In this document: piece by piece, positions 1 to 64,000 of the stretch
Numbering within the stretch: the first letter of the stretch is position 1
Layout: the number at the start of each line of letters is the position of its first letter
DNA from: Nemertoderma westbladi
Lineage: Eukaryota > Animalia > Xenacoelomorpha
DNA length: 64,000 bases
Assembly: GCA_032718475.1 (NCBI GenBank)
Contig: JAUCBJ010007289.1
Location: 420,741 to 484,740, forward strand
Direction of reading: 5' to 3'
Program-made: the position numbers and the translations under genes
Notes under the pieces: generated by a model
Told to the model about the DNA's origin: nothing
Databases searched by the model: none
What the model saw: the letters and a program-made list of their open reading frames with translations, nothing else

Positions 1-203
1 TATTTCTATAAATTTGGGCTGAAATCATACCGGTATTCTGTAATTACTTCTAGTTAATTACAATACTTATATATACTATAAGTGTATACCGGTATTCTAA
101 TATATTGTAATTAATTACCGGTACTAGGCCAACAGTCATACTAAATTACTAGACTTGCTTTAACTGTAACTATAGCAGTAAGCATTCAACTGTATAGATA
201 AAC

Positions 204-3200
204 ATGTCTGACACCCAGCAAAACCTGTCAGACAGTCTAATCGATACAACCATCTGTGACACAGATAGGAGTGTGGAGCGATTAAGAAAGGGGTTCAGCT
301 CACCTCCTGCTGAAAGAAAGGTCATCCCTCCAGTAGTAGTATCAGACCCTAGGCTAATCCAACACCGTAGGTCTATCATCGGCACTCGGGCCCAGGTCAA
401 ACAGAATCAAGAAGCAGCTGTCCAACTGCAGCAACAGCCTAGTCAAGAAACTCGTTCCCAGCGACCCGATAGCTCCAGTAGTTCGGATACTGTAGAGCTG
501 ACCCCCGAACGCGGAGTGAAGATGGCGGATGCAGCCTATTCGGATCCCCTTCTCACTCTTCCTGCCGCAGTACTAACTACGATATTGATTGCGGTGGAGG
601 AACACCAAGCCGATTGGGCAAGAAGTAAGCGAGCGACCCAAGATAGTTATGCGGGATACGACAGGGAAGAATTGATGTCTATTGTCGAGTCACAATGGAA
701 CTTTCCCTGACCCGGATTCCCGTTAGACTTGTCTGAAGCTACCTGGGAAGACATACACAGGATGGGAGTGACTAAAGATACGATGGATCCAGCTGTTTGG
801 AAGAGGTCGGCAGCAGGATATGTGCAGGGATTCTTCGGCTCATTAGAGCGATTAGAAGAACAACTGTTTCGACAACCCCAAGGACCTCAAGAGCAGGAAG
901 AGCTGCTTTATCAAGTATGCGAAAGAACCCTACGCATTAGACTAATCCTATCAGCCTTTGAGGAAACTTCTAAAAGAAGACAGGACACGTCGCTGCAAGT
1001 TGCTGTCAAGACTTGGTTCCAGCGGGTAGGTCTCAAAGTTCAAGAAACGGCCCAGTGGAAATCCCAGCTGGCTGAGAGACCAACCTATGAAGAACCAACC
1101 GATGCCACCCTTTCTCAAGAGGAAAGCGAAGGGACAGCAGCGGAGAAGCCGCCCTCTAGAGACGCTATTGACATTTATCTGTCCGACTATCAGCGATTCC
1201 TAGGAGACGAAGAGTTGAGGAGACGACTGGCTGGACTTCGCCCCAATAGTGAAGGAGCCAAGCTTGTGTTGGACTCAATCGATGCGGAAATGTTAGCTGC
1301 AAACCAAGCTAAATTTGATGAAAAACTCCGCCTCGCTAGAGTCCAAGAAGAACAAGTAAAGAAAAAACGGATAGAGGACCGAAAGGCAGCAGCGGCGGCA
1401 GAAGCAGAAGCAGAAAGAAAGGCAGCAAAGGCAGAAGCAGAAAGAAAGGCAGCAAAGGCAGTGGCAGAAGCAGAACGGAGAGCGTCTGAGGAGATTACCC
1501 AACTGGAGTTGGAAAATCTGCAAGAGACGCAAGACAACATAAATAAACAGTTAACTGCTAGTCAAATGCAGATGATGATGATGAGATGATGAGATCTACT
1601 CCCAAACGCCAGGGATACACATCATCGGAGGAAAGCGAAACCACCGATCCTGAAGGTGGAGGAAATAGATCTCGTCTAAGCAGGCGTAGAAAAACATCTC
1701 ACCGTCACAAATTGCCTGATTTGCCCCCAGCGGTTAGAAGACAACTAGCTAGCACAGACTTAAGTAGTATAGAACCTACAGACCAAATTATTAAGGTCAA
1801 AAGACTCCCTACTATAGTTGATGAGCCTGAAATAATTAGGCCTGTCGTTCCCAAAGCCACTCCTGTGCTAGAGACCCCTGTACTTCCAGAGCTTAACTCT
1901 AAATTCCCTTTACACAGTACTACACTGCCTGTACCCGGTAGAACAGTCCATGAGAATATCCCTGTCCTGGAAGCTGAGAGAGAAATCAAAGATTTGTCTC
2001 CCGTCGTCCCGCGTCGGCCCGCTACAATGTTGGCGACTCCCACTTCGGCGGTCGAGTGGGTAGAGGAGGGACGGCGGGGGATGAATCTCCTGCTCGGACA
2101 GATGCAGGAGACTGTCCACCAACTTAAGGGAACAGTAAGGGAAGGTAGGGCAGAATTGCAAGAAGAGCAGCAAAGTATCGCGCTAGAACGCGACAAATTA
2201 GTCAATATACAAAAGGGTATACCAATACCCCCAGTAACATTGTGTCAACCTGTTAGGTCTGAAGTATTACATGCGCAAGGTGTGGAGCCTACACGCATCT
2301 ATACTGCTAGTGAAGTAGAAACTCCTATAGCAAACCCTATTAAGGGTGATTATAAACCTGTTGTTAATGATATTCCTTATAGACCTGATAATAATCCGAG
2401 AAATTTATATACCGATAATTCGATATTAAATAATACGATGGCCCAAGAAAGCTTTACGCGTCAGATGGCTAGAACAGAAGCCCGACAAGTGGTCAAAGTG
2501 GGAGAAATCGTCAAATTCAATGGAGATGAGATGAAATGGTTACCCTTTAATGAATATTACAAAGATAGCATACAGAACTCTGTACTATCTAATGGAGAGA
2601 AACTTAGATTCCTCATCAAGTGCTTGGAAGGACCTCCCAAGTTAATGGCGTTAAAGTTTATTGGACATCCAGATGGATTAAGACAAGTTTGGGACACATT
2701 AAACATCAGGTATGGTAACAAGGATAACATAGCTAAGTTTTTGTATGCAAAATTAGTAGCCCCCCGAAACTTCCTTAGTAGCGGGATTATAGAGTTTTCC
2801 GATGAGATTCAGGAGATCTGTAGACAATTGGACTGGTTAGGTAAGTCTCATGAATATCAGAGTTCCATGGTTATTGGAGCTGTAGTCTCTACTTTACCAA
2901 AGGGTGGAGTATGTACACGCTGGGATAAGAAGGTGTTGTATATGAATGAGCAGCAACGACGAGGCCCTACCATGGCTGATCTCATGTCCTTCTTAGATGG
3001 TGAAGTAAAGCTACAACTCATCAAGCAGTCCAGAGAGAAAACATCGGAAAATAAGGTAAGTGAGAAACCCGTTTCTAGGAGAAGAGTAACACCAGTGTGT
3101 TACACTGACGACGGCGAAAGCCAAGCTTCTCAAGAAGAAGACAGCGGAAAAGACACTGACAAATTTTACTACGTTAACAAAACCTCAAAAGACGTAAGTA

Positions 3201-6200
3201 AATACAAGGCTCGAACCAACGATAGGAGAGAACAGGTTGCCAAGACTCCTCCTCAGTCTCCTAACAGAATGCACGGAAGAAAGCCCGAAGAAAGAACGAG
3301 AGTGCATCAAGTTACCCAAGGTAAAGTGAGTAACATCAAACCAAACTGTGCGCTGTGCGACGGGTCCCACCGTTTGAGTGCGTGTGCTGAATTTCTAAAG
3401 AAATCCCTTGTAGACAGACGTGCAGTCATGTGGGATAAGCGGTTATGCTATAATTGCCTCAGATCAGGACACCAACGGCGAACCTGTTACTCCGACGTAA
3501 AGTGTGCAAAGTGTGGCGCGAAACATCACATCTTGTTACACAGTGAGTTCGAACGAGACAACCCGAGTCAGGTAAGTGAGCCTGAGCTACATGTCCAATT
3601 CAGTGATGTAAATGACACTGATCAAGAGTCTGAGATGGAAGGATTCTATACTGACGAATTCTCCGACGCCAACGAATCCTGTTATCTAATCAATACCGCG
3701 GTGTATCGAGCACTTACTTACGAAAAGGACACCGACAATGAGTTCCCCCCAACTACTTTTGCCAGACAACCATCTTGGAAAGCCCCAACTTCCAACGTAG
3801 GAATCAGAGAATTTCCTGTAGTGCAGGTGAGGTTCATGGTCCTAACAAATATCTTTGCTGGACAACCCAAATTCCGGACTAAATTGAATATGTCAGGAAT
3901 TATGCAGGTTTGGAAATCTACCCTAATGGCAGATTACTATGTAGGTGTGTTGTCCACCCCCCAGGATAAATTAGGAGCACAAGGTATAAGGTCGGTAAAA
4001 ATGGTGGCTATAAAGAACTTTGCTACTACCCAAGCAGATCTTTATAATTGGGACGAGGATGAGAGCATCCAACAGCTTAAGATACCTCGATTCCAGACAG
4101 ATTATCCTGGAGTGCAAATACTCATCGGCCAAAACGCGCATGAGGTGCTCGAGACATTGGAGAAACGGCCTGCTCAACCGCAGCCACTGCAAACCTATGC
4201 GGTAAGAACTAGAGTAGGTTGGTACTTTACTGGCCCTTCCCGCAGAACTCTCGAAGAGAGAATGCCACAAGAACGAATATACCAAGCAAACGATTGTGAA
4301 GTGGAGAGCAGTGAGGTGGACGAACTAACTGAGGGAACACCATACTCCTCAGATAATGACGACATCTACCAATTCTTCGATGAAGAGAACACAATCGACC
4401 TACTTACAGAAAACAAAACTTGGAAAAACCAGGTGAACCTATGTCAACTGATTCGCCCATCGGGACCCATTGACTACAATGATGAACTAAATGACGAGAT
4501 AGAGCGCTACAACGCTAGAACTCGGGACGAACTCGCCGTACGATTCTTTACTCAAGAATTGGTAGAGCCCAATTCATACGATAAGGCCCTATCGATAGAA
4601 GAAGAAAGAGCCAAGCAAATCCAGGAAACAACTACACGTTTTTTAAAAGATCAAGGTAGATATGAAATCGGCCTACCATTTCGAAAACGAGAACCTAGAT
4701 TTATAAATAACAGACCCTTGGCAGAGAAAAGAATCACTCAATTACATCGACGCCTTACGGCTAATGCTTCAGCTAAAGAGATGTACCAAACTCAGTTGAA
4801 GAAATTTATTACAAAGGGATACGCGGAGCGAGTACCGGAAGGAACACCAGTAACTGAGAGAACGTATTACTTAACACATCATTACGTTCCCAAACCCGGT
4901 AAACCCCATGAAGTACGAGTCGTATTCGATGGCTCCGCTCTATATATGGGCCAATCCCTCAATTCCGAGTTGTTACCAGGACCCAACTTACTCCAATCTT
5001 TGTTGGGAATACTTTTAAGATTAAGACAATATTCCATCGCGTTCGCCTCCGATATAGAAGGAATGTTCTTACAAGTCAAGGCGCTGGATAGAGATAGAGA
5101 CAGCCTGAGATTTCTGTGGTGGCCTGAAGGAGACCTCAACCAGAAACCGGTAGAGTACTGGATGACCATCCAGGCTTTTGGGATCATATCAAGCCCTTCC
5201 AACGCCTGCTCCGTGGTGCGGACCACTGCGAATGACAACCGGGACGCCTTCTCAAAAGAGGTGATAGACAACATCAAGCGTAATATATACATTGACGACA
5301 ATTTAAGGTCCCTTCCATCAGTAGAAGAAGCCATTGATGTCGCGAAAGGAACGGTAGAGTGATTGAAAAGAGGTGGATTTCGACTGACGAAATTCACCAG
5401 CAACTCCCGTGAGTTTCTGGAAGCGATACCTGTAGAAGACCGAGGAACGAAAGACCTAGACTTAATAAAGGATGATCTTCCAGAAACCAAGACGCTCGGC
5501 TTGAAGTGGGACACAGAAAAGGATATCCTGTTTTTTCAGCTAAAACAGCGAGATAATCCAGTTCGGACCAAACGGATTTGTTTAAGTATCCTGAGCACTT
5601 ATTTCGACCCATTGGGATTTATTAGCCCAGTTATATTGATTGCTCGGAGTTTAGTACAACAAATGTGGCTTGAAAACCACTCATGGGACGATCCACTTAA
5701 GGGAGAACTGTTAAAGAAGTGGATGAAATGGGAAGATTCTCTACCTGCCATCGAGAGCTTTGTAATTTCCCGTGCATATTTTGGTCATGTTCTTCCTACG
5801 TATTCCTATCAACTCCACGTGTTTGGAGACGCCAGCGACATGGGAATAGGTATAGTAGCATATCTGCGAGTCGAAACTCCGGATGGAATCAAAGTCGCCT
5901 TGGTTACCTCTAAGGCATTGATTAACAACAAGTTAAAGGTTCCTCGAGCGGAGTTAAAAGTGGCTTTATACGCTACAGCCATCGGCCGGAATGTAACAGA
6001 ACAAATCGACTATCCACTGGAGAAAACTGTTTATTGGACCGACGCTTTACTCGTGTTGGAGTATATAACCAATGAAGTCTGTCAGTTCAGCGTTTTTGTT
6101 ACTAACAGAGTAGCCATTATTCTTAGTCGCCCAAAGATAGATCAATGGAGACATTGCCCTGGTACGATTAATCCAGCCGATATCGCCTCCAGGGGAGCAA

Positions 6201-8173
6201 CTCCGCAGGAACTGATAGATACTCCAGACTGGCTGGGTGGACCCGACTTCCTGAGCAAGGAAGAGGATGAATGGCCTCCTCACCTTACTACGGCGGAGAT
6301 TAGACAAGCCAAGGGAGCGGAGAAAGTCAAACCTAAAACCCGGGCGAGTAAATCGAAGTTATTTAAACCGACGATCGATCTATCTGTATTACATACTTCC
6401 GGAAACGATGCTTCGGATCCACAATCCCTCGCCACAAATAAGTCTGTTGTGGAAATTAGAGATAGAGATTGGAAATCTGGAATACCAGACGTCTCGCAAG
6501 GAATCTCACCCCTGCTGCAGAGAGCAATGCATCACTACAGTTCCTGGAATCGGCTCTGTAAAGCCGTCACATATTTAAGGCGATGTTTTCATCATCACTA
6601 CTCCAGGACGAAGACCATTAGTGATACCGCTCCATTGACATCTGCGCAAGTTCATGTTATTAAAAATTTACCTAAATATAAGACATCCGACCGGTTTCTA
6701 AAGGAAAAAATCAGTTACCAGGAGCATGAAGAAACCAATAAGCAGATACTGAGACTCCTGCAATGCTATGAGGATTCCGATAAGTATTTCCTGTTGTTGA
6801 GAAATCCGCAGATGCGCTTAAGGGATTGCTTCTCTAGCACAATGATAGATGGGTTAATACGTGTTGGAGGAAGGCTCACCAATGCGCCATTATCCTTTGA
6901 CACTAAATTCCCCATACTCATTAGAAATCTTGAGGTACAAATCAAGATGATTGTAGATGTTCACAGTAAACTTTATCATGCTGGTAGAGAACGAGTTCTT
7001 AGCGAAATCCGAACTCGCTATTATTTTGATAAACCCCGTAGAGCTCTGAACCAAGTTCTTAGGAACTGCATACCCTGTAGGAAAGCATTCAGTAGGCCTT
7101 TAACACAGCGAGAGGCAGAATTACCTAGGGAACGAGTAAGCTTCTATGAACCACCTTTTACTAATACTGGTGTAGATTTATTTGGCCCTATTGAAGTATA
7201 TCGTGCTAGGACTATAGTCAAGAGATGGTGTGTCATCTTCGTATGCATGACTTGTAGAGCCATCCATCTCGATATGGTGAACGATCTATCTACCAACAGC
7301 TTCGTCTTAAGTTTACGCCGACAGATCGCTCGCTTCGGGACTAGTAATACCATGAGATCGGATAAGGGAACGAACTTCATTGGTGCCAACAACGAAATCC
7401 AGGCTTATGTGAAGGACTGTAACCAAAGACAGGTGGACGATCAGCTAAGGATAACAGCGTCTAGCTGGACCTTCAACGCCGCCGACGCCCCTTGGTGGGG
7501 AGGAAGTTGGGAGAGATTAATTAGAAGTGTCAAGACCGCATTTCACTTTATAGTGCCATGCCGCGCGTATCTCACCGACGAACTTTTGCGGACGTTAATG
7601 GAGGAAATAGCTGCCTATCTCAACGAGAGACCGCTTATGCCAGTCTCATCGAGTCCCGATTCCCTGGAAGCGCTAACACCCGCGCACTTCCTACTGAAGA
7701 AACCTGTAGCCATGCTCCCACGATCGGAGATTGCCGACGGAGACGAATACTGCCGTCGAACTTGGCAACTTATGCAGTTGCTTTCCCGTCGTTTCGCTGA
7801 CCATTTCGAGAAACATTATCTGCCCACGCTGCAACTTCGAACTAAGTGGTTTGCGCAGCAAGAAAATGTCAGCGCCGGAGATATGGTGCTTATTGTAGAT
7901 TCAGACCTTCCACGTAAACGGTGGCAGACAGGTCGTATCATCGAGACTCACATCTCAGATGATGGTTTAGTGCGCTCGGTAGAACTCGTCGTCATGCGGC
8001 GTAACTTCAAGAAGCCAGGCATAATCTTTGAGACGCAACAACTCAATCGCCCAGTTGGTCGTTTATGTTTGCTGGAAAGAGACCGAGAACTCTCCGGAAA
8101 CTATGGAAGGCAAGACACTCTTCCCACGACCACCTCCCTAATTCCTCAAACATCTAGGGACTCCCCAACGTGA
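204..8173 (+). pseudogene. gag-pol: gag-pol polyprotein of copy 1, disrupted
   Basis: Has BEL Gag core (KFNGDEMKW..EKLRFLIKCLEG), three BEL-type zinc knuckles (CALCDGSHRLSAC, CYNCLRSGHQRRTC, CAKCGAKHHILLH), RT (YIDD here, YMDD in other copies), RNase H (LHVFGDAS) and integrase (GVDLFGP, SDKGTNF, WGGSWERL). Lesions versus other copies: TGA at 708-710, frameshift in an ATG repeat at ~1580, deletion of the protease active site LLDSGS at ~3850, TGA at 5360-5362. Confidence 0.95.
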
Positions 8174-8180
8174 TACGTCT

Positions 8181-8511
8181 GGAGTGGGTGTATGACTATA
8201 TTATTCTATCTATTTTATTATATTTTATATGCGAACATTATTATGTACTTTATTATAATCGTTTTTATTTAATTTTATTTAGTAGAATGTTATTTTAGAT
8301 TATTTAGTAGATTAGTGCAATATATTAGTGTTTATTACGTAATTACATATATATAATATATATTTAGTGTGACGGCGAGAAATAATTCTTTTTCTCTTTC
8401 CTTACTGTCCGTATTCTATTATAAATATGAGACTACAGTAAGATGACATGTCAGTACTTATTAAAGTACAATAAAGCTCCTACTATATTTAAGTATTATT
8501 GGTAGGCAGAG
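8181..8511 (+). other. Internal PPT-like/LTR-like/PBS-like cassette just after the pol stop (also 36257-36585)
   Basis: GGAGTGGG-TGTATG follows the pol stop, then ~310 bp AT-rich DNA with TATAAATA and ATTAAA/AATAAA, then TGGTAGGCAGAG. Conserved in copies 1 and 2. Interpretation is inferred. Confidence 0.4.
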
Positions 8512-8689
8512 TATTAGGAATGCAAAGTTCAGATCCTCGTGTCTCGGCTAAACCAAGCTCTGGGTAGACCTTGGAAACGACTTGCCTCTTCACACTGACA
8601 TTGCTTCGTGCGATATTGCCCTTCTACCTTATATTAAATAATACATATAGTAGTGTGATGTCCCTATAACAGTAGCGTAAAACGCAAAT

Positions 8690-8990
8690 AAATCTGTTAA
8701 ACCTTTTGACCATCTGTAATTCTAGTCGATTAAGATATCGCGGCACCCACCGATATACTTGAAAGACAAATTCTAGAATCAATGGTTAACGTCCCCAGAC
8801 AAGTTCTGGAATAAATCGGCGCCCATCTTAAATATTAATTTAATATATATTAAAATCTGTAAAATTCAGATCCTTTAAAATTTCTAGTCAATTAAGATAT
8901 CGCAGCACTTACCGATACTCTTAAAAGACAATTTTATAGAATTAAGGATCCTAAGTCACCAGACATGCTCTGGAATAAAATTGTGTCAAT
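8690..8990 (+). repeat. ~163-bp imperfect tandem duplication in the pol-ORF3 spacer; each unit can fold into a long hairpin (also ~36765-37070)
   Basis: AAATCTGT...TTCTAGTC.ATTAAGATATCG...CCGATA...CTGGAATAAA occurs at 8690 and 8853, with inverted arms visible in each unit. Confidence 0.75.
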
Positions 8991-9778
8991 TTTAACGGGA
9001 ATAAATTTAAATTCATATTTTAAATGAATTTCATAAATTGTCATTATGTGCAATTTATAACATTCCCAAAATTTCATTAATTAATAGATCATGGGAGCGG
9101 AGATTCATCCTATTGAGTGTATTAGAGTGCGAGAATCTCCAACATATAGTCAATAGCCGATAAAATTAATAAAATCATGCATAGAGAGGATATTGACAAT
9201 TAAAGAATTACTATTAAATAGCATTCCAGATCTGTATGCATGAGAATTACCCTAATTCTACCGCTAGCTTTCCATAATGTCACCATAGCAACACCCACGC
9301 TAGAATTAGAAGCAAGTTAAAAGAACAATAGAAAGCTTGTCCCATTGCATAGCATAGAGAATACATAGCACACTGTTAGTATCCAAGGATACACCGTAAT
9401 AACGTGACATTCTGGAAGGCACTGACTAACGGACAAATGGCCTGTATGTGTACAATTGGTGACAGTTATGTGGAATTTATGCGTTTATAGGTGAATGTTA
9501 CTGCTAAAGTATGTTTACAGTAGCTAGTCGCAATTGTGAAAGTAACCCAACTCTCCTATAGAAAGAACCTAAAGTGGATCCAAGCCTTTGGGACGGACAG
9601 TGGAGTGACTTGTGCCGGTTATCGTTGTCGTGCTGTTGCTACATGTTGGCGTAAACACCGCGACAGCGGTACATCGGCGCTGAGAATCCCACTGTCCGGG
9701 GGCAAAGAGAGGTAGGCAGCGACGCCCGCTCGCCTAAACATAAACTCATTACAATATTAATAAACTCAGATAGCAGAT

Positions 9779-12700
9779 ATGACGGAGTTGATAGAAGATG
9801 ATCTTGGTATCAGGGAGCGATATACTCTACCTTTACAAGCATTTGTGGATAGCTTAATACGCGGTGAAGCCGATCCAACCATTACGGAGGACGATGGTCG
9901 TTATATCGAACCGCCGATGTCCCAAGAGCAACTTGCTCGTGAATTGGACTATCGAAAATTCACCGCTCGCTATACGAATCGTAATGGTACATATATGGAC
10001 TTCTTAACTACCGGCCATCCTATCGATTTACATGATACGGACGATGTAGACACAGAAAGGGAAATGGTTCTATTTAAATATCATACCCAGCGGAGTCGTA
10101 ACGATAAACTGAGAATAGAACACGAAAATTCTATTCGTAACAGACTGGAAAGAGAAAACGTTGAAGAACCGGACAAACGCATCGACTTCAACGACTACCT
10201 GGAATTTTTGAGAGAAACTTATCTCAACACCGCCAGTCAACAGAACCTAGAGACTCGATATCCTCAAGGTATATATCATGACCCTATGGTAGAACTCAAA
10301 TGGCTCTATTTCACTATGATGTATCTTACCGCCGATCGTCCACTACCTGTTATCCCGGATAGTTTTGAACAAATGGAAGAATATTGCAAAACTGGAGAAC
10401 GATCACCCGCGTTTCCTCTACAGGACGTACGTCTTTGGTATTATTGTGACGAATGCCCTAGACACAACCAACAAACTGAAAGACATAAACATCCGCGGAG
10501 ACGTTGCGCTAAACACAGCTTTACGCGTTATACTTACGGGAGTTTCGAGCGAAACCTGTTCGACGTATCACCTACGATCGCTCGTCTTAAATGATCACTA
10601 AATAAACCTATGATCAGAGTTCCGGAATACTCGGTCAGGCCTCCTCATTCCCTAGTGAGACCTCAAACTCTTGATCCTAACAGTATCACTGATCCTCCCG
10701 AACTATATTCCCTGTTCAAAGATTTAGTGCTACCCGAACAATTAATCGGTGGTGCTCCGGTAGTGGGTTCGTTAGACATTCGCCCATCCTACTTAGCCGG
10801 ATTGGGACGCGGGCAGCTAATATCGCCATTTAATCCTTACAATCGTCCAGGATTAAACCCGATGCAACCCGCCACGGAAGTCGAAGAGAGCGTTATAAGA
10901 AACGCTTTAGACGCCATTCGACAGAAGATCGAAAAGGGAACACAAGATTGTTTAGAGAAACGTAAATTACAACAACAAGTCCAATCGGTGAAGGAGTTAG
11001 CCTTGCCACAGTTTGATAGAGAAATCCAAAACCTCGAGGAGGACATCGAGCTTGGACGCACGTATTCTCTACAAGAGTTTTTAGATGAACGCTTACAGAG
11101 ACAAGCGGAAGAAAATCTACTCGAGGAGAAACACACGAAAATGGACGAAAGAGAAGAAGCCGCTTTAGCCCAACCCGAAGCTCAAATCCTTATGACAGAT
11201 CTCTACTCTAAAACCGTCCGTCATCCCTCGATGGTTCCACATTTCGGAGACAAACTCTTCGCGACGATACAACCCCAACCGGTTGATATCAGTACGGGAT
11301 CGCAAAATCTTATCGCTGACGCCCCTATGTTACAGCGTCCGCCGATCGAGGCCGCTCGTGTTGACGGTATACTCGTTGAACCTCCGGACAATCGAGCGGA
11401 TCTTGTCCGTCGTATGGTACACGATGTCAACATATGCGCTAGACCTTTACAGAACTCGTTTTATGGGATTAAAGACCACCCTTATTACGTTAATCTGACT
11501 CAATATTATATGGTAAAACCAGAAGACCCGACGCATAATTTAAAGTTTCTACCACTAATAAATCCTCTAGACGTTGTCGAACTCGAACAATTGCAGAAAC
11601 ATCTGGATCAGTTGGTAAAGGTAAACTCATTTAGAAAACCATATAACATTTCTCGAATCGAGAAGGATATAGAACCTCCTTATAATCTCGATGGATTTAT
11701 TAAAACTCGATTAGTCCATTGGAATCTAGATGTATTATTTGAAGAAGAGAAAATACAAAGATATGGAAATGTGGAGACGTATACCACTCGGCACATGAAG
11801 TATAGTGATCTCCCTGACGCTAACCAATGCGCCACCTTGTGGCATCCAGTAGGGATGACCCTAGAGAACGCCACCAAAGAGTGGAATGAAACTCTTAATG
11901 TCATTGAGATGTATGGAGTTGTCACCTATGATAATGAAGGTAGCGTTCCGGTCGGAGAACTAGGAACTACGCGCATGATCCACATACGCGGATTAGCTGG
12001 TTCTACCCACGTGTTTACTCGAGCGTGTTCCGACGTGATTGATTATTCCTTCGAAACTCTCACCGAAACGCAAAAGAATCTCCGACATGGACAATTCGAA
12101 CTCACGCAGCGTTACGTCATTGACACCGAACGCAAACCGGCCATGGGTATCGATGGATCGATGTTACCCCAGCCCGTACTCGAGATGTTGTTCAACGAAA
12201 GAATCCTTAAAATCGGCTCAGCTGTTTATGGAGATTTCCAAAACGACTTTCGGAATATGGAGAACATTCCATACCCTTTCGTTGATACTCAGCTGATTGC
12301 TCCCTGGGCAGAAGGTCGAGGTTTCTTCCGCACCATGTATGCTAATACGTCCAGCAACATTACAAAGGTGCAACGAACTTCCATAGGACATCTTGCCTTT
12401 CAGGAATACGGATGGAATTTCAAAGTCGGAAATCCCATCAACTATCAACAAGTATACGGAGACCATTATTCTCGATTATACTTTGATGGACCATTGACCG
12501 CACCTGGCGCCGTGTATAGCTTCATGAGTGTTCCACTCTGTCCCTCCTTAGCTATCTACACGATCTTTGAAAACACCGCACTTGCCGGTTGGCTAGCCGA
12601 TGTGTGCAGTCGTACTATACGCGCCCATCCATTAATACTTGGGACCAAACTCGCTAAGCTAGATGAACATAATAAATTCATCCGCTTCGAATGTTTCCGG

Positions 12701-14032
12701 CGATTTTTAACCCCGTTCCGCAACGTGGATAGCCAATTTAAAGACCGCGCTTTGACCAAGCTCAGCCTAAGAAACTCAGCTGCAGAGAAGTTGGATAGCG
12801 CTGGATTTGCCATTTTCAAAGAGATTTGTATATCGAACTTGTACTCCTCTGTTATACAAAGACCTCGAATCCCCACAGGTTATTCTGTCGTGGAAATTCA
12901 GACAATAGGTCCACTTGAAGAGACAGACACTCCCACCTCAGCTATGCACTGGGAAGACGAACCAATATGCCTAGAATCTGAGGAGATTCAACCTATCGCA
13001 CCCCGGAACAGCGACAACGATTATATCCTAGAATGGTATCAAGGTCCACAGTGTCTCACTGCGTACGATTATCGCCATGCCAACTATGTCTCTCGGCAAC
13101 GTTGTCGGTTATGCGCATCGAGAGACCATGTTACGCCCACGGACACAAACGTCCGCTGTTCCTATTTCCAAGAAAAAGCGACAATGGAAATTTATTGCGC
13201 ATATTGCAGACTCAATAACTTGCATATTTTTGCGGTTTGCCCTCAATTTATGACTCAATGTCACCATTGTCAACTAAAGGGACACGCCAGTTTCGATTGC
13301 CCTTTTAATCACGATTTGGAAAGCATAGATGAAATGATCACACTACGTTACATCAGAGCTTGGGAAGCGAACGCTGATTTACATTGTGATTCGCGCCATC
13401 GCTATTATCCTGGACGCGCTTACGAAGGAGTTTATGCGTTCCATCCTTACCTATTCGCTTCTGTCGAACAGAAATCACGCATGGCGAGTTACGAACTACT
13501 AAAGCGCGTCGGAGAATGTATTTCAACCAAGTTCGTACGCAAATTTCTCAGGAGTGTTAATCCTAGCGACCTTCATTCATATAACCTAATCAATTATATC
13601 CGTCAGGATCCGGACTATGGAGACTTATTTGTTAACTCACACCCCGAGTTAAAGGAAGTATATCGACGGCCTTACGAATACCGAGCCCGCGAACGCGAGT
13701 TGGAAAGAACCATTAAACCCAGGAAGTTTCTGACTGCCTATGGTCCACCCACGGCTCTCGTTCAGACCACTCGTAAAGGACCCGTAAGAGCGGCCATCCT
13801 AAAACGCGCTCTCAAGGCCGTTAGACCCCTCTCCCCCGACGTTGATGTCAATCAACCCGGCACTTCGACTGGCGGATACACCGACCATAATCCTACACCC
13901 TCTGATGCAATCATATTGCACCCTTCACCCAGGAGTTATAGCCCTCCTTGTAAAGTGGCTCACCCCAAAGAGAAAAAGACTCTGGCCAGCTTTAAAAAAC
14001 TGCGTAAACGCCGTCCGCGCAAGAAGGACTAA
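9779..14032 (+). pseudogene. ORF3 of copy 1: ~1,417-aa accessory protein (DEDDy 3'-5' exonuclease-like domain plus zinc knuckles) with one premature stop
   Basis: ORFs 9779-10594 and 10610-14032 are in frame. TGA at 10592-10594 is CGA in copy 2. Motifs VVTYDNEG, LPQPVLEMLFNERILKIGSAVYGD, CHHCQLKGHASFDC. Ends KKLRKRRPRKKD. Confidence 0.85.
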
Positions 14033-14102
14033 CTGTTTAGAGTATTTACGTATATTAGAAACTGTGATTTTGGTATATTTATAGACTTGAATCCCATTTT
14101 CT

Positions 14103-14110
14103 GGGAGCGG
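14103..14110 (+). promoter_or_regulatory. Polypurine-tract-like plus-strand primer site (also 42197-42204)
   Basis: GGGAGCGG lies immediately before the TGT of the 3' LTR in both copies. Confidence 0.7.
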
Positions 14111-15313
14111 TGTAAAAGCTTTTGTGGATATAATCAGTCCCCTTGCCCGCAAAGTACCGTGTGGGTATTTTAACGGACATAAAAGTTGTTTTCCTATATG
14201 TGTGCTTTGGCGGACATGGAAAGGCACAAAACCCGCAATGCGTGAAATTCTCTAGCACAGTGTAGCCTTGATGATTCAGATTACGACATCTAACAGCTGG
14301 TTGCTGGCATGGAAACGGCCGTTGGACACATGGTTCTTTGTTTCAGCTTAACAGCCAATCAGAGCGATTTTTACTGTCGATGTGGAGATATTCTACAGAT
14401 CGTGCTAGGAGTGTTCAGTCTTACTGTTTTCGTGTTACTGTTGTGTTGTTTCTATCTAGGCCAAGAACACCGGCTCTGGAGTCAATTCGTTTCAGACTTT
14501 AGAAGAAACATTAGTAGGCTTAGATTATAGAACGTATAACTGTTATCAACACAGTCGTACGGCATATCGTATCATTGATACATTATCGGTACATTGTCAT
14601 ATCATATCTTAACCTACCGTCTTAATGCTTTTTACTGTTGTTATTACATTGGTTGAATATTATTATTTGGAGAACATCTATAAAGAACCCAAATTTCCCA
14701 ATTTTCTTGATACACTACAGGTTAGAGAGACAGGTTACATATAGCGATTGCGACTTATATTCTCGTGGTTTGTAGTGAGTTTAATGCTATTTGATAGGCA
14801 CCTACATGAGTCAATTGCTGTTCTCTTTATATATGATAAAATTCATTGACGGTCGGCAGATTAGTGTGCAGTATTGTGCGTTACCGGTAGTGTGCATGAT
14901 TGTGGCTGATAACTAAGCATTTCCTAAAGAATGCGCCTCATACGTGAATCATAAGCCTTACAGTCTTACAGTTGTGTTTAGTATAAGTCATATCTCTGTT
15001 TACCTAGATAGAGCGCCATGTCCTAAAGGAACTGTTAATATTTCCCGAAAGTGAATAATACTCGTCAGAAATTATTTATTAACGATCAATCGAATAATAC
15101 AGTAAGCTTACACTGCAATAATAAAATCTAAGCCCTCCGAATCCAGTCTCCCGGGTATATCCAGCGGGTGAATGGACGCGCACTAGGCTGGCTTCGGCTA
15201 ATGTTGTGTTTATTGGTATTAAATACTTGTCATTTACTAAAGTCTATTTGTAAACCAAAAGACATATAAATTTTGGCAGGTTAAACTGCTAAAGGTCTTC
15301 AAAAGCGCGTACA
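14111..15313 (+). repeat. 3' LTR of copy 1 (type A, 1203 bp)
   Basis: TGTA...TACA termini. Closely similar to 45667-46824, and its 3' ~650 bp resembles type B LTRs. Confidence 0.95.
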
Positions 15314-16284
15314 AAGCCGGTAATTATGCAAAAGTTTTTTTTTAAGTAAAAGTTTGGTTAAATTTTTTGAATTTTTTATTTAAATTTCTTAAGTACCGAT
15401 TTTGGGATAGAATTGCTCAATTTTATTCTGTATCTAATAACTGACCCTCGTCCTGCGCGATGGCCCCACCAACGTGTATACAATTTATGTAGGATAGATA
15501 ATATATCAGGTATAAAATTGTAACTATTCATAATTCTTTGGAATATTATATCAAATATATTGTTGATTAAGTATTTATGCCAATTATTTTATTACTGTGC
15601 TATGTTTATGTATGTAATTATGTGATGTATAAAATGTATGTAGTGTAGATATGTAACTTCTGGTGCAGTGAAAAGGATAAATAAAAATAAACATCCACCG
15701 CTGGATTGCAGCTGACGCCTCGCACTACTCCAACCCTAACCGCACTAACCCCGACTCCCCTCTCTGCCCCAATGCCCACTCCTCTCAGTGCCCTGACTTT
15801 CACACCCTCCATCTCAACCCTCCACACCGTGCTCCCTGTCTCGGCCACCAGTCTCGCCAACCTCCCTACATGCTGCTTGTGCACCCTCCATTGCACCATC
15901 AGCTCCGCCATCCGGCCCACCGCATCCCGGTGCACCATATGCACCGGTCGCAGTAAATGACCTCTATCCACGTTCTGCACCGTATGCGTCGGTTGTGCAT
16001 TGGTCACAGTAACCGACCCTTGTCCACGTTATGTTCAGAGTGGACTGGATTGAGTGGACCGGATGATGGACCATCCCCTGGTCCATGTGGCGGACAGACT
16101 CGCTGATCACTGGATGGCACACATCCCTGAGGTCCAGGTTGTAGTCGCTGGTCACAGGGCGGCGACCGAAACTGATACACTGGCTTCCAACTCGTTGAGA
16201 GCAGAGACATAATTATCTATAGAAACTTACTGCTGCCGGTTGCTTAGATAGTTAGAGAAGCGAGTGAGAGGATGCCATATAACT

Positions 16285-17330
16285 TATTTTTTTTAAAGTA
16301 TGGGATGGTCTAACGTGTCGAAAGCTTTTTTTAAATCAACAAACATTAGACATGAGCTCTGGCATTGTCCAGTTCTTCACGAATAGATTCAACATTATTT
16401 AGAATTGCATAGGAGGTAGTGTATTTCTTACGAAAGCCGAATTGATTGAGAGATAGCACATTATATTTGTCAAGATAAGAAATTAATTGTGAATAAATTA
16501 CAGACTCAAAAATTTGGTGAAAAACAAAGAGTAAGGATATGGGACGGTAGTTCGAGGCAAGAAATTGGTTACCACCTTTATGGACTGGAATAACTTTCGA
16601 CATCTTGAGTGAATTTGGAAAATGGCCTTGTCGTATACTTAGGTTAATCAATGTCGCGAGGTGTGAAGAGATATAAGGAGCAGCAAGTTTAGCTAAAGTT
16701 AGTGGGAATTCGTCGTTCGAAGAGGAAGTTTCACAGAGTTGCAGCAGATTATAATGGATCTCCACTGTTGATGTGTCAGAAGTAATTAAAGAGTTAGGTA
16801 GAGGTTGGTGAGTTGGGCAACGGGGAGAGGATGGGAGTTGGGAAGCTAAGGTAGAACCGATGGTAGAAAAAAATAATTAAAGAGTTAGGTAGAGGTTGGC
16901 GAGTTGGGCAACAACGGGGAGAGGATGGGAGTTGGGAAGCTAAGGTGGAACCGATGGTAGAAAAAAATAATTAAAGTGATTGGCTATGTCAATAGAACTG
17001 GACACGGAATAGGTTGAGCCGTCGTGGGAGATATTTAATTGTTTAGGAACTGAGGATTTATTAGAGCGATTTAGTAGAGTGTTATTAGTTGCCCAAGTTT
17101 TACGCATATTATTAGAATTAGCAGTAAATTGGGATTCGTAGTATTTTTTTCAGCAGTTCTAAGTAAGGTAGTCAATTTGTTGCGATATTATTTAATGATA
17201 GAGTGGTTATCACTACTCGGATTATTAACGTAGGCAGCATATAACATATTTTTTTTACGAATGGCGAAAAGTAGTCCACGGGTAAGCCACAGTTTTTAGC
17301 GACAGCCTTTTTGGGAATGGGTATACGAGG
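16285..17330 (-). mobile_element. Degraded CR1-group (CR1/L2/Crack-like) LINE ORF2 fragment, N-terminal RT region
   Basis: Minus-strand translation gives WLTRGLLFAIRKKNMLY, LINLSIRQGHFPNSLKMSKVIPVHKGG..NYRPISLL, NQFGFRKKYTT and KAFDT. It has stops, frameshifts and a ~100-bp internal duplication at ~16780-16975. Confidence 0.8.
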
Positions 17331-18186
17331 GAGGTTATTTTTACAAATAAAAGTGAATTCGTCGTAGAAGCTGTCAAATTTGTTACGGACTGTAATATCA
17401 GAGGAGCAATACCATGAATTATTGCGTAAGTTATTTTGATATTTTTTATAGACTTATTATACTTAATATCCAGAGGACGGAAAAATGCTAAGTAGTTAGA
17501 TAGTACTATAATGCTTATGAGGGTGGGGGCGGGAGATTTGAACCCAGCAGTTCTCAGGGCCGGCAAAGTGGAAGTCAAGGAGGCTAAATGAAAATTAGGA
17601 GACTAAATGAAAGATCGCAGAGACCGAAAGGAAATATATTGAACTCCAGGAAGGAAGTAAGATGGAAGTTTAACAATCATTACAACTTCAATGATCAGCA
17701 TTTATATGCGTATAAATAGATTTCATGATGCGGACTTTGATGGAACAGCCTCAATAAAGCCTAGAGAGAGATACGGGGTGCGAGAAACAAATTATTGGAC
17801 GCATTCTCGTTAGATGAAATATACTGCAATATAAAGAAATAGAGTGAAATAAAGTAGGATATTTTTATTAGGCCCTTGGATTATTATAGGAATTTAGGAA
17901 GATATTATTATGTAAATATTAATTAGGTAGAGTCCTCCAGCTGAATAATATGAGGTGATTGATAGCTGACGAGATAGACTCCAGCTAAATAATATGTAGT
18001 GATGGATAACTGACGAGATATAATGATAAAATAATGACATATGATATGATGCGGACATACAACGACATGACATATTTGGTGACATATGATTTATGAAATT
18101 GAGATAAAACATGACATGAGATATGACATAAAGTATTGTATGAATGAAACGATAAAGTACGATAAATTAATTAATTTATAGTAATA

Positions 18187-18300
18187 TGAATGGGTATTTA
18201 AACCCATAGAGAAAGTCAGGTGAATGGGAATTTAAACCCATAGAGAAAGTCAGGTGAATGGGTATTTAAACCCATAGAGAAAGTCAGGTGAATGGGAATT
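18187..18300. repeat. 34-bp minisatellite, ~3.3 copies
   Basis: TGAATGGG(T/A)ATTTAAACCCATAGAGAAAGTCAGG at 18187, 18221 and 18255, with a partial copy at 18289. Confidence 0.9.
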
Positions 18301-18859
18301 CAAGTAAATCCCAATAGATATCCCAATAATATATTATATATTTGCAGAAGAAACTGATAGTAGCGGTGGTACAACAAACTCATGACACGCCCTGATACAA
18401 TTAGTTAGTCCGACGAAACGTTATAGAAAGGATATGATCCTTGCGTACGTGGGCAGAGACGGCGTGGCTATTTATATTTACAGCTACGCGGACAAAGACG
18501 AATCAGGCAATTTGTACAGCCGCGCCTACGGAGATATTGAGGCTATTTTTACAGCCAAAGGAGGAAATGAAAATATAGTAACTATTTTAAAGTTATGGCA
18601 GGATTAATTAACATGTGTTGATTAATTAATATATAAAGCTGACATGAGTTGGTGGAAGTTGAATATAATCGAATTAATTAGGCCTAAACTATAAGATAAA
18701 ATAAGAAATAAATAATTGAAATAATAAAATGACTAAAGTGATTGTTTGAACAGATTACAATTTAATGACTCGGACATTGTGTAATGTATGTTTACATAGA
18801 GACAATGATGAATGTTTAACTACTGACGAATTATGAAAATTTGCCAGATGACTGACTGC

Positions 18860-19069
18860 ACTGTGTGCAGAAAACAGCTTGTGTTTGTACCATGACAGCT
18901 GAGTGATTTGTGTGTATGTTAAATAATATAATAACAGCTGGTATTTGTACCATGACAGCTGAGTGATTTGTGTGTATGTTAAATAATATTATAATAACAG
19001 CTGGTATTTGTACCATGACAGCTGAGTGATTTGTGTGTATGTTAAATAATATAATAACAGCTGGTATTT
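18860..19069. repeat. ~60-63-bp minisatellite, ~3.3 copies
   Basis: Repeated CAGCTGGTATTTGTACCATGACAGCTGAGTGATTTGTGTGTATGTTAAATAAT. Confidence 0.9.
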
Positions 19070-20687
19070 AATTAATGTTAACTGTAGTCACATAGGATAA
19101 ATATGATTGTGCCGATTTTTGACAGAGAATAGGGAGTTAATATAACCCTACTATCAATTATTTAGGACTTAGGAATAGAAGAGTTAGTAGTAACTTTATT
19201 ACATTTAATTAGGTTGCAATGGTTTATACTGGTTGAGTTACACACAAACTTGTATTACGTCACAGAAATTATAAATACTAAAGGATTTAACACAGCCGTA
19301 CACGATATACAGTTAATCTAAGTCGGGATAATATTATGTAACACCATTGGTAAAATAATCAAGAATGATCCCACTGCGTCCATGTACATGTAGCTGTACC
19401 CAAATGTCCCTTAATTTCCCAGTATGACTTTAAATGTCCGCTGATTTCTTCTTACCTAATTTCTCTATAGTAATATGATTAAAAACTAATATGATTTCTT
19501 ATTTAAAAACTAATTATAAAAAAATAATAGCGTCTGCTTTGGTTTCATCCTAAGTAATAATAACATTATTTACATAAAAACGCAAAAAATTTAAGTGTAT
19601 TTCTCGTACCTAGTATAAATTTAACAATTGCCTGCCGCATTTTAACAACATATATATATATATAATAATCCATTGTGGTCGATCTCAGTTTTATTTGATT
19701 TTTGAACAACTATTCACACCCCATTATACCTAGAAACCGGATCCAACACAATTTGGTTTGTAAACCTTTATAAAATAACAATATATTAGATTAATATATA
19801 CTATTCTACTGTATACTTGCCTCAATAATAAATAAATTAAATATCACAATATTTAACTAACCAGTAACTCTTTTCTTCACTTCTAGATCTTCTGATAATT
19901 CCTGGTTAGCAACACTTGCAGCTGCAAGTCTATTGACTTGTAGTGTAAAAAGTAATAAGCATAATAATGCCTTCACCATATCAGGGACTGCCATAAGGCT
20001 AAGTACCCTGAATGGGATATAGGCCTACCGGGTACAATAACCCAGAAGTTGGCACCACCAAGTCGAATAATTAAATTAAATATAACAGCATTACCTTACA
20101 ATTTTTATAATATTATATCCGTGTTGTACAGCATTATATTCCTGTAGTTATGAGAAGCAACAGATCCTGCAATAATAAGCTTATGGATTTTTTCTCATGT
20201 AGAACGATGATGAACATGTAGATATAACTTAATCCTCTCTCCACAAGCGATCCATATCCATCTGTAATACACATTACTTGTATACAAGAGTAATACCCCC
20301 TTAGTACAATGTATTTAGCTACACTAACATATAACTCATGGAATAAGGGGATTATAATATTCACTGACCTCTGTTGCATGACATTCGATTTTTCAGCATC
20401 TCATAACTCACATTGTTAGTAACGATGTAATTTATGAGATAGTCGACATGAGACAATAATAAAATGTGGTCACAAAATTCCAAATAATTGCGAACCATGA
20501 AACTTTGACATAGAATTCCTTAACTTTTCATATCCATTCAACATAAAACCGTTCTTAATACTCCTTACCATGGTTAATCTCGAATATCTCCATCATCTTC
20601 CCCTCGATTGTGCAACAGTTTAACTTCTAACATCACCATCACTCATCTTAAATCTCTATGGGAAGATCAGGTATTCCACATATGGAC

Positions 20688-21172
20688 ATTGATAGTAACA
20701 GTGTGTTGGCAAGCTGTATTTTTCGAGGTGTTTGTTATATATTTATTATGGAAGGGATCTAGGGGTCTTAACCTCGAATGATAAGTTTATTTTACCGAAA
20801 ATACCTTATCTTTTATTGGCGCAATTGTAGGACTAATCCCATCACATGCGTACTTTTTAACCGGGTAGTGTACAAATTTAGGAATCGCGAAATTTTTCTT
20901 GAAATTAATATCTCACATATCTCTCCAAACCACGTACGCGTTTCGACCTTACTGGGTCTCATCAGCGTGGTGTCGAATTCGAATCTGAGACCTCGAGGTG
21001 GAAGCCGAGACAACAACCACTAGGCCACAGGTTCTTGAGATATGGAGTAATAATTTCAAAGCCAGCTGCCATTTTATTAGCCTGTGAATTTTATTATTGA
21101 TAGTAACAGTGTGTTGGCAAGCTGTATTTTTCGAGGTGTTTGTTATATTACCTAGATCCCTTCCTATAATAA
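20688..21172. repeat. Small rearranged repeat, MITE-like relic
   Basis: ~53-bp direct repeat ATTGATAGTAACAGTGTGTTGGC... at ~20688 and ~21096, plus an inverted pair TTATTATGGAAGGGATCTAGG (~20743) / CCTAGATCCCTTCCTATAATAA (21151). Confidence 0.5.
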
Positions 21173-21317
21173 ACAAATAGAAAATTAACAAATAGAAATA
21201 AACAAAATTCTAGGGGAATAAAATACTTGTCGCCAATTTTAAAATAAATAAACTACCTTTGAATCGTTCGTGAAGAAATATTTATGCCTTTGTTGACGAT
21301 ATACAAGATGTGCTGTA

Positions 21318-21582
21318 TACTACTAGGATCGTCATGCTGCATAGCAGCTGCATTTTTAAGAATGCTGTGCCGGTTTGTCGACAAAATTGCGCCGCCACAA
21401 CTCCCCATCACCCATGACATTTGCTAGATCATCCTCATCTTCAAGGCCAGTGTCCTTTAAGATGCGGATGATCTAGCAAATGTCATGGGTGATAGGGAGT
21501 TGTGGCGGTGCAATTTTGTTGACAAGCCGGCACAGCATTCTTAAAAATGCAGCTGCAATGCAGCATGCCGATCCTAGTAGTA
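21318..21582. mobile_element. Foldback/palindromic MITE-like element (~265 bp)
   Basis: Near-perfect ~120-bp inverted arms TACTACTAGGATC...GATCCTAGTAGTA with a short loop and TA at both ends. Confidence 0.75.
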
Positions 21583-22239
21583 GTCCAAGTCCTACAGTAG
21601 ATCTACCACTGCTGATATGATTTCAGACGTTCGTGGGATTGGGATCGGAACAAGACGTACTATATGCCTAGTATATAATATGCCTTGGATGGGACGGTTG
21701 TTTAGTGGGATGTGACTGACTGACGGAAAAATTAAAACAAACAAAATTCCTGACTTTCATATTTTTTACTTTCAACACAAAACACAAACATATAAAAAAA
21801 GATTCAAATTAAAGTAGGATATTAAAAAAGTTTCAAATTAACCCTATCTCGACTATCTTTTACAATGTAATTGCCGCACGGGTGGAGGGGGGGGGGCATT
21901 TTAAATCATTAAATTTTTTAGATCTTGGCTCAAAAATTTCAATTTTGATGGTATAAGTGTTTTCGAGGTCGCTGATCACGATAAAACTTGTTAAAATGTT
22001 TTCTAGCAATAGCAATATCATGCAGTATTTAAATGAATAGATGTCTCTAGTACGTACCATCAACTCAAGACATGGGGGATATGTTTCATTACATACATAC
22101 TGTATTTCGTTCATTACATACAGTATACTACTACTGTATATGCAGCTGCAGTACTATAGATAACAGAATAAACTACAGGTACTGTACAGTATGTAACAGG
22201 CAGAATTTATATTTTATACCAGTCAGCCCGGTGCTGCTT

Positions 22240-22610
22240 TGAAGAGCCGGCGGAAGATTTTTCACCCGGCGCAGCATTTTGCATTGCACATAGATGGCGC
22301 AGGATTTTTGCACCCGGCATGGGCGTGGGCGTGGGTTTACACAGAGCCGGCGCAGGAATTTTTGCACCTGGCGTGGTTTTGCTTAGAGCCGGCGCAGGAT
22401 GATTTTTTGCACCTGGCGTGGTTTTGCTCAGAGCCGACGCAGGATTGTTGGCTGGCACCCGGCGCCGCGTTTGGGGCAGAAAATAAAACTTTTCAATAGG
22501 GGTAGCGGGTACTTACCGTATTCGCTACTCCTTGTCGTTGCCCCAAGTACTCTCCGTTCGCCATATTCGCTAGTTCTTGCCGTTGTCCCAAGTACTCTCC
22601 GTTCGCCATA
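22240..22610. repeat. GC-rich imperfect tandem repeats (~40-45-bp units) followed by a ~43-bp duplication
   Basis: Repeated AGAGCCGGCGCAGGA..TTTTTGCACC(T/C)GGC, then CCAAGTACTCTCCGTTCGCCATAT twice. Confidence 0.7.
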
Positions 22611-23950
22611 TACAGTAATATAAATAAACAAGTAATGCAGTACTGGAAAGCTTGTCCTTGTACGGGTTATTGCTGCACTGTGCTACAGTACTAATGTAGC
22701 AGTAGTACCTGTGTAATGAACTGCCTAATTTGTACTGTAATTTACACAAAGATACTGTAGTATTGGGTATCTGAATGTTGATATCAATGGGATCCCGAGG
22801 CGTACAGTGACGTCACGACCAATCACAGATCGTTTTCAAATTTTGAATAATTTTTAAACTGAAAACACCAATATCTCGGCTATTTTAGCATCTTATTGAA
22901 TTCTGTAAACGCCATTGTGTTTCTGTGATATTATTGCATCTAATTAATCTGGTTTTGAATTTGAGTCGTGAACCCCATTATACTGTTACTGCATAAGGTT
23001 ACTGCATATTGTCTAATTAATGGATATACATCCGGATATACTGTAGTCAGATAGAAGAACTACTTACGAAGTTTTCAAATGATAACAACACTATACTGGT
23101 CCTACTTCTGGTAGTAAATGCTTCTGGTAGGGTTGTTCTGAATCTTCGTGATGATGGTTCAGATGACGACGCTATGGACATGTTTCAGTCAATCTCTCAG
23201 GACAGGACGTAGATCACGAAATATTTATAAAGGATAATACTGTAGAAACCTTAATGCAGTACCGTGAACCGTAGAATCTACAAACCAATCTGTCTCAGCA
23301 TTAAAGCGATATCTTTTTCGGATCAAATGTTCTAAAAATATCACTAATGTCCTATTAGAAGAACTTGCTGTATATACGAATGGGTTTTTGAAGCACTACA
23401 AGAAGGAGATTAATGGATCCGTTGCACAGCTTTGTCCGGATTGAAACGACTACGCTTAATACCTACATTTATGGAATGCTCAGATTCTTTAGAGTCTTGA
23501 CATCGTGGACATGGAAATGTCTTAGATCTACCCGAGTTCAAAAATACCAAACAAGTGTTTCTTATACGAGGATGAGGCAACTTAAAGACGGAAAGAAGGA
23601 GGTAAAAGGGAATTTCGAAAATGCTTCAGACAGTCAGACCCCGTAGATGCCTTGAATTTTAAAGTGATGCACGAAAAATATCTTCGTGGAAGTGACACAC
23701 ATACCAGCATACTAAACTCAGGGATACGTTATACATCATATTCCTAACGCATTTTGGATGTCGACCAGGAGACGAGATGAGACAAATTACCGTGGGTGTA
23801 TCTGTGAACTGTGATATCACAAAACATTTTGATTCTAAAAATGGTAAGCACTATCTATCATTGCGCTTGCGAAGCACAAAGATTAACAAGGGACAGGGGA
23901 AAATTCAATTCCGGAATATAAGTGATTACTTATCGATGCAGTAATCTCAT

Positions 23951-25133
23951 TGTAAAAGCTTTTGTGGGATAACTGATTCGTTTGCCTTGCCAACCAGTTC
24001 CCCCCCCCCCCCCCCCCCCCCGTCGCTGAATACTCTAAAAAGGGATACCTAGCTAGAATAGTGTAAGCTACCGGCTGATTGGCTAATTTGCTGTGCGAGA
24101 GGATCTGGGCTCTGCTCGATCGGCCAATAGAATTTGAGTGGGCGTTGATTTTGACCTATCCCAGAGCTACTGAACTGAAATTTTCCTATCTCACTGCTCA
24201 TCCTCTGTGTTGAACGGGAGCTTCGTGGAATAAGGGTAGTTGGTATCCTCGTATAGAGTAGTAGTCGGAGTCATATGATTCTGTTGTTGTGTTCCCATTT
24301 TTCGCCAGAACACCGGGCTTTTGGGAAGAACTTTAGTAAAACTGCTTAAATTATGGAAAGTATAAACTGTTACCTAATCTGATCAATCGACTAATCTAAT
24401 CTAATCTTGATTGGCACACGGCACGAACTTACTTATTAATTATATTGTTTGTACTGTTATTTACCGTCAGTTATTAATTGTATCGATTTGTTGATGAAAT
24501 ATTGTCATCTGGAGAATATTGATAAATCACCCGAATTACCCAATTTTCTTGATACACTACAGGTTAGAGAGACAGGCTATGTATAACAATTGCGATTTAT
24601 ATCAATGTGGTGTGTATTGAATCTAATGTTATTTAGTAGACACTACCTGAGTCAATTGCTGTTCTTTTTATGTGTGATCAAATTTACTGACGGTCGGCAG
24701 AATAGTGTGCATGATTGTGATTGGTAACAAAGCATTTCCTAAAGAATGCGCTTTATACTTTAATTATAAGCATTATCGTTGCGTTTGGTATAAGTCCTAA
24801 CTCTGTTTAAATAGATAGAGCGCCACGTCCTAAAGGAACTGTTAATATTTCCCGAAAGTGAATAATATCTGTCAGAAATTATATATTAGTGATCAATCGA
24901 ATAATACAGTAGGTTTACACTGCAACCTTACGCTGCAATAATAAAATTTAAGCATCCGAATTCAGCCTCCCGGGTGTAGATCCATCGGGTGAATGATCGC
25001 GCATGGGCTGGCTTCGGCTAATGTTTTGTTTATCAGCATAAAATATTGTCGTATGCTAAAGGTTTGTTAATTAACTAAAAGACATACAAATTTTGGCAGG
25101 TTAAACTGCTAAAGGTCTTCAAAAGCGCGAACA
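23951..25133 (+). repeat. 5' LTR of copy 2 (type B, 1183 bp)
   Basis: TGTAAAAG...GCGAACA. Differs from the 3' LTR by a C22 run and at least one substitution. CCAAT motifs at ~24078 (reverse) and ~24124; AATAAA at ~24940. Confidence 0.97.
24361..24373 (+). promoter_or_regulatory. Putative self-primer in type B LTR (TATAAACTGTTAC; also 42605-42617)
   Basis: Exact reverse complement of the 13 nt immediately 3' of the 5' LTR (25134-25146). Confidence 0.7.
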
Positions 25134-25146
25134 GTAACAGTTTATA
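25134..25146 (+). promoter_or_regulatory. Non-tRNA primer-binding site of copy 2 (GTAACAGTTTATA)
   Basis: Abuts the LTR CA end, lacks the TGG of a tRNA PBS, and is complementary to 24361-24373. Confidence 0.7.
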
Positions 25147-26093
25147 ATCTTATTGCAGTAAGCAATAAGGTTGCAAAATACCGTAGTAACCGGTAAACCT
25201 GAACCGGTACTTCTGTAGGTCAGTAGGCCCAGCTGTCAGAACCGGTACTTCTGTAGGCCTGTAGGCCCAACTGTCCTAACCGGTACTTCCAGTATAAGTA
25301 CATTAGTATTATTCGATTTTGATTATTGTATACCGGTAGGTCTTAGTATTTAATCAGGGACTGCAGCCCTGGTTTTTTATTGAGATTTTACTCATTCCTG
25401 TCGGTTTTATTTCCTAGTAAGTTAATATTGAGCTGAAGACGTGTAAGTCTGCTCAGATTGTTCAGATAATTGTAGGCTGAGCTGCTGTCTGACTGTTGTT
25501 GGGTTTGGAGAGATTACGGCGTGTGTAGAGTTTGTCTGATAAAGTGCCGTTAGTAAGTTGGGGCAGCCATATGCTGTAAGGTCAATCCCCTCTTAAAGAA
25601 TAAGTCGTACTACCGTGTTAGAACGCATACTAACTAACTATTTCAGAATCTGCATATACTGTAGTTTATTTAGGCTTGATCGTGGTCTGCCAGCATTTTA
25701 GCCTGTGTTTGTTTGTGTGGTCTGTTCAGGTACCGTAATAGTTATTACTCAGATATTTGTAGGCTGGATTGTTGTCTAGCTATTATTAGGTCTGAAGAGA
25801 TTGCTGCGTGTGTGGAGTTTGTCTGATAAAGTGCGGTTAGTAAGTTGGGGCAGCCATATGCTGTAAGGTCAATCCCCTCTTAAAGAATAAGTCGTACTAC
25901 CGTGTTAGAACGCATACTAACTAACCATTTCAGAATCTACACGTACGGTAGTTTATTTAGGCTTGGTGGTAGTTTGCCAGCGTTTGGTTTGTATTTGTTT
26001 GAGTATTCTGTACGGGTAGCGTAATATTTATTATTCAGAGTTTATGCGATTATTCGCAACATTCATGTCCCCAAGTTTATTCCTACAGTAATT

Positions 26094-26929
26094 GTGGCTG
26101 GCCACGAGAAAAGGGACCTTATGTCACCGGAGGTCGATTTTGAGTTATTAGGCCTATGAGATGCAGAATTTTCCAGAGATTTTAACAAAAAAAACGGTGT
26201 CTCAATATCTATTTCCAAAAAAAAGTTATAGCGATTTATGTCAAGGTGAATCGGGTAGCAAAAAATTTTTTATTAATAGCGGTTATAATAAGCGATTATT
26301 AAAAAAAATGGAAAATATTAATAATATCATAGCAATTCTTACTATATAGTTAGGCAGCTCAATGTTATTCGGCTTTTTATACAACTTTTAACAATTTGAA
26401 ACTAATATTGTTCATGAACTATTTTAACAAAAATTTTGCAAAATTTTCAAAAAAACATGAAACCAAAAATTTTTTTTTTTAATTTAAAATTTTTTCAAAA
26501 AGATAAATTTTTTTAACAAAATTTAAAATTATTTGTATTTTGAATTCTTTATTAGGATTACAAAATTTAAGAACTAACGAAGATTAATTAAGAAAATGAC
26601 AGCCATATTGCATTTAAAAAATAACTGTAGGCCTACAGTACCTACATAATACAGTAGTACAATTACAATTTATTACAGTCCTAAATTAAGACATGAAAAC
26701 CCTAAGACAGTGTTATATACAACACTGCAACATCTTATATTGCTTCCTGTAATTAGTTATTTCCTAGGTATATTGAATATCAGAACCAATTTGAATTTCC
26801 CTCATTGTTTTATACATTTCTAAATTGATAATCCAATTAAATTTGTTCAAAAATAGAGGGAAACTTTAAACGCGATTATCTCAGAATCAGGTTTTGCGAC
26901 ATAAGGTCCCTTTTCTCGTGGCCAGCCAC
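26094..26929. mobile_element. Non-autonomous TIR DNA transposon (MITE, ~836 bp) nested in the copy 2 leader
   Basis: 32-bp perfect TIRs GTGGCTGGCCACGAGAAAAGGGACCTTATGTC / GACATAAGGTCCCTTTTCTCGTGGCCAGCCAC. Absent from copy 3 (empty site TACAGTAATTGTG at ~47851). TSD is AATT, or AT if the termini are TG..CA. Confidence 0.92.
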
Positions 26930-28165
26930 AATTGTGTTTGTTATACATACCGTTATAGTTAAATTATCCCCGGTACTACACGGGTTGCTTGGGGTAGGAC
27001 AAGACTGGTGACTTTGTGCTCTGGTCACTCCAGCAGATGCCGTGGTTCTTTTAACTGTTCAAGTATATTTAACTACTGATTATTTGTTGTACAAGTACTT
27101 GTACCTAATTTAGGGTTTAGTGTACAGTGCTTTCCGAAGTAATTAGTGCGTAGGCAGTATATTTGTGTTGTAAAGTGGTTAATAGGCACGCTGGATCTGG
27201 TAGTCCGCGGTAATTAACTTCTAGGTAGGAACACTCCGTGATACATAACGTAGTACCTATAGCGATACGGCTATAGGTCGTCAGGCGGTGGTATTTTCCT
27301 ATCTGGACAGCGCAGTGTATTTACTACTACTTATTATTTTAAATACCGTAGTACCCTGTCCGTTGTAATAACCAGAATTCTAACCCTTTGTTAGACGGGT
27401 TTGTAGTTTTTCCTGTAAAATTACCCTAAAAATTTCGTACGTAATATTTTGTTGTGTTTAATTGGAGAATTAATCTCACCCATATCGTAAGTAATTTGTA
27501 GTATTAAGTAACTTAAGTAAATTAGAATTATCAGTTTTAGTGTCAAATAAATAGCACTTCACTGAGAGCGCACAGCTTTTGTGTAGTGAACCCCAGAAAT
27601 AATAACATTTATTTCAAATATTGACAAAACCCTTTTAAACGGGTACATAAATATTATAAATCAACTCAAACGATTTATAAATAGTAGGCTTGCCATACAA
27701 CAACTAGGTCTCAATATCAGTTGGACTACTGCTTAAATAACGGTAACAAAGTAAGTTAAAGTAACCAAGTAACCCTAAAATATTCAGAAATTCAATTATT
27801 CTAAAATAATTGACATACCGGTATTTACCATAGGCTTATTATATTTATTTCTATAAATTTGAGCTGAAATCATACCGGTACTCTGTAATTAATTCTAGTT
27901 CATAATTATACTTATATATACTATAAGTGTAAGCTGTATACCGGTATTCACGATAGGCCTATTATATATTTATATATTTGTGCTAAATTTATATACCGGT
28001 ACTCTGTGACAAACCTAGTTTACAATACTTATATATACTATAAGTGTATACCGGTATTCTAATATACTGCAATAAATTACCGGTACTAGGCCAACGGTCA
28101 TACTGAATTACTAGACTTGCTTTAACTGTAACTATAGCAGTAGGCATTCAACTGTATAGCTAAAC

Positions 28166-31100
28166 ATGTCTGACACTCAGAAAAACCTGTCAGACAGTCT
28201 AATTGATACAACCATCTGTGACACAGATAGGAGTGTGGAGCGATTAAGAAAAGAGTTCAGTTCACCTCCTACTGTAAGAAAAGTCATCCGTCCAGTAGTA
28301 TCAGACCCTAGGCTAATCCACCATAGGTCCATCATAGGCACTCGGGCCCAGGTCAAACGGAACCAAGAGGCGGCTGTCCTATCGCAGCAACATCTTGGTC
28401 ACGAACCTAGTTCCCAACGAACCGATAGCTCCAGTAGTTCAGATACTGTAGAGCTCACCCCCGAACGTTGAGTGCAGATGACTACTACAGTCTACTCGGA
28501 CCCCCTTCTCACCCTTCCTGCTGCAGTGCTAACTACCATATTCATTGCGGTGGAGGAACATCAAGCCGACTGGGCGAGAAATAAGCGAGCAACCCAAGAT
28601 AATTATGCGGGATACGCCAGGGAAGAATTGATGTCTATTGTCGAGTCACAATGGAACTTTCCCGGACTCGGACTTCCGTTGGATCTGTCCGAGGCTACTT
28701 GGGAAGATATACACAGGATGGGAGTGGCGAAAGATACAATGGATCCAGCTGTCTGGAAGAGGTCGGCAGCAGGATATGTGCAGGGATTCTTCGGCTCCTT
28801 GGAGCGATTGGAAGAACAACTGTTTCGACAACCCCAAGGACCTCAAGAGCAGGAAGAGCTGCTATACCAAGTACGCGAAAGAACCCTACGCATTCGACTA
28901 ATCCTATCAGCCTTTGAGGAAACTTCCAAAAGAAGACAGGACACGTCGCTGCAGGTTGCTGTCAAAACTTGGTTCCATCGGGTAGGTCTCAAAGTACAGG
29001 AAACGGCCCAGTGGAAATCCCAGCTAGCTGAGAGATCAACCTATGAAGAACCAACTGATGCCACCCTTTCTCAAGCGGAAAGCGAAGAGACCGCAGAGAA
29101 ACCGCGAACTAGAGACGCTATAGACATTTATCTGTCCGACTATCAGCGATTTCTAGGAGACGAAGAGTTGAGGAGACGGCTGTCTGGACTTTCCCCTAAT
29201 AGTGAAGGAACCAAGCTTGTGTTGGACTCAATCGATGCGGAAATGTTAGCTGCCAACCAAGCTGAATTTGATGAAAAACTCCGCCTCGCTAGAGTCCAAG
29301 AAGAACAAGTAAAGAAAAAACGGATAGAGGAAAGAAAGGCAGCAGCAGTAACGGCGGCAGAAGCAGAAGCAGAAAGAAAAGCAGCGGCGGCAGAAGCAGA
29401 ATCAGAAAGAAAAGCAGCGGCGGCAAAAGCAGAATCAGAAAGAAAAGCAGCTGCGGCAGAAGCAGAAGCAGAGAGAAAGGCAGCAGTGGCAGAAGCAGAA
29501 CAGAGAGCTTCTGAGGAGACTATCCAACTGGAGTTGGAAAATCTGCAAGAGACGCAAGACAGCATAAATAAACAGTTTACTGCTAATCAAATGCAGATGA
29601 TGAGAAAATCTACTCCCAAGCGCCAGGGATACACATCCTCGGAGGAAGGCGAGACCACCGATCCTGAAGGCGGAGGAAATAGATCTCATCTAAGCAGGCG
29701 TAGAAAAACATCTTACCGTCGCAAATTGCCTGATTTGCCCCCAGCTGTTAGAAGACAGCTAGCTAGCACAGACTTGAGTAGTATAGAACCTACAGACCAA
29801 ATTATTAAGGTCAAAAGACTCCCTACTATAGTTGATGAGCCTGAAATAATTAGGCCTGTCGTTCCCAAAGTCACCCCTGTATTAGAGACCCCTGTACTTC
29901 CAGAGCTTAACTCTAAATTCCCTTTACATAGTACGACACTCCCTGTACCCGGTAGAACAGTCCAAGAGAATATCCCTGTCCGGATAGCAGAGGGAGAAAT
30001 CAAAGATTTGTCTCCCGTCGTCCCGCGTCAGCCCGCTACTATGTTGGCGACTCCCGCTTCGGCGGTTGAGTGGGTAGAGGAGGGACGGTGGGGGATGAAT
30101 CTCCTGCTCGGACAAATGCAGGAGACTGTCCACCAGCTTAAGGGAACAGTAAGGGAAAGTAGAGCAGAGTTGCAAGAAGTGCAGCAAAGTATCGCACTGG
30201 AACGCGACAAATTAGTCAATATACAAAAGGGCATACCAATACCCCCTGTAACCTTGTGTCAACCTGTTAGGTCTGAAGTATTACATGCGCAAGGTGTGGA
30301 GCCTACACGCATCTATACTGCTAGTGAAGTAGAAACTCCTATAGCAAACCCTATTAAGGGTGATTATAAACCTATCGTTAATGATATTCCCTATAGACCT
30401 GATAATAATCCAGGAAATTTATATACCGATAATTCGATATTAAATAACACGATGGCCCAAGAAAGCTTTACACGTCAAATGGCTAGAACAGAAGCCCGCC
30501 AAGCGGTCAAAGTGGGAGAGATCGTCAAATTCAATGGAGATGAGATGAAATGGTTACCTTTCAACGAATATTACAAAGATAGCATACAGAACTCTGTACT
30601 ATCTAACGGAGAGAAACTTAGATTCCTCATCAAGTGCTTGGAAGGACCTCCCAAGTTAATGGCGTTAAAGTTTATTGGACATCCAGATGGATTAAGACAA
30701 GTTTGGGATACATTAAATATCAGGTATGGTAACAAGGATAACATAGCTAAGTATTTGTATGCAAAATTAGTAGCCCCCCGACACTTCCTTAGTAACGGGA
30801 TTATAGAGTTTTCCGATGAAATTCAAGAGATCTGTAGACAACTAGACTGGTTAGGTAAGTCTCATGAATATCAGAGTTCCATGGTTATTGGAGCCGTAGT
30901 CTCTACTTTACCAAAGGGTGGAGTATGTACACGCTGGGACAAGAAGGTGTTGTACATGAATGAACAACAACGACGAAGTCCTACTATGACGGATCTCATG
31001 TCCTTCTTAGATGGTGAAGTAAAACTACAACTCATCAAGCAGTCCAGAGAGAAAACATCGGAAAATAAGGTAAGTGAGAAACCCGCTTCTAGGAGAAGAG

Positions 31101-34100
31101 TAACACCGGTGTGTTACACTGACGACGGCGAAAGCCAAGCTTCTCAAGAAGAGGACAGCGGAAAGGATACAGAAAGATCTTACTACATTGACAAAACCTC
31201 AAAGGACGTAAGTAAATACAAGGCTCGAAACAACGATAGGAGAGAACAGGTTGCCAAGACCCCCCCTCAGTCTCCTAAGAGAATGCACCGAAGAAAACCC
31301 GAAGAAAAAACGAGAGTGCATCAAGCTACCCAAGGTAAAGTGAGTAACATAAAACCTAACTGTGCGCTGTGCGACGGGACCCACCGTTTGAGTGCGTGTG
31401 CTGAATTTCTAAAGAAATCCCTTGTGGACAGACGTACAGTCGTGTGGGACAAGCGGTTATGCTATAATTGCCTCAGACCAGGACACCAACGGCGAACCTG
31501 TTACTCCGACATAAAGTGTGCAAAGTGTGGCGCGCAACATCACATCTTGTTACACAGTGAGTTCGAACGAGACAAACAGAGTCAGGTAAGTGAGCCTGAA
31601 CTACATGTCCAATTCAGTGATGTAAATGACACTGATCAGGAGTCTGAGATGGAAGGATTCTATACTGACGAATTCTCTGACGCCAATGAATCCTGTTATC
31701 TAATAAATACCGCAGTGTATCGAGCACTTACTTACGAAAAGGACATCAACGAGGAGTTTCCCCCTACTACTTTTAACAAACAACCATCTTGGAAAGCTCC
31801 AACTTCCAACGTAGGAAAAGAGAATTTCCTGTAGTGCAGGTAAGAGTTCACGGTCTTAACAAAAGTTACATAGTGAACGCCCTCCTGGACTCCGGCAGCA
31901 CAGGAACATTCATCGATCAAGAACTAGCCGAAGATATCTTTGCTGGACAACCCAAGTTCCGGACTAAATTGAATATGTCAGGAATTATGCAGGTTTGGAA
32001 ATCTACCCTGACGGCAGATTACTATGTAGGTGTGTTGTCCACCCCCCAGGATAAGTTAGGAACACAAGGTGTAAGGTCAGTAAAAATGGTGGCTATAAAG
32101 AACTTCGCTACTACCCAAGCAGACCTTTATAATTGGGACGAGGATGAGAGCATCCAACATCTTAAGATACCTCGATTCCAGACAGATTATCCTGGAGTGC
32201 AAATACTCATCGGCCAAAACGCGCACGAAGCGCTTGAGACATTGGAGAAACGGCCTGCTCAACCACAGCCACTGCAAACCTATGCGGTAAGAACTAGAGT
32301 AGGTTGGTACTTTACTGGCCCTTCCCGTAGAACTCTAGAAGAGAGAATGCCCCACGAACAAATATATCAGGTAAGTGATTGGGAAGAGGAAAGCAGTGAG
32401 GTGGACGAACTAACTGAGGGAACACCATACTCCTCAGATAATGACGACATCTACCAACTCTTCGATGAAGAGAACACAATGGACCTACTTACCGAAAACC
32501 AAACTTGGAAAAATCAGGTGAATCTATGTCAACTGATTCGCCCATCGGAACCCATTGCTTACAATGACGAACTAAACGATGAGATAGAGCGTTACAACGC
32601 TAGAACTCGGGACGAACTAGCCGTAAGATTCTTTACTCAAGAACTGATCGAGCCCAATTCATACGATAAGGCTCTATCGATAGAAGAAGAAAGAGCCAAG
32701 CAAATCCAGGAAACAACTACACGTTTTTTAAAGGACCAAGGTAGGTATGAAATCGGCCTACCATTCCGAAAACGAGAACCTAGATTTATAAATAACAGAC
32801 CCTTGGCAGAGAAAAGAATCGCTCAATTACATCGACGCCTTACAGCTAATAATTCAGCGAAAGAAATGTACCAAACTCAGCTGAGGAAATTTATAACAAA
32901 GGGATACGCGGAGCGAGTACCGGAAGGAACACCAGTGACTGAGAGAACGTATTACTTGACACATCATTACGTTCCCAAACCCGGCAAACCCAACGAAGTA
33001 CGAGTCGTATTCGATGGCTCCGCCCTATATATGGGCCAATCCCTTAATTCCGAGTTGTTACCAGGACCCAACTTACTCCAATCTTTGTTGGGAATACTTT
33101 TAAGATTAAGACAATATTCCATCGCGTTCGCCTCCGATATAGAAGGAATGTTCTTACAAGTCAAGGCGCTGGATAGAGATAGAGACAGCCTGAGATTTCT
33201 GTGGTGGCCTGAAGGAGACCTCAACCAGAAACCGGTGGAGTACTGGATGACCATCCAGGCTTTTGGGATCATATCTAGCCCTTCCAACGCCTGCTCCGTG
33301 GTGCGAACCACTGCGAATGACAATCGAGACTCCTTCTCAAAGGAAGTGATAGACAACATAAAACGCAATATATATATGGACGACAATTTAAGGTCCCTTC
33401 CATCAGTAGAAGAAGCCATAGCTGTCGCGAAAGGAACAGTAGAATGTTTGAAAAGAGGTGGATTTCGACTGACGAAATTCACTAGCAACTCCCGTGAGTT
33501 TCTGGAAGCCATACCGGTAGAAGACCGAGGAACGAAAGACCTAGACTTAATAAAGGACGATCTTCCGGAAACCAAGACGCTAGGCTTGAAGTGGGACACT
33601 GAAAGAGACATCCTGTTTTTTCAGTTAAAACAGCGAGATAATCCAGTTCGAACCAAACGGATTTGTTTAAGTATCCTGAGCACTTATTTCGACCCATTGG
33701 GATTTATTAGCCCAGTTATCTTGATTGCTCGGAGTTTAGTACAACAGATGTGGCTTGAAAACCACTCATGGGACGATCCGCTTAAGGGAGAACTGTTGAA
33801 GAAATGGATGAAATGGGAAGATTCTCTACCTGCCATCGAGAACTTTATAATTTCCCGTGCATATTTTGGCCATGTTCTCCCTACGTATTCCTATCAACTC
33901 CATGTATTTGGAGATGCCAGCGATATGGGAATCGGTATAGTGGCATACCTGCGAGTCGAAACTCCGGATGGAATCAAAGTTGCCTTGGTTACATCTAAAG
34001 CATTGATTAACAACAAGCTTAAGGTTCCTCGGGCGGAGTTAAAAGCAGCTTTATACGCTACAGCTATCGGCCGGAATGTAACAGAACAGATCGATTATAC

Positions 34101-36249
34101 ACTGGAGAAAACGGTTTATTGGACCGACGCTTTACTTGTGTTGGAATATATAACGAATGAAGCCTGTCAGTTCAGCGTCTTTGTTACTAACAGAGAGGCC
34201 ATTATTCTTAGTCGCACAACGATAGATCAATGGAGACATTGCCCTGGTACGATTAACCCAGCTGACATCGCCTCCAGGGGAGCAACTCCACAGGAACTGA
34301 TAGATACTCCTGACTGGTTGGGTGGACCCGACTTCCTGAGCAAGGAAGAGGATGAATGGCCTCCTCACCTTACTACGGCTGAGATTAGACAAGCCAAGGG
34401 AGCGGAGAAAGTCAAACCCAAAACTCGGACAAGTAAATCGAAGTTATTTAAACCGACAATCGATCTATCTGTATTACATATTGCCGAAAACGATACTTCG
34501 GATCCACAATCTCCCACCGCAAACAAGTCTGTTGTGGAAATTAGAGACAGAGATTGGAAATCTGGAATACCAGACGTCTCGCAAGGAATCTCACCCCTGC
34601 TGCAGAGAGCACTGCATCATTATAGTTCCTGGAATCGTCTCTGTAAAGCTGTCACCTACTTAAAGAGATGTTTTCACCATCACTACTCCAGGACGCAAGC
34701 GCCTGCTCCAGTGACATCTGCGCAAGTTCATGTTATTAAAGATCTACCTAAGTACAAGATATCAGACCGGTTTCTACAGGAGAAGATCAGCTACCAGGAG
34801 CATGAAGAAACTAATAAGCAGCTACTGAGACTCCTACAATGCTATGAGGATTCCGATAGGTATTTTCTGTTGTTGAGAAATCCGCAGATGCGCTTAAGGG
34901 ATCGCTTCTCTAGCACAATGATAGATGGGTTAATACGTGTTGGAGGAAGGCTTACAAACGCCCCATTATCCTTTGATACTAAATTCCCTATACTCATTAG
35001 TAATCTTGAAGTACAAATCAAGATGATTGTAGATGTTCACAGCAAACTGTATCTTGCTGGTAGAGAACGAGTTCTTAGCGAAATTCGAACTCGCTATTAT
35101 TTTCATAAACCACATAGAGCTCTGAATCAAGTTCTTAGGAACTGCATACCTTGTAGGAAAGCATTCAGTAGGCCTTTAACACAGCGAGAGGCAGAATTAC
35201 CTAGGGAACGAGTAAGCTTTTATGAACCACCCTTTACTAATACTGGTGTGGATTTATTTGGCCCTATTGAAGTGTATCGTGCTAGGACTATAGTCAAGAG
35301 ATGGCGTGTAATCTTTGTCTGCATGACTTGTAGAGCTATACATCTCGATATGGTGAACGATCTATCTACTAACAGCTTCGTCTTATGTTTACGACGACAG
35401 ATCGCTCGTTTCGGAACTAGCAACACGATGAGATCCGATAAGGGAACGAACTTCATTGGTGCCAACAACGAAATTCAGGCTTACGTAAAGGACTGGAATC
35501 AAAGACAGGTGGACGACCAGCTGCGGATAACGGTGTCTAGCTGGACCTTTAACGCCGCCGACGCCCCTTGGTGGGGAGGAAGTTGGGAAAGATTAATTCG
35601 AAGTGTCAAGACCGCATTTCACTTTATAGTGCCGTGCCGCGCATATCTCACCGACGAACTTCTGCGGACGTTAATGGAAGAAATCGCCGCCTATCTTAAC
35701 GAGAGACCGCTTATGCCAGTCTCGTCGAGTATAGACTCCCTGGAAGCGCTAACACCCGCGCACTTCCTACTTAAGAAACCTGTAGCCATGCTCCCACAAT
35801 CCGAGATTGCCGATGGGGATGAATACTGTCGTCGAACTTGGCAGCTTATGCAGTTGCTATCCCGTCGTTTCGCTGACCATTTTGAGAAACATTATCTGCC
35901 CACGCTACAACTTCGAACTAAGTGGTTTGCACAGCAGGAAAATGTCAGCGCCGGAGACATGGTGCTTATTGTAGATCCGGACCTTCCACGTAGACGGTGG
36001 CAGATAGGTCGTATCATCGAGACGCACATCTCGGAGGATGGTCTAGTGCGCTCAGTAGAACTCGTTGTCATGAGGCGTAACTTCAAAAAACCCGGTATAA
36101 TCTTTGAGATGCAACAACTCAATCGCCCGGTTGGTCGTTTATGTTTGCTGGAAAGAGACCGGGAACTCTCCGGAAACTATGGAAGGCAAGAAACTCTTCC
36201 CACGACCACCTCCCTAATACCTCAAACATCTAGGGGCTCCTCAACGTAG
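28166..36249 (+). pseudogene. gag-pol: gag-pol polyprotein of copy 2 (~2,690 aa when repaired); Pol portion 31789-36249 is open
   Basis: Gag core and three knuckles, protease ALLDSGS, RT YMDD, RNase H FGDAS, integrase D,D,E and a BEL C-terminal domain (WQ..F..HYLPTLQLRTKW). Lesions: TGA at 28469-28471 (GGA in other copies) and a 1-nt deletion at ~31818 (GGAAAAGAG vs GGAATCAGAG). Confidence 0.95.
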
Positions 36250-37870
36250 TACGTCTGGAGTGGGTGTATGTCTATATTATTTTATCTATTTTTATTACAT
36301 TTTATATGTAAATGTTATTATGTACGTTATTATAATCGTTTTTATTTAATTTTATTTAGTAAAATGTTATTTTAGAATATTTAGTAAATTAGTGCAATAT
36401 ATTAGTGTTTATTACGTACTTAATTACTTATAATATATTTAGTGCGACGGCAAGAAATAATTATTTTCTCTTTCCTTACTGTCCGTATTATATTATAAAT
36501 GCGAGACTATAGTAAGATGACATGTCAGTACTTATTAAAGTACAATAAAGCCACTACTATATTTAAGTATTATTGGTAGGCAGAGTATTAGGAATGCAAA
36601 GTTCAGATCCTCGTGTCTCGGCTAAACCAAGCTCTGGGTAGACCTTGGAAACGACTTGCCTCTTCACACTGACATTGCTTCGTGCGATATTGCTCTTCTA
36701 CCTTATCTCAAATAATACATATAGTAGCGTGATGTCCCTATAACAGTAGCGTAAAACGCAAATAAATCTGTTAAACCTTTTGACCATCTGTAATTCTAGT
36801 CGATTAAGATATCGTGGCACCCACCGATATACTTGAAAGACAAATTCTAGAATCAGTGGTTAACGTCCCCAGACAAGTTCTGGAATAAATCGGTGCCCAT
36901 CTTAAATATTAATTTAATATTTATTATAATCTGTAAAATTCAGGTCCGTTAACAATTCTAGTCGATTAAGATATCGTAGCCCTTACCGATACTCTTAAAA
37001 GACAAATTTCATAGAATTAAGGATCCGATGTCCCCAGACCTGCTCTGGAATAAAATTGTGTCAATTTTAACATCAAATAATAAAATTCACGGGAATAAAT
37101 TTAAATTCATATTTTAAATGAATTTCATAAATTGTCATTTTGTACAATTTATAACATTCCCAAAATTCCATTAATTAATAGATCATGGGAGCGGAGATTC
37201 ATCCTATTGAGTGTATTAGAGTGCGAGAATCTCCAGTATATAGTCAATAGCCGATAAAATTTATAAAATCATGCATAAAGAGGATATTGACAATTAAAGA
37301 ATTACTATTAAATAGCATCCCAGATCTGTATGCATGAGAATTACCCTAATTCTACCGCTAGTTTTCCATAATGTCACCATGGCAACACCCACGCTAGAAT
37401 TAGAAGCAAGTTAAAGGAACAAAAAGGGCTTGCCCCATTGCGTAGCATAAGAGAATACATAGCGCACTATTAGTATCCAAGGATACATAGTAATAACGTG
37501 ACATTCTGGAAGACACTGACTAACGGACAAAATGGCCTGCATGTGTGCAGTAAGTAATGATTGTATGGAATTTGTGCGTTTATAGGTGAATGATACTACT
37601 AAAGTGTGTTTACAGTAGCTAATCGCAATTGTAAAGTAGCCTAACTCTACCGAGATAACCTCAAGTGGATTCAAGCCTTTGGGACGGACAGTGGTGGGAC
37701 TTGTGTCGATTATCGTTGTCGTGCTGTTGCTACATGTTGGCGTAAACACCGCGACAACGGTGCATCGGCGCTGAGAAACCCACTGTCCGGGGGCGAAAGA
37801 ATAGTAGGCAGCGACGCCCGCTTGCCTAAATATTGACTCATACTAATATTAATAAACTCCGATAGCAGAT

Positions 37871-40800
37871 ATGACGGAATTAATAGAAGATGACCTTGGT
37901 ATTAGAGAACGATATACCCTACCTTTACAAGCGTTTGTGGATAGCTTGATACCCGGTGAAGCCGATCCGACTATTACGGAGGACGATGGTCGTTATATCG
38001 AACCGCCGATGTCCCAGGAACAACTTACGCGTGAATTGGACTATAGAAAATTCACCGCTCGCTATACGAATCGTAACGGTACGTATATGGACTTCTTGAC
38101 TACCGGCCATCCTACCGATTTACATGATACGGACGATATAGACACCGAAAGGGAAATGGTTCTCTTTAAATATCATACCCAGAGGAGTCGTAATGATAAA
38201 CCGAGAATAGAACACGAGAACTCTATTCGCAATCTACTCGACAGAGAAAGCGTGGAAGAACCCGATAAGCGCATCAACTTCAACGACTACCTGGAATTTT
38301 TGAGAGAAACCTATCTCAATATTGCCAGTCAACAGAACCTAGAGACTCGATATCCCCAAGGTATACATCATGATCCCATGGTAGAACTCAAACGACTCTA
38401 TTTCACCATGATGTATCTTACCGCAGATCGTCCACTGCCTGTTGTCCCAGACAGCTTTGAACAAATGGAAGAGTATTGCAAAACTGGAGAACGATCACCC
38501 GCGTTTCCTCTGCAGGACGTACGTCTTTGGTATTATTGTGACACATGCCCTAGACCTAACCAGCAAACGGAAAGACATAAACATCCGCGGAGACGTTGTG
38601 CTAAACACAGTTTTACGCGTTATACTTACGGGAGTTTCGAGCGAAACCTGTTCGACGTATCGCCTACGATCGCCCGTCTCAAACGATCGTTAAATAAACC
38701 CATGATCCGAGTTCCGGAATACTCGATCAGGCCTCCTCATTACCCAGTGAGACCTCAAACTCTTGATCCTAACAGCATCACTGATCCTCCCGAGTTATAT
38801 TCACTGTTCAAAGATTTGGTGTTACCCGAGCAGTTAATCGGTGGTGTTCCGACAGTAGGTTCGTTAGATATTCGACCATCCTATTTAACCGGATTGGGAC
38901 GCGGGCATCTAACATTGCCATTTAATCCTTACAATCGGCCAGGATTAACCCCGATACAACCTGCCACGGAAGTCGAGGAGAGCGTTATAAGAAAAGCTTT
39001 AGACGCCATCCGACAGAAAATCGGAAAGGGAACACAGGATTGTCTAGAGAAACGTAAACTACAGCAGCAGGTCCAATCGGTGAAAGAGTTAGCCTTGCCG
39101 CAGTTTGATAGAGAAATCCAAAACCTCGAAGAGGACATCGAGCTTGGACGTACGTATTCTCTACAGGAGTTTCTAGAAGAACGTTTACAGAAGCAAGCGG
39201 AGGAAAATCAACTCGAGGAGAAACATACGGAAATGGATGAGAGAGAAGAAGCTGCTTTAGCCCAACCCGAAGCTCAGATACTCATAACCGATCTCTACTC
39301 TAAAACCGTCCGTCACCCCTCGATGGTTCCGCATTTTGGAGACAAACTCTTCGCAAAGATACAACCCCAACCGGTTGATATCAGCATAAGATCGCAAAAT
39401 CTTATCGCTGACGCTCCTATGTTACAGCGTCCGCCAATCGAAGCTGCTCGCGTTGACGGTATACTCGTTGAACCTCCGGACAATCGAGCGGATCTTGTCC
39501 GTCGTATGGTACACGATGTCAACATACGCGCTAGACCTTTACAGAACTCTTTCTATGGAATTAAAGACCACCCTTATTACGTTAATTTGACTCAATATTA
39601 TATGGTAAAACCAGAAGACCCGACGCATAATTTAAAGTTTCTACCACTAATAAATCCTCTAGACATTGTCGAACTCGAACAATTGCAAAAGCATCTGGAT
39701 CAGTTAGTAAAATTAAACTCATTCCGAAAACCATATAACGTTTCTCGAACAGAGAAGGATACCGAACCTCCTTATAATCTCGATGGATTTATTAAAACTC
39801 GATTAGTCCATTGGAATCTAGACGTATTATTCGAGGAGGAGAAAATACAGAGATATGGAAATGTGGAGACGTATACCACTCGATATATGAAGTATAGTGA
39901 TCTCCCTGACGCTAATCAATGCGCCACCTTGTGGCATCCGGTAGGGATGACCCTCGAGAACGCCACCAAAGAGTGGAATGAAACTCTTAATGTCATCGAG
40001 ATGTATGGCGTTGTTACTTACGATAACGAAGGTAGCGTTCCGATCGGAGAATTAGGAACTATGCGCATGATACACATACGCGGATTAGCTGGTTCCACTC
40101 ACGTGTTTACGCGAGCGTGTTCCGACGTGAGCGATTATTCCTTTGAAACTCTCACCGAAACGCAAAAGAATCTCCGACATGGACAATTCGAACTCGCGCA
40201 GCGTTACGTCATTGACACCGAACGCAAACCGGCCATGGGTATCGATGGATCGATGCTACCCCAGCCCGTTCTAGAGATGTTGTTCAACGAAAGAATCATT
40301 AAAATCGGCTCAGCTGTTTATGGAGATCTCCAAAACGACTTTCGGAATATGGAAAATATCCCCTATCCTATCGTGGATACTCAGCTGATTGCTCCCTGGA
40401 CCGAAGGCCGAGGTTTCTTTCGCACCATGTATGCCAATACGTCTAGCAACATTACAAAGGTGCAACGAACTTCCATCGGACATCTTGCTTTTCAAGAATA
40501 CGGATGGAATTTCAAGGTCGGAAATCCCATCAACTATCAACAAGTATACGGAGACCATTATTCTCGATTATACTTTGACGGACCGTTGACCGCACCTGGC
40601 GCCGTGTATAGCTTCATGAGTGTTCCACTCCGCCCCTCCTTAGCTATCTACACGATTTTTGAAAACACCGCACTTTCCGGTTGGCTAGCCGATGTGTGCA
40701 GTCGTACTATACGCGCCCATCCATTAATCCTTGGGACCAAACTCGCTAAGCTAGATGAACATAATAAATTCATCCGCTTTGAATGTTTCCGGCGATTCTT

Positions 40801-42178
40801 AACCCCGTTTCGCAACATGGATAGCCAATTCAAAGACCGCGCTTTGACCAAGCTCAGCTTAAGAGACTCAGCTGCGGAGAAGTTAGATAGCGCTGGATTT
40901 GCTATTTTCAAAGACATTTGTATAACAAACCTGCACTCCTCTGTTATCCAAAGACCTCGAATCCCCACAGGTTATTCTGTCGTGGAAATTCAGACGGTAG
41001 GTCCACTTGAAGAGACAGCCATGCCTACCTCAACTATACAAGGAGAAGACGAACCCATATGCTTAGAATCCGAAGAGATTCAGCCTCCCACACCTCGGAG
41101 TAGCGACAGCGATTACATTTTGGAATGGTATCAAGGTCCACAGTGTCTCACTGCGTATGATTATCGCCATGCCAATTATGTTTCTCGACAACGTTGTCGG
41201 CTGTGCGCGTCGAGAGACCATATTACGTCTATGGACACAAACGATCTCTGTTCCTATTTCCACGAGCAACCGCCGATGGAAATCTATTGTGCATATTGCC
41301 GGCTTAACAATTTGCACATTTTTGCTGTCTGCCCCCAATTTATGACTCAATGCCATCATTGTCAATTAAAAGGACACGCCAGCTTTGATTGTCCCTTTAA
41401 TCATGATTTAGAGAGCGCAGATGAAATGATTGTACTACGTTATATCAGAGCTTGGGAAGCGAACGCTGATTTGCACTGTGATTCACGCCATCGCTATTAC
41501 CCTGGACGCGCTTACGAAGGAGTTTATGCGTTCCATCCTTATTTATTTGCCTCCGTCGAGCAGAAATCACGTATATCAAGTTACGAACTACTGAAGCGCG
41601 TCGGAGAATGTATTTCAACCAAATATGTGCGCAAATTTCTCAGGAGCATTAACCCTAGTGACATCCATTCTTACAACTTAATAAACTTTATCCGTCAAGA
41701 CCCTGATTATGGAGACTTATTTGTCAACTCGCACCCCGAGTTACAGGAAGTATATCGACGGCCTTACGAGTACCAAGCCCGCGAACGCGAGTTGGAAAGA
41801 ACCATTAAACCAAGGAAGTTTCTGACTGCCTATGGTCCACCTACGGCTCTCGTTCAGACCACTCTTAAAGGACCCGTAAGAGCGGCCGTCTTAAAACGTG
41901 CTCTAAAGGACGTTAGACCCCTCTCCACCGAAGTTGAAGTCAACCAACCCGGCACTTCGACCGGCGGATATACCGATCGTAATCCCATACCTTCTGATGC
42001 AATCATATTGCATATATATCATATTGCATCATATTGCCTCCTTGTAAAGTGGCTCGCCCCAAAGAGAGAAAGACTCTTGCTAGCTTTAAAAAACTGCGTA
42101 AATGCCGTCCGCGCAAGAAAGACTAACTGTTTAGAGTATTTTTATATTTTAGAAACTGTGATTTTGTATATTTTATAG
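37871..42178 (+). CDS. ORF3 of copy 2: accessory protein with coiled coil, DEDDy (WRN/RNase D/EXD-like) exonuclease fold and CCHC knuckles; last ~55 codons frameshifted relative to copy 1
   Basis: Open 1,435-aa frame. ExoI VVTYDNEG (~40010-40033), ExoII KIGSAVYGD (~40301-40327), ExoIII-like GPLTAPGAVYSFMS (~40580-40621). Knuckles CRLCASRDH, CAYCRLNNLHIFAVC and CHHCQLKGHASFDC. A local rearrangement at ~42010 changes the C-terminus. Confidence 0.85.
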   Translation: MTELIEDDLGIRERYTLPLQAFVDSLIPGEADPTITEDDGRYIEPPMSQEQLTRELDYRKFTARYTNRNGTYMDFLTTGHPTDLHDTDDIDTEREMVLFKYHTQRSRNDKPRIEHENSIRNLLDRESVEEPDKRINFNDYLEFLRETYLNIASQQNLETRYPQGIHHDPMVELKRLYFTMMYLTADRPLPVVPDSFEQMEEYCKTGERSPAFPLQDVRLWYYCDTCPRPNQQTERHKHPRRRCAKHSFTRYTYGSFERNLFDVSPTIARLKRSLNKPMIRVPEYSIRPPHYPVRPQTLDPNSITDPPELYSLFKDLVLPEQLIGGVPTVGSLDIRPSYLTGLGRGHLTLPFNPYNRPGLTPIQPATEVEESVIRKALDAIRQKIGKGTQDCLEKRKLQQQVQSVKELALPQFDREIQNLEEDIELGRTYSLQEFLEERLQKQAEENQLEEKHTEMDEREEAALAQPEAQILITDLYSKTVRHPSMVPHFGDKLFAKIQPQPVDISIRSQNLIADAPMLQRPPIEAARVDGILVEPPDNRADLVRRMVHDVNIRARPLQNSFYGIKDHPYYVNLTQYYMVKPEDPTHNLKFLPLINPLDIVELEQLQKHLDQLVKLNSFRKPYNVSRTEKDTEPPYNLDGFIKTRLVHWNLDVLFEEEKIQRYGNVETYTTRYMKYSDLPDANQCATLWHPVGMTLENATKEWNETLNVIEMYGVVTYDNEGSVPIGELGTMRMIHIRGLAGSTHVFTRACSDVSDYSFETLTETQKNLRHGQFELAQRYVIDTERKPAMGIDGSMLPQPVLEMLFNERIIKIGSAVYGDLQNDFRNMENIPYPIVDTQLIAPWTEGRGFFRTMYANTSSNITKVQRTSIGHLAFQEYGWNFKVGNPINYQQVYGDHYSRLYFDGPLTAPGAVYSFMSVPLRPSLAIYTIFENTALSGWLADVCSRTIRAHPLILGTKLAKLDEHNKFIRFECFRRFLTPFRNMDSQFKDRALTKLSLRDSAAEKLDSAGFAIFKDICITNLHSSVIQRPRIPTGYSVVEIQTVGPLEETAMPTSTIQGEDEPICLESEEIQPPTPRSSDSDYILEWYQGPQCLTAYDYRHANYVSRQRCRLCASRDHITSMDTNDLCSYFHEQPPMEIYCAYCRLNNLHIFAVCPQFMTQCHHCQLKGHASFDCPFNHDLESADEMIVLRYIRAWEANADLHCDSRHRYYPGRAYEGVYAFHPYLFASVEQKSRISSYELLKRVGECISTKYVRKFLRSINPSDIHSYNLINFIRQDPDYGDLFVNSHPELQEVYRRPYEYQARERELERTIKPRKFLTAYGPPTALVQTTLKGPVRAAVLKRALKDVRPLSTEVEVNQPGTSTGGYTDRNPIPSDAIILHIYHIASYCLLVKWLAPKRERLLLALKNCVNAVRARKTNCLEYFYILETVILYIL

Positions 42179-42204
42179 ACTTAAATCCGATTTTCTGGGA
42201 GCGG

Positions 42205-43377
42205 TGTAAAAGCTTTTGTGGGATAACTGATTCGTTTGCCTTGCCAACCAGTTACTGAATACTCCGTCGCTGAATACTCTAAAAAGGGATACCTAGCTAG
42301 AATAGTGTAAGCTACCGGCTGATTGGCTAATTTGCTGTGCGAGAGGATCTGGGCTCTGCTCGATCGGCCAATAGAATTTGAGTGGGCGTTGATTTTGACC
42401 TATCCCAGAGCTACTGAACTGAAATTTTCCTATCTCACTGCTCATCCTCTGTGTTGAACGGGAGCTTCGTGGAATAAGGGTAGTTGGTATCCTCGTATAG
42501 AGTAGTAGTCGGAGTCATATGATTCTGTTGTTGTGTTCCCATTTTTCGCCAGAACACCGGGCTTTTGGGAAGAACTTTAGTAAAACTGCTTAAATTATCG
42601 AAAGTATAAACTGTTACCTAATCTGATCAATCGACTAATCTAATCTAATCTTGATTGGCACACGGCACGAACTTACTTATTAATTATATTGTTTGTACTG
42701 TTATTTACCGTCAGTTATTAATTGTATCGATTTGTTGATGAAATATTGTCATCTGGAGAATATTGATAAATCACCCGAATTACCCAATTTTCTTGATACA
42801 CTACAGGTTAGAGAGACAGGCTATGTATAACAATTGCGATTTATATCAATGTGGTGTGTATTGAATCTAATGTTATTTAGTAGACACTACCTGAGTCAAT
42901 TGCTGTTCTTTTTATGTGTGATCAAATTTACTGACGGTCGGCAGAATAGTGTGCATGATTGTGATTGGTAACAAAGCATTTCCTAAAGAATGCGCTTTAT
43001 ACTTTAATTATAAGCATTATCGTTGCGTTTGGTATAAGTCCTAACTCTGTTTAAATAGATAGAGCGCCACGTCCTAAAGGAACTGTTAATATTTCCCGAA
43101 AGTGAATAATATCTGTCAGAAATTATATATTAGTGATCAATCGAATAATACAGTAGGTTTACACTGCAACCTTACGCTGCAATAATAAAATTTAAGCATC
43201 CGAATTCAGCCTCCCGGGTGTAGATCCATCGGGTGAATGATCGCGCATGGGCTGGCTTCGGCTAATGTTTTGTTTATCAGCATAAAATATTGTCGTATGC
43301 TAAAGGTTTGTTAATTAACTAAAAGACATACAAATTTTGGCAGGTTAAACTGCTAAAGGTCTTCAAAAGCGCGAACA
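42205..43377 (+). repeat. 3' LTR of copy 2 (type B, 1173 bp)
   Basis: Direct repeat of 23951-25133, preceded by the PPT and followed by TSD CTCAT. Confidence 0.97.
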
Positions 43378-43468
43378 CTCATATGGCGTATGAGATTACT
43401 GAGGATAGAGAAGTATGCCCAGTAACCCAGGGTCATAAATCTTTAGCGACAATGTCAATATTTATTAG

Positions 43469-45666
43469 ATTATATGATGTTGACAACTACGACTTTAGAG
43501 GGATTGTAATATTCATATTAAAACAATAAAATAGGACATGGGGTCTATAGGGTAGAGGTGGGGTTCGTGGCACACTGCTGATGAGGAGAACCACGAATCC
43601 CAGGGTTTCAGTGTTTAAATCTCCGAAACCCTTTTATTTTTATAAAATTTATTACTTAGACTTACCTTTTTCGGCGGACAAAATGTCCTATATTTTTCGT
43701 AATTTATGGGATAGCCTATTTCGTGCAATACTTACCGGAACCTGTAGTTACTGTATGGTTTGGTGCAATTTTTCTTGTGGTAGTTGGGTTGGGTTTATGT
43801 AGCACTAAAATCGATTTGGTATTTTGTTGTGTGTTTTTTGATGGGCCTAGTGCCTGAGTACTAACAGTGGCCCAAGTGGCCCTAAATGCTAGGTAGTATC
43901 TGAGGGAAGAGACCCCATGTCCTATTTTATTGTTTTAATATGAATATTACAATCCCTCTAAAGTGGTAGTTGTCAACATCATATAATTATATATTTAAAG
44001 GGGTATTTCCTGACATCTGCGCAATTTTGTTTAAAAATCTGATCATATATCTGTACATACCGGTAGGTGCTAAATGGGGTTGGTTGCATTCAGTTGGGAA
44101 ATCATGTTTATGCATTTGGGGCTGATGGTAACATACATTGGGGGTGGGTGGTTTCAACTCTGTTGGGTGGTACGGTAGGATTTCTAATTTATTGGTCATT
44201 ATCTTAATTTAGTGGTGCAGTTTTGTTAGGGTAGAGGTGGGGTTCGTGGCACACTGCTGATGAGGAGAACCACGAATCCCAGGGTTCAGTGTTTAAATCT
44301 CCGAAACCCTTTTATTTTATAAAATTTATTACTTAGACTTACCTTTTTCGGCGGACAAAATGTCCTATATTTTTCGTAATTTATGGGATAGCCTATTTCG
44401 TGCAATACTCACCAGAACCTGTAGTTACTGTATGGTTTGGTGCAATTTTTCTTGTGGTAGTTGGGTTGGGTTTATGTAGCACTAAAATCGATTTGGTATT
44501 TTGTTGTGTGTTTTTTGATGGGCCTAGTGCCTGAGTACTAACAGTGGCCCAAGTGGCCCTAAATGCTAGGTAGTATCTGAGGGAATAGACCCCATGTCCT
44601 ATTTTATTGTTTTAATATGAATATTACAATCCCTCTAAAGTCGTAGTTGTCAACATCATATAATTATATATTTAAAGGGGTATTTCCTGACATCTGCGCA
44701 ATTTTGTTTAAAAATCTGATCATATATCTGTACATACCGGTAGGTGCTAATTGGGGTTGGTTGCATTCAGTTGGGAAATCATGTTTATGCATTTGGGGCT
44801 GATGGTAACATACATTGGGGGTGGGTGGTTTCAACTCTGTTTGGTGGTACGGTAGGATTTCTAATTTATTGGTCATTATCTTAATTTAGTGGTGCAGTTT
44901 TGTTAGGGTAGAGGTGGGGTTCGTGGCACACTGCTGATGAGGAGAACCATGAATCCCAGGGTTCAGTGTTTAAATCTCCGAAACCCTTTTATTTTTATAA
45001 AATTTATTACTTGGACTTACCTTTTTCGGCGGACAAAATGTCCTATATTTTTCGTAATTTATGGGATAGCCTATTTCGTGCAATACTTACCGGAACCTGT
45101 AGTTACTGTATGGTTTGGTGCAATTTTTCTTGTGGTAGTTGGGTTGGGTTTATGTAGCACTAAAATCGATTTGGTATTTTGTTGTGTGTTTTTTGATGGG
45201 CCTAGTGCCTGAGTACTAACAGTGGCCCAAGTGGCCCTAAATGCTAGGTAGTATCTGAGGGAATATCCCCATGTCCTATTTTATTGTTTTAATATGAATA
45301 TTACAATCCCTCTAAAGTCGTAGTTGTCAACATCATATAATTATATATTTAAAGGGGTATTTCCTGACATCTGCGCAATTTTGTTTAAAAATCTGATCAT
45401 ATATCTGTACATACCGGTAGGTGCTAATTGGGGTTGGTTGCATTCAGTTGGGAAATCATGTTTATGCATTTGGGGCTGATGGTAACATACATTGGGGGTG
45501 GGTGGTTTCAACTCTGTTGGGTGGTACGGTAGGATTTCTAATTTATTGGTCATTATCTTAATTTAGTGGTGCAGTTTTGTTAGGGTAGAGGTGGGGTTCG
45601 TGGCACACTGCTGATGAGGAGAACCACGAATCCCAGGGTTCAGTGTTTAAATCTCCGAAACCCTTT
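43469..45666. repeat. ~677-bp tandem array (3 units plus a partial) derived from a TIR element; interrupted by the copy 3 LTR
   Basis: TAGGGTAGAGGTGGGGTTCG starts at 43548, 44227, 44904 and 45581. 43469-43546 is the reverse complement of 43910-43987, which recurs in each unit. Confidence 0.92.
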
Positions 45667-46824
45667 TGTAAAAGCTTTTGCGGATATAATCAGTCCCCTT
45701 GCCCGCAAAGTACCGTGTGGGTGTTTTAACGGACATAAAAGTTGTTCTTCTATATGTGTGCTTTGGCGGACATGGCAAGACACAAAACCCGCAATGCGTC
45801 AAATCCTCTAGCACAGTGTAGCCTTGATGATTCAGATTACGACATCTAACAGCTGGTTGCTGGCATGGAAACGGCCGTTGGACACATGGTTCTTTGTTCA
45901 GCTTAACAGCCAATCAGAGCGATTTTTACTTTAGACGTGGAGATATTCTACAGATCGTACTAGGCGTGTTATGTCTTACAGTTTTCAGTGTTACAGTTTG
46001 TTGTTTTCTATCTAGGCCAAGAACACCGGCTCTGGAGTCAATTTGTTTCAGACTTTAGAAGAAACATTAGTAGGCTTGGATTATAGAGCGTATAACTGTT
46101 ATCAACCCAATCAGCGGTACAGTCTTACAGTGTTACATCATATCATATCTTAACCTACCGTCTTAATGCTTTTTACTGTTGTTATTATTTGTATCAGTTG
46201 GTTGAATATTATTACTTGGAGAACATCGATAAATAACCCAAATTTCCCAATTTTCTTGATACACTACAGGTTAGAGAGACAGGTTACATATAGCGATTGC
46301 GACTTATATTATCGTGGTTTGTAGTGAATTTAATGCTATTTGATAGGCACTACATGAGTCAATTGCTGTTCTCTTTATGTATGACCAAATTCATTGACGG
46401 TCGGCAGATTAGTGTGCATGATTGTGGCTGATAACTAAGCATTTCCTAAAGAATGCGCCTTATACGTGAATCATAAGCCTTACCGTTGTGTTTAGTATAA
46501 GTCATAGTTCTGTTCACCTAGATAGAGCGCCACGTCCTAAAGGAACTGTTAATATTTCCCGAAAGTGAATAATATTGGTCAGAAATTATTTATTAACGAT
46601 CAATCGAATAATACAGTAAGCTTACACTGCAATAAAATCTAAGCCATCCGAATCCAGTCTCCCGGGTATATCCAGCGGGTGAATGGATGCGCACTAGGCT
46701 GGCTTCGGCTAATGTTGTGTTTATTGGTATTAAATACTTGTCATATGCTAAAGTCTATTTATAAACCAAAAGACATATAAATTTTGGCAGGTTAAACTGC
46801 TAAAGGTCTTCAAAAGCGCGTACA
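45667..46824 (+). repeat. 5' LTR of copy 3 (type A, 1158 bp)
   Basis: TGTA...TACA termini; homologous to 14111-15313. Confidence 0.95.
46092..46102 (+). promoter_or_regulatory. Putative self-primer in type A LTR (ATAACTGTTAT; also 14536-14546)
   Basis: Exact reverse complement of the 11 nt immediately after the LTR (46825-46835). Confidence 0.7.
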
Positions 46825-46835
46825 ATAACAGTTAT
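46825..46835 (+). promoter_or_regulatory. Non-tRNA primer-binding site of copy 3 (ATAACAGTTAT)
   Basis: Abuts the LTR end, has no TGG, and is complementary to 46092-46102. Confidence 0.7.
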
Positions 46836-49800
46836 CTTCTTTATTGCAGTAAGCAATAAAGTTGAAAGTACCGGTCGACCGGTAAACCTGAACCGGTACT
46901 GCTGTAGGTCCGTAGGCCTAACAGCCTGAACCGGTACTGCTGTAGGTCTGTAGGCCCAACTATCAGAACCGGTACTGCTGTAGGTCTGTAGGCCTAACTG
47001 CCTGAACCGGTACTGCTGTAGGTCTGTAGGCCCAACTGTCCTAACCAGTACTTCCACTATAAGTACATTAGTATTATTCGATTTTGATTGTTGTATACCG
47101 GTAGGTCTTAGTACTTAATCAGGGAACGGCCGCCCTGGTTTTTATTGAGATTTTACTTATTTCTGTCGGTTTTATTTACATGTAAGTTAATATTAAGCTG
47201 AAGATGTGTAAGTCTGCTCAGATTGTTCAGATAATTGTAGGCTGGACTGTTGTCTGACTGTTGTTGAGTCTGGAGAGATTGCGGCGTGTGTAGAGTCTGT
47301 CCGATAAAGTGCCAGTTAGTAAGTTGGGGCATCTTGGGTTGTAAGGTCAACCCCCTCCTAAAGAATAAGTCGTACTACCGTGTTAGAACGCATACTAACT
47401 AACCATTTTGGAATCTGCATATACTGTAGTTTATTTAGGCTTGATAGTAGTCTGCCAGCGTTTTAGCCTGTGTTTGTTTGTGTGGTCTGTTCAGGTACCG
47501 TAATAGTTATTACTCAGATATTTTGTAGGCTGGATTGTTGTCTAGCTATTATTAGGTCTGGAGAGATTGCGGCGTGCATAGAGTCTGTCCGATAAAGTGC
47601 CAGTTAGTAAGTTGGGGCATCTTGAGTTGTAAGGTCAACCCCCTCCTAAAGAATAAGTCGTACTACCGTGTTAGAACGCATACTAACTAACCATTTCGGA
47701 ATCTGCACATACTGTAGTTTATTTAGGCTTGATGGTAGTCTGCCAGCGTTTGGTTTGTATTTTGTTTGAGTATTCTGTACGGGTAGCGTAATATTTATTA
47801 TTCAGAATTTATGCGATTATTCGCAACATTCATGTCCCCAAGTTTATTCCTACAGTAATTGTGCTTGTTACACATACCGTTATAGTTAAATTAACCCCGG
47901 TACTACACGGGCTGCTTGGCGTAGGTAAAGACTGGTGACTTTGTGCTCCGGTCACTCCAGCAGATGCCGTGGTTCTTTTAACTGTTCAAGTATATTTAAC
48001 TGCTAGTTATCTGTTTTTAATAAGTACTTGTACCTAATTTAGGGTTTGGTGTACAGTGCTTTCCGAAAGTAATTAGTGTGTAGGCAGTGTATTGTGTTGT
48101 AAAGTGGTTAATAGGCACGTTGGATCTGGTAGTCCGCGGTAATTAACTTCTAGGTAGGAACACTCCGTGATACATAACGTAGTACCTATAGCGATACGGC
48201 TATAGGTCGTCAGACGGTGGTATTTTTCCTATCTGGACAACGCAGTATATTGACTACTGCTTTATTATTTTCAAATACCGTAGTACCCTGTCTGTTGTAA
48301 TAACCAGAAGTTCTAACCCTTTGTTAGACTGGTTTGTAGTTTCCCTGTAAAATTACCCTAAAATTTCGTACGTAATATTTTGTTGTGTTTAGTTAAAGAA
48401 TTAATCTCACCCGTATCGTAAATAATTCGTAGATAAGTAACTTAGGTAAATTAGAATTATTTGTTTTAGTGTCCAACAAGTAGCACTTCACTGAGAGCGC
48501 ACAGCTTCTGTGTAGTGACTCCCCCCAGAAATAATAACATTTATTTCAAATATTGACAAAACCCATTTTAAACGGGTATATATATATTATAAATCAACTC
48601 AAACGATTTATAAAGAGTAGGCCTGCCATACAACAACTAGGTCTCAATATCAGTTGGACTACTGCTTAAATAACGGTAATAAAGTAAGTTAAAGTAACCA
48701 AGTAACCCTAAAATTTCAGAAATTAAATTATTCTAAAATAATTGACATACCGGTATTTACCATAGGCTTATTATATTTATTTCTATAAATTTGGGCTGAA
48801 ATCATACCGGTATTCTGTAATTAATTCTAGTTCATAATTATACTTATATATACTATAAGTGTAAGCTGCATACCGGTATTCACGATAGGCCTATTATATA
48901 TTTATATATATTTGTGCTAAAATTATATACCGGTATTCTGTGACAAACCTAGTCTACAATACTTATATATACTATAAGTGTATACCGGTATTCTAACATA
49001 TTGTAATTAATTACCGGTACTAGGCCAACGGTCATACTGAATTACTAGACTTGCTTTAACTGTAACTATAGCAGTAAGCATTCAACTGTATAGCTAAGTA
49101 TGTCTGACACAAAGCAAAACCTGTCAGACAGTCTAATCGATACAACCATCTGTGACATAGTTAGGAGTGTGGAGCGATTAAGAAAGGGGTTCAGCTCACC
49201 TCCTACTGAAAGAAAGGTCATCCCTCCAGTAGTAATATCAGACCCTAGGCTAATCCAACACCGTAGGTCTATCATCGGCACTCGGGCCCAGGTCAAACGG
49301 AACCAAGAAGCAGCTGTCCAACAGCAGCAACATCCTAGTCCAGAAACTCGTTCCCAGCGACCCGATAGCTCCAGTAGTTCGGATACTGTAGAGCTGACCC
49401 CCGAACGCGGAGTGAAGATGGCAGATACAGCCTATTCGGATCCCCTTCTCACCCTTCCTGCCGCAGTACTAACTACGATATTGATTGCGGTGGAGGAACA
49501 CCAAGTCGATTGGGCGAGAAGTAAGCGAGCGACCCAAGATAGTTACGCGGGATACGCCAGGGAAGAATTGATGTCTATTGTCGAGTCACAATGGAACTTT
49601 CCCGGACCCGGATTCCCGTTAGACTTATCTGAAGCTACCTGGGAAGACATACACAGGATGGGAGTGACTAAAGATACGATGGATCCAGCTGTTTGGAAGA
49701 GGTCAGCAGCAGGATATGTGCAGGGATTCTTCGGCTCCTTAGAGCGATTAGAAGAACAACTGTTTCGACAACCCAAAGGACCTCAAGAGCAGGAAGAGCT

Positions 49801-52800
49801 GCTTTATCAAGTACGTGAAAGAACCCTACGCATTAGGCTAATCCTATCAGCCTTTGAGGAAACTTCCAAAAGAAGACAGGACACGTCGCTGCAAGTTGCT
49901 GTCAATACTTGGTTCCAGCGGGTAGGTCTCAAAGTTCAAGAAACGGCCCAGTGGAAATCCCAGCTGGCTGAGCGACCAACCTATGAAGAATCAACCGATG
50001 CCACCCTTTCTCAAGTGGAAAGCGAAGTGACAGCAGAGAGACCGCGAACGAGAGATGCCATCGACATCTATCTGTCAGACTATCAACGCTTCTTAGGTGA
50101 TGAAGAGTTGAGGAGACGACTGGCTGGACTTCGCCCCAATAGTGAAGGAGCCAAGCTTGTGTTGGACTCCATCGATGCGGAAATGTTAGTTGTAAACCAA
50201 GCTAAATTTGATGAAAAACTCCGCCTCGCTAGTGTCCAAGAAGAACAAGTAAAGAAAAGACGGATAGAGGACCGAAAGGCAGCAGCAGTAGCAGCGGCAA
50301 TGGCAGAAGCAGAAGCGGAAAGAAAGGAGGCAGCGGCAATGGCAGAAGCAGAAGCAGAAAGAAAGGCGGCAAAGGCAGTGGCAGAAGCAGAACGGAGAGC
50401 GTCTGAGGAGACTACCCAACTGGAGTTGGAAAATCTTCAAGAGACGCAAGACAACATAAATAAACAATTAACTGCTAGTCAAATGCAGATGATGAGTCGA
50501 TCTACTCCCAAATGCCAGGGATACACATCATCGGAGGAAGGCGAGACCACCGATCCTGAAGGCGGAGGAAATAGATCTCGTCTAAGCAGGCGTAGAAAAA
50601 CATCTCACCGTCACAAATTGCCTGATTTGCCCCCAGCTGTTAGAAGACAACTAGCTAGCACAGACTTAGGTAGTACAGAACCCACAGACCAAATTATTAA
50701 GGTCAAAAGACTCCCTACGATAGTCGATGAGCCTGAAATAATTAGGCCTCTCGTTCCCAAAGCCACTCCTGTGCTAGAGACCCCTGTACTTCCAGAGCTT
50801 AACTCTAAATTCCCTTTACACAGTACTACACTGCCTGTACCCGGTAGAACAGTCCATGAGAAAATCCCTGTCCTGGACGCTGAGAGAGAAATCAAAGATT
50901 TGTCTCCCGTCGTCCCGCGTCGGCCCGCTACAATGTTGGCGACTCCCGCTTCGGCGGTCGAGTGGGTAGAGGAGGGACGGCGGGGGATGAATCTCCTGCT
51001 CGGACAGATGCAGGAGACTGTCCACCAACTTAAGGGAACAGTAAGGGAAAGTAGGGTAGAATTGCAAGAAGTGCAGCAAAGCATCGCGCTAGAACGCGAC
51101 AAATTAGTCAATATACAAAAGGGTATACCAATACCCCCAGTAACATTGTGTCAACCTGTTAGGTCTGAAGTATTACATGCGCAAGGTGGGGAGCCTACAC
51201 GCATCTATACTGCTAGTGAAGTAGAAACTCCTATAGCAAACCCTATTAAGGGTGATTATAAACCTGTTGTTAATGATATTCCCTATAGACCTGATAATAA
51301 TCCGAGAAATTTATATACCGATAATTCGATATTAAATAACACGATGGCCCAAGAAAGCTTTACGCGTCAGATGGCTAGAACAGAAGCCCGCCAAGCGGTC
51401 AAAGTGGGAGAGATCGTCAAATTCAATGGAGATGAGATGAAATGGTTACCTTTCAATGAATATTACAAAGATAGCATACAGAACTCTGTACTATCTAAAG
51501 GAGAGAAACTTAGATTCCTCATCAAGTGCTTGGAAGGACCTCCCAAGTTAATGGCGTTAAAGTTTATTGGACATCCAGATGGATTAAGACAAGTTTGGGA
51601 TACATTAAACACCAGGTATGGTAATAAGGATAACATAGCTAAGTATTTGTATGCAAAATTAGTAGCCCCCCGAAACTTCCTTAGTAGCGGGATTATAGAG
51701 TTTTCCGATGAGATTCAGGAGATCTGTGGACAATTGGACTGGTTAGGTAAGTCTCATGAATATCAGAGTTCCATGGTTATTGGAGCCGTAGTCTCTACTT
51801 TACCAAAGGGTGGAGTATGTACACGCTGGGACAAGAAAGTGTTGTATATGAATGAGCAGCAACAACGAGGCCCTACCATGGCTGATCTCATGTCCTTCTT
51901 AGATGGTGAAGTAAAACTACAACTCATAAAGCAGTCCAGAGAGAAAACATCGGAAAATAAGGTAAGTGAGAAACCCGTTTCTAGGAGAAGAGTAACACCA
52001 GTGTGTTACACTGACGACGGCGAAAGCCAAGCTTCTCAGGAAGAGGACAGCGGAAAAGACACTGATAGATTTTACTACGTTAACAAAACCTCAAAACACG
52101 TAAGTAAATACAAGGCTCGAACCAACGATAGGAGAGAACAGGTTGCCAAGACTCCTCCTCAGTCTCCTATCAGAATGCACGGAAGAAAGCCCGAAGAAAG
52201 AACGAAAGTGCATAACGTTACCCAAGGTAAAGTGAGTAACATCACCAAACTGTGCGCTGTGCGACGGGCCCCACCGTTTGAGTGCGTGTGCTGAATTCCT
52301 AAAGAAATCCCTGGTAGACAGACGTGAAGTCATGTGGGATAAGCGGTTATGCTATAATCGCCTCAGACCAGGACACCAACGGCGAACCTGTTACTCCGAC
52401 GTAAAGTGTGCAAAGTGCGGTGCGAAACATCACATCTTGTTACACAGTGAATTCGAACGAAACCACCCGAGTCAGGTAAGTGAGCCCGAACTACATGTCC
52501 AATTCAGTGATGTAAATGACACTGATCAAGAGTCTGAGATGGAAGGATTCTATACTGACGAATTCTCCGACGCCAACGAATCCTGTTACCTAATAAATAC
52601 CGCAGTGTATCGAGCACTTACTTACGAAAAGGACACCGACAATGAGTTCCCCCCAACTACCTTTGACAGACAACCATCTTGGAAAGATCCAACTTCCAAC
52701 GTAGGAATCAGAGAATTTCCTGTGGTGCAGGTAAGAGTTCACGGTCCTAACAAAAGTTACATAGTGAACGCCCTCCTTGACTCCGGCAGCACAGGAACAT

Positions 52801-54079
52801 TCATCGATCAAGAACTAGCCGAAGATATCTTTGCTGGACAACCCAAATTCCAAACTAAGTTGAATATGTCCGGAATTATGCAGGTTTGGAAATCTACCCT
52901 AACGGCAGATTACTATGTAGGTGCGTTGTCCACCCCCCAGGATAAATTAGGAGCACAAAGTATAAGGTCAGTATAAATGGTGGCTATAAGGAACTTCGCT
53001 ACTACCCAAGTAGAACCTTATAACTGGGACGAGGACGAGAGCATCCAACAGCTTAAGATACCTCGATTCCCGACAGATTATCCTGGAGTGCAAATACTCA
53101 TCGGCCAAAACGCGCATGAGGCGCTCAAGACATTGGAGAAACGGCCTGCTCAACCGCAGCCGCTACAAACCTATGCGGTAAGAACTAGAGTAGGTTGGTA
53201 CTTTACTGGCCCTTCCCGTAGAACTCTCAAAGAGAGATTACCACCGGAAAGAATATACCAAGTAAATGATTGGGAAGTGGATAGCAGTGAGGTGGATGAA
53301 CTAACTGAGGGAACACCATACTCCTCAGATAACGACGACATCTACCAACTCTTCGATGAAGAGAACACAATCGACCTACTTACAGAAAACAAAACTTGGA
53401 AAAAAAAAGGTGAACCTATGTCAACTGATTCGCCCATCGGGACCCATTGATTACAATGACGAACTAAATGATGAGATAGAGCGCTACAACGCTAGAACTA
53501 GGGACGAACTCGCCGTACGATTCTTTACTCAAGAATTGGTAGAGCCCAATTCATACGATAAGGCCCTATCAATAGAAGAAGAAAGAGCCAAGCAAATCCA
53601 GGAAACAACTACACGTTTTTTAAAAGATCAAGGTAGATATGAAATCGGCCTACCATTTCGAAAACGAGAACCTAGATTTATAAATAACAAACCCTTGGCA
53701 GAGAAAAGAATCACTCAATTACATCGACGCCTTATGGCTAATGCTTCAGCTAAAGAAATGTACCAAACTCAGTTGAAGAAATTTATTACAAAGGGATACG
53801 TGGAGCGAGTACCGGAAGGAACACCAGTAACTGAGAGAAACTGAGGGAAAGAATATACCAAGTAAATGATTTACATCCAAGTAAATGGTTTGTTTTACAA
53901 TAGGATGTGGATGCTAACCGATAACTAGCTAGGTACTTAAAAATAAGTAGTGAGCATACTATACTGGCTTGACATCCAGACTGATTGGCGCCTTATTCTA
54001 TCTCGGAAGTCGGCAGCTTTCGCCGGTTATTCGCGAGTTATTTCTGGATACGTATACAATAACGGGCGACTAGGTCGCT

Positions 54080-57000
54080 ATGCCGAAACGGTGCTGCCAA
54101 TGTCAGTATTCGATGCGAGCTGGCGGCCGTTGCAGCACGACCTCGAGGTGTAGGTGCCAGTGTCGAGGGCGGCCATGTGACAGCTGCGCCTTACTGGAGG
54201 AAGGAAGATGCGACAATCCCTGGAATCCGAACAGAAGCTCGTTTTCCCAACCACTTATGTCGTCCCTACCGGACAATGTCGACGACGTATCACGAATGTC
54301 GCTGTCTCAACCCGTGGAATGTACATCCAACTTTGGTGACGTCACTCTAGTTGATGCAGATGAGACGATATTGGAAGATTCCCTTACATTCCATAGTCCT
54401 CTAGGTAGTCCGCCTTCACCTCGATTCAGTTCACCGCTTTCTGGTGAGGTCCCTGTGTCCAGTCTGTCGGACGTCCCAGTGACCAGCCTGTCTGATGTCC
54501 CTGTGACCAGTCTCTCGTGTGTCCCCGCCACCAGCATGTCGGGTGTCCCAGTCGCCAGTCTAGCGGGTGTCCCTCTCTCCAGTTTGTCAGGTGTCCCTGT
54601 CACCTGTCCGTCCGGTGTTCCCGCCACTATTCTGCCAGGTGTCGCTGCCACCAGCATGTCAGGTGTTCCTGTCACCAGTTTGTCGGGTGTCTCTGTCACC
54701 AGTTTGTCGGGTGTCCCTGTCACCAGTCTGTCGTGTGTCCCTGTCACCAGTCTGTCGTGTGTCCTTGCCACCCCCACCAGTCTGTCTGATGTCCCTGTCA
54801 CAAGTTTGTCGGGTGTCCCTGTCACAAGTTTGTCGGGTGTCACTGCCACTGCCACCAATCTGTCGGGTGCCCCTGTCACCGCCACCAATCTGTCGGGTGT
54901 CCCTGTCACAAGTTTGTCGGGTGTCCCTGTCACTGCCACCAATCTGTCGGGTGTCCCTGTCACCGCCACCAATCTGTCGGGTGTCCCTGTCACCGGTCTG
55001 TCGGGTGTCCCTGTCATCGGTCTGTCGGGTGTCCCTGTCACCAGTTTTTCGGGTGTCCCTGTTACCGGTCTGTCGGGTGTCCTTCTCCCTGTCACCGCCA
55101 CCAGTCTATCGGATGTCCCTGTCACCAGACCGTCGGGTGTCCTTCTCCCTGTCACTGCTACCAGTCGGTCGGATGTCCCTGTCACCAGTCTGTCGGATGT
55201 CCCTGTCACCGGTTTGTCAGGTGTCCCTGTCACCGCCATAAGTCTGTCGGATGCCCCTGTCCCCAGTCTGTCGGGTGGCAACCATTGTTGTAGCTGCAGC
55301 GCATCTGGGGGGCGTTGCACTAGGTGTGTATGCGCAAAGGAAGGGCGTCACTGCACTATTTGTGGTCCGCTGTTGGTGGGGAGATGTGAGAATTTCATTG
55401 GTCCCATTAACCCTAAACCCATTCCTGACCTTTCCCGGGTTTGTCCAGTAGTCCGTCAAAGGCCTTCTTCAATGTTGACAACAAGGTCACCAACGATATC
55501 TTGGTTCGGACAACCAATACCTGCCCCAGCTTTCTTAGACACATTACATCGAGTGTACAATGTGATAGTCCATTGGCGATCGAATTTGTTTCTTCTTCCC
55601 CCAGGCGCGGCCGGTCGCGAGGTCGTTTCCGAGATGTCACGGCTCCTCAACATGTTCAGTGGCGACTTCGGACTCGAGGATGCTGCTCTAACGGCGTTAA
55701 TGATTCTCCCCGCCCTCCTCCTACAGAAACCATCCCGCTCATCGAACGCAGCGACCCACCGACGAGTTTTAGAACGTCGCATGAAATCTTGGAAACTCGG
55801 CCGGTTTGAAGAACTTCTCCAAGAGGCCAGCGCAATCCAAGCCCACCTCAAACGTGGTTCCTCCCGCGTGGCAACCATCCATAATAATGCAGCTGAGCGC
55901 ACTTTCTGCCGGCACATGCTGGTCGGCAATGTGAGTGCAGCCGTTCGTAGTCTAGACGAGCTGTCTAAGGGCGGGTTACTTAAACTTAGCCAGATAGTTA
56001 CAGATAAGAACGGAGTCACTAAAACTGTGAAGGAGTTTCTGTTGGACAAACATCCCCCTGCGGAAACAGCAGACAATACGACATTGCTGGAGGGATTTGA
56101 TCGGGCACCTGAGTTCCATGGAGTTATATTCGAGAAGATTGACGCCCAGTTGGTTCTCACTAGCCTCCTTCATATTAACGGGAATGCTGCTGGCCCTTCC
56201 GGTCTCAACGTCCAGGGATGGAAGTACATTGCCACCCGATTCCGGGGAGCCTCTTCTGAGCTATGTTCAAGCATCGCCATGGCAGCGAGAAAGGTTGCCC
56301 AAACACCAATTGACTCTGGTCGTCTCTCATCGTTACTCTCGGCTCGCCTGGTTGCTATAGATAAGTGCCCGGGCGTCAGGCCGATTGGCATAGGGGAGGT
56401 ACTCCGACGCATTATTGGAAAGTCAATCATTGCGAGCGTCTCGGATGATCTACAGACTGTTGGTGGCTCAGTACAGTTATGTTGCGGGCAGAAAGCGGGG
56501 ATTGAACACGCCGTACATAGTCTAAATGATGCGTTTGACAGCGACGGGTGCGAGGCGGTTCTACAAGTGGACGCAAACAATGCGTTTAATTCATTAAACC
56601 GCAGCGCTGCGACACACAATATCGGCATCGTTTGTCCTTCCCTAAAGACTGCGGTTTCCAACTGCTACGCCCAGCCAACTAAGCTGTTTATCGGGGGCGA
56701 GTTTATATACTCGTCCGAGGGTTTTACCCAGGGCGACCCTCTCGCCATGCCGAGCTACGCCGTTGGGACGATCCCGCTGTTAGATGAGCTGGAGGAAGCG
56801 TCCAGCGTGAACCAGAAGTGGTATGCGGACGACGGGAATGCGGCCGGAACGCTGTCTGAGCTCCGGAAATGGTGGGACGTAGTCGCTGCGCGGGGTCCTT
56901 TATACGGGTACTTTCCGACGAAATGTGTCCTCCTCGTAAAGCCAGAGTTTCTTGGAGAAGCAGAGTCCCTATTCCCGGAACCCTGCTTTACGATCGAGGT

Positions 57001-58330
57001 CCGTGGGTGCCGACTTCTCGGCGGCGCCGTCGGCACTGAAGAGTTCCGACAGGAGTTCGTCGACGCCAAGGTTACCGAGTTTATCCGACAGGTGGAGCGT
57101 CTCGAAGGAATCGCCGCCATTGACCCGCACTGCGTATACGCGGGCCTCGCGATTGGGTTGTCGGCGCATTGGCGATACATATCGCGCGTTATTCCGCAGT
57201 CTACGGATCGGTTCGGAGATCTCGAGGCTGCCGTCGAGAAGTGTCTTGCGTCGTTAGCGGGGCAGCCTGCCATCACTCCTGCGGAACGGGAACTCTGTTC
57301 GCTCCCGGTGCGCCTTGGAGGTTTAGCGATCCCGCTTCCGTCCGACCTAGAGGAGCAATATAGTAATTCTAGATTATTATGTGCGCCATTTAATAAGGGG
57401 GGTAACGTAAAAGAAAGAGCGGAACGGCAAAAAGAGGCTACTAACCTTATTAGGATCCGGGAAACCGCCAACCTGAAGAAGAAGGTCGAGGAGGTTCATT
57501 TAGGACTCAATCGGGACCAACAACACCTACGGGAGCTGACATCCGAGAAGGGCGCGTCGTCCTGGCTAAACTCTCGCCCGGTGACGATCCACAACACTCA
57601 CCTGGGTAAGCAGGAGTTCCGCGACGCTCTATGCCTGCGCTATGGTTGGCAACCGAGACTTCTTCCGGCCCGGTGCGCCTGTGGGACACGATTTTCAGTA
57701 AATCACGCTATGTCGTGTCCCACAGGCGGCTATCCGTCTATTCGCCACAATGAAGTCCGCGATTTCTTCGCCACTACACTAACCGAAGTAGCGCATAACG
57801 TCGCGGTCGAACCTCATTTGCAGCCAGTCACCGGTGAGCAGTTCATCCGACATTCCACTTCCACCGACGACCAAGCCCGCCTCGATGTGTCAGTCTGCGG
57901 TTTCTGGGGTTCCAGGTATCAGAAGATATTCCTGGATGTCTCCATCTTCAACCCCCTAGCCCCCACGAATGCTGCAATGCCTCTCGCCGACGCCCACCTC
58001 CATCACGAGGCCCGCAAGCGTAATCTTTATGACGAGCGGATTCGTGAAATTGAGTTGGCGACATTTACGCCGCTCATATTCTCGGCGTATGGTGGCTTCT
58101 CGCCAACCACGTCTCAGTTCGTGAAGCGACTCGGAATATTACTCTCAGAGAAGCGTGAGGCACCGTACTCAGAGTGTATTCGTTGGATCCGCCGTGAATT
58201 GAGTTTCGCACTCCTCCGCGCGGGTTTAATGTGTCTGCGGGGTGCGCGTTCTGCACGGAATCGACCGGTACGCTTCGATACTCCGATACAGATGTCCAAC
58301 TCCGACACCGACACGTCGCCGTACCCATAG
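54080..58330 (+). CDS. Intact 1,416-aa protein: two Cys-rich CXC-like modules, VPVTSLSG repeats, RT, CCHC finger, restriction-like endonuclease
   Basis: GVRPIGIGEVLRR, QVDANNAFNS, GFTQGDPLAM, WYADD, CACG..HAMSC, IRHNEVRD, RLDVSV..FLDVSI..HEARKRNLY, FTPLIFSAYGG. These motifs are typical of CRE-clade RT-RLE proteins. Confidence 0.92.
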   Translation: MPKRCCQCQYSMRAGGRCSTTSRCRCQCRGRPCDSCALLEEGRCDNPWNPNRSSFSQPLMSSLPDNVDDVSRMSLSQPVECTSNFGDVTLVDADETILEDSLTFHSPLGSPPSPRFSSPLSGEVPVSSLSDVPVTSLSDVPVTSLSCVPATSMSGVPVASLAGVPLSSLSGVPVTCPSGVPATILPGVAATSMSGVPVTSLSGVSVTSLSGVPVTSLSCVPVTSLSCVLATPTSLSDVPVTSLSGVPVTSLSGVTATATNLSGAPVTATNLSGVPVTSLSGVPVTATNLSGVPVTATNLSGVPVTGLSGVPVIGLSGVPVTSFSGVPVTGLSGVLLPVTATSLSDVPVTRPSGVLLPVTATSRSDVPVTSLSDVPVTGLSGVPVTAISLSDAPVPSLSGGNHCCSCSASGGRCTRCVCAKEGRHCTICGPLLVGRCENFIGPINPKPIPDLSRVCPVVRQRPSSMLTTRSPTISWFGQPIPAPAFLDTLHRVYNVIVHWRSNLFLLPPGAAGREVVSEMSRLLNMFSGDFGLEDAALTALMILPALLLQKPSRSSNAATHRRVLERRMKSWKLGRFEELLQEASAIQAHLKRGSSRVATIHNNAAERTFCRHMLVGNVSAAVRSLDELSKGGLLKLSQIVTDKNGVTKTVKEFLLDKHPPAETADNTTLLEGFDRAPEFHGVIFEKIDAQLVLTSLLHINGNAAGPSGLNVQGWKYIATRFRGASSELCSSIAMAARKVAQTPIDSGRLSSLLSARLVAIDKCPGVRPIGIGEVLRRIIGKSIIASVSDDLQTVGGSVQLCCGQKAGIEHAVHSLNDAFDSDGCEAVLQVDANNAFNSLNRSAATHNIGIVCPSLKTAVSNCYAQPTKLFIGGEFIYSSEGFTQGDPLAMPSYAVGTIPLLDELEEASSVNQKWYADDGNAAGTLSELRKWWDVVAARGPLYGYFPTKCVLLVKPEFLGEAESLFPEPCFTIEVRGCRLLGGAVGTEEFRQEFVDAKVTEFIRQVERLEGIAAIDPHCVYAGLAIGLSAHWRYISRVIPQSTDRFGDLEAAVEKCLASLAGQPAITPAERELCSLPVRLGGLAIPLPSDLEEQYSNSRLLCAPFNKGGNVKERAERQKEATNLIRIRETANLKKKVEEVHLGLNRDQQHLRELTSEKGASSWLNSRPVTIHNTHLGKQEFRDALCLRYGWQPRLLPARCACGTRFSVNHAMSCPTGGYPSIRHNEVRDFFATTLTEVAHNVAVEPHLQPVTGEQFIRHSTSTDDQARLDVSVCGFWGSRYQKIFLDVSIFNPLAPTNAAMPLADAHLHHEARKRNLYDERIREIELATFTPLIFSAYGGFSPTTSQFVKRLGILLSEKREAPYSECIRWIRRELSFALLRAGLMCLRGARSARNRPVRFDTPIQMSNSDTDTSPYP
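54448..55277 (+). repeat. 24-bp coding minisatellite (GTCCCTGTCACCAGTCTGTCGGGT, VPVTSLSG), ~30 degenerate units
   Basis: Directly visible; indels are frame-preserving multiples of 3 nt. Confidence 0.92.
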
Positions 58331-60464
58331 GCGACTAAATACAGAAATATAAAAAAAAAACCTGTCTGCATGTCCAGGTTTTGAACTGCGCATCACGACT
58401 CTATTAGGCCTAATTTTAGTAATATACTGGTATTTTCTGATTTTTATGTAGGCCTATATTGGTATTGTTTATACATGTTACCTAGGCTACGTCAGCTGGT
58501 GGTGGGACAATGTTTGTTTTTATATATTATATATATTGATATTAAAATGTGAAAAAAAAAAAAGTAACTGAGAGAACGTATTACTTAACACATCATTACG
58601 TTCCCAAACCCGGTAAACCCCATGAAGTACGAGTCGTATTCGATGGCTCCGCTCTATATATGGGCCAATCCCTCAATTCCGAGTTGTTACCAGGACCCAA
58701 CTTACTCCAATCTTTGTTGGGAATACTTTTAAGATTAAGACAATATTCCATCGCGTTCGCCTCCAATATAGAAGGAATGTTTTTACAAGTCAAGGCACTG
58801 GATAGAGATAGAGACAGCCTAAGATTTCTGTGGTGGCCTGAAGGGGATCTCAACCAGAAACCGGTAGAGTACAGGATGACCATCCAGGCTTTTGGGATCA
58901 TATCAAGCCCTTCCAACGCCTGCTCCTTGGTGCGGACCACTGCGAATGACAACCGAGACGCCTTCTCCAAAGAGGTGATAGACAACATCAAGCGCAATAT
59001 ATACATGGACGACAATTTAAAGTCCCTTCCATCAGTAGAAGAAGCCATTGATGTCGCGAAAGGAACGGTAGAGTGTTTGAAAAGAGGTGGTTTTCGACTG
59101 ACGAAATTCACCAGCAACTCCCTTGAGTTTCTGGAAGCGATACCGGTAGAAGACCGAGGAACGAAAGACCTAGACTTAATAAAGGACGATCTTCCAGAAA
59201 CCAAGACGCTTGGCTTGAAGTGGGACACAGAAAGAGATATCCTGTTTTTTCAGCTAAAATAGCGAGACAATCCAGTTCGGACCAAACGGATTTGTTTAAG
59301 TATCCTGAGCACTTATTTCGACCCATTGGGATTTATTAGCCCAGTTATATTGATTGCTTGGAGTTTAGTACAACAAATGTGGCTTGAAAACCACTCATGG
59401 GACGATCCACTTAAGGGAGAACTGTTAAAGAGGTGGATGAAATGGGAAGATTCTCTACCTGCCATCGAGAGCTTTGTGATTTCCCGTGCATATTTTGGTC
59501 ATGTTCTCCCTACGTATTCCTATCAACTCCATGTGTTTGGAGACGCCAGCGACATGGGAATAGGTATAGTAGCATATCTGCGAGTCGAAACTCCGGATGG
59601 AATCAAAGTCGCCTTGGTTACCTCTAAGGCATTGATTAACAACAAGTTAAAGGTTCCTCGAGCGGAGTTAAAAGCGGCTTTATACGCTACAGCCATCGGC
59701 CGGAACGTAACAGAACAAATCGACTATCCACTGGAGAAAACTGTTTATTGGACCGACGCTTTACTCGTGTTGGAGTATATAACCAATGAAGTCTGTCAGT
59801 TCAGCGTTTTTGTTACTAACAGGGTAGCTATTATTCTTAGTCGCACAAAGATAGATCAATGGAGACATTGCCCTGGTACGATTAATCCAGCCGATATCGC
59901 CTCCAGGGGAGCAACTCCACAGGAACTGATAGATACTCCAGACTGGTTGGGTGGACCCGACTTCCTGAGTAAGGAAGAGGATGAATGGCCTCCTCACCTT
60001 ACTACGGCGGAGATTAGACTAGCCAAGGGAGCGGAGAAAGTCAAACCTAAAATCCGGGCGAGTAAATCGAAGTTATTTAAACCGACGATCGATCTATCTG
60101 TGTTACATACTTCCGGAAACGATGCTTCGGATCCACAATCCCTCGCCACAAATAAGTCTGTTGTGGAAATTAGAGATAGAGATTGGAAATCTGGAATACC
60201 AGACGTCTCGCAAGGAATCTCACCCCTGCTGCAGAGAGTAATGCATCACTACAGTTCCTGGAATCGGCTCTGTAAAGCCGTCACATATTTAAGGAGATGT
60301 TTTCATCATCACTACTCCAGGACGAAGACCATTAGTGATACTGCTCCATTGACATCTGCGCAAGTTCATGTTATTAAAAATTTACCCAAATATAAGACAT
60401 CCGACCGGTTTCTAAAGGAGAAAACCAGTTACCAGGAGCATGAAGAAACCAATAAGCAGATACT

Positions 60465-63400
60465 AACTATCTACCATACCATGATCGTGATCGTATCTAC
60501 CATGATTGTTGTTATGTGTGATTTAGTCTGAAAAATGGTACTAACCTCAGAACCTATGCATATCAGCATATGCCAGGCCAGTATGCAGCGGAACTGAACT
60601 GAACTTACTGCTGTGTATTGTTCTGATTAAATATTAATTTATTCATTATTTTATTCAATTTTTCTAAATGGTGCCCAGTTCGCATCGTTGTTGCTCGTGT
60701 GCCCAAGGCGGCTGTAACCCCACGAGTCATTGTGGCTGTGTCCGGGCAGGTCGACCATGCCAGAGCTGCTCACCGTTAGCTGCAGGAAATTGCCGAAATC
60801 CCCGTAATGCCGCCCCGCCATCCAGCGTCGGTTCAATTCCCATCCCGATTCCGGTCGCTTCCCAACCGAGGAGCTCCTCCATCGTAGGTCCGAGCCAGGC
60901 TCCAATCCCGCCATTTCCTCCTCAAACTGTGATTCCGCCAAACCAACCATCATCAGTGCCGTCCACGGCGTCAGAGAAGCTGGAGTCCGCCTTTGGAGGT
61001 GTCTGGCTAAACAGCCCCGGGTCCTCTACAGATCCCATCTGGGAATCACGTCATGCCCGTCTCGCCTGTCTTCCCGGTAGACGTTACATCGTCCCTGGAG
61101 GAAACGCGGGGCGCAAGGTGGTGGACCTCGTCACCCAGGAGGTTGAGGGACTGACGCGGGGTGACTGGCCGTCGGATCGCCCTCTTTGCCTCATCGCGTT
61201 GATCTTTCAGAGGGACCCGGATTTGGTTAAGAGTCCCGATGTGAGGAGGACCATACTAAGGCGAGTTGCGATGTGGGAACAAGGTGAGTATGATGCGCTC
61301 CTTGCCGAAGCAGAGCGCTCCAACGCTAAGTTCCGCTCCGGATTCAACTCATCCCAAGAGAACACAGCACGCATGTTCAACCGAAAGATACTCGCCGGTA
61401 TGAACCGATCCGCGGTACGAATGGTGACAGACCGGGACAGTGGGGGGGTCCTTGACCCTAACGCCCAAGCGGAGGGCCAGCCACCTGGTGTCACCGTCCG
61501 TGATGTCCTCGAGGCTAAACATCCGCCACAGATGGACGTGCCATCGGATGCCCTCGAACCTTGTCCGGACCTTCCACCCCTGGAAGATGTAGAGATCACC
61601 GGGCTGATGGTCCTCAAGGCCGCTAGGATGCTTCGCGGTAGCGCTGGACCTGTCGGAGGAGACGGCGAACTCTGGAGTGCGCTACTGACACGCCACGAGG
61701 CGCACAGCGCCCGTCTGCGTGAGGCTGTAGCCGGTTTGGCCCGTTGACTTGCCAACTCTTTGGTACCGTGGGGTGAGATTCGGGCGCTGCGAGCGTGTCG
61801 GCTCATTGCGCTCGATAAGAAGCCTGGAGTCCGCCCAATTGGTATAGGGGAGGTCCTGTATCGTCTCCTGGCAAACTGTCTCACCTCGGAGACGAAGGCC
61901 GACCTCGTTCAGCAGTGTGGGGCCGATCAGCTGTGTGCTGGCGTCAAGGCTGGAATTGAAGGCGCTGTCCACGCAATGAACGCCATCTACGAGGAAGAAG
62001 AGACTGAGGCGATGCTCCTCGTAGATGCGAAGAACGCCTTCAACTCAGTTAGTCGCCCCGTGTCCCTCTGGAACTGCCGAGTCCTATGGCATCGTGCCTC
62101 CCGGTTCCTTTTTAATTCATATAATGGTCACGCGGCCCTCTACCTCCACGGCAGTGATGACCCGATATGGAGCCAGGAGGGTTGGACGCAGGGGGACCCC
62201 GCAGCGATGTTGGGCTACGGTTGCGCGACCCTGCCCATGGTGCGCCAGTTGCGGCAGGTCGATCCGCTATTTTCGCCAGACAACGCCACAGCTGTTGCTG
62301 ACTCGGATTTTGGAACGCCACCGAGCTCCCCATCACTGTTCGATGACACCGTCATCCCAGACATGACATGTGACTCATCTACTAGTCCACGACTCCTAGA
62401 TCCCCAACCTCACATCGGCCGCCAGCGTCAGTGCTGGTACGCAGATGACTCGGCCTCTGCCGGTAAACTTGCCAAAATACGCCTGTGGTGGGACGAGTTG
62501 ACGGGGGTCGGCCCCCTGATAGGCTACACTCCGGAGCCGACCAAGAGCTTCCTCGTCGTGAAACCAGGTTACGAGGCTGAGGCGAGGGAGTTGTTTGGTG
62601 ACACGGGTGTCCAGATCGTGAGTGGCCACCGGTTCCTTGGGGGCTTCATCGGGGAGCCCTCGGACCGTAAGGCTTTTGTGGGGGAGAAGGTAGCTGGTTG
62701 GGTGGACAGTATCAAGAAGCTCTCGACGGTCGCCAGTGAATATCCCCAGTCCGCCCACACGGGGGTCACCTTGTGTGTCCAAGCTGAGTGGGACTACCTA
62801 CTGCGCGTGGTACCGACTGCCGATGAGGAAATCGCGCCCATCCGTTCCGTTCTCCTCCAACATTTTGTACCCGCAATCTTCGGGACTCCACTAGGCGCTG
62901 CCGATGAGGACCTCATCCTGCTCCCCGCCCGTCACGGAGGGGTCGGCTTCCGCGACCCTCTGTTGCGCCGCGACCCAGCCAGGGCAGCCTCCACTGAGGG
63001 GACGGCCCTGGTAACTGAGGCCCTACGTTCTGGCAGGCCGCTCCTTGTACCCGTGCACGTCCACCAACTCAACCAGGCCCTCAAGCGATCGAGGGAAGAA
63101 CAAGAGACCACGTTTCTCGAGAAAAGGGATACTGCCCTGCAAAGCCTCCCTGCCCACCGACGCAGAACTGTCGAGCGGGCGGTTAATAATAAGACCGGTG
63201 GTTGGCTGACCGCCCAGCCGTCAGTACTGGACGGTACAGATCTTAGTGCAGAGGAGTTCCGCGATAACCTTGCGCTCCGGTACGGCCTGGTCCCTCCTGG
63301 TTTGCCAGCTACGTGTGAGGGTTGTGGGGGCGAGTTCTCCACCACCCACGCACTAAGCTGCAAGTCGGGGGGACTGGTCGTTAAAAGGCACGACGAGGTC

Positions 63401-64000
63401 CGGGACGTCTTCGGAGACCTTCTCTCCTCCGTTGTCGGACCTTCGAGTGTGGAGCGGGAGGTGACCCTGTCGCGGGGTCACCTGGACAGGGCCGGTTTTG
63501 TGGTCGGGGGCGTTCGGGCCGACCTGGTTGCACGTGGGGTCTGGGCTTCTCAACGGGTGGCGTCGTTCGACATTGCTGTATTAAATGCTGACGCCACCTC
63601 TTATGCCCAGGCCAACCGTTCAACTGAGTCGCTGCTAGACGAGCGCTGCCGCTATAAGATGCGCCACTACTGCACCGTATGTGAGGACCGGAGGATGTCA
63701 TTTACCCCCCTGGTCGGAACAACAGATGGTGTCTGGTGCCGAGAGGCCCAGATACTGTTAAAACACATCGCCGAGGCTCTCGTTGCTAAACACCAAGGGA
63801 TGAGGGAAAGGGGCCTCGCGTGTGTTTTGGGTGGTGTCCGGCGGCGCCTTCAATTCGCCCTCCTCCGGTCCAGTTCCCTCTGCCTCCGTGGCGGACGACG
63901 ATCATGGCGCGGTTTGGGGTTCGGGGATGGTGCGGGTCTGCGAGGTCACGACATCCCCGCGCAGTATTGACCGGCTGCTTGGGCTCTTCATCGGCAACGC
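60465..64000 (+). mobile_element. CRE-clade non-LTR retrotransposon #2 (different family); 3' end beyond the window
   Basis: BEL pol homology stops at ...AAGCAGATACT (60464). A ~200-bp 5' UTR follows, then an RT-RLE ORF. Confidence 0.9.
60668..63970 (+). pseudogene. ~1,100-aa RT-RLE protein with an N-terminal CXC-like module and one in-frame TGA at 61745-61747
   Basis: CCSCAQGGCNPTSHCGCVRAGRPCQSC..CRN, GVRPIGIGEVL, LVDAKNAFNS, QGDP, WYADD, CEGCG..HALSC, KRHDEVRD, RADLV..FDIAV. Both ORF pieces share one frame. Confidence 0.9.

Follow-up and report, generated by a model that had tools for sequence, protein, structure and literature searches.

Candidate Tf1-like self-priming in a BEL/Pao retrotransposon family of Nemertoderma westbladi

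Introduction

How does a BEL/Pao retrotransposon begin reverse transcription if no tRNA site follows its 5' LTR? The question is posed by a family with three copies in a 64,000-nt stretch of Nemertoderma westbladi DNA (contig JAUCBJ010007289.1, 420,741 to 484,740, forward strand). We call this stretch the window, and all coordinates below are counted from its first letter.

For Belpaoviridae, ICTV lists a PBS of 18 nt that fits tRNA-Arg or tRNA-Gly, and an element length of 4.2-10 kb (PMC8742986). Self-priming, as the available portions of the sources describe it, has been reported for Tf1/sushi elements and predicted for Tcn1 and for the copia TAR lineage (PMC6317226, PMC4600332, PMC2864245, PMC5443660). 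In Tf1, the RNA's initial 11 bases anneal to the PBS, and cleavage by RNase H falls between bases 11 and 12 (PMC7175516, available part). According to the accessible part of a preprint, Tf1 needs three duplexes, namely that between primer and PBS and two PBS-adjacent ones with the LTR downstream of the primer (10.1101/2022.12.06.519325).

A sequence-only reading of the window had proposed that this family primes with its own RNA, and knew of no such case described for BEL/Pao. Our literature search likewise found none; it scarcely covered subscription journals, Repbase reports and supplements. A term search of two main texts, those of the largest BEL/Pao survey and the Sinbad paper, found neither 'PBS' nor 'tRNA' (PMC3118150, PMC554778).

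Results

A complete BEL/Pao element with sister copies

Copy 2 (23951-43377) is a complete, young BEL/Pao element. Its total length of 19,427 bp lies above the ICTV range, at about twice its size. The main features of the three copies are as follows.

14111..15313, + strand: 3' LTR of copy 1, with a copy-3 type motif at 14536-14546 and a perfect D2 arm (see below)
23951..25133, + strand: 5' LTR of copy 2, 1183 bp, TG..CA, with the TSD CTCAT at 23946-23950
28168..31834, + strand: gag region of copy 2, with DUF1759 and zinc knuckles
31777..36249, + strand: pol of copy 2, overlapping the end of gag in another frame, with protease, RT (YMDD), RNase H and integrase
37856..42178, + strand: extra ORF of 1440 aa between pol and the 3' LTR, with a copy 1 counterpart at 9764-14032
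42197..42204, + strand: PPT of copy 2, GGGAGCGG, adjoining the 3' LTR with zero spacer
42205..43377, + strand: 3' LTR of copy 2, 98.4% identical to the 5' LTR, with the TSD CTCAT directly after it
45667..46824, + strand: 5' LTR of copy 3, sister subfamily

The two LTRs of copy 2 differ in a poly-C tract and one substitution. TG..CA LTRs, TSD and PPT, the structural marks of BEL/Pao, are all present. The copy 2 ORFs match DUF1759, Peptidase_A17, DUF5641 and an integrase zinc finger, the pol matches being PF05380, PF18701 and PF17921. With PF03564, these make up the BEL/Pao family domains that were found (PF05380 at E=4e-36), in the order PR-RT-RH-IN. YMDD and the RNase H acidic motifs are retained in pol (by eye). 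The gag of copy 2 has an in-frame stop near its 5' end, at a place that is open in copy 3. PF05380 is present in all 120 homologs listed; the closest homologs show 39-45% identity, and those with names belong to echinoderms, molluscs, cnidarians and a nemertean. Judged by its proteins only, the element is a member of BEL/Pao, and it is not a typical semotivirus. Overlapping gag/pol frames, PR-RT-RH-IN order, an LTR of up to 1.2 kb and the PPT are shared with Belpaoviridae (Semotivirus; PMC8742986). Unlike the ICTV Semotivirus, the window copy has no tRNA site, is 19.4 kb long and carries the additional 1440-aa ORF.

Copies 1 and 3 form a sister subfamily with ~91% internal identity to copy 2, and the first ~340 nt of the LTR are unalignable between the two subfamilies. 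The leader (25134-28167), ~2.2 kb without its insertion, carries 38-nt and 287-nt tandem repeats. The insertion itself (26097-26929) is MITE-like, ~830 bp long with TIRs of at least 30 bp, and is absent from copy 3. The pol of copy 3 is interrupted by a LINE-like element (53840-58562) with an apparent 14-bp target duplication, an ORF at 54074-58330 (RVT_1, E 3e-4) and a 24-nt tandem coding repeat. Between copies 2 and 3 lie three 677-bp tandem units, 98-99% identical (43548-45667).

The extra ORF has a possible 3'-5' exonuclease domain and zinc knuckle. Its residues 640-1050 reach a feature score of 0.93 to 3'-5' exonuclease clusters, and in its sole sequence homolog (E 1e-6) the matches to exonuclease and zinc knuckle are faint; a single-sequence structure model of the domain has a pLDDT of 28.6. 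Pfam gave no env-likeness for this ORF. The protein could trim RNA ends. Since compact relatives of the element have no room for such an ORF, it is likely unnecessary for self-priming.

The PBS is complementary to the element's own LTR

The segments that bear on priming in the two 5' LTRs are the following.

24361..24373, + strand: putative self-primer segment of copy 2, 13 nt, LTR position 411
25134..25146, + strand: PBS of copy 2, GTAACAGTTTATA, no spacer, no TGG
46092..46102, + strand: putative self-primer segment of copy 3, 11 nt, LTR position 426
46825..46835, + strand: PBS of copy 3, ATAACAGTTAT

The sequence-only reading had described each PBS as the exact reverse complement of the corresponding LTR segment, over 13 nt in copy 2 and 11 nt in copy 3, and both matches were reproduced. 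Its further observations also hold: the first 8 nt past either 5' LTR contain no TGG, and the duplex ends at the terminal CA of the LTR (25133 in copy 2, 46824 in copy 3), so that no spacer remains. Both window copies thus have an own-LTR complement of at least 10 nt within 0-5 nt of the LTR, and neither has an 18-nt PBS for tRNA-Arg or tRNA-Gly of the ICTV type, TGG being absent. No tRNA genes were found within the window (ARAGORN), and an Rfam search of 23900-28200 gave nothing near threshold.

Aligned LTRs place the two motifs at homologous sites. When the LTRs were dinucleotide-shuffled, a match of the same length at zero spacer arose in 0 of 300 and 1 of 300 shuffles, and in 1 of 200 for each copy with spacers of 0-4 permitted. 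The two compensatory changes that had been claimed between the subfamilies are real, namely a terminal C-G versus T-A pair and one additional A-T pair; pair 13 of the copy 2 duplex is absent in copy 3. Cognate duplexes have energies of -13.9 and -10.6 kcal/mol, against -8.2 and -8.5 kcal/mol for cross-subfamily pairings. In LTR reverse transcription generally, the primer is copied into the new PBS when the plus strand is made. A change in the primer would therefore be handed on to the PBS, so that the covariation speaks for use as a primer and not only for selection on a folded structure.

Independent subfamilies number only two within the window. Family contigs from three DNA runs of one organism match copy 2 up to ~24374 and diverge just past the last base of the motif. 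Loose contig ends suggest that the motif has a third variant, shorter by one A. A splice-junction primer was also considered for the window copies and rejected; the best candidates, of 12 and 10 nt, have a poor donor, reuse the motif and are shorter than the contiguous match.

Potential helices flank the PBS

Flanking helices were sought only after the three-duplex preprint on Tf1 was known. On both sides, the PBS is flanked by sequence that can pair with parts of the LTR lying downstream of the putative primer, and the order is that of the Tf1 'pretzel'. The pairing search gave the following segments.

24895..24907, + strand: D4 LTR arm of copy 2, perfect 13 bp with 25306-25318, unchanged between subfamilies
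24921..24941, + strand: D3 LTR arm of copy 2, pairing with leader 25150-25175 and overlapping the start of AATAAA
24994..25002, + strand: D2 LTR arm of copy 2, pairing with the U5 end 25125-25133, up to the terminal CA
25091..25114, + strand: predicted U5 hairpin, the same in each of the four LTRs
25147..25175, + strand: leader segment 3' of the PBS of copy 2, D3 arm or alternative local 10-bp hairpin
25306..25318, + strand: D4 leader arm of copy 2, outer helix
46684-46692:46816-46824, + strand: D2 of copy 3
46620-46636:46840-46854, + strand: D3 of copy 3
46602-46614:47071-47083, + strand: D4 of copy 3

D2, D3 and D4 are nested, and the PBS is looped out between D2 and D3. D2 contains a compensation, with U-A in copy 2 and A-U in copies 1 and 3: between the subfamilies, the final 42 nt of the LTR differ by a single substitution, and the D2 partner carries the matching change. 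A further change in copy 3 keeps a U-G pair. The energy of D2 is unremarkable, as 64 of 200 and 175 of 200 shuffles were as good. D3 of copy 2 reaches -24.9 kcal/mol, a value attained in 2 of 200 shuffles, and D3 of copy 3 is weak (21 of 200). An LTR insertion unique to copy 2 pairs in D3 with the copy-2 leader, and the energy falls to -14.6 against the copy-3 leader. The local 10-bp hairpin that competes with D3 has a C-G/U-A compensation of its own. The AATAAA that D3 overlaps (24940-24945) is the only one in the 5' LTR of copy 2. D4 shows that long LTR-leader matches occur beyond the PBS.

In the predicted fold of an RNA of ~800 nt begun at the motif, the duplex between primer and PBS is present in both the MFE and the centroid structure of both subfamilies, with mean pair probabilities of 0.94 and 0.90. 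Moving the RNA start farther upstream, by 4 nt in copy 2 or by 20 nt in copy 3, abolishes the predicted duplex, and the PBS could also be bound by a conserved competitor site of 8 nt at 24837-24844. Because ViennaRNA cannot model the pseudoknot, this loss of the duplex is weak evidence either way.

Splice-like signals are kept in R/U5 and the leader (24540-24580, 24909, 25091-25105 and 25158). They comprise an acceptor-like AG followed by GT, and donors at 24909 and 25158, and possibly have a role in subgenomic RNAs or in suppressing poly(A).

Most relatives carry the complement, chiefly across a putative intron

Pol was aligned with 39 homologs, and 96 loci were obtained from metagenome and MAG contigs, which we infer to be animal host DNA. 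A flanking repeat was present at 41 loci, 14 of which had a definable LTR end; with L005 dropped as a duplicate of L006, 13 were used. From the remainder, 9 were scanned blind, two had unclear ends (L024, L040), and 16 contig-end overlaps or other repeats were left out. Some of this material may stem from collapsed assembly, and not every element counts as independent. An LTR-end pattern search of metagenome contigs gave no match, and neither the viral contigs nor a second scan of genome contigs yielded a relative. Seventeen BEL/Pao pieces (L080-L096) lie in bacterial or archaeal MAGs, most likely as host contamination. One LTR pair (L017:7561-8101) ends in TA, not CA, with a clear 5-bp TSD.

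At zero spacer, none of the 13 relatives gave a match, the best being 8 nt. Spacers of 0-4 nt and GT-AG junctions were allowed only after this failure. Under these rules, a perfect own-LTR complement of 10-15 nt was found in 11 of the 13, nine of them only across GTRAG..YAG introns of 72-451 nt and two contiguously, with short LTRs. The matched lengths cluster at 10-15 nt and are most often 11. L073 and L085 reach 11 nt only with one wobble or mismatch (by eye). TGG after the 5' LTR is absent from all 13 relatives, and from 15 of 15 elements if the window copies are included. PBS and PPT spacer lengths disagree element by element.

Across the relatives and the two window copies, own pairs of at least 10 nt occur in 13 of 15 elements, versus 3 of 210 cross-element pairs under the same rules; two of these three come from the related pair L003/L008. 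None of 100000 permutations equalled the own-pair total. In the sister pairs L083/L086 and L058/L077, both partners are altered together. The blind scan of nine loci with truncated 3' LTRs gave six junction matches of 11-15 nt, each equalled in 0-4 of 40 shuffles, one being of the same family as L003; L016, L028 and L091 were blank. Flanking helices were found on the 3' side in one of the 11 matched relatives (L058, 5/200 shuffles) and on the 5' side in none of the 11.

Relatives with the signature are spread across the RT tree, at 37-44% identity. This tree, rooted at its midpoint, places the window copy on a long branch in a supported set with the spliced L058 and L077, and the contiguous L031 is sister to the spliced L020. 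The topology fits repeated loss of the intron.

Discussion

We propose that these BEL/Pao elements use Tf1-like self-priming, in which the PBS pairs with the element's own LTR and 11-13 nt of its own RNA serve as the primer. We give this reading a probability of about 0.78. The original proposal gains support from candidate flanking helices in Tf1 order and from the match in 11 of 13 relatives, and it is still an inference from DNA.

Transcription would start at or just before the motif. The nested D2, D3 and D4 would loop out the PBS, and the 5' end of the RNA would pair with it as a pseudoknot. The RNase H of the element would then cut past the last paired base, which would leave a 3'-OH opposite the base adjoining the LTR. 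RT would copy U5 and R, with the 3' LTR as the source from which the missing 5' bases are regained. Plus-strand synthesis would copy the primer back into the PBS and keep both in step, and D3 may mask the poly(A) signal of the 5' LTR. In most relatives, the primer would be complete only once an intron inside the LTR is spliced, the window family being an intronless form.

An unlikely alternative, equally independent of tRNA, places the motif in U3 or in a longer leader. Here, the primer would not be the cap end of the RNA and would come instead from the 3' LTR copy in the RNA, from a second RNA or from a short LTR transcript acting in trans. The copy 2 motif itself begins with TATAAA, and TATAWA is absent 25-35 nt upstream of both motifs; words resembling Inr and CCAAT occur 100-240 nt upstream (by eye). 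With a capped-5'-end primer, moreover, the first exon of the spliced relatives would measure 3-10 nt, a difficult size for splicing, which makes a cap-end primer awkward. The idea of a TATA-like element in U3, raised by the sequence-only reading, is nevertheless weakened by copy 3, in which TATAAC does not fit TATAWA, and by the relatives, whose segments are not TATA-like. The predicted pairing also requires a start near the motif, and the matched length is mostly that of the Tf1 primer (PMC7175516, available part).

The pairing could also be a structural switch, for packaging, dimerisation, poly(A) or splice control, while a host small RNA or tRNA fragment primes elsewhere. The further conserved LTR-leader helices D3 and D4 would suit such a role. 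We consider it improbable in the face of a match whose end coincides exactly, in each copy, with the LTR boundary, of the missing TGG in every element, and of a PBS that varies across the subfamilies and 13 relatives and tracks its own LTR, which would not be expected of the complement of a conserved host RNA. Barely credible as explanations are chance and a single inverted duplication within a near-palindromic word rich in A+T. The 11-mer of copy 3 is indeed near-palindromic and so doubles as a direct repeat with a single mismatch, the window offers two subfamilies only, and a few other matches of at least 10 nt occur in the first 2 kb of leader. Against this stand the shuffles, the three compensated changes and the cross-element control, the last of which largely refutes it.

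Self-priming as proposed here has its closest counterpart in Tf1 and Tf2 of S. pombe, Tj1 and Tosmo, and the Tf1/sushi group of the Ty3/gypsy chromoviruses, which share with the window element an LTR-complementary PBS of ~11 nt and the lack of a tRNA site (PMC7175516, PMC4600332, available parts). For the PBS-adjacent duplexes with the LTR downstream of the primer in Tf1 (10.1101/2022.12.06.519325), the window copies have candidate counterparts, which show compensation, are weak by energy and were not found in most relatives. Unlike Tf1, the window element has BEL/Pao proteins and ~760 nt between primer and PBS, and most of its relatives would need splicing to build the primer. The start site and the RNase H cut have been demonstrated for Tf1 and are predicted for the window element. 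With BEL/Pao domains and no chromodomain match, it falls outside the Tf1/sushi group. The rule by which self-priming was predicted for the TAR lineage (Houba, Osr-1; Ty1/copia) and the Tcn1 chromoviruses, at least 10 nt at 0-5 nt from the LTR, also describes the window copies (PMC6317226, available part). In the same portion of that source, these are "plant elements" of other superfamilies, self-priming is a prediction only, and a splice-junction form is not mentioned (PMC6317226).

The window adds an intronless, zero-spacer candidate with potential Tf1-type flanking helices and a third compensation, together with a controlled test in relatives. Within BEL/Pao, Cer7 of C. elegans has reportedly been proposed to encode its own primer RNA. 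Its source is said to lie inside the element, as a distinct tRNA-like sequence rather than a piece of the LTR.

Since relatives across the RT tree show the signature, mostly with an intron that splits the primer, the trait is likely old and clade-wide in this part of BEL/Pao rather than a recent gain. Its acquisition by recombination in this family, as previously suggested, is not favoured for the same reason. Finely balanced is the wider proposition that a large clade of marine-animal BEL/Pao elements has no tRNA priming, that its ancestral primer was a two-exon LTR primer built by the spliceosome, and that intronless Tf1-like pretzel forms arose convergently, by repeated loss of the intron in that primer.

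The spliced form would link reverse transcription to host splicing, a control point of which we found no description. If self-priming is confirmed in these elements, it would reach a third LTR superfamily, and the ICTV account of priming in Belpaoviridae would change for at least part of the family. It would also explain why PBS scans based on tRNAs overlook such elements.

Follow-up and report, generated by a model that had tools for sequence, protein, structure and literature searches.

A BEL/Pao retrotransposon of Nemertoderma westbladi carries a constrained accessory gene for a protein with a predicted RNase D/DEDDy-like domain and zinc knuckles

Nuclease-fold genes in the env position of retroelements have been described in bdelloid rotifers, where the LTR elements Juno and Vesta, and also the Terminons, carry a DEDDy ORF3 (PMC5408684). 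This non-env reading frame after pol has an RNase D-like DEDDy domain with an altered catalytic tetrad and is said to be without coiled-coil and transmembrane parts; neither purifying selection on it nor a function was demonstrated (PMC5408684). TbRND of Trypanosoma brucei combines an Exo domain with CCHC fingers that hold RNA, and trims small guide RNAs (PMC7797062). The EXO domain of Drosophila Egalitarian (Egl) is a DEDDy fold that binds RNA stem-loops for transport, with dispensable catalytic residues (10.1101/2025.08.03.668247). CERV, from the Cer1 element of C. elegans, exports genomic RNA (PMC10309623). BEL/Pao elements themselves measure 4.2–10 kb in the ICTV description, have a tRNA primer site of 18 nt and carry no third gene beyond an env-like one (PMC8742986).

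We analyzed a window of 64,000 nucleotides of N. westbladi DNA (GCA_032718475.1, contig JAUCBJ010007289.1) holding a full-length BEL/Pao element, copy 2 (23951–43377, 19,427 nt; Table 1). Its LTRs begin with TG and end with CA, agree at 1,164 of 1,173 aligned bases (99.2%, 5' versus 3') and are flanked at both ends by a 5-bp target duplication. The gag-pol frame has the order PR-RT-RH-IN and the BEL-specific domains DUF1759 (E 6e-12), Peptidase_A17 (4e-36) and DUF5641 (1e-19), in addition to Integrase_H2C2 (4e-4), a protease (0.024) and a visible YMDD. The LTR ends, domain order, BEL-specific Pfam domains and three Gag knuckles are shared with Belpaoviridae (PMC8742986, PMC3118150). Related pol sequences were sought in viral contigs, and none was found there.

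Table 1 Coordinates of the element and its features in the window.
Feature	Position	Strand	Remarks
Accessory ORF, copy 1	9779..14032	+	1,417 codons with an early stop at 10592
5' LTR (TGT...ACA)	23951..25133	+	target duplication CTCAT just upstream
Primer site	25134..25146	+	reverse complement of LTR 24361-24373; without TGG
MITE	26090..26929	.	in 5' leader; 840 nt net
gag-pol, BEL/Pao type	28166..36249	+	DUF1759, protease, RT, Peptidase_A17, integrase, DUF5641
Non-coding spacer	36250..37870	+	duplicated ~115-nt unit at 36785-36910, 36948-37075
Long G-U-rich hairpin, ~115 nt	37675..37794	+	ends 76 nt before ATG, kept in copy 1
Accessory ORF, copy 2	37871..42178	+	1,435 aa; changes frame near 42010-42035
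N-terminal Cys/His motif (C223, C226, H236, H238, C243, H246)	38537..38608	+	no family match
Gln/Glu-rich stretch	39023..39265	+	probably helical
Predicted RNase D/DEDDy-like domain, residues ~700-945	39968..40705	+	weak, concordant profile matches
Exo I/II acids D718, E720, D819	40022, 40028, 40325	+	
Exo III candidates Y927/E931 or Y913/S917	40649/40661 or 40607/40619	+	
Three Cys/His knuckles	41195..41392	+	all 12 ligands preserved in both copies
Module behind knuckles	41393..41545	+	common to P0001 and P0002
Lys/Arg-rich tail	42037..42126	+	in frame in copy 1 but not in copy 2
Polypurine tract region	42189..42204	+	
3' LTR	42205..43377	+	CTCAT just downstream

The element departs from the ICTV description in its length, its primer site and its exonuclease-type gene. 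A contig of the sequencing run X1 connects 26089 directly to 26930, leaving out 840 nt, so that the element is 18.6 kb long without the MITE, as originally predicted. The term "giant" used for it is relative: the element is 2.5 times as long as the median BEL/Pao element (7,382 bp) of an automated survey, but it falls below the maximum of 22,762 bp in that survey. No TGG follows the LTR, and in place of an 18-nt tRNA primer site there is a stretch of 11–13 nt complementary to the LTR (for copy 2, 13 nt, reached in 0/1,000 shuffles; for copy 3, 11 nt of different letters, 3/1,000 shuffles); the self-complementary primer site that had been proposed is real, its pairing being seen in copies 2 and 3. 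The missing tRNA site is a departure from the ICTV description and no reason to drop an assignment based on pol.

The accessory gene of copy 2 is one open frame from ATG to stop, starting 1,622 nt past the pol stop and ending 27 nt before the 3' LTR, and its coordinates in copies 1 and 2 agree with the predicted place between pol and the polypurine tract. It had been counted as a third ORF. It is actually the second, since in copies 1 and 3 gag continues into pol in a single frame. The break between gag and pol seen in copy 2 is a lesion; the gag-pol of this copy contains a stop at 28469 and changes frame near 31815. Neither copy of the accessory ORF is whole, because of the premature stop in copy 1 and the frame change in copy 2. 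Its presence in the family was followed in these two copies and in X1. A hydropathy scan found no signal or membrane segment, with no 19-residue window above a Kyte-Doolittle value of 1.52 and that highest window falling in the frame-shifted end, while the N-terminal part is acidic. The protein is not an env, as had been argued from the missing signal and membrane segments. The basic tail ascribed to it is in frame in copy 1, but lies in another frame in copy 2, the copy at the coordinates originally given.

Between copies 2 and 1, omega of the accessory ORF is 0.126 over 1,380 codons (p 8e-72 against omega 1; Nei-Gojobori estimate 0.095), compared to 0.117 for pol and 0.241 for gag of the same pair. 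All six segments lie at 0.09–0.22; the exonuclease segment is the lowest (0.088), and residues 1–690 (0.12–0.13) are constrained like the remainder. Among the 51 X1 variants listed in the ORF and classified, 43 match the copy 1 base and the remaining 8 are all synonymous, versus 29% expected. Purifying selection had been suggested from the first 17 codons, where the 7 differences between copies are indeed all synonymous, and the dN/dS calculation proposed as a check excludes a value near 1. Purifying selection acts on the accessory gene throughout its length, as strictly as on pol, something not shown for the rotifer nuclease-fold genes in the env position.

A full HMMER scan with residues 601–1245 found two proteins, P0001 and P0002. 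These environmental proteins of 575–648 aa share the exonuclease, the knuckles and the module behind them, and the N-terminal ~690 residues are absent from both. On sequence grounds, the three proteins are distant members of a new exonuclease-knuckle family. For P0002, the first ESM Atlas match is to a cluster of exonuclease-CCHC proteins from Euglenozoa (0.92, 194 features), which we take only as a lead. Word-index searches returned nothing for the exonuclease fragment, and two alignments returned only the query-side protein; scans of viral, metagenome and genome data gave no result on the genomic context of P0001 and P0002. The longest contigs carrying them measure 9.4–11.5 kb.

No single test of the exonuclease fold is strong, and several weak ones agree. 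The first ESM Atlas match is a DNA_pol_A_exo1 cluster (0.93, 165 shared features), and the RNase D model TIGR01388 matches at E 0.0013. A three-sequence exonuclease profile had only two matches at E<=10 among 177,635 PDB sequences, namely Egalitarian (E 0.11) and EXD2 (E 0.33). The exonuclease profile matched 128 of 401 bacterial genomes at E<=1, and the best 30 loci comprised 24 RNase D, 4 PolA exonucleases and 2 that were neither. Against 80 independently fetched RNase D sequences, hhalign gave 76.9% (score 39.3; at most 23.2 for 60 column shuffles, and 0.2% for the reversed control), and the accessory ORF alone gave 20.5% against this unbiased set; we relied on the 76.9% and set aside a match of 95.5%, because its RNase D sequences had been chosen by the same profile. 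The RNase D match is carried chiefly by ~47 residues around Exo II. The PolA exonuclease gave a weak score (2.4 bits, reached in 5/1,000 shuffles; hhalign 68.9%). The accessory ORF itself has no match in Pfam, including PF01612; phmmer against PDB with the ORF or P0002 alone gave noise or no match, and tblastn against phages and a PHROGs search only noise. AlphaFold2 models had a pLDDT of 33.6 (residues 661–1010, single sequence) and 27.7 (residues 661–1225, 4-row alignment), and Foldseek/VIA with the first of these low-confidence models returned only GNAT and helical-repeat matches, taken as noise.

All the DEDDy motifs originally quoted are present, at residues 717, 796, 810, 835, 868 and 904. 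In alignments with RNase D, P0001 and P0002, D718, E720 and D819 take the places of the D-x-E of Exo I and the Asp of Exo II, and these three acids and one Tyr are preserved in both copies. An intact tetrad is not supported. The quoted "GPLT....Y" has a Ser at the catalytic Asp position (Y913/S917), and a second register, shared with the "YIYCENT" of P0001, lies 14 residues further on (Y927/E931); neither reads Y-x3-D. The scores of Y913/S917 versus Y927/E931 were 4.0 versus 0.9 with RNase D, 1 versus 16 with P0001 and 13 versus 1 with P0002, which has a canonical D-E-D-D-Y set. Depending on the register, the fourth position would be Glu931 or Ser917, and Asp in neither; as a prediction, a DEDDy fold in which three of the acids are canonical and the fourth is not has good support. 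A recent DNA duplication was rejected as the source of the two Exo III candidates (only 14–15 of 42 bases alike), as was the placement of Exo I at "VIDTE" (D782), from which only 37 residues lead to Exo II, versus 57–78 in RNase D, P0001 and P0002.

Three knuckles are present as described, but only the third has the canonical spacing x2-x4-x4, the others being x2-x4-x9 and x2-x5-x4; their profile matches the HIV nucleocapsid (E 0.001) and zf-CCHC_3 (E 0.003). The Gln/Glu stretch exists, but a crude heptad test gave no support to the coiled coil assigned to it, with hydrophobic residues at no more than 29% of a/d positions. Pfam, NCBIfam and PHROGs gave no match for the ~690 N-terminal residues.

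Compared by description, the accessory ORF belongs with the rotifer DEDDy ORF3 kind, as a variant. The rotifer change is DEED, at the third acid, whereas here the third stays Asp and the fourth differs, so DEED is not shared. Juno and Vesta belong to rotifer lineages with a dUTPase and short LTRs of 159–551 bp (PMC5408684); here the host is a BEL/Pao element, and the gene encodes 1,435 aa with three knuckles and a basic tail and has the low omega given above. Bdelloid rotifers and nematodes had been cited as precedents for such captured ORFs. The rotifer precedent stands (PMC5408684), but our literature search found no nematode one, "nematode" and "Cer1" occurring nowhere in PMC5408684 and "exonuclease" nowhere in PMC10309623. 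Outside Repbase, GyDB and subscription journals, our literature searches listed no BEL/Pao element that carries a gene of this sort. The present case extends the rotifer env-position genes, for which selection evidence and function were lacking, to BEL/Pao.

The likeness to TbRND is one of architecture only, an RNase D-type Exo followed by CCHC fingers. TbRND is a mitochondrial cellular enzyme of ~380 aa with four fingers after a 28-aa linker and canonical DEDD (PMC7797062), whereas here ~160 aa separate the domains, the fingers number three, and the protein has another module as well as 690 additional residues at its N-terminus; PDB searches with the accessory ORF, P0002 and the profile gave no sequence match to the TbRND entries. 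Egl and EXD2 are host genes, and Egl keeps four acids, with no CCHC fingers described in the available portion of its account. The Egl match is weak, and the sequences give no sign of descent from Egl. CERV is likewise an accessory protein of an LTR element, acts on genomic RNA and has a Cys-rich region and a basic signal, but it has no exonuclease and is spliced from gag-region exons, making it a functional analogy only.

The spacer before the ORF, covered with the LTR and MITE by contigs of X1 (a run of presumed kind), is constrained, a new observation: the copies differ at 104 of 1,595 spacer sites versus 92 of 527 fourfold-degenerate sites (p 2e-12). Its plus strand holds no small ORF of at least 40 aa that explains this conservation. 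The hairpin at its end has a folding z of -3.4 (0/100 shuffles), and each of the 4 stem differences between the copies preserves base pairing; no two-sided compensatory change occurs among the 70 predicted pairs of the two sequences. Rather than being a ligand of the accessory protein, the hairpin may have a role in translation, in Gag-mediated packaging or in the production of small RNAs. Upstream of the ATG we saw no splice acceptor preceded by a pyrimidine tract, and a branch-like motif is not preserved in copy 1; none of the X1 joints listed (15 of 21) is a GT-AG joint into the ORF, which is uninformative on splicing. A single sub-threshold U12 match in Rfam was taken as chance.

We tentatively favor, as somewhat short of probable, an accessory protein that binds the structured RNA of its own element and assists in the export, placement or packaging of that RNA; any cutting is probably weak or of secondary importance. 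Such a soluble protein, translated from its own subgenomic mRNA, would grip element RNA with its predicted RNase D-type fold and zinc knuckles. In the manner of the trypanosome RND, the knuckles might pass RNA on to the exonuclease fold, which, like that of Egalitarian, could hold a stem-loop with no need for catalysis; the basic tail might act as a nuclear or RNA-binding signal, and the conserved hairpin would be a candidate ligand. With this candidate RNA partner and the altered active site, the choice between enzyme and RNA adaptor becomes testable on one fragment. Most BEL/Pao elements do without such a gene, which counts against an RNA-binding accessory. The three acids and the Tyr preserved in both copies, together with the complete DEDDy set of P0002, would fit an enzyme as well as a binder. 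An active 3'-5' ribonuclease directed against host silencing, whose knuckles would catch single-stranded small RNAs or precursors for the exonuclease to shorten or destroy, is consistent with the Tyr-x3-acid motif kept beside D718, E720 and D819 in both copies, in the register of P0001, with the lowest omega falling in the exonuclease segment, and with the canonical P0002, whose Euglenozoa match has the TbRND architecture. We nevertheless consider it rather unlikely: the fourth acid is Glu or Ser, loss of the same Asp leaves TbRND with trace activity (PMC7797062), and a silencing role is named in PMC5408684 only as a possibility.

Besides RNA binding by the accessory protein, which we prefer, a particle-packaged enzyme might tidy reverse-transcription ends, by trimming the self-primer as far as the duplex or removing mismatched 3' bases. 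Reverse transcriptase cannot proofread, and EXD2/WRN-type relatives act on DNA; the pairing of primer site and LTR by different letters in two copies, the unusually long genome and nucleocapsid-like knuckles that could carry the protein into particles all point this way. However, 1,435 aa is far above what trimming requires, the active site is non-canonical and the Tf1 primer is generated by the RNase H of the reverse transcriptase, which leaves the idea improbable. ExoN let large RNA virus genomes grow, and a bolder version, in which a particle exonuclease of a spread mobile-element exonuclease-knuckle family both matures the self-made primer and proofreads for the reverse transcriptase, allowing an 18 kb genome, has in our view a very small chance. 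An env gene, or a captured host gene carried without use, would suit the location after pol and the broken state of both copies, but lesions also interrupt gag and pol in these copies, there is no intron or host family match, and omega equal to that of pol and the missing signal or membrane segment rule it out unless a near-identical host gene converts the copies; we regard it as extremely improbable. Finally, the protein could be a multi-domain scaffold with its main role in the N-terminal half (chromatin, protein turnover or cell-to-cell passage) and the exonuclease-knuckle part as an RNA tether. We give this a low probability, as no positive evidence points to any such activity, although residues 1–690 are constrained, unmatched and absent from P0001 and P0002.

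A single LTR element is present in the window in three copies (copies 1, 2 and 3), all on the + strand, and its Pfam domains bear out the earlier assignment to BEL/Pao. Copy 2, the complete one, has CTCAT on both flanks and measures 19,427 nt, of which 840 nt are contributed by a MITE in the leader, in keeping with the predicted ~18.6 kb without it; a MITE-free empty site is present in a contig of X1, a sequencing run whose kind is guessed. As gag and pol share a single frame in copies 1 and 3, the accessory ORF is the second gene of the element and not the "third ORF" of the original prediction. Copy 3 stops short of this ORF, and copy 2 carries two lesions outside it: gag is interrupted by a stop at 28469, and the frame shifts near 31815. 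In the ICTV profile, BEL/Pao elements are 4.2-10 kb long, are primed by a tRNA and have no additional gene beyond an env-like one (PMC8742986), whereas the primer site here is complementary to the element's own LTR. The complementarity extends over 13 nt for copy 2 (none of 1,000 shuffles) and over 11 nt for copy 3 (3 of 1,000 shuffles), with different letters in the two copies. BEL/Pao lengths run up to 22,762 bp around a median of 7,382 bp in the available part of PMC3118150.

Features of the element and of its surroundings (window positions)
Feature	Position	Strand	Remark
Copy 2 LTRs	23951-25133 and 42205-43377	+	1,164/1,173 aligned bases identical
Accessory ORF, copy 2	37871-42178	+	1,435 aa
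Accessory ORF, copy 1	9779-14032	+	
Long hairpin in spacer	37675-37794		
LTR, copy 1	14111-15313	+	
LTR, copy 3	45667-46824	+	
Hairpin after primer site, copy 2	25147-25170		short
Hairpin after primer site, copy 3	46836-46858		short
5' leader	25134-28165		~2.2 kb without MITE
gag repeat	29306-29539		33-bp (11-residue) Ala/Glu/Lys unit
Non-LTR retrotransposon	53840-58562	+	within copy 3 pol
Second non-LTR element	~60465-64000	+	truncates copy 3
Tandem units	43469-45666		three of 677 bp, inverted arms
Inverted repeat	21318-21582		132 bp

The accessory ORF is broken in both copies, by a stop at 10592 in copy 1 and by a frame change near 42010-42035 in copy 2, because of which the predicted basic tail is in frame in copy 1 only; the stretch of residues ~690-1250 is intact in copy 2. 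Between these copies omega was 0.126 (codon model, kappa 4.9; 1,380 codons; p 8e-72 against neutrality), compared with 0.117 for pol and 0.241 for the 3' part of gag, which upholds the predicted purifying selection and rules out a dN/dS near 1. Six ORF segments gave 0.126, 0.121, 0.088, 0.22, 0.091 and 0.141, and the Nei-Gojobori estimate, which overstates dS, was 0.095; all values come from a single copy pair and measure selection on the lineages since their split. Since the gene is kept like pol, the element appears to need it. X1 contigs fell in every bin of the ORF, some of them 15-19% divergent. Among 51 variants classified, drawn from the better-supported ones (35 of 301 from one set, 16 from another), 43 were the same as copy 1 and uninformative, and the remaining 8 were all silent against 29% expected. 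Other X1 forms skip 38843-39195 and 39228-41980, so deleted copies of the ORF exist. The accessory gene is real, under selection and non-env, hydropathy showing neither a signal nor a membrane segment, as had been claimed.

The knuckle region matched retroviral nucleocapsid (E 0.001) and zf-CCHC_3 (E 0.003), supporting the proposed Cys/His knuckles, with 12 of 12 ligands kept in copies 1 and 2. The N-terminal 690 residues are constrained and without a family match.

For the exonuclease-like domain, Pfam gave no match anywhere in the accessory ORF. A HMMER scan of residues 601-1245 (copy 2 numbering) against 1.84 billion representatives returned two unnamed environmental (ENA) proteins with the same order of exonuclease-like domain, linker, Cys/His knuckles and further module: P0001, of 648 aa (E 1e-7), and P0002, of 575 aa (E 5e-5). 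An NCBIfam RNase D match (E 0.0013) was found, as was an ESM Atlas match (0.93; 165 shared features, slightly below the tool's 170 mark). The family profile scored 12.0 bits against E. coli RNase D (0 of 1,000 shuffles above 5.4), and hhalign against an independent RNase D set gave 76.9% (shuffles ≤4.2%). Egalitarian and EXD2 were the sole PDB matches (177,635 sequences, E≤10), and 28 of the best 30 loci in 401 genomes were RNase D or PolA. Each test is weak but the tests agree, and DEDDy family membership is predicted from them. Two AlphaFold models gave no usable fold for this region.

D718, E720 and D819 line up with the first three acids of the family. For the fourth, Exo III offers two candidate registers 14 residues apart: Y913/Ser917, the one originally proposed, is slightly preferred by RNase D and P0002, and Y927/Glu931 by P0001. 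Neither supplies Asp. Of the predicted RNase D/WRN DEDDy domain, the family relationship is backed by weak but concordant matches, and an Asp as fourth ligand is not borne out. P0001 has Glu at this position; P0002 has the full canonical set and is the better candidate enzyme. Both also share a conserved aromatic module that ends in WGFF, alongside the exonuclease and CCHC knuckles. In Trypanosoma brucei TbRND, Ala at the fourth-ligand position leaves trace activity, according to the available part of PMC7797062. Genuine nuclease activity of the ORF protein is, in our judgement, about an even matter.

The predicted DEDDy fold, in which the active site is non-canonical, together with fingers of the nucleocapsid kind and the basic tail, fits an RNA-binding protein. 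Our leading but tentative reading, held at somewhat below an even chance, is that it may be an adaptor on the element's own long RNA. The predicted EXO-type fold would bind that RNA as the Egalitarian EXO domain binds stem-loops with dispensable catalytic residues (10.1101/2025.08.03.668247, available part). On the model of Egalitarian and of CERV, the accessory protein of Cer1 (PMC10309623, available part), the protein would then export, place or package the RNA. We infer all steps past selection and domain content.

An RNase countering host silencing is a less probable role. End-trimming or proofreading during reverse transcription is more doubtful still. In other systems, large RNA genomes go together with ExoN, the Tf1 primer is made using RNase H, and WRN and EXD2 act by cutting DNA. 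We consider it equally doubtful that the main role lies in the unmatched N-terminal half, constrained as it is. That the gene is env or a passenger is highly improbable, given the hydropathy and the omega. The bdelloid precedent was borne out by the DEDDy ORF3s, with a DEED motif, of the rotifer Juno and Vesta elements and Terminons, for which no activity is demonstrated in the available part of PMC5408684; the rotifer env and GDSL ORFs sequenced there show no deviation from neutrality. The available parts of three reviews (PMC6431247, PMC6338049, PMC5718144) give only this rotifer case and that of PMC13269885 adds nothing; a nematode precedent, also claimed, was not found in PMC5408684, in the Cer1 CERV paper or in a literature search.

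In the 1.6-kb spacer 5' of the ORF the copies differ at 104 of 1,595 sites; at fourfold sites the corresponding counts are 92 of 527 for the ORF and 98 of 578 for pol. The simple reading is that the spacer is probably under constraint, and recombination between copies could also have produced the similarity. The spacer contains a duplicated 115-nt unit with a common fold. Its long hairpin has z -3.4 across 421 nt (none of 100 shuffles) and -4.9 in a 150-nt window, where 20 ORF windows reach -2.4 at best (12 shuffles each). Copy 1 has four stem changes, pairing kept in all four; none is two-sided.

The copies carry two LTR types, that of copy 2 being ~80% similar to its counterparts in copies 1 and 3, with no BLAST alignment over the first ~500 nt, in contrast to internal regions ~92% alike. 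The primer site, immediately followed by a short hairpin, switches together with LTR type. A poly-C run occupies 24000-24022 of the 5' LTR of copy 2, at a point where the sequence of the 3' LTR is ordinary; it may be real, as X1 likewise has a stretch of C close to the corresponding position. The leader holds a 288-bp duplication and short repeats and differs by only 4.8% between copies 2 and 3 (1,230 aligned bases). The number of gag repeats varies between copies, and copy 1 lacks ~72 nt at ~3840-3850, including the protease active-site motif, with the frame kept.

The non-LTR retrotransposon in copy 3, which looks CRE-like, has a 14-bp target duplication, a poly(A) end and a 1,418-codon frame. 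This frame opens with a Cys-rich part, contains 8-residue repeats and a match to RVT_1 (E 3e-4), and closes with a region of restriction-like endonuclease type. The second non-LTR element is related to it and has one stop near 61745. All five retroelements in the window have the + orientation, an arrangement like that of a small-RNA cluster read from one strand, although a 5/5 count is not significant. Copy 3 directly follows the tandem units, and the arms of the inverted repeat are 93% complementary and 1 nt apart.
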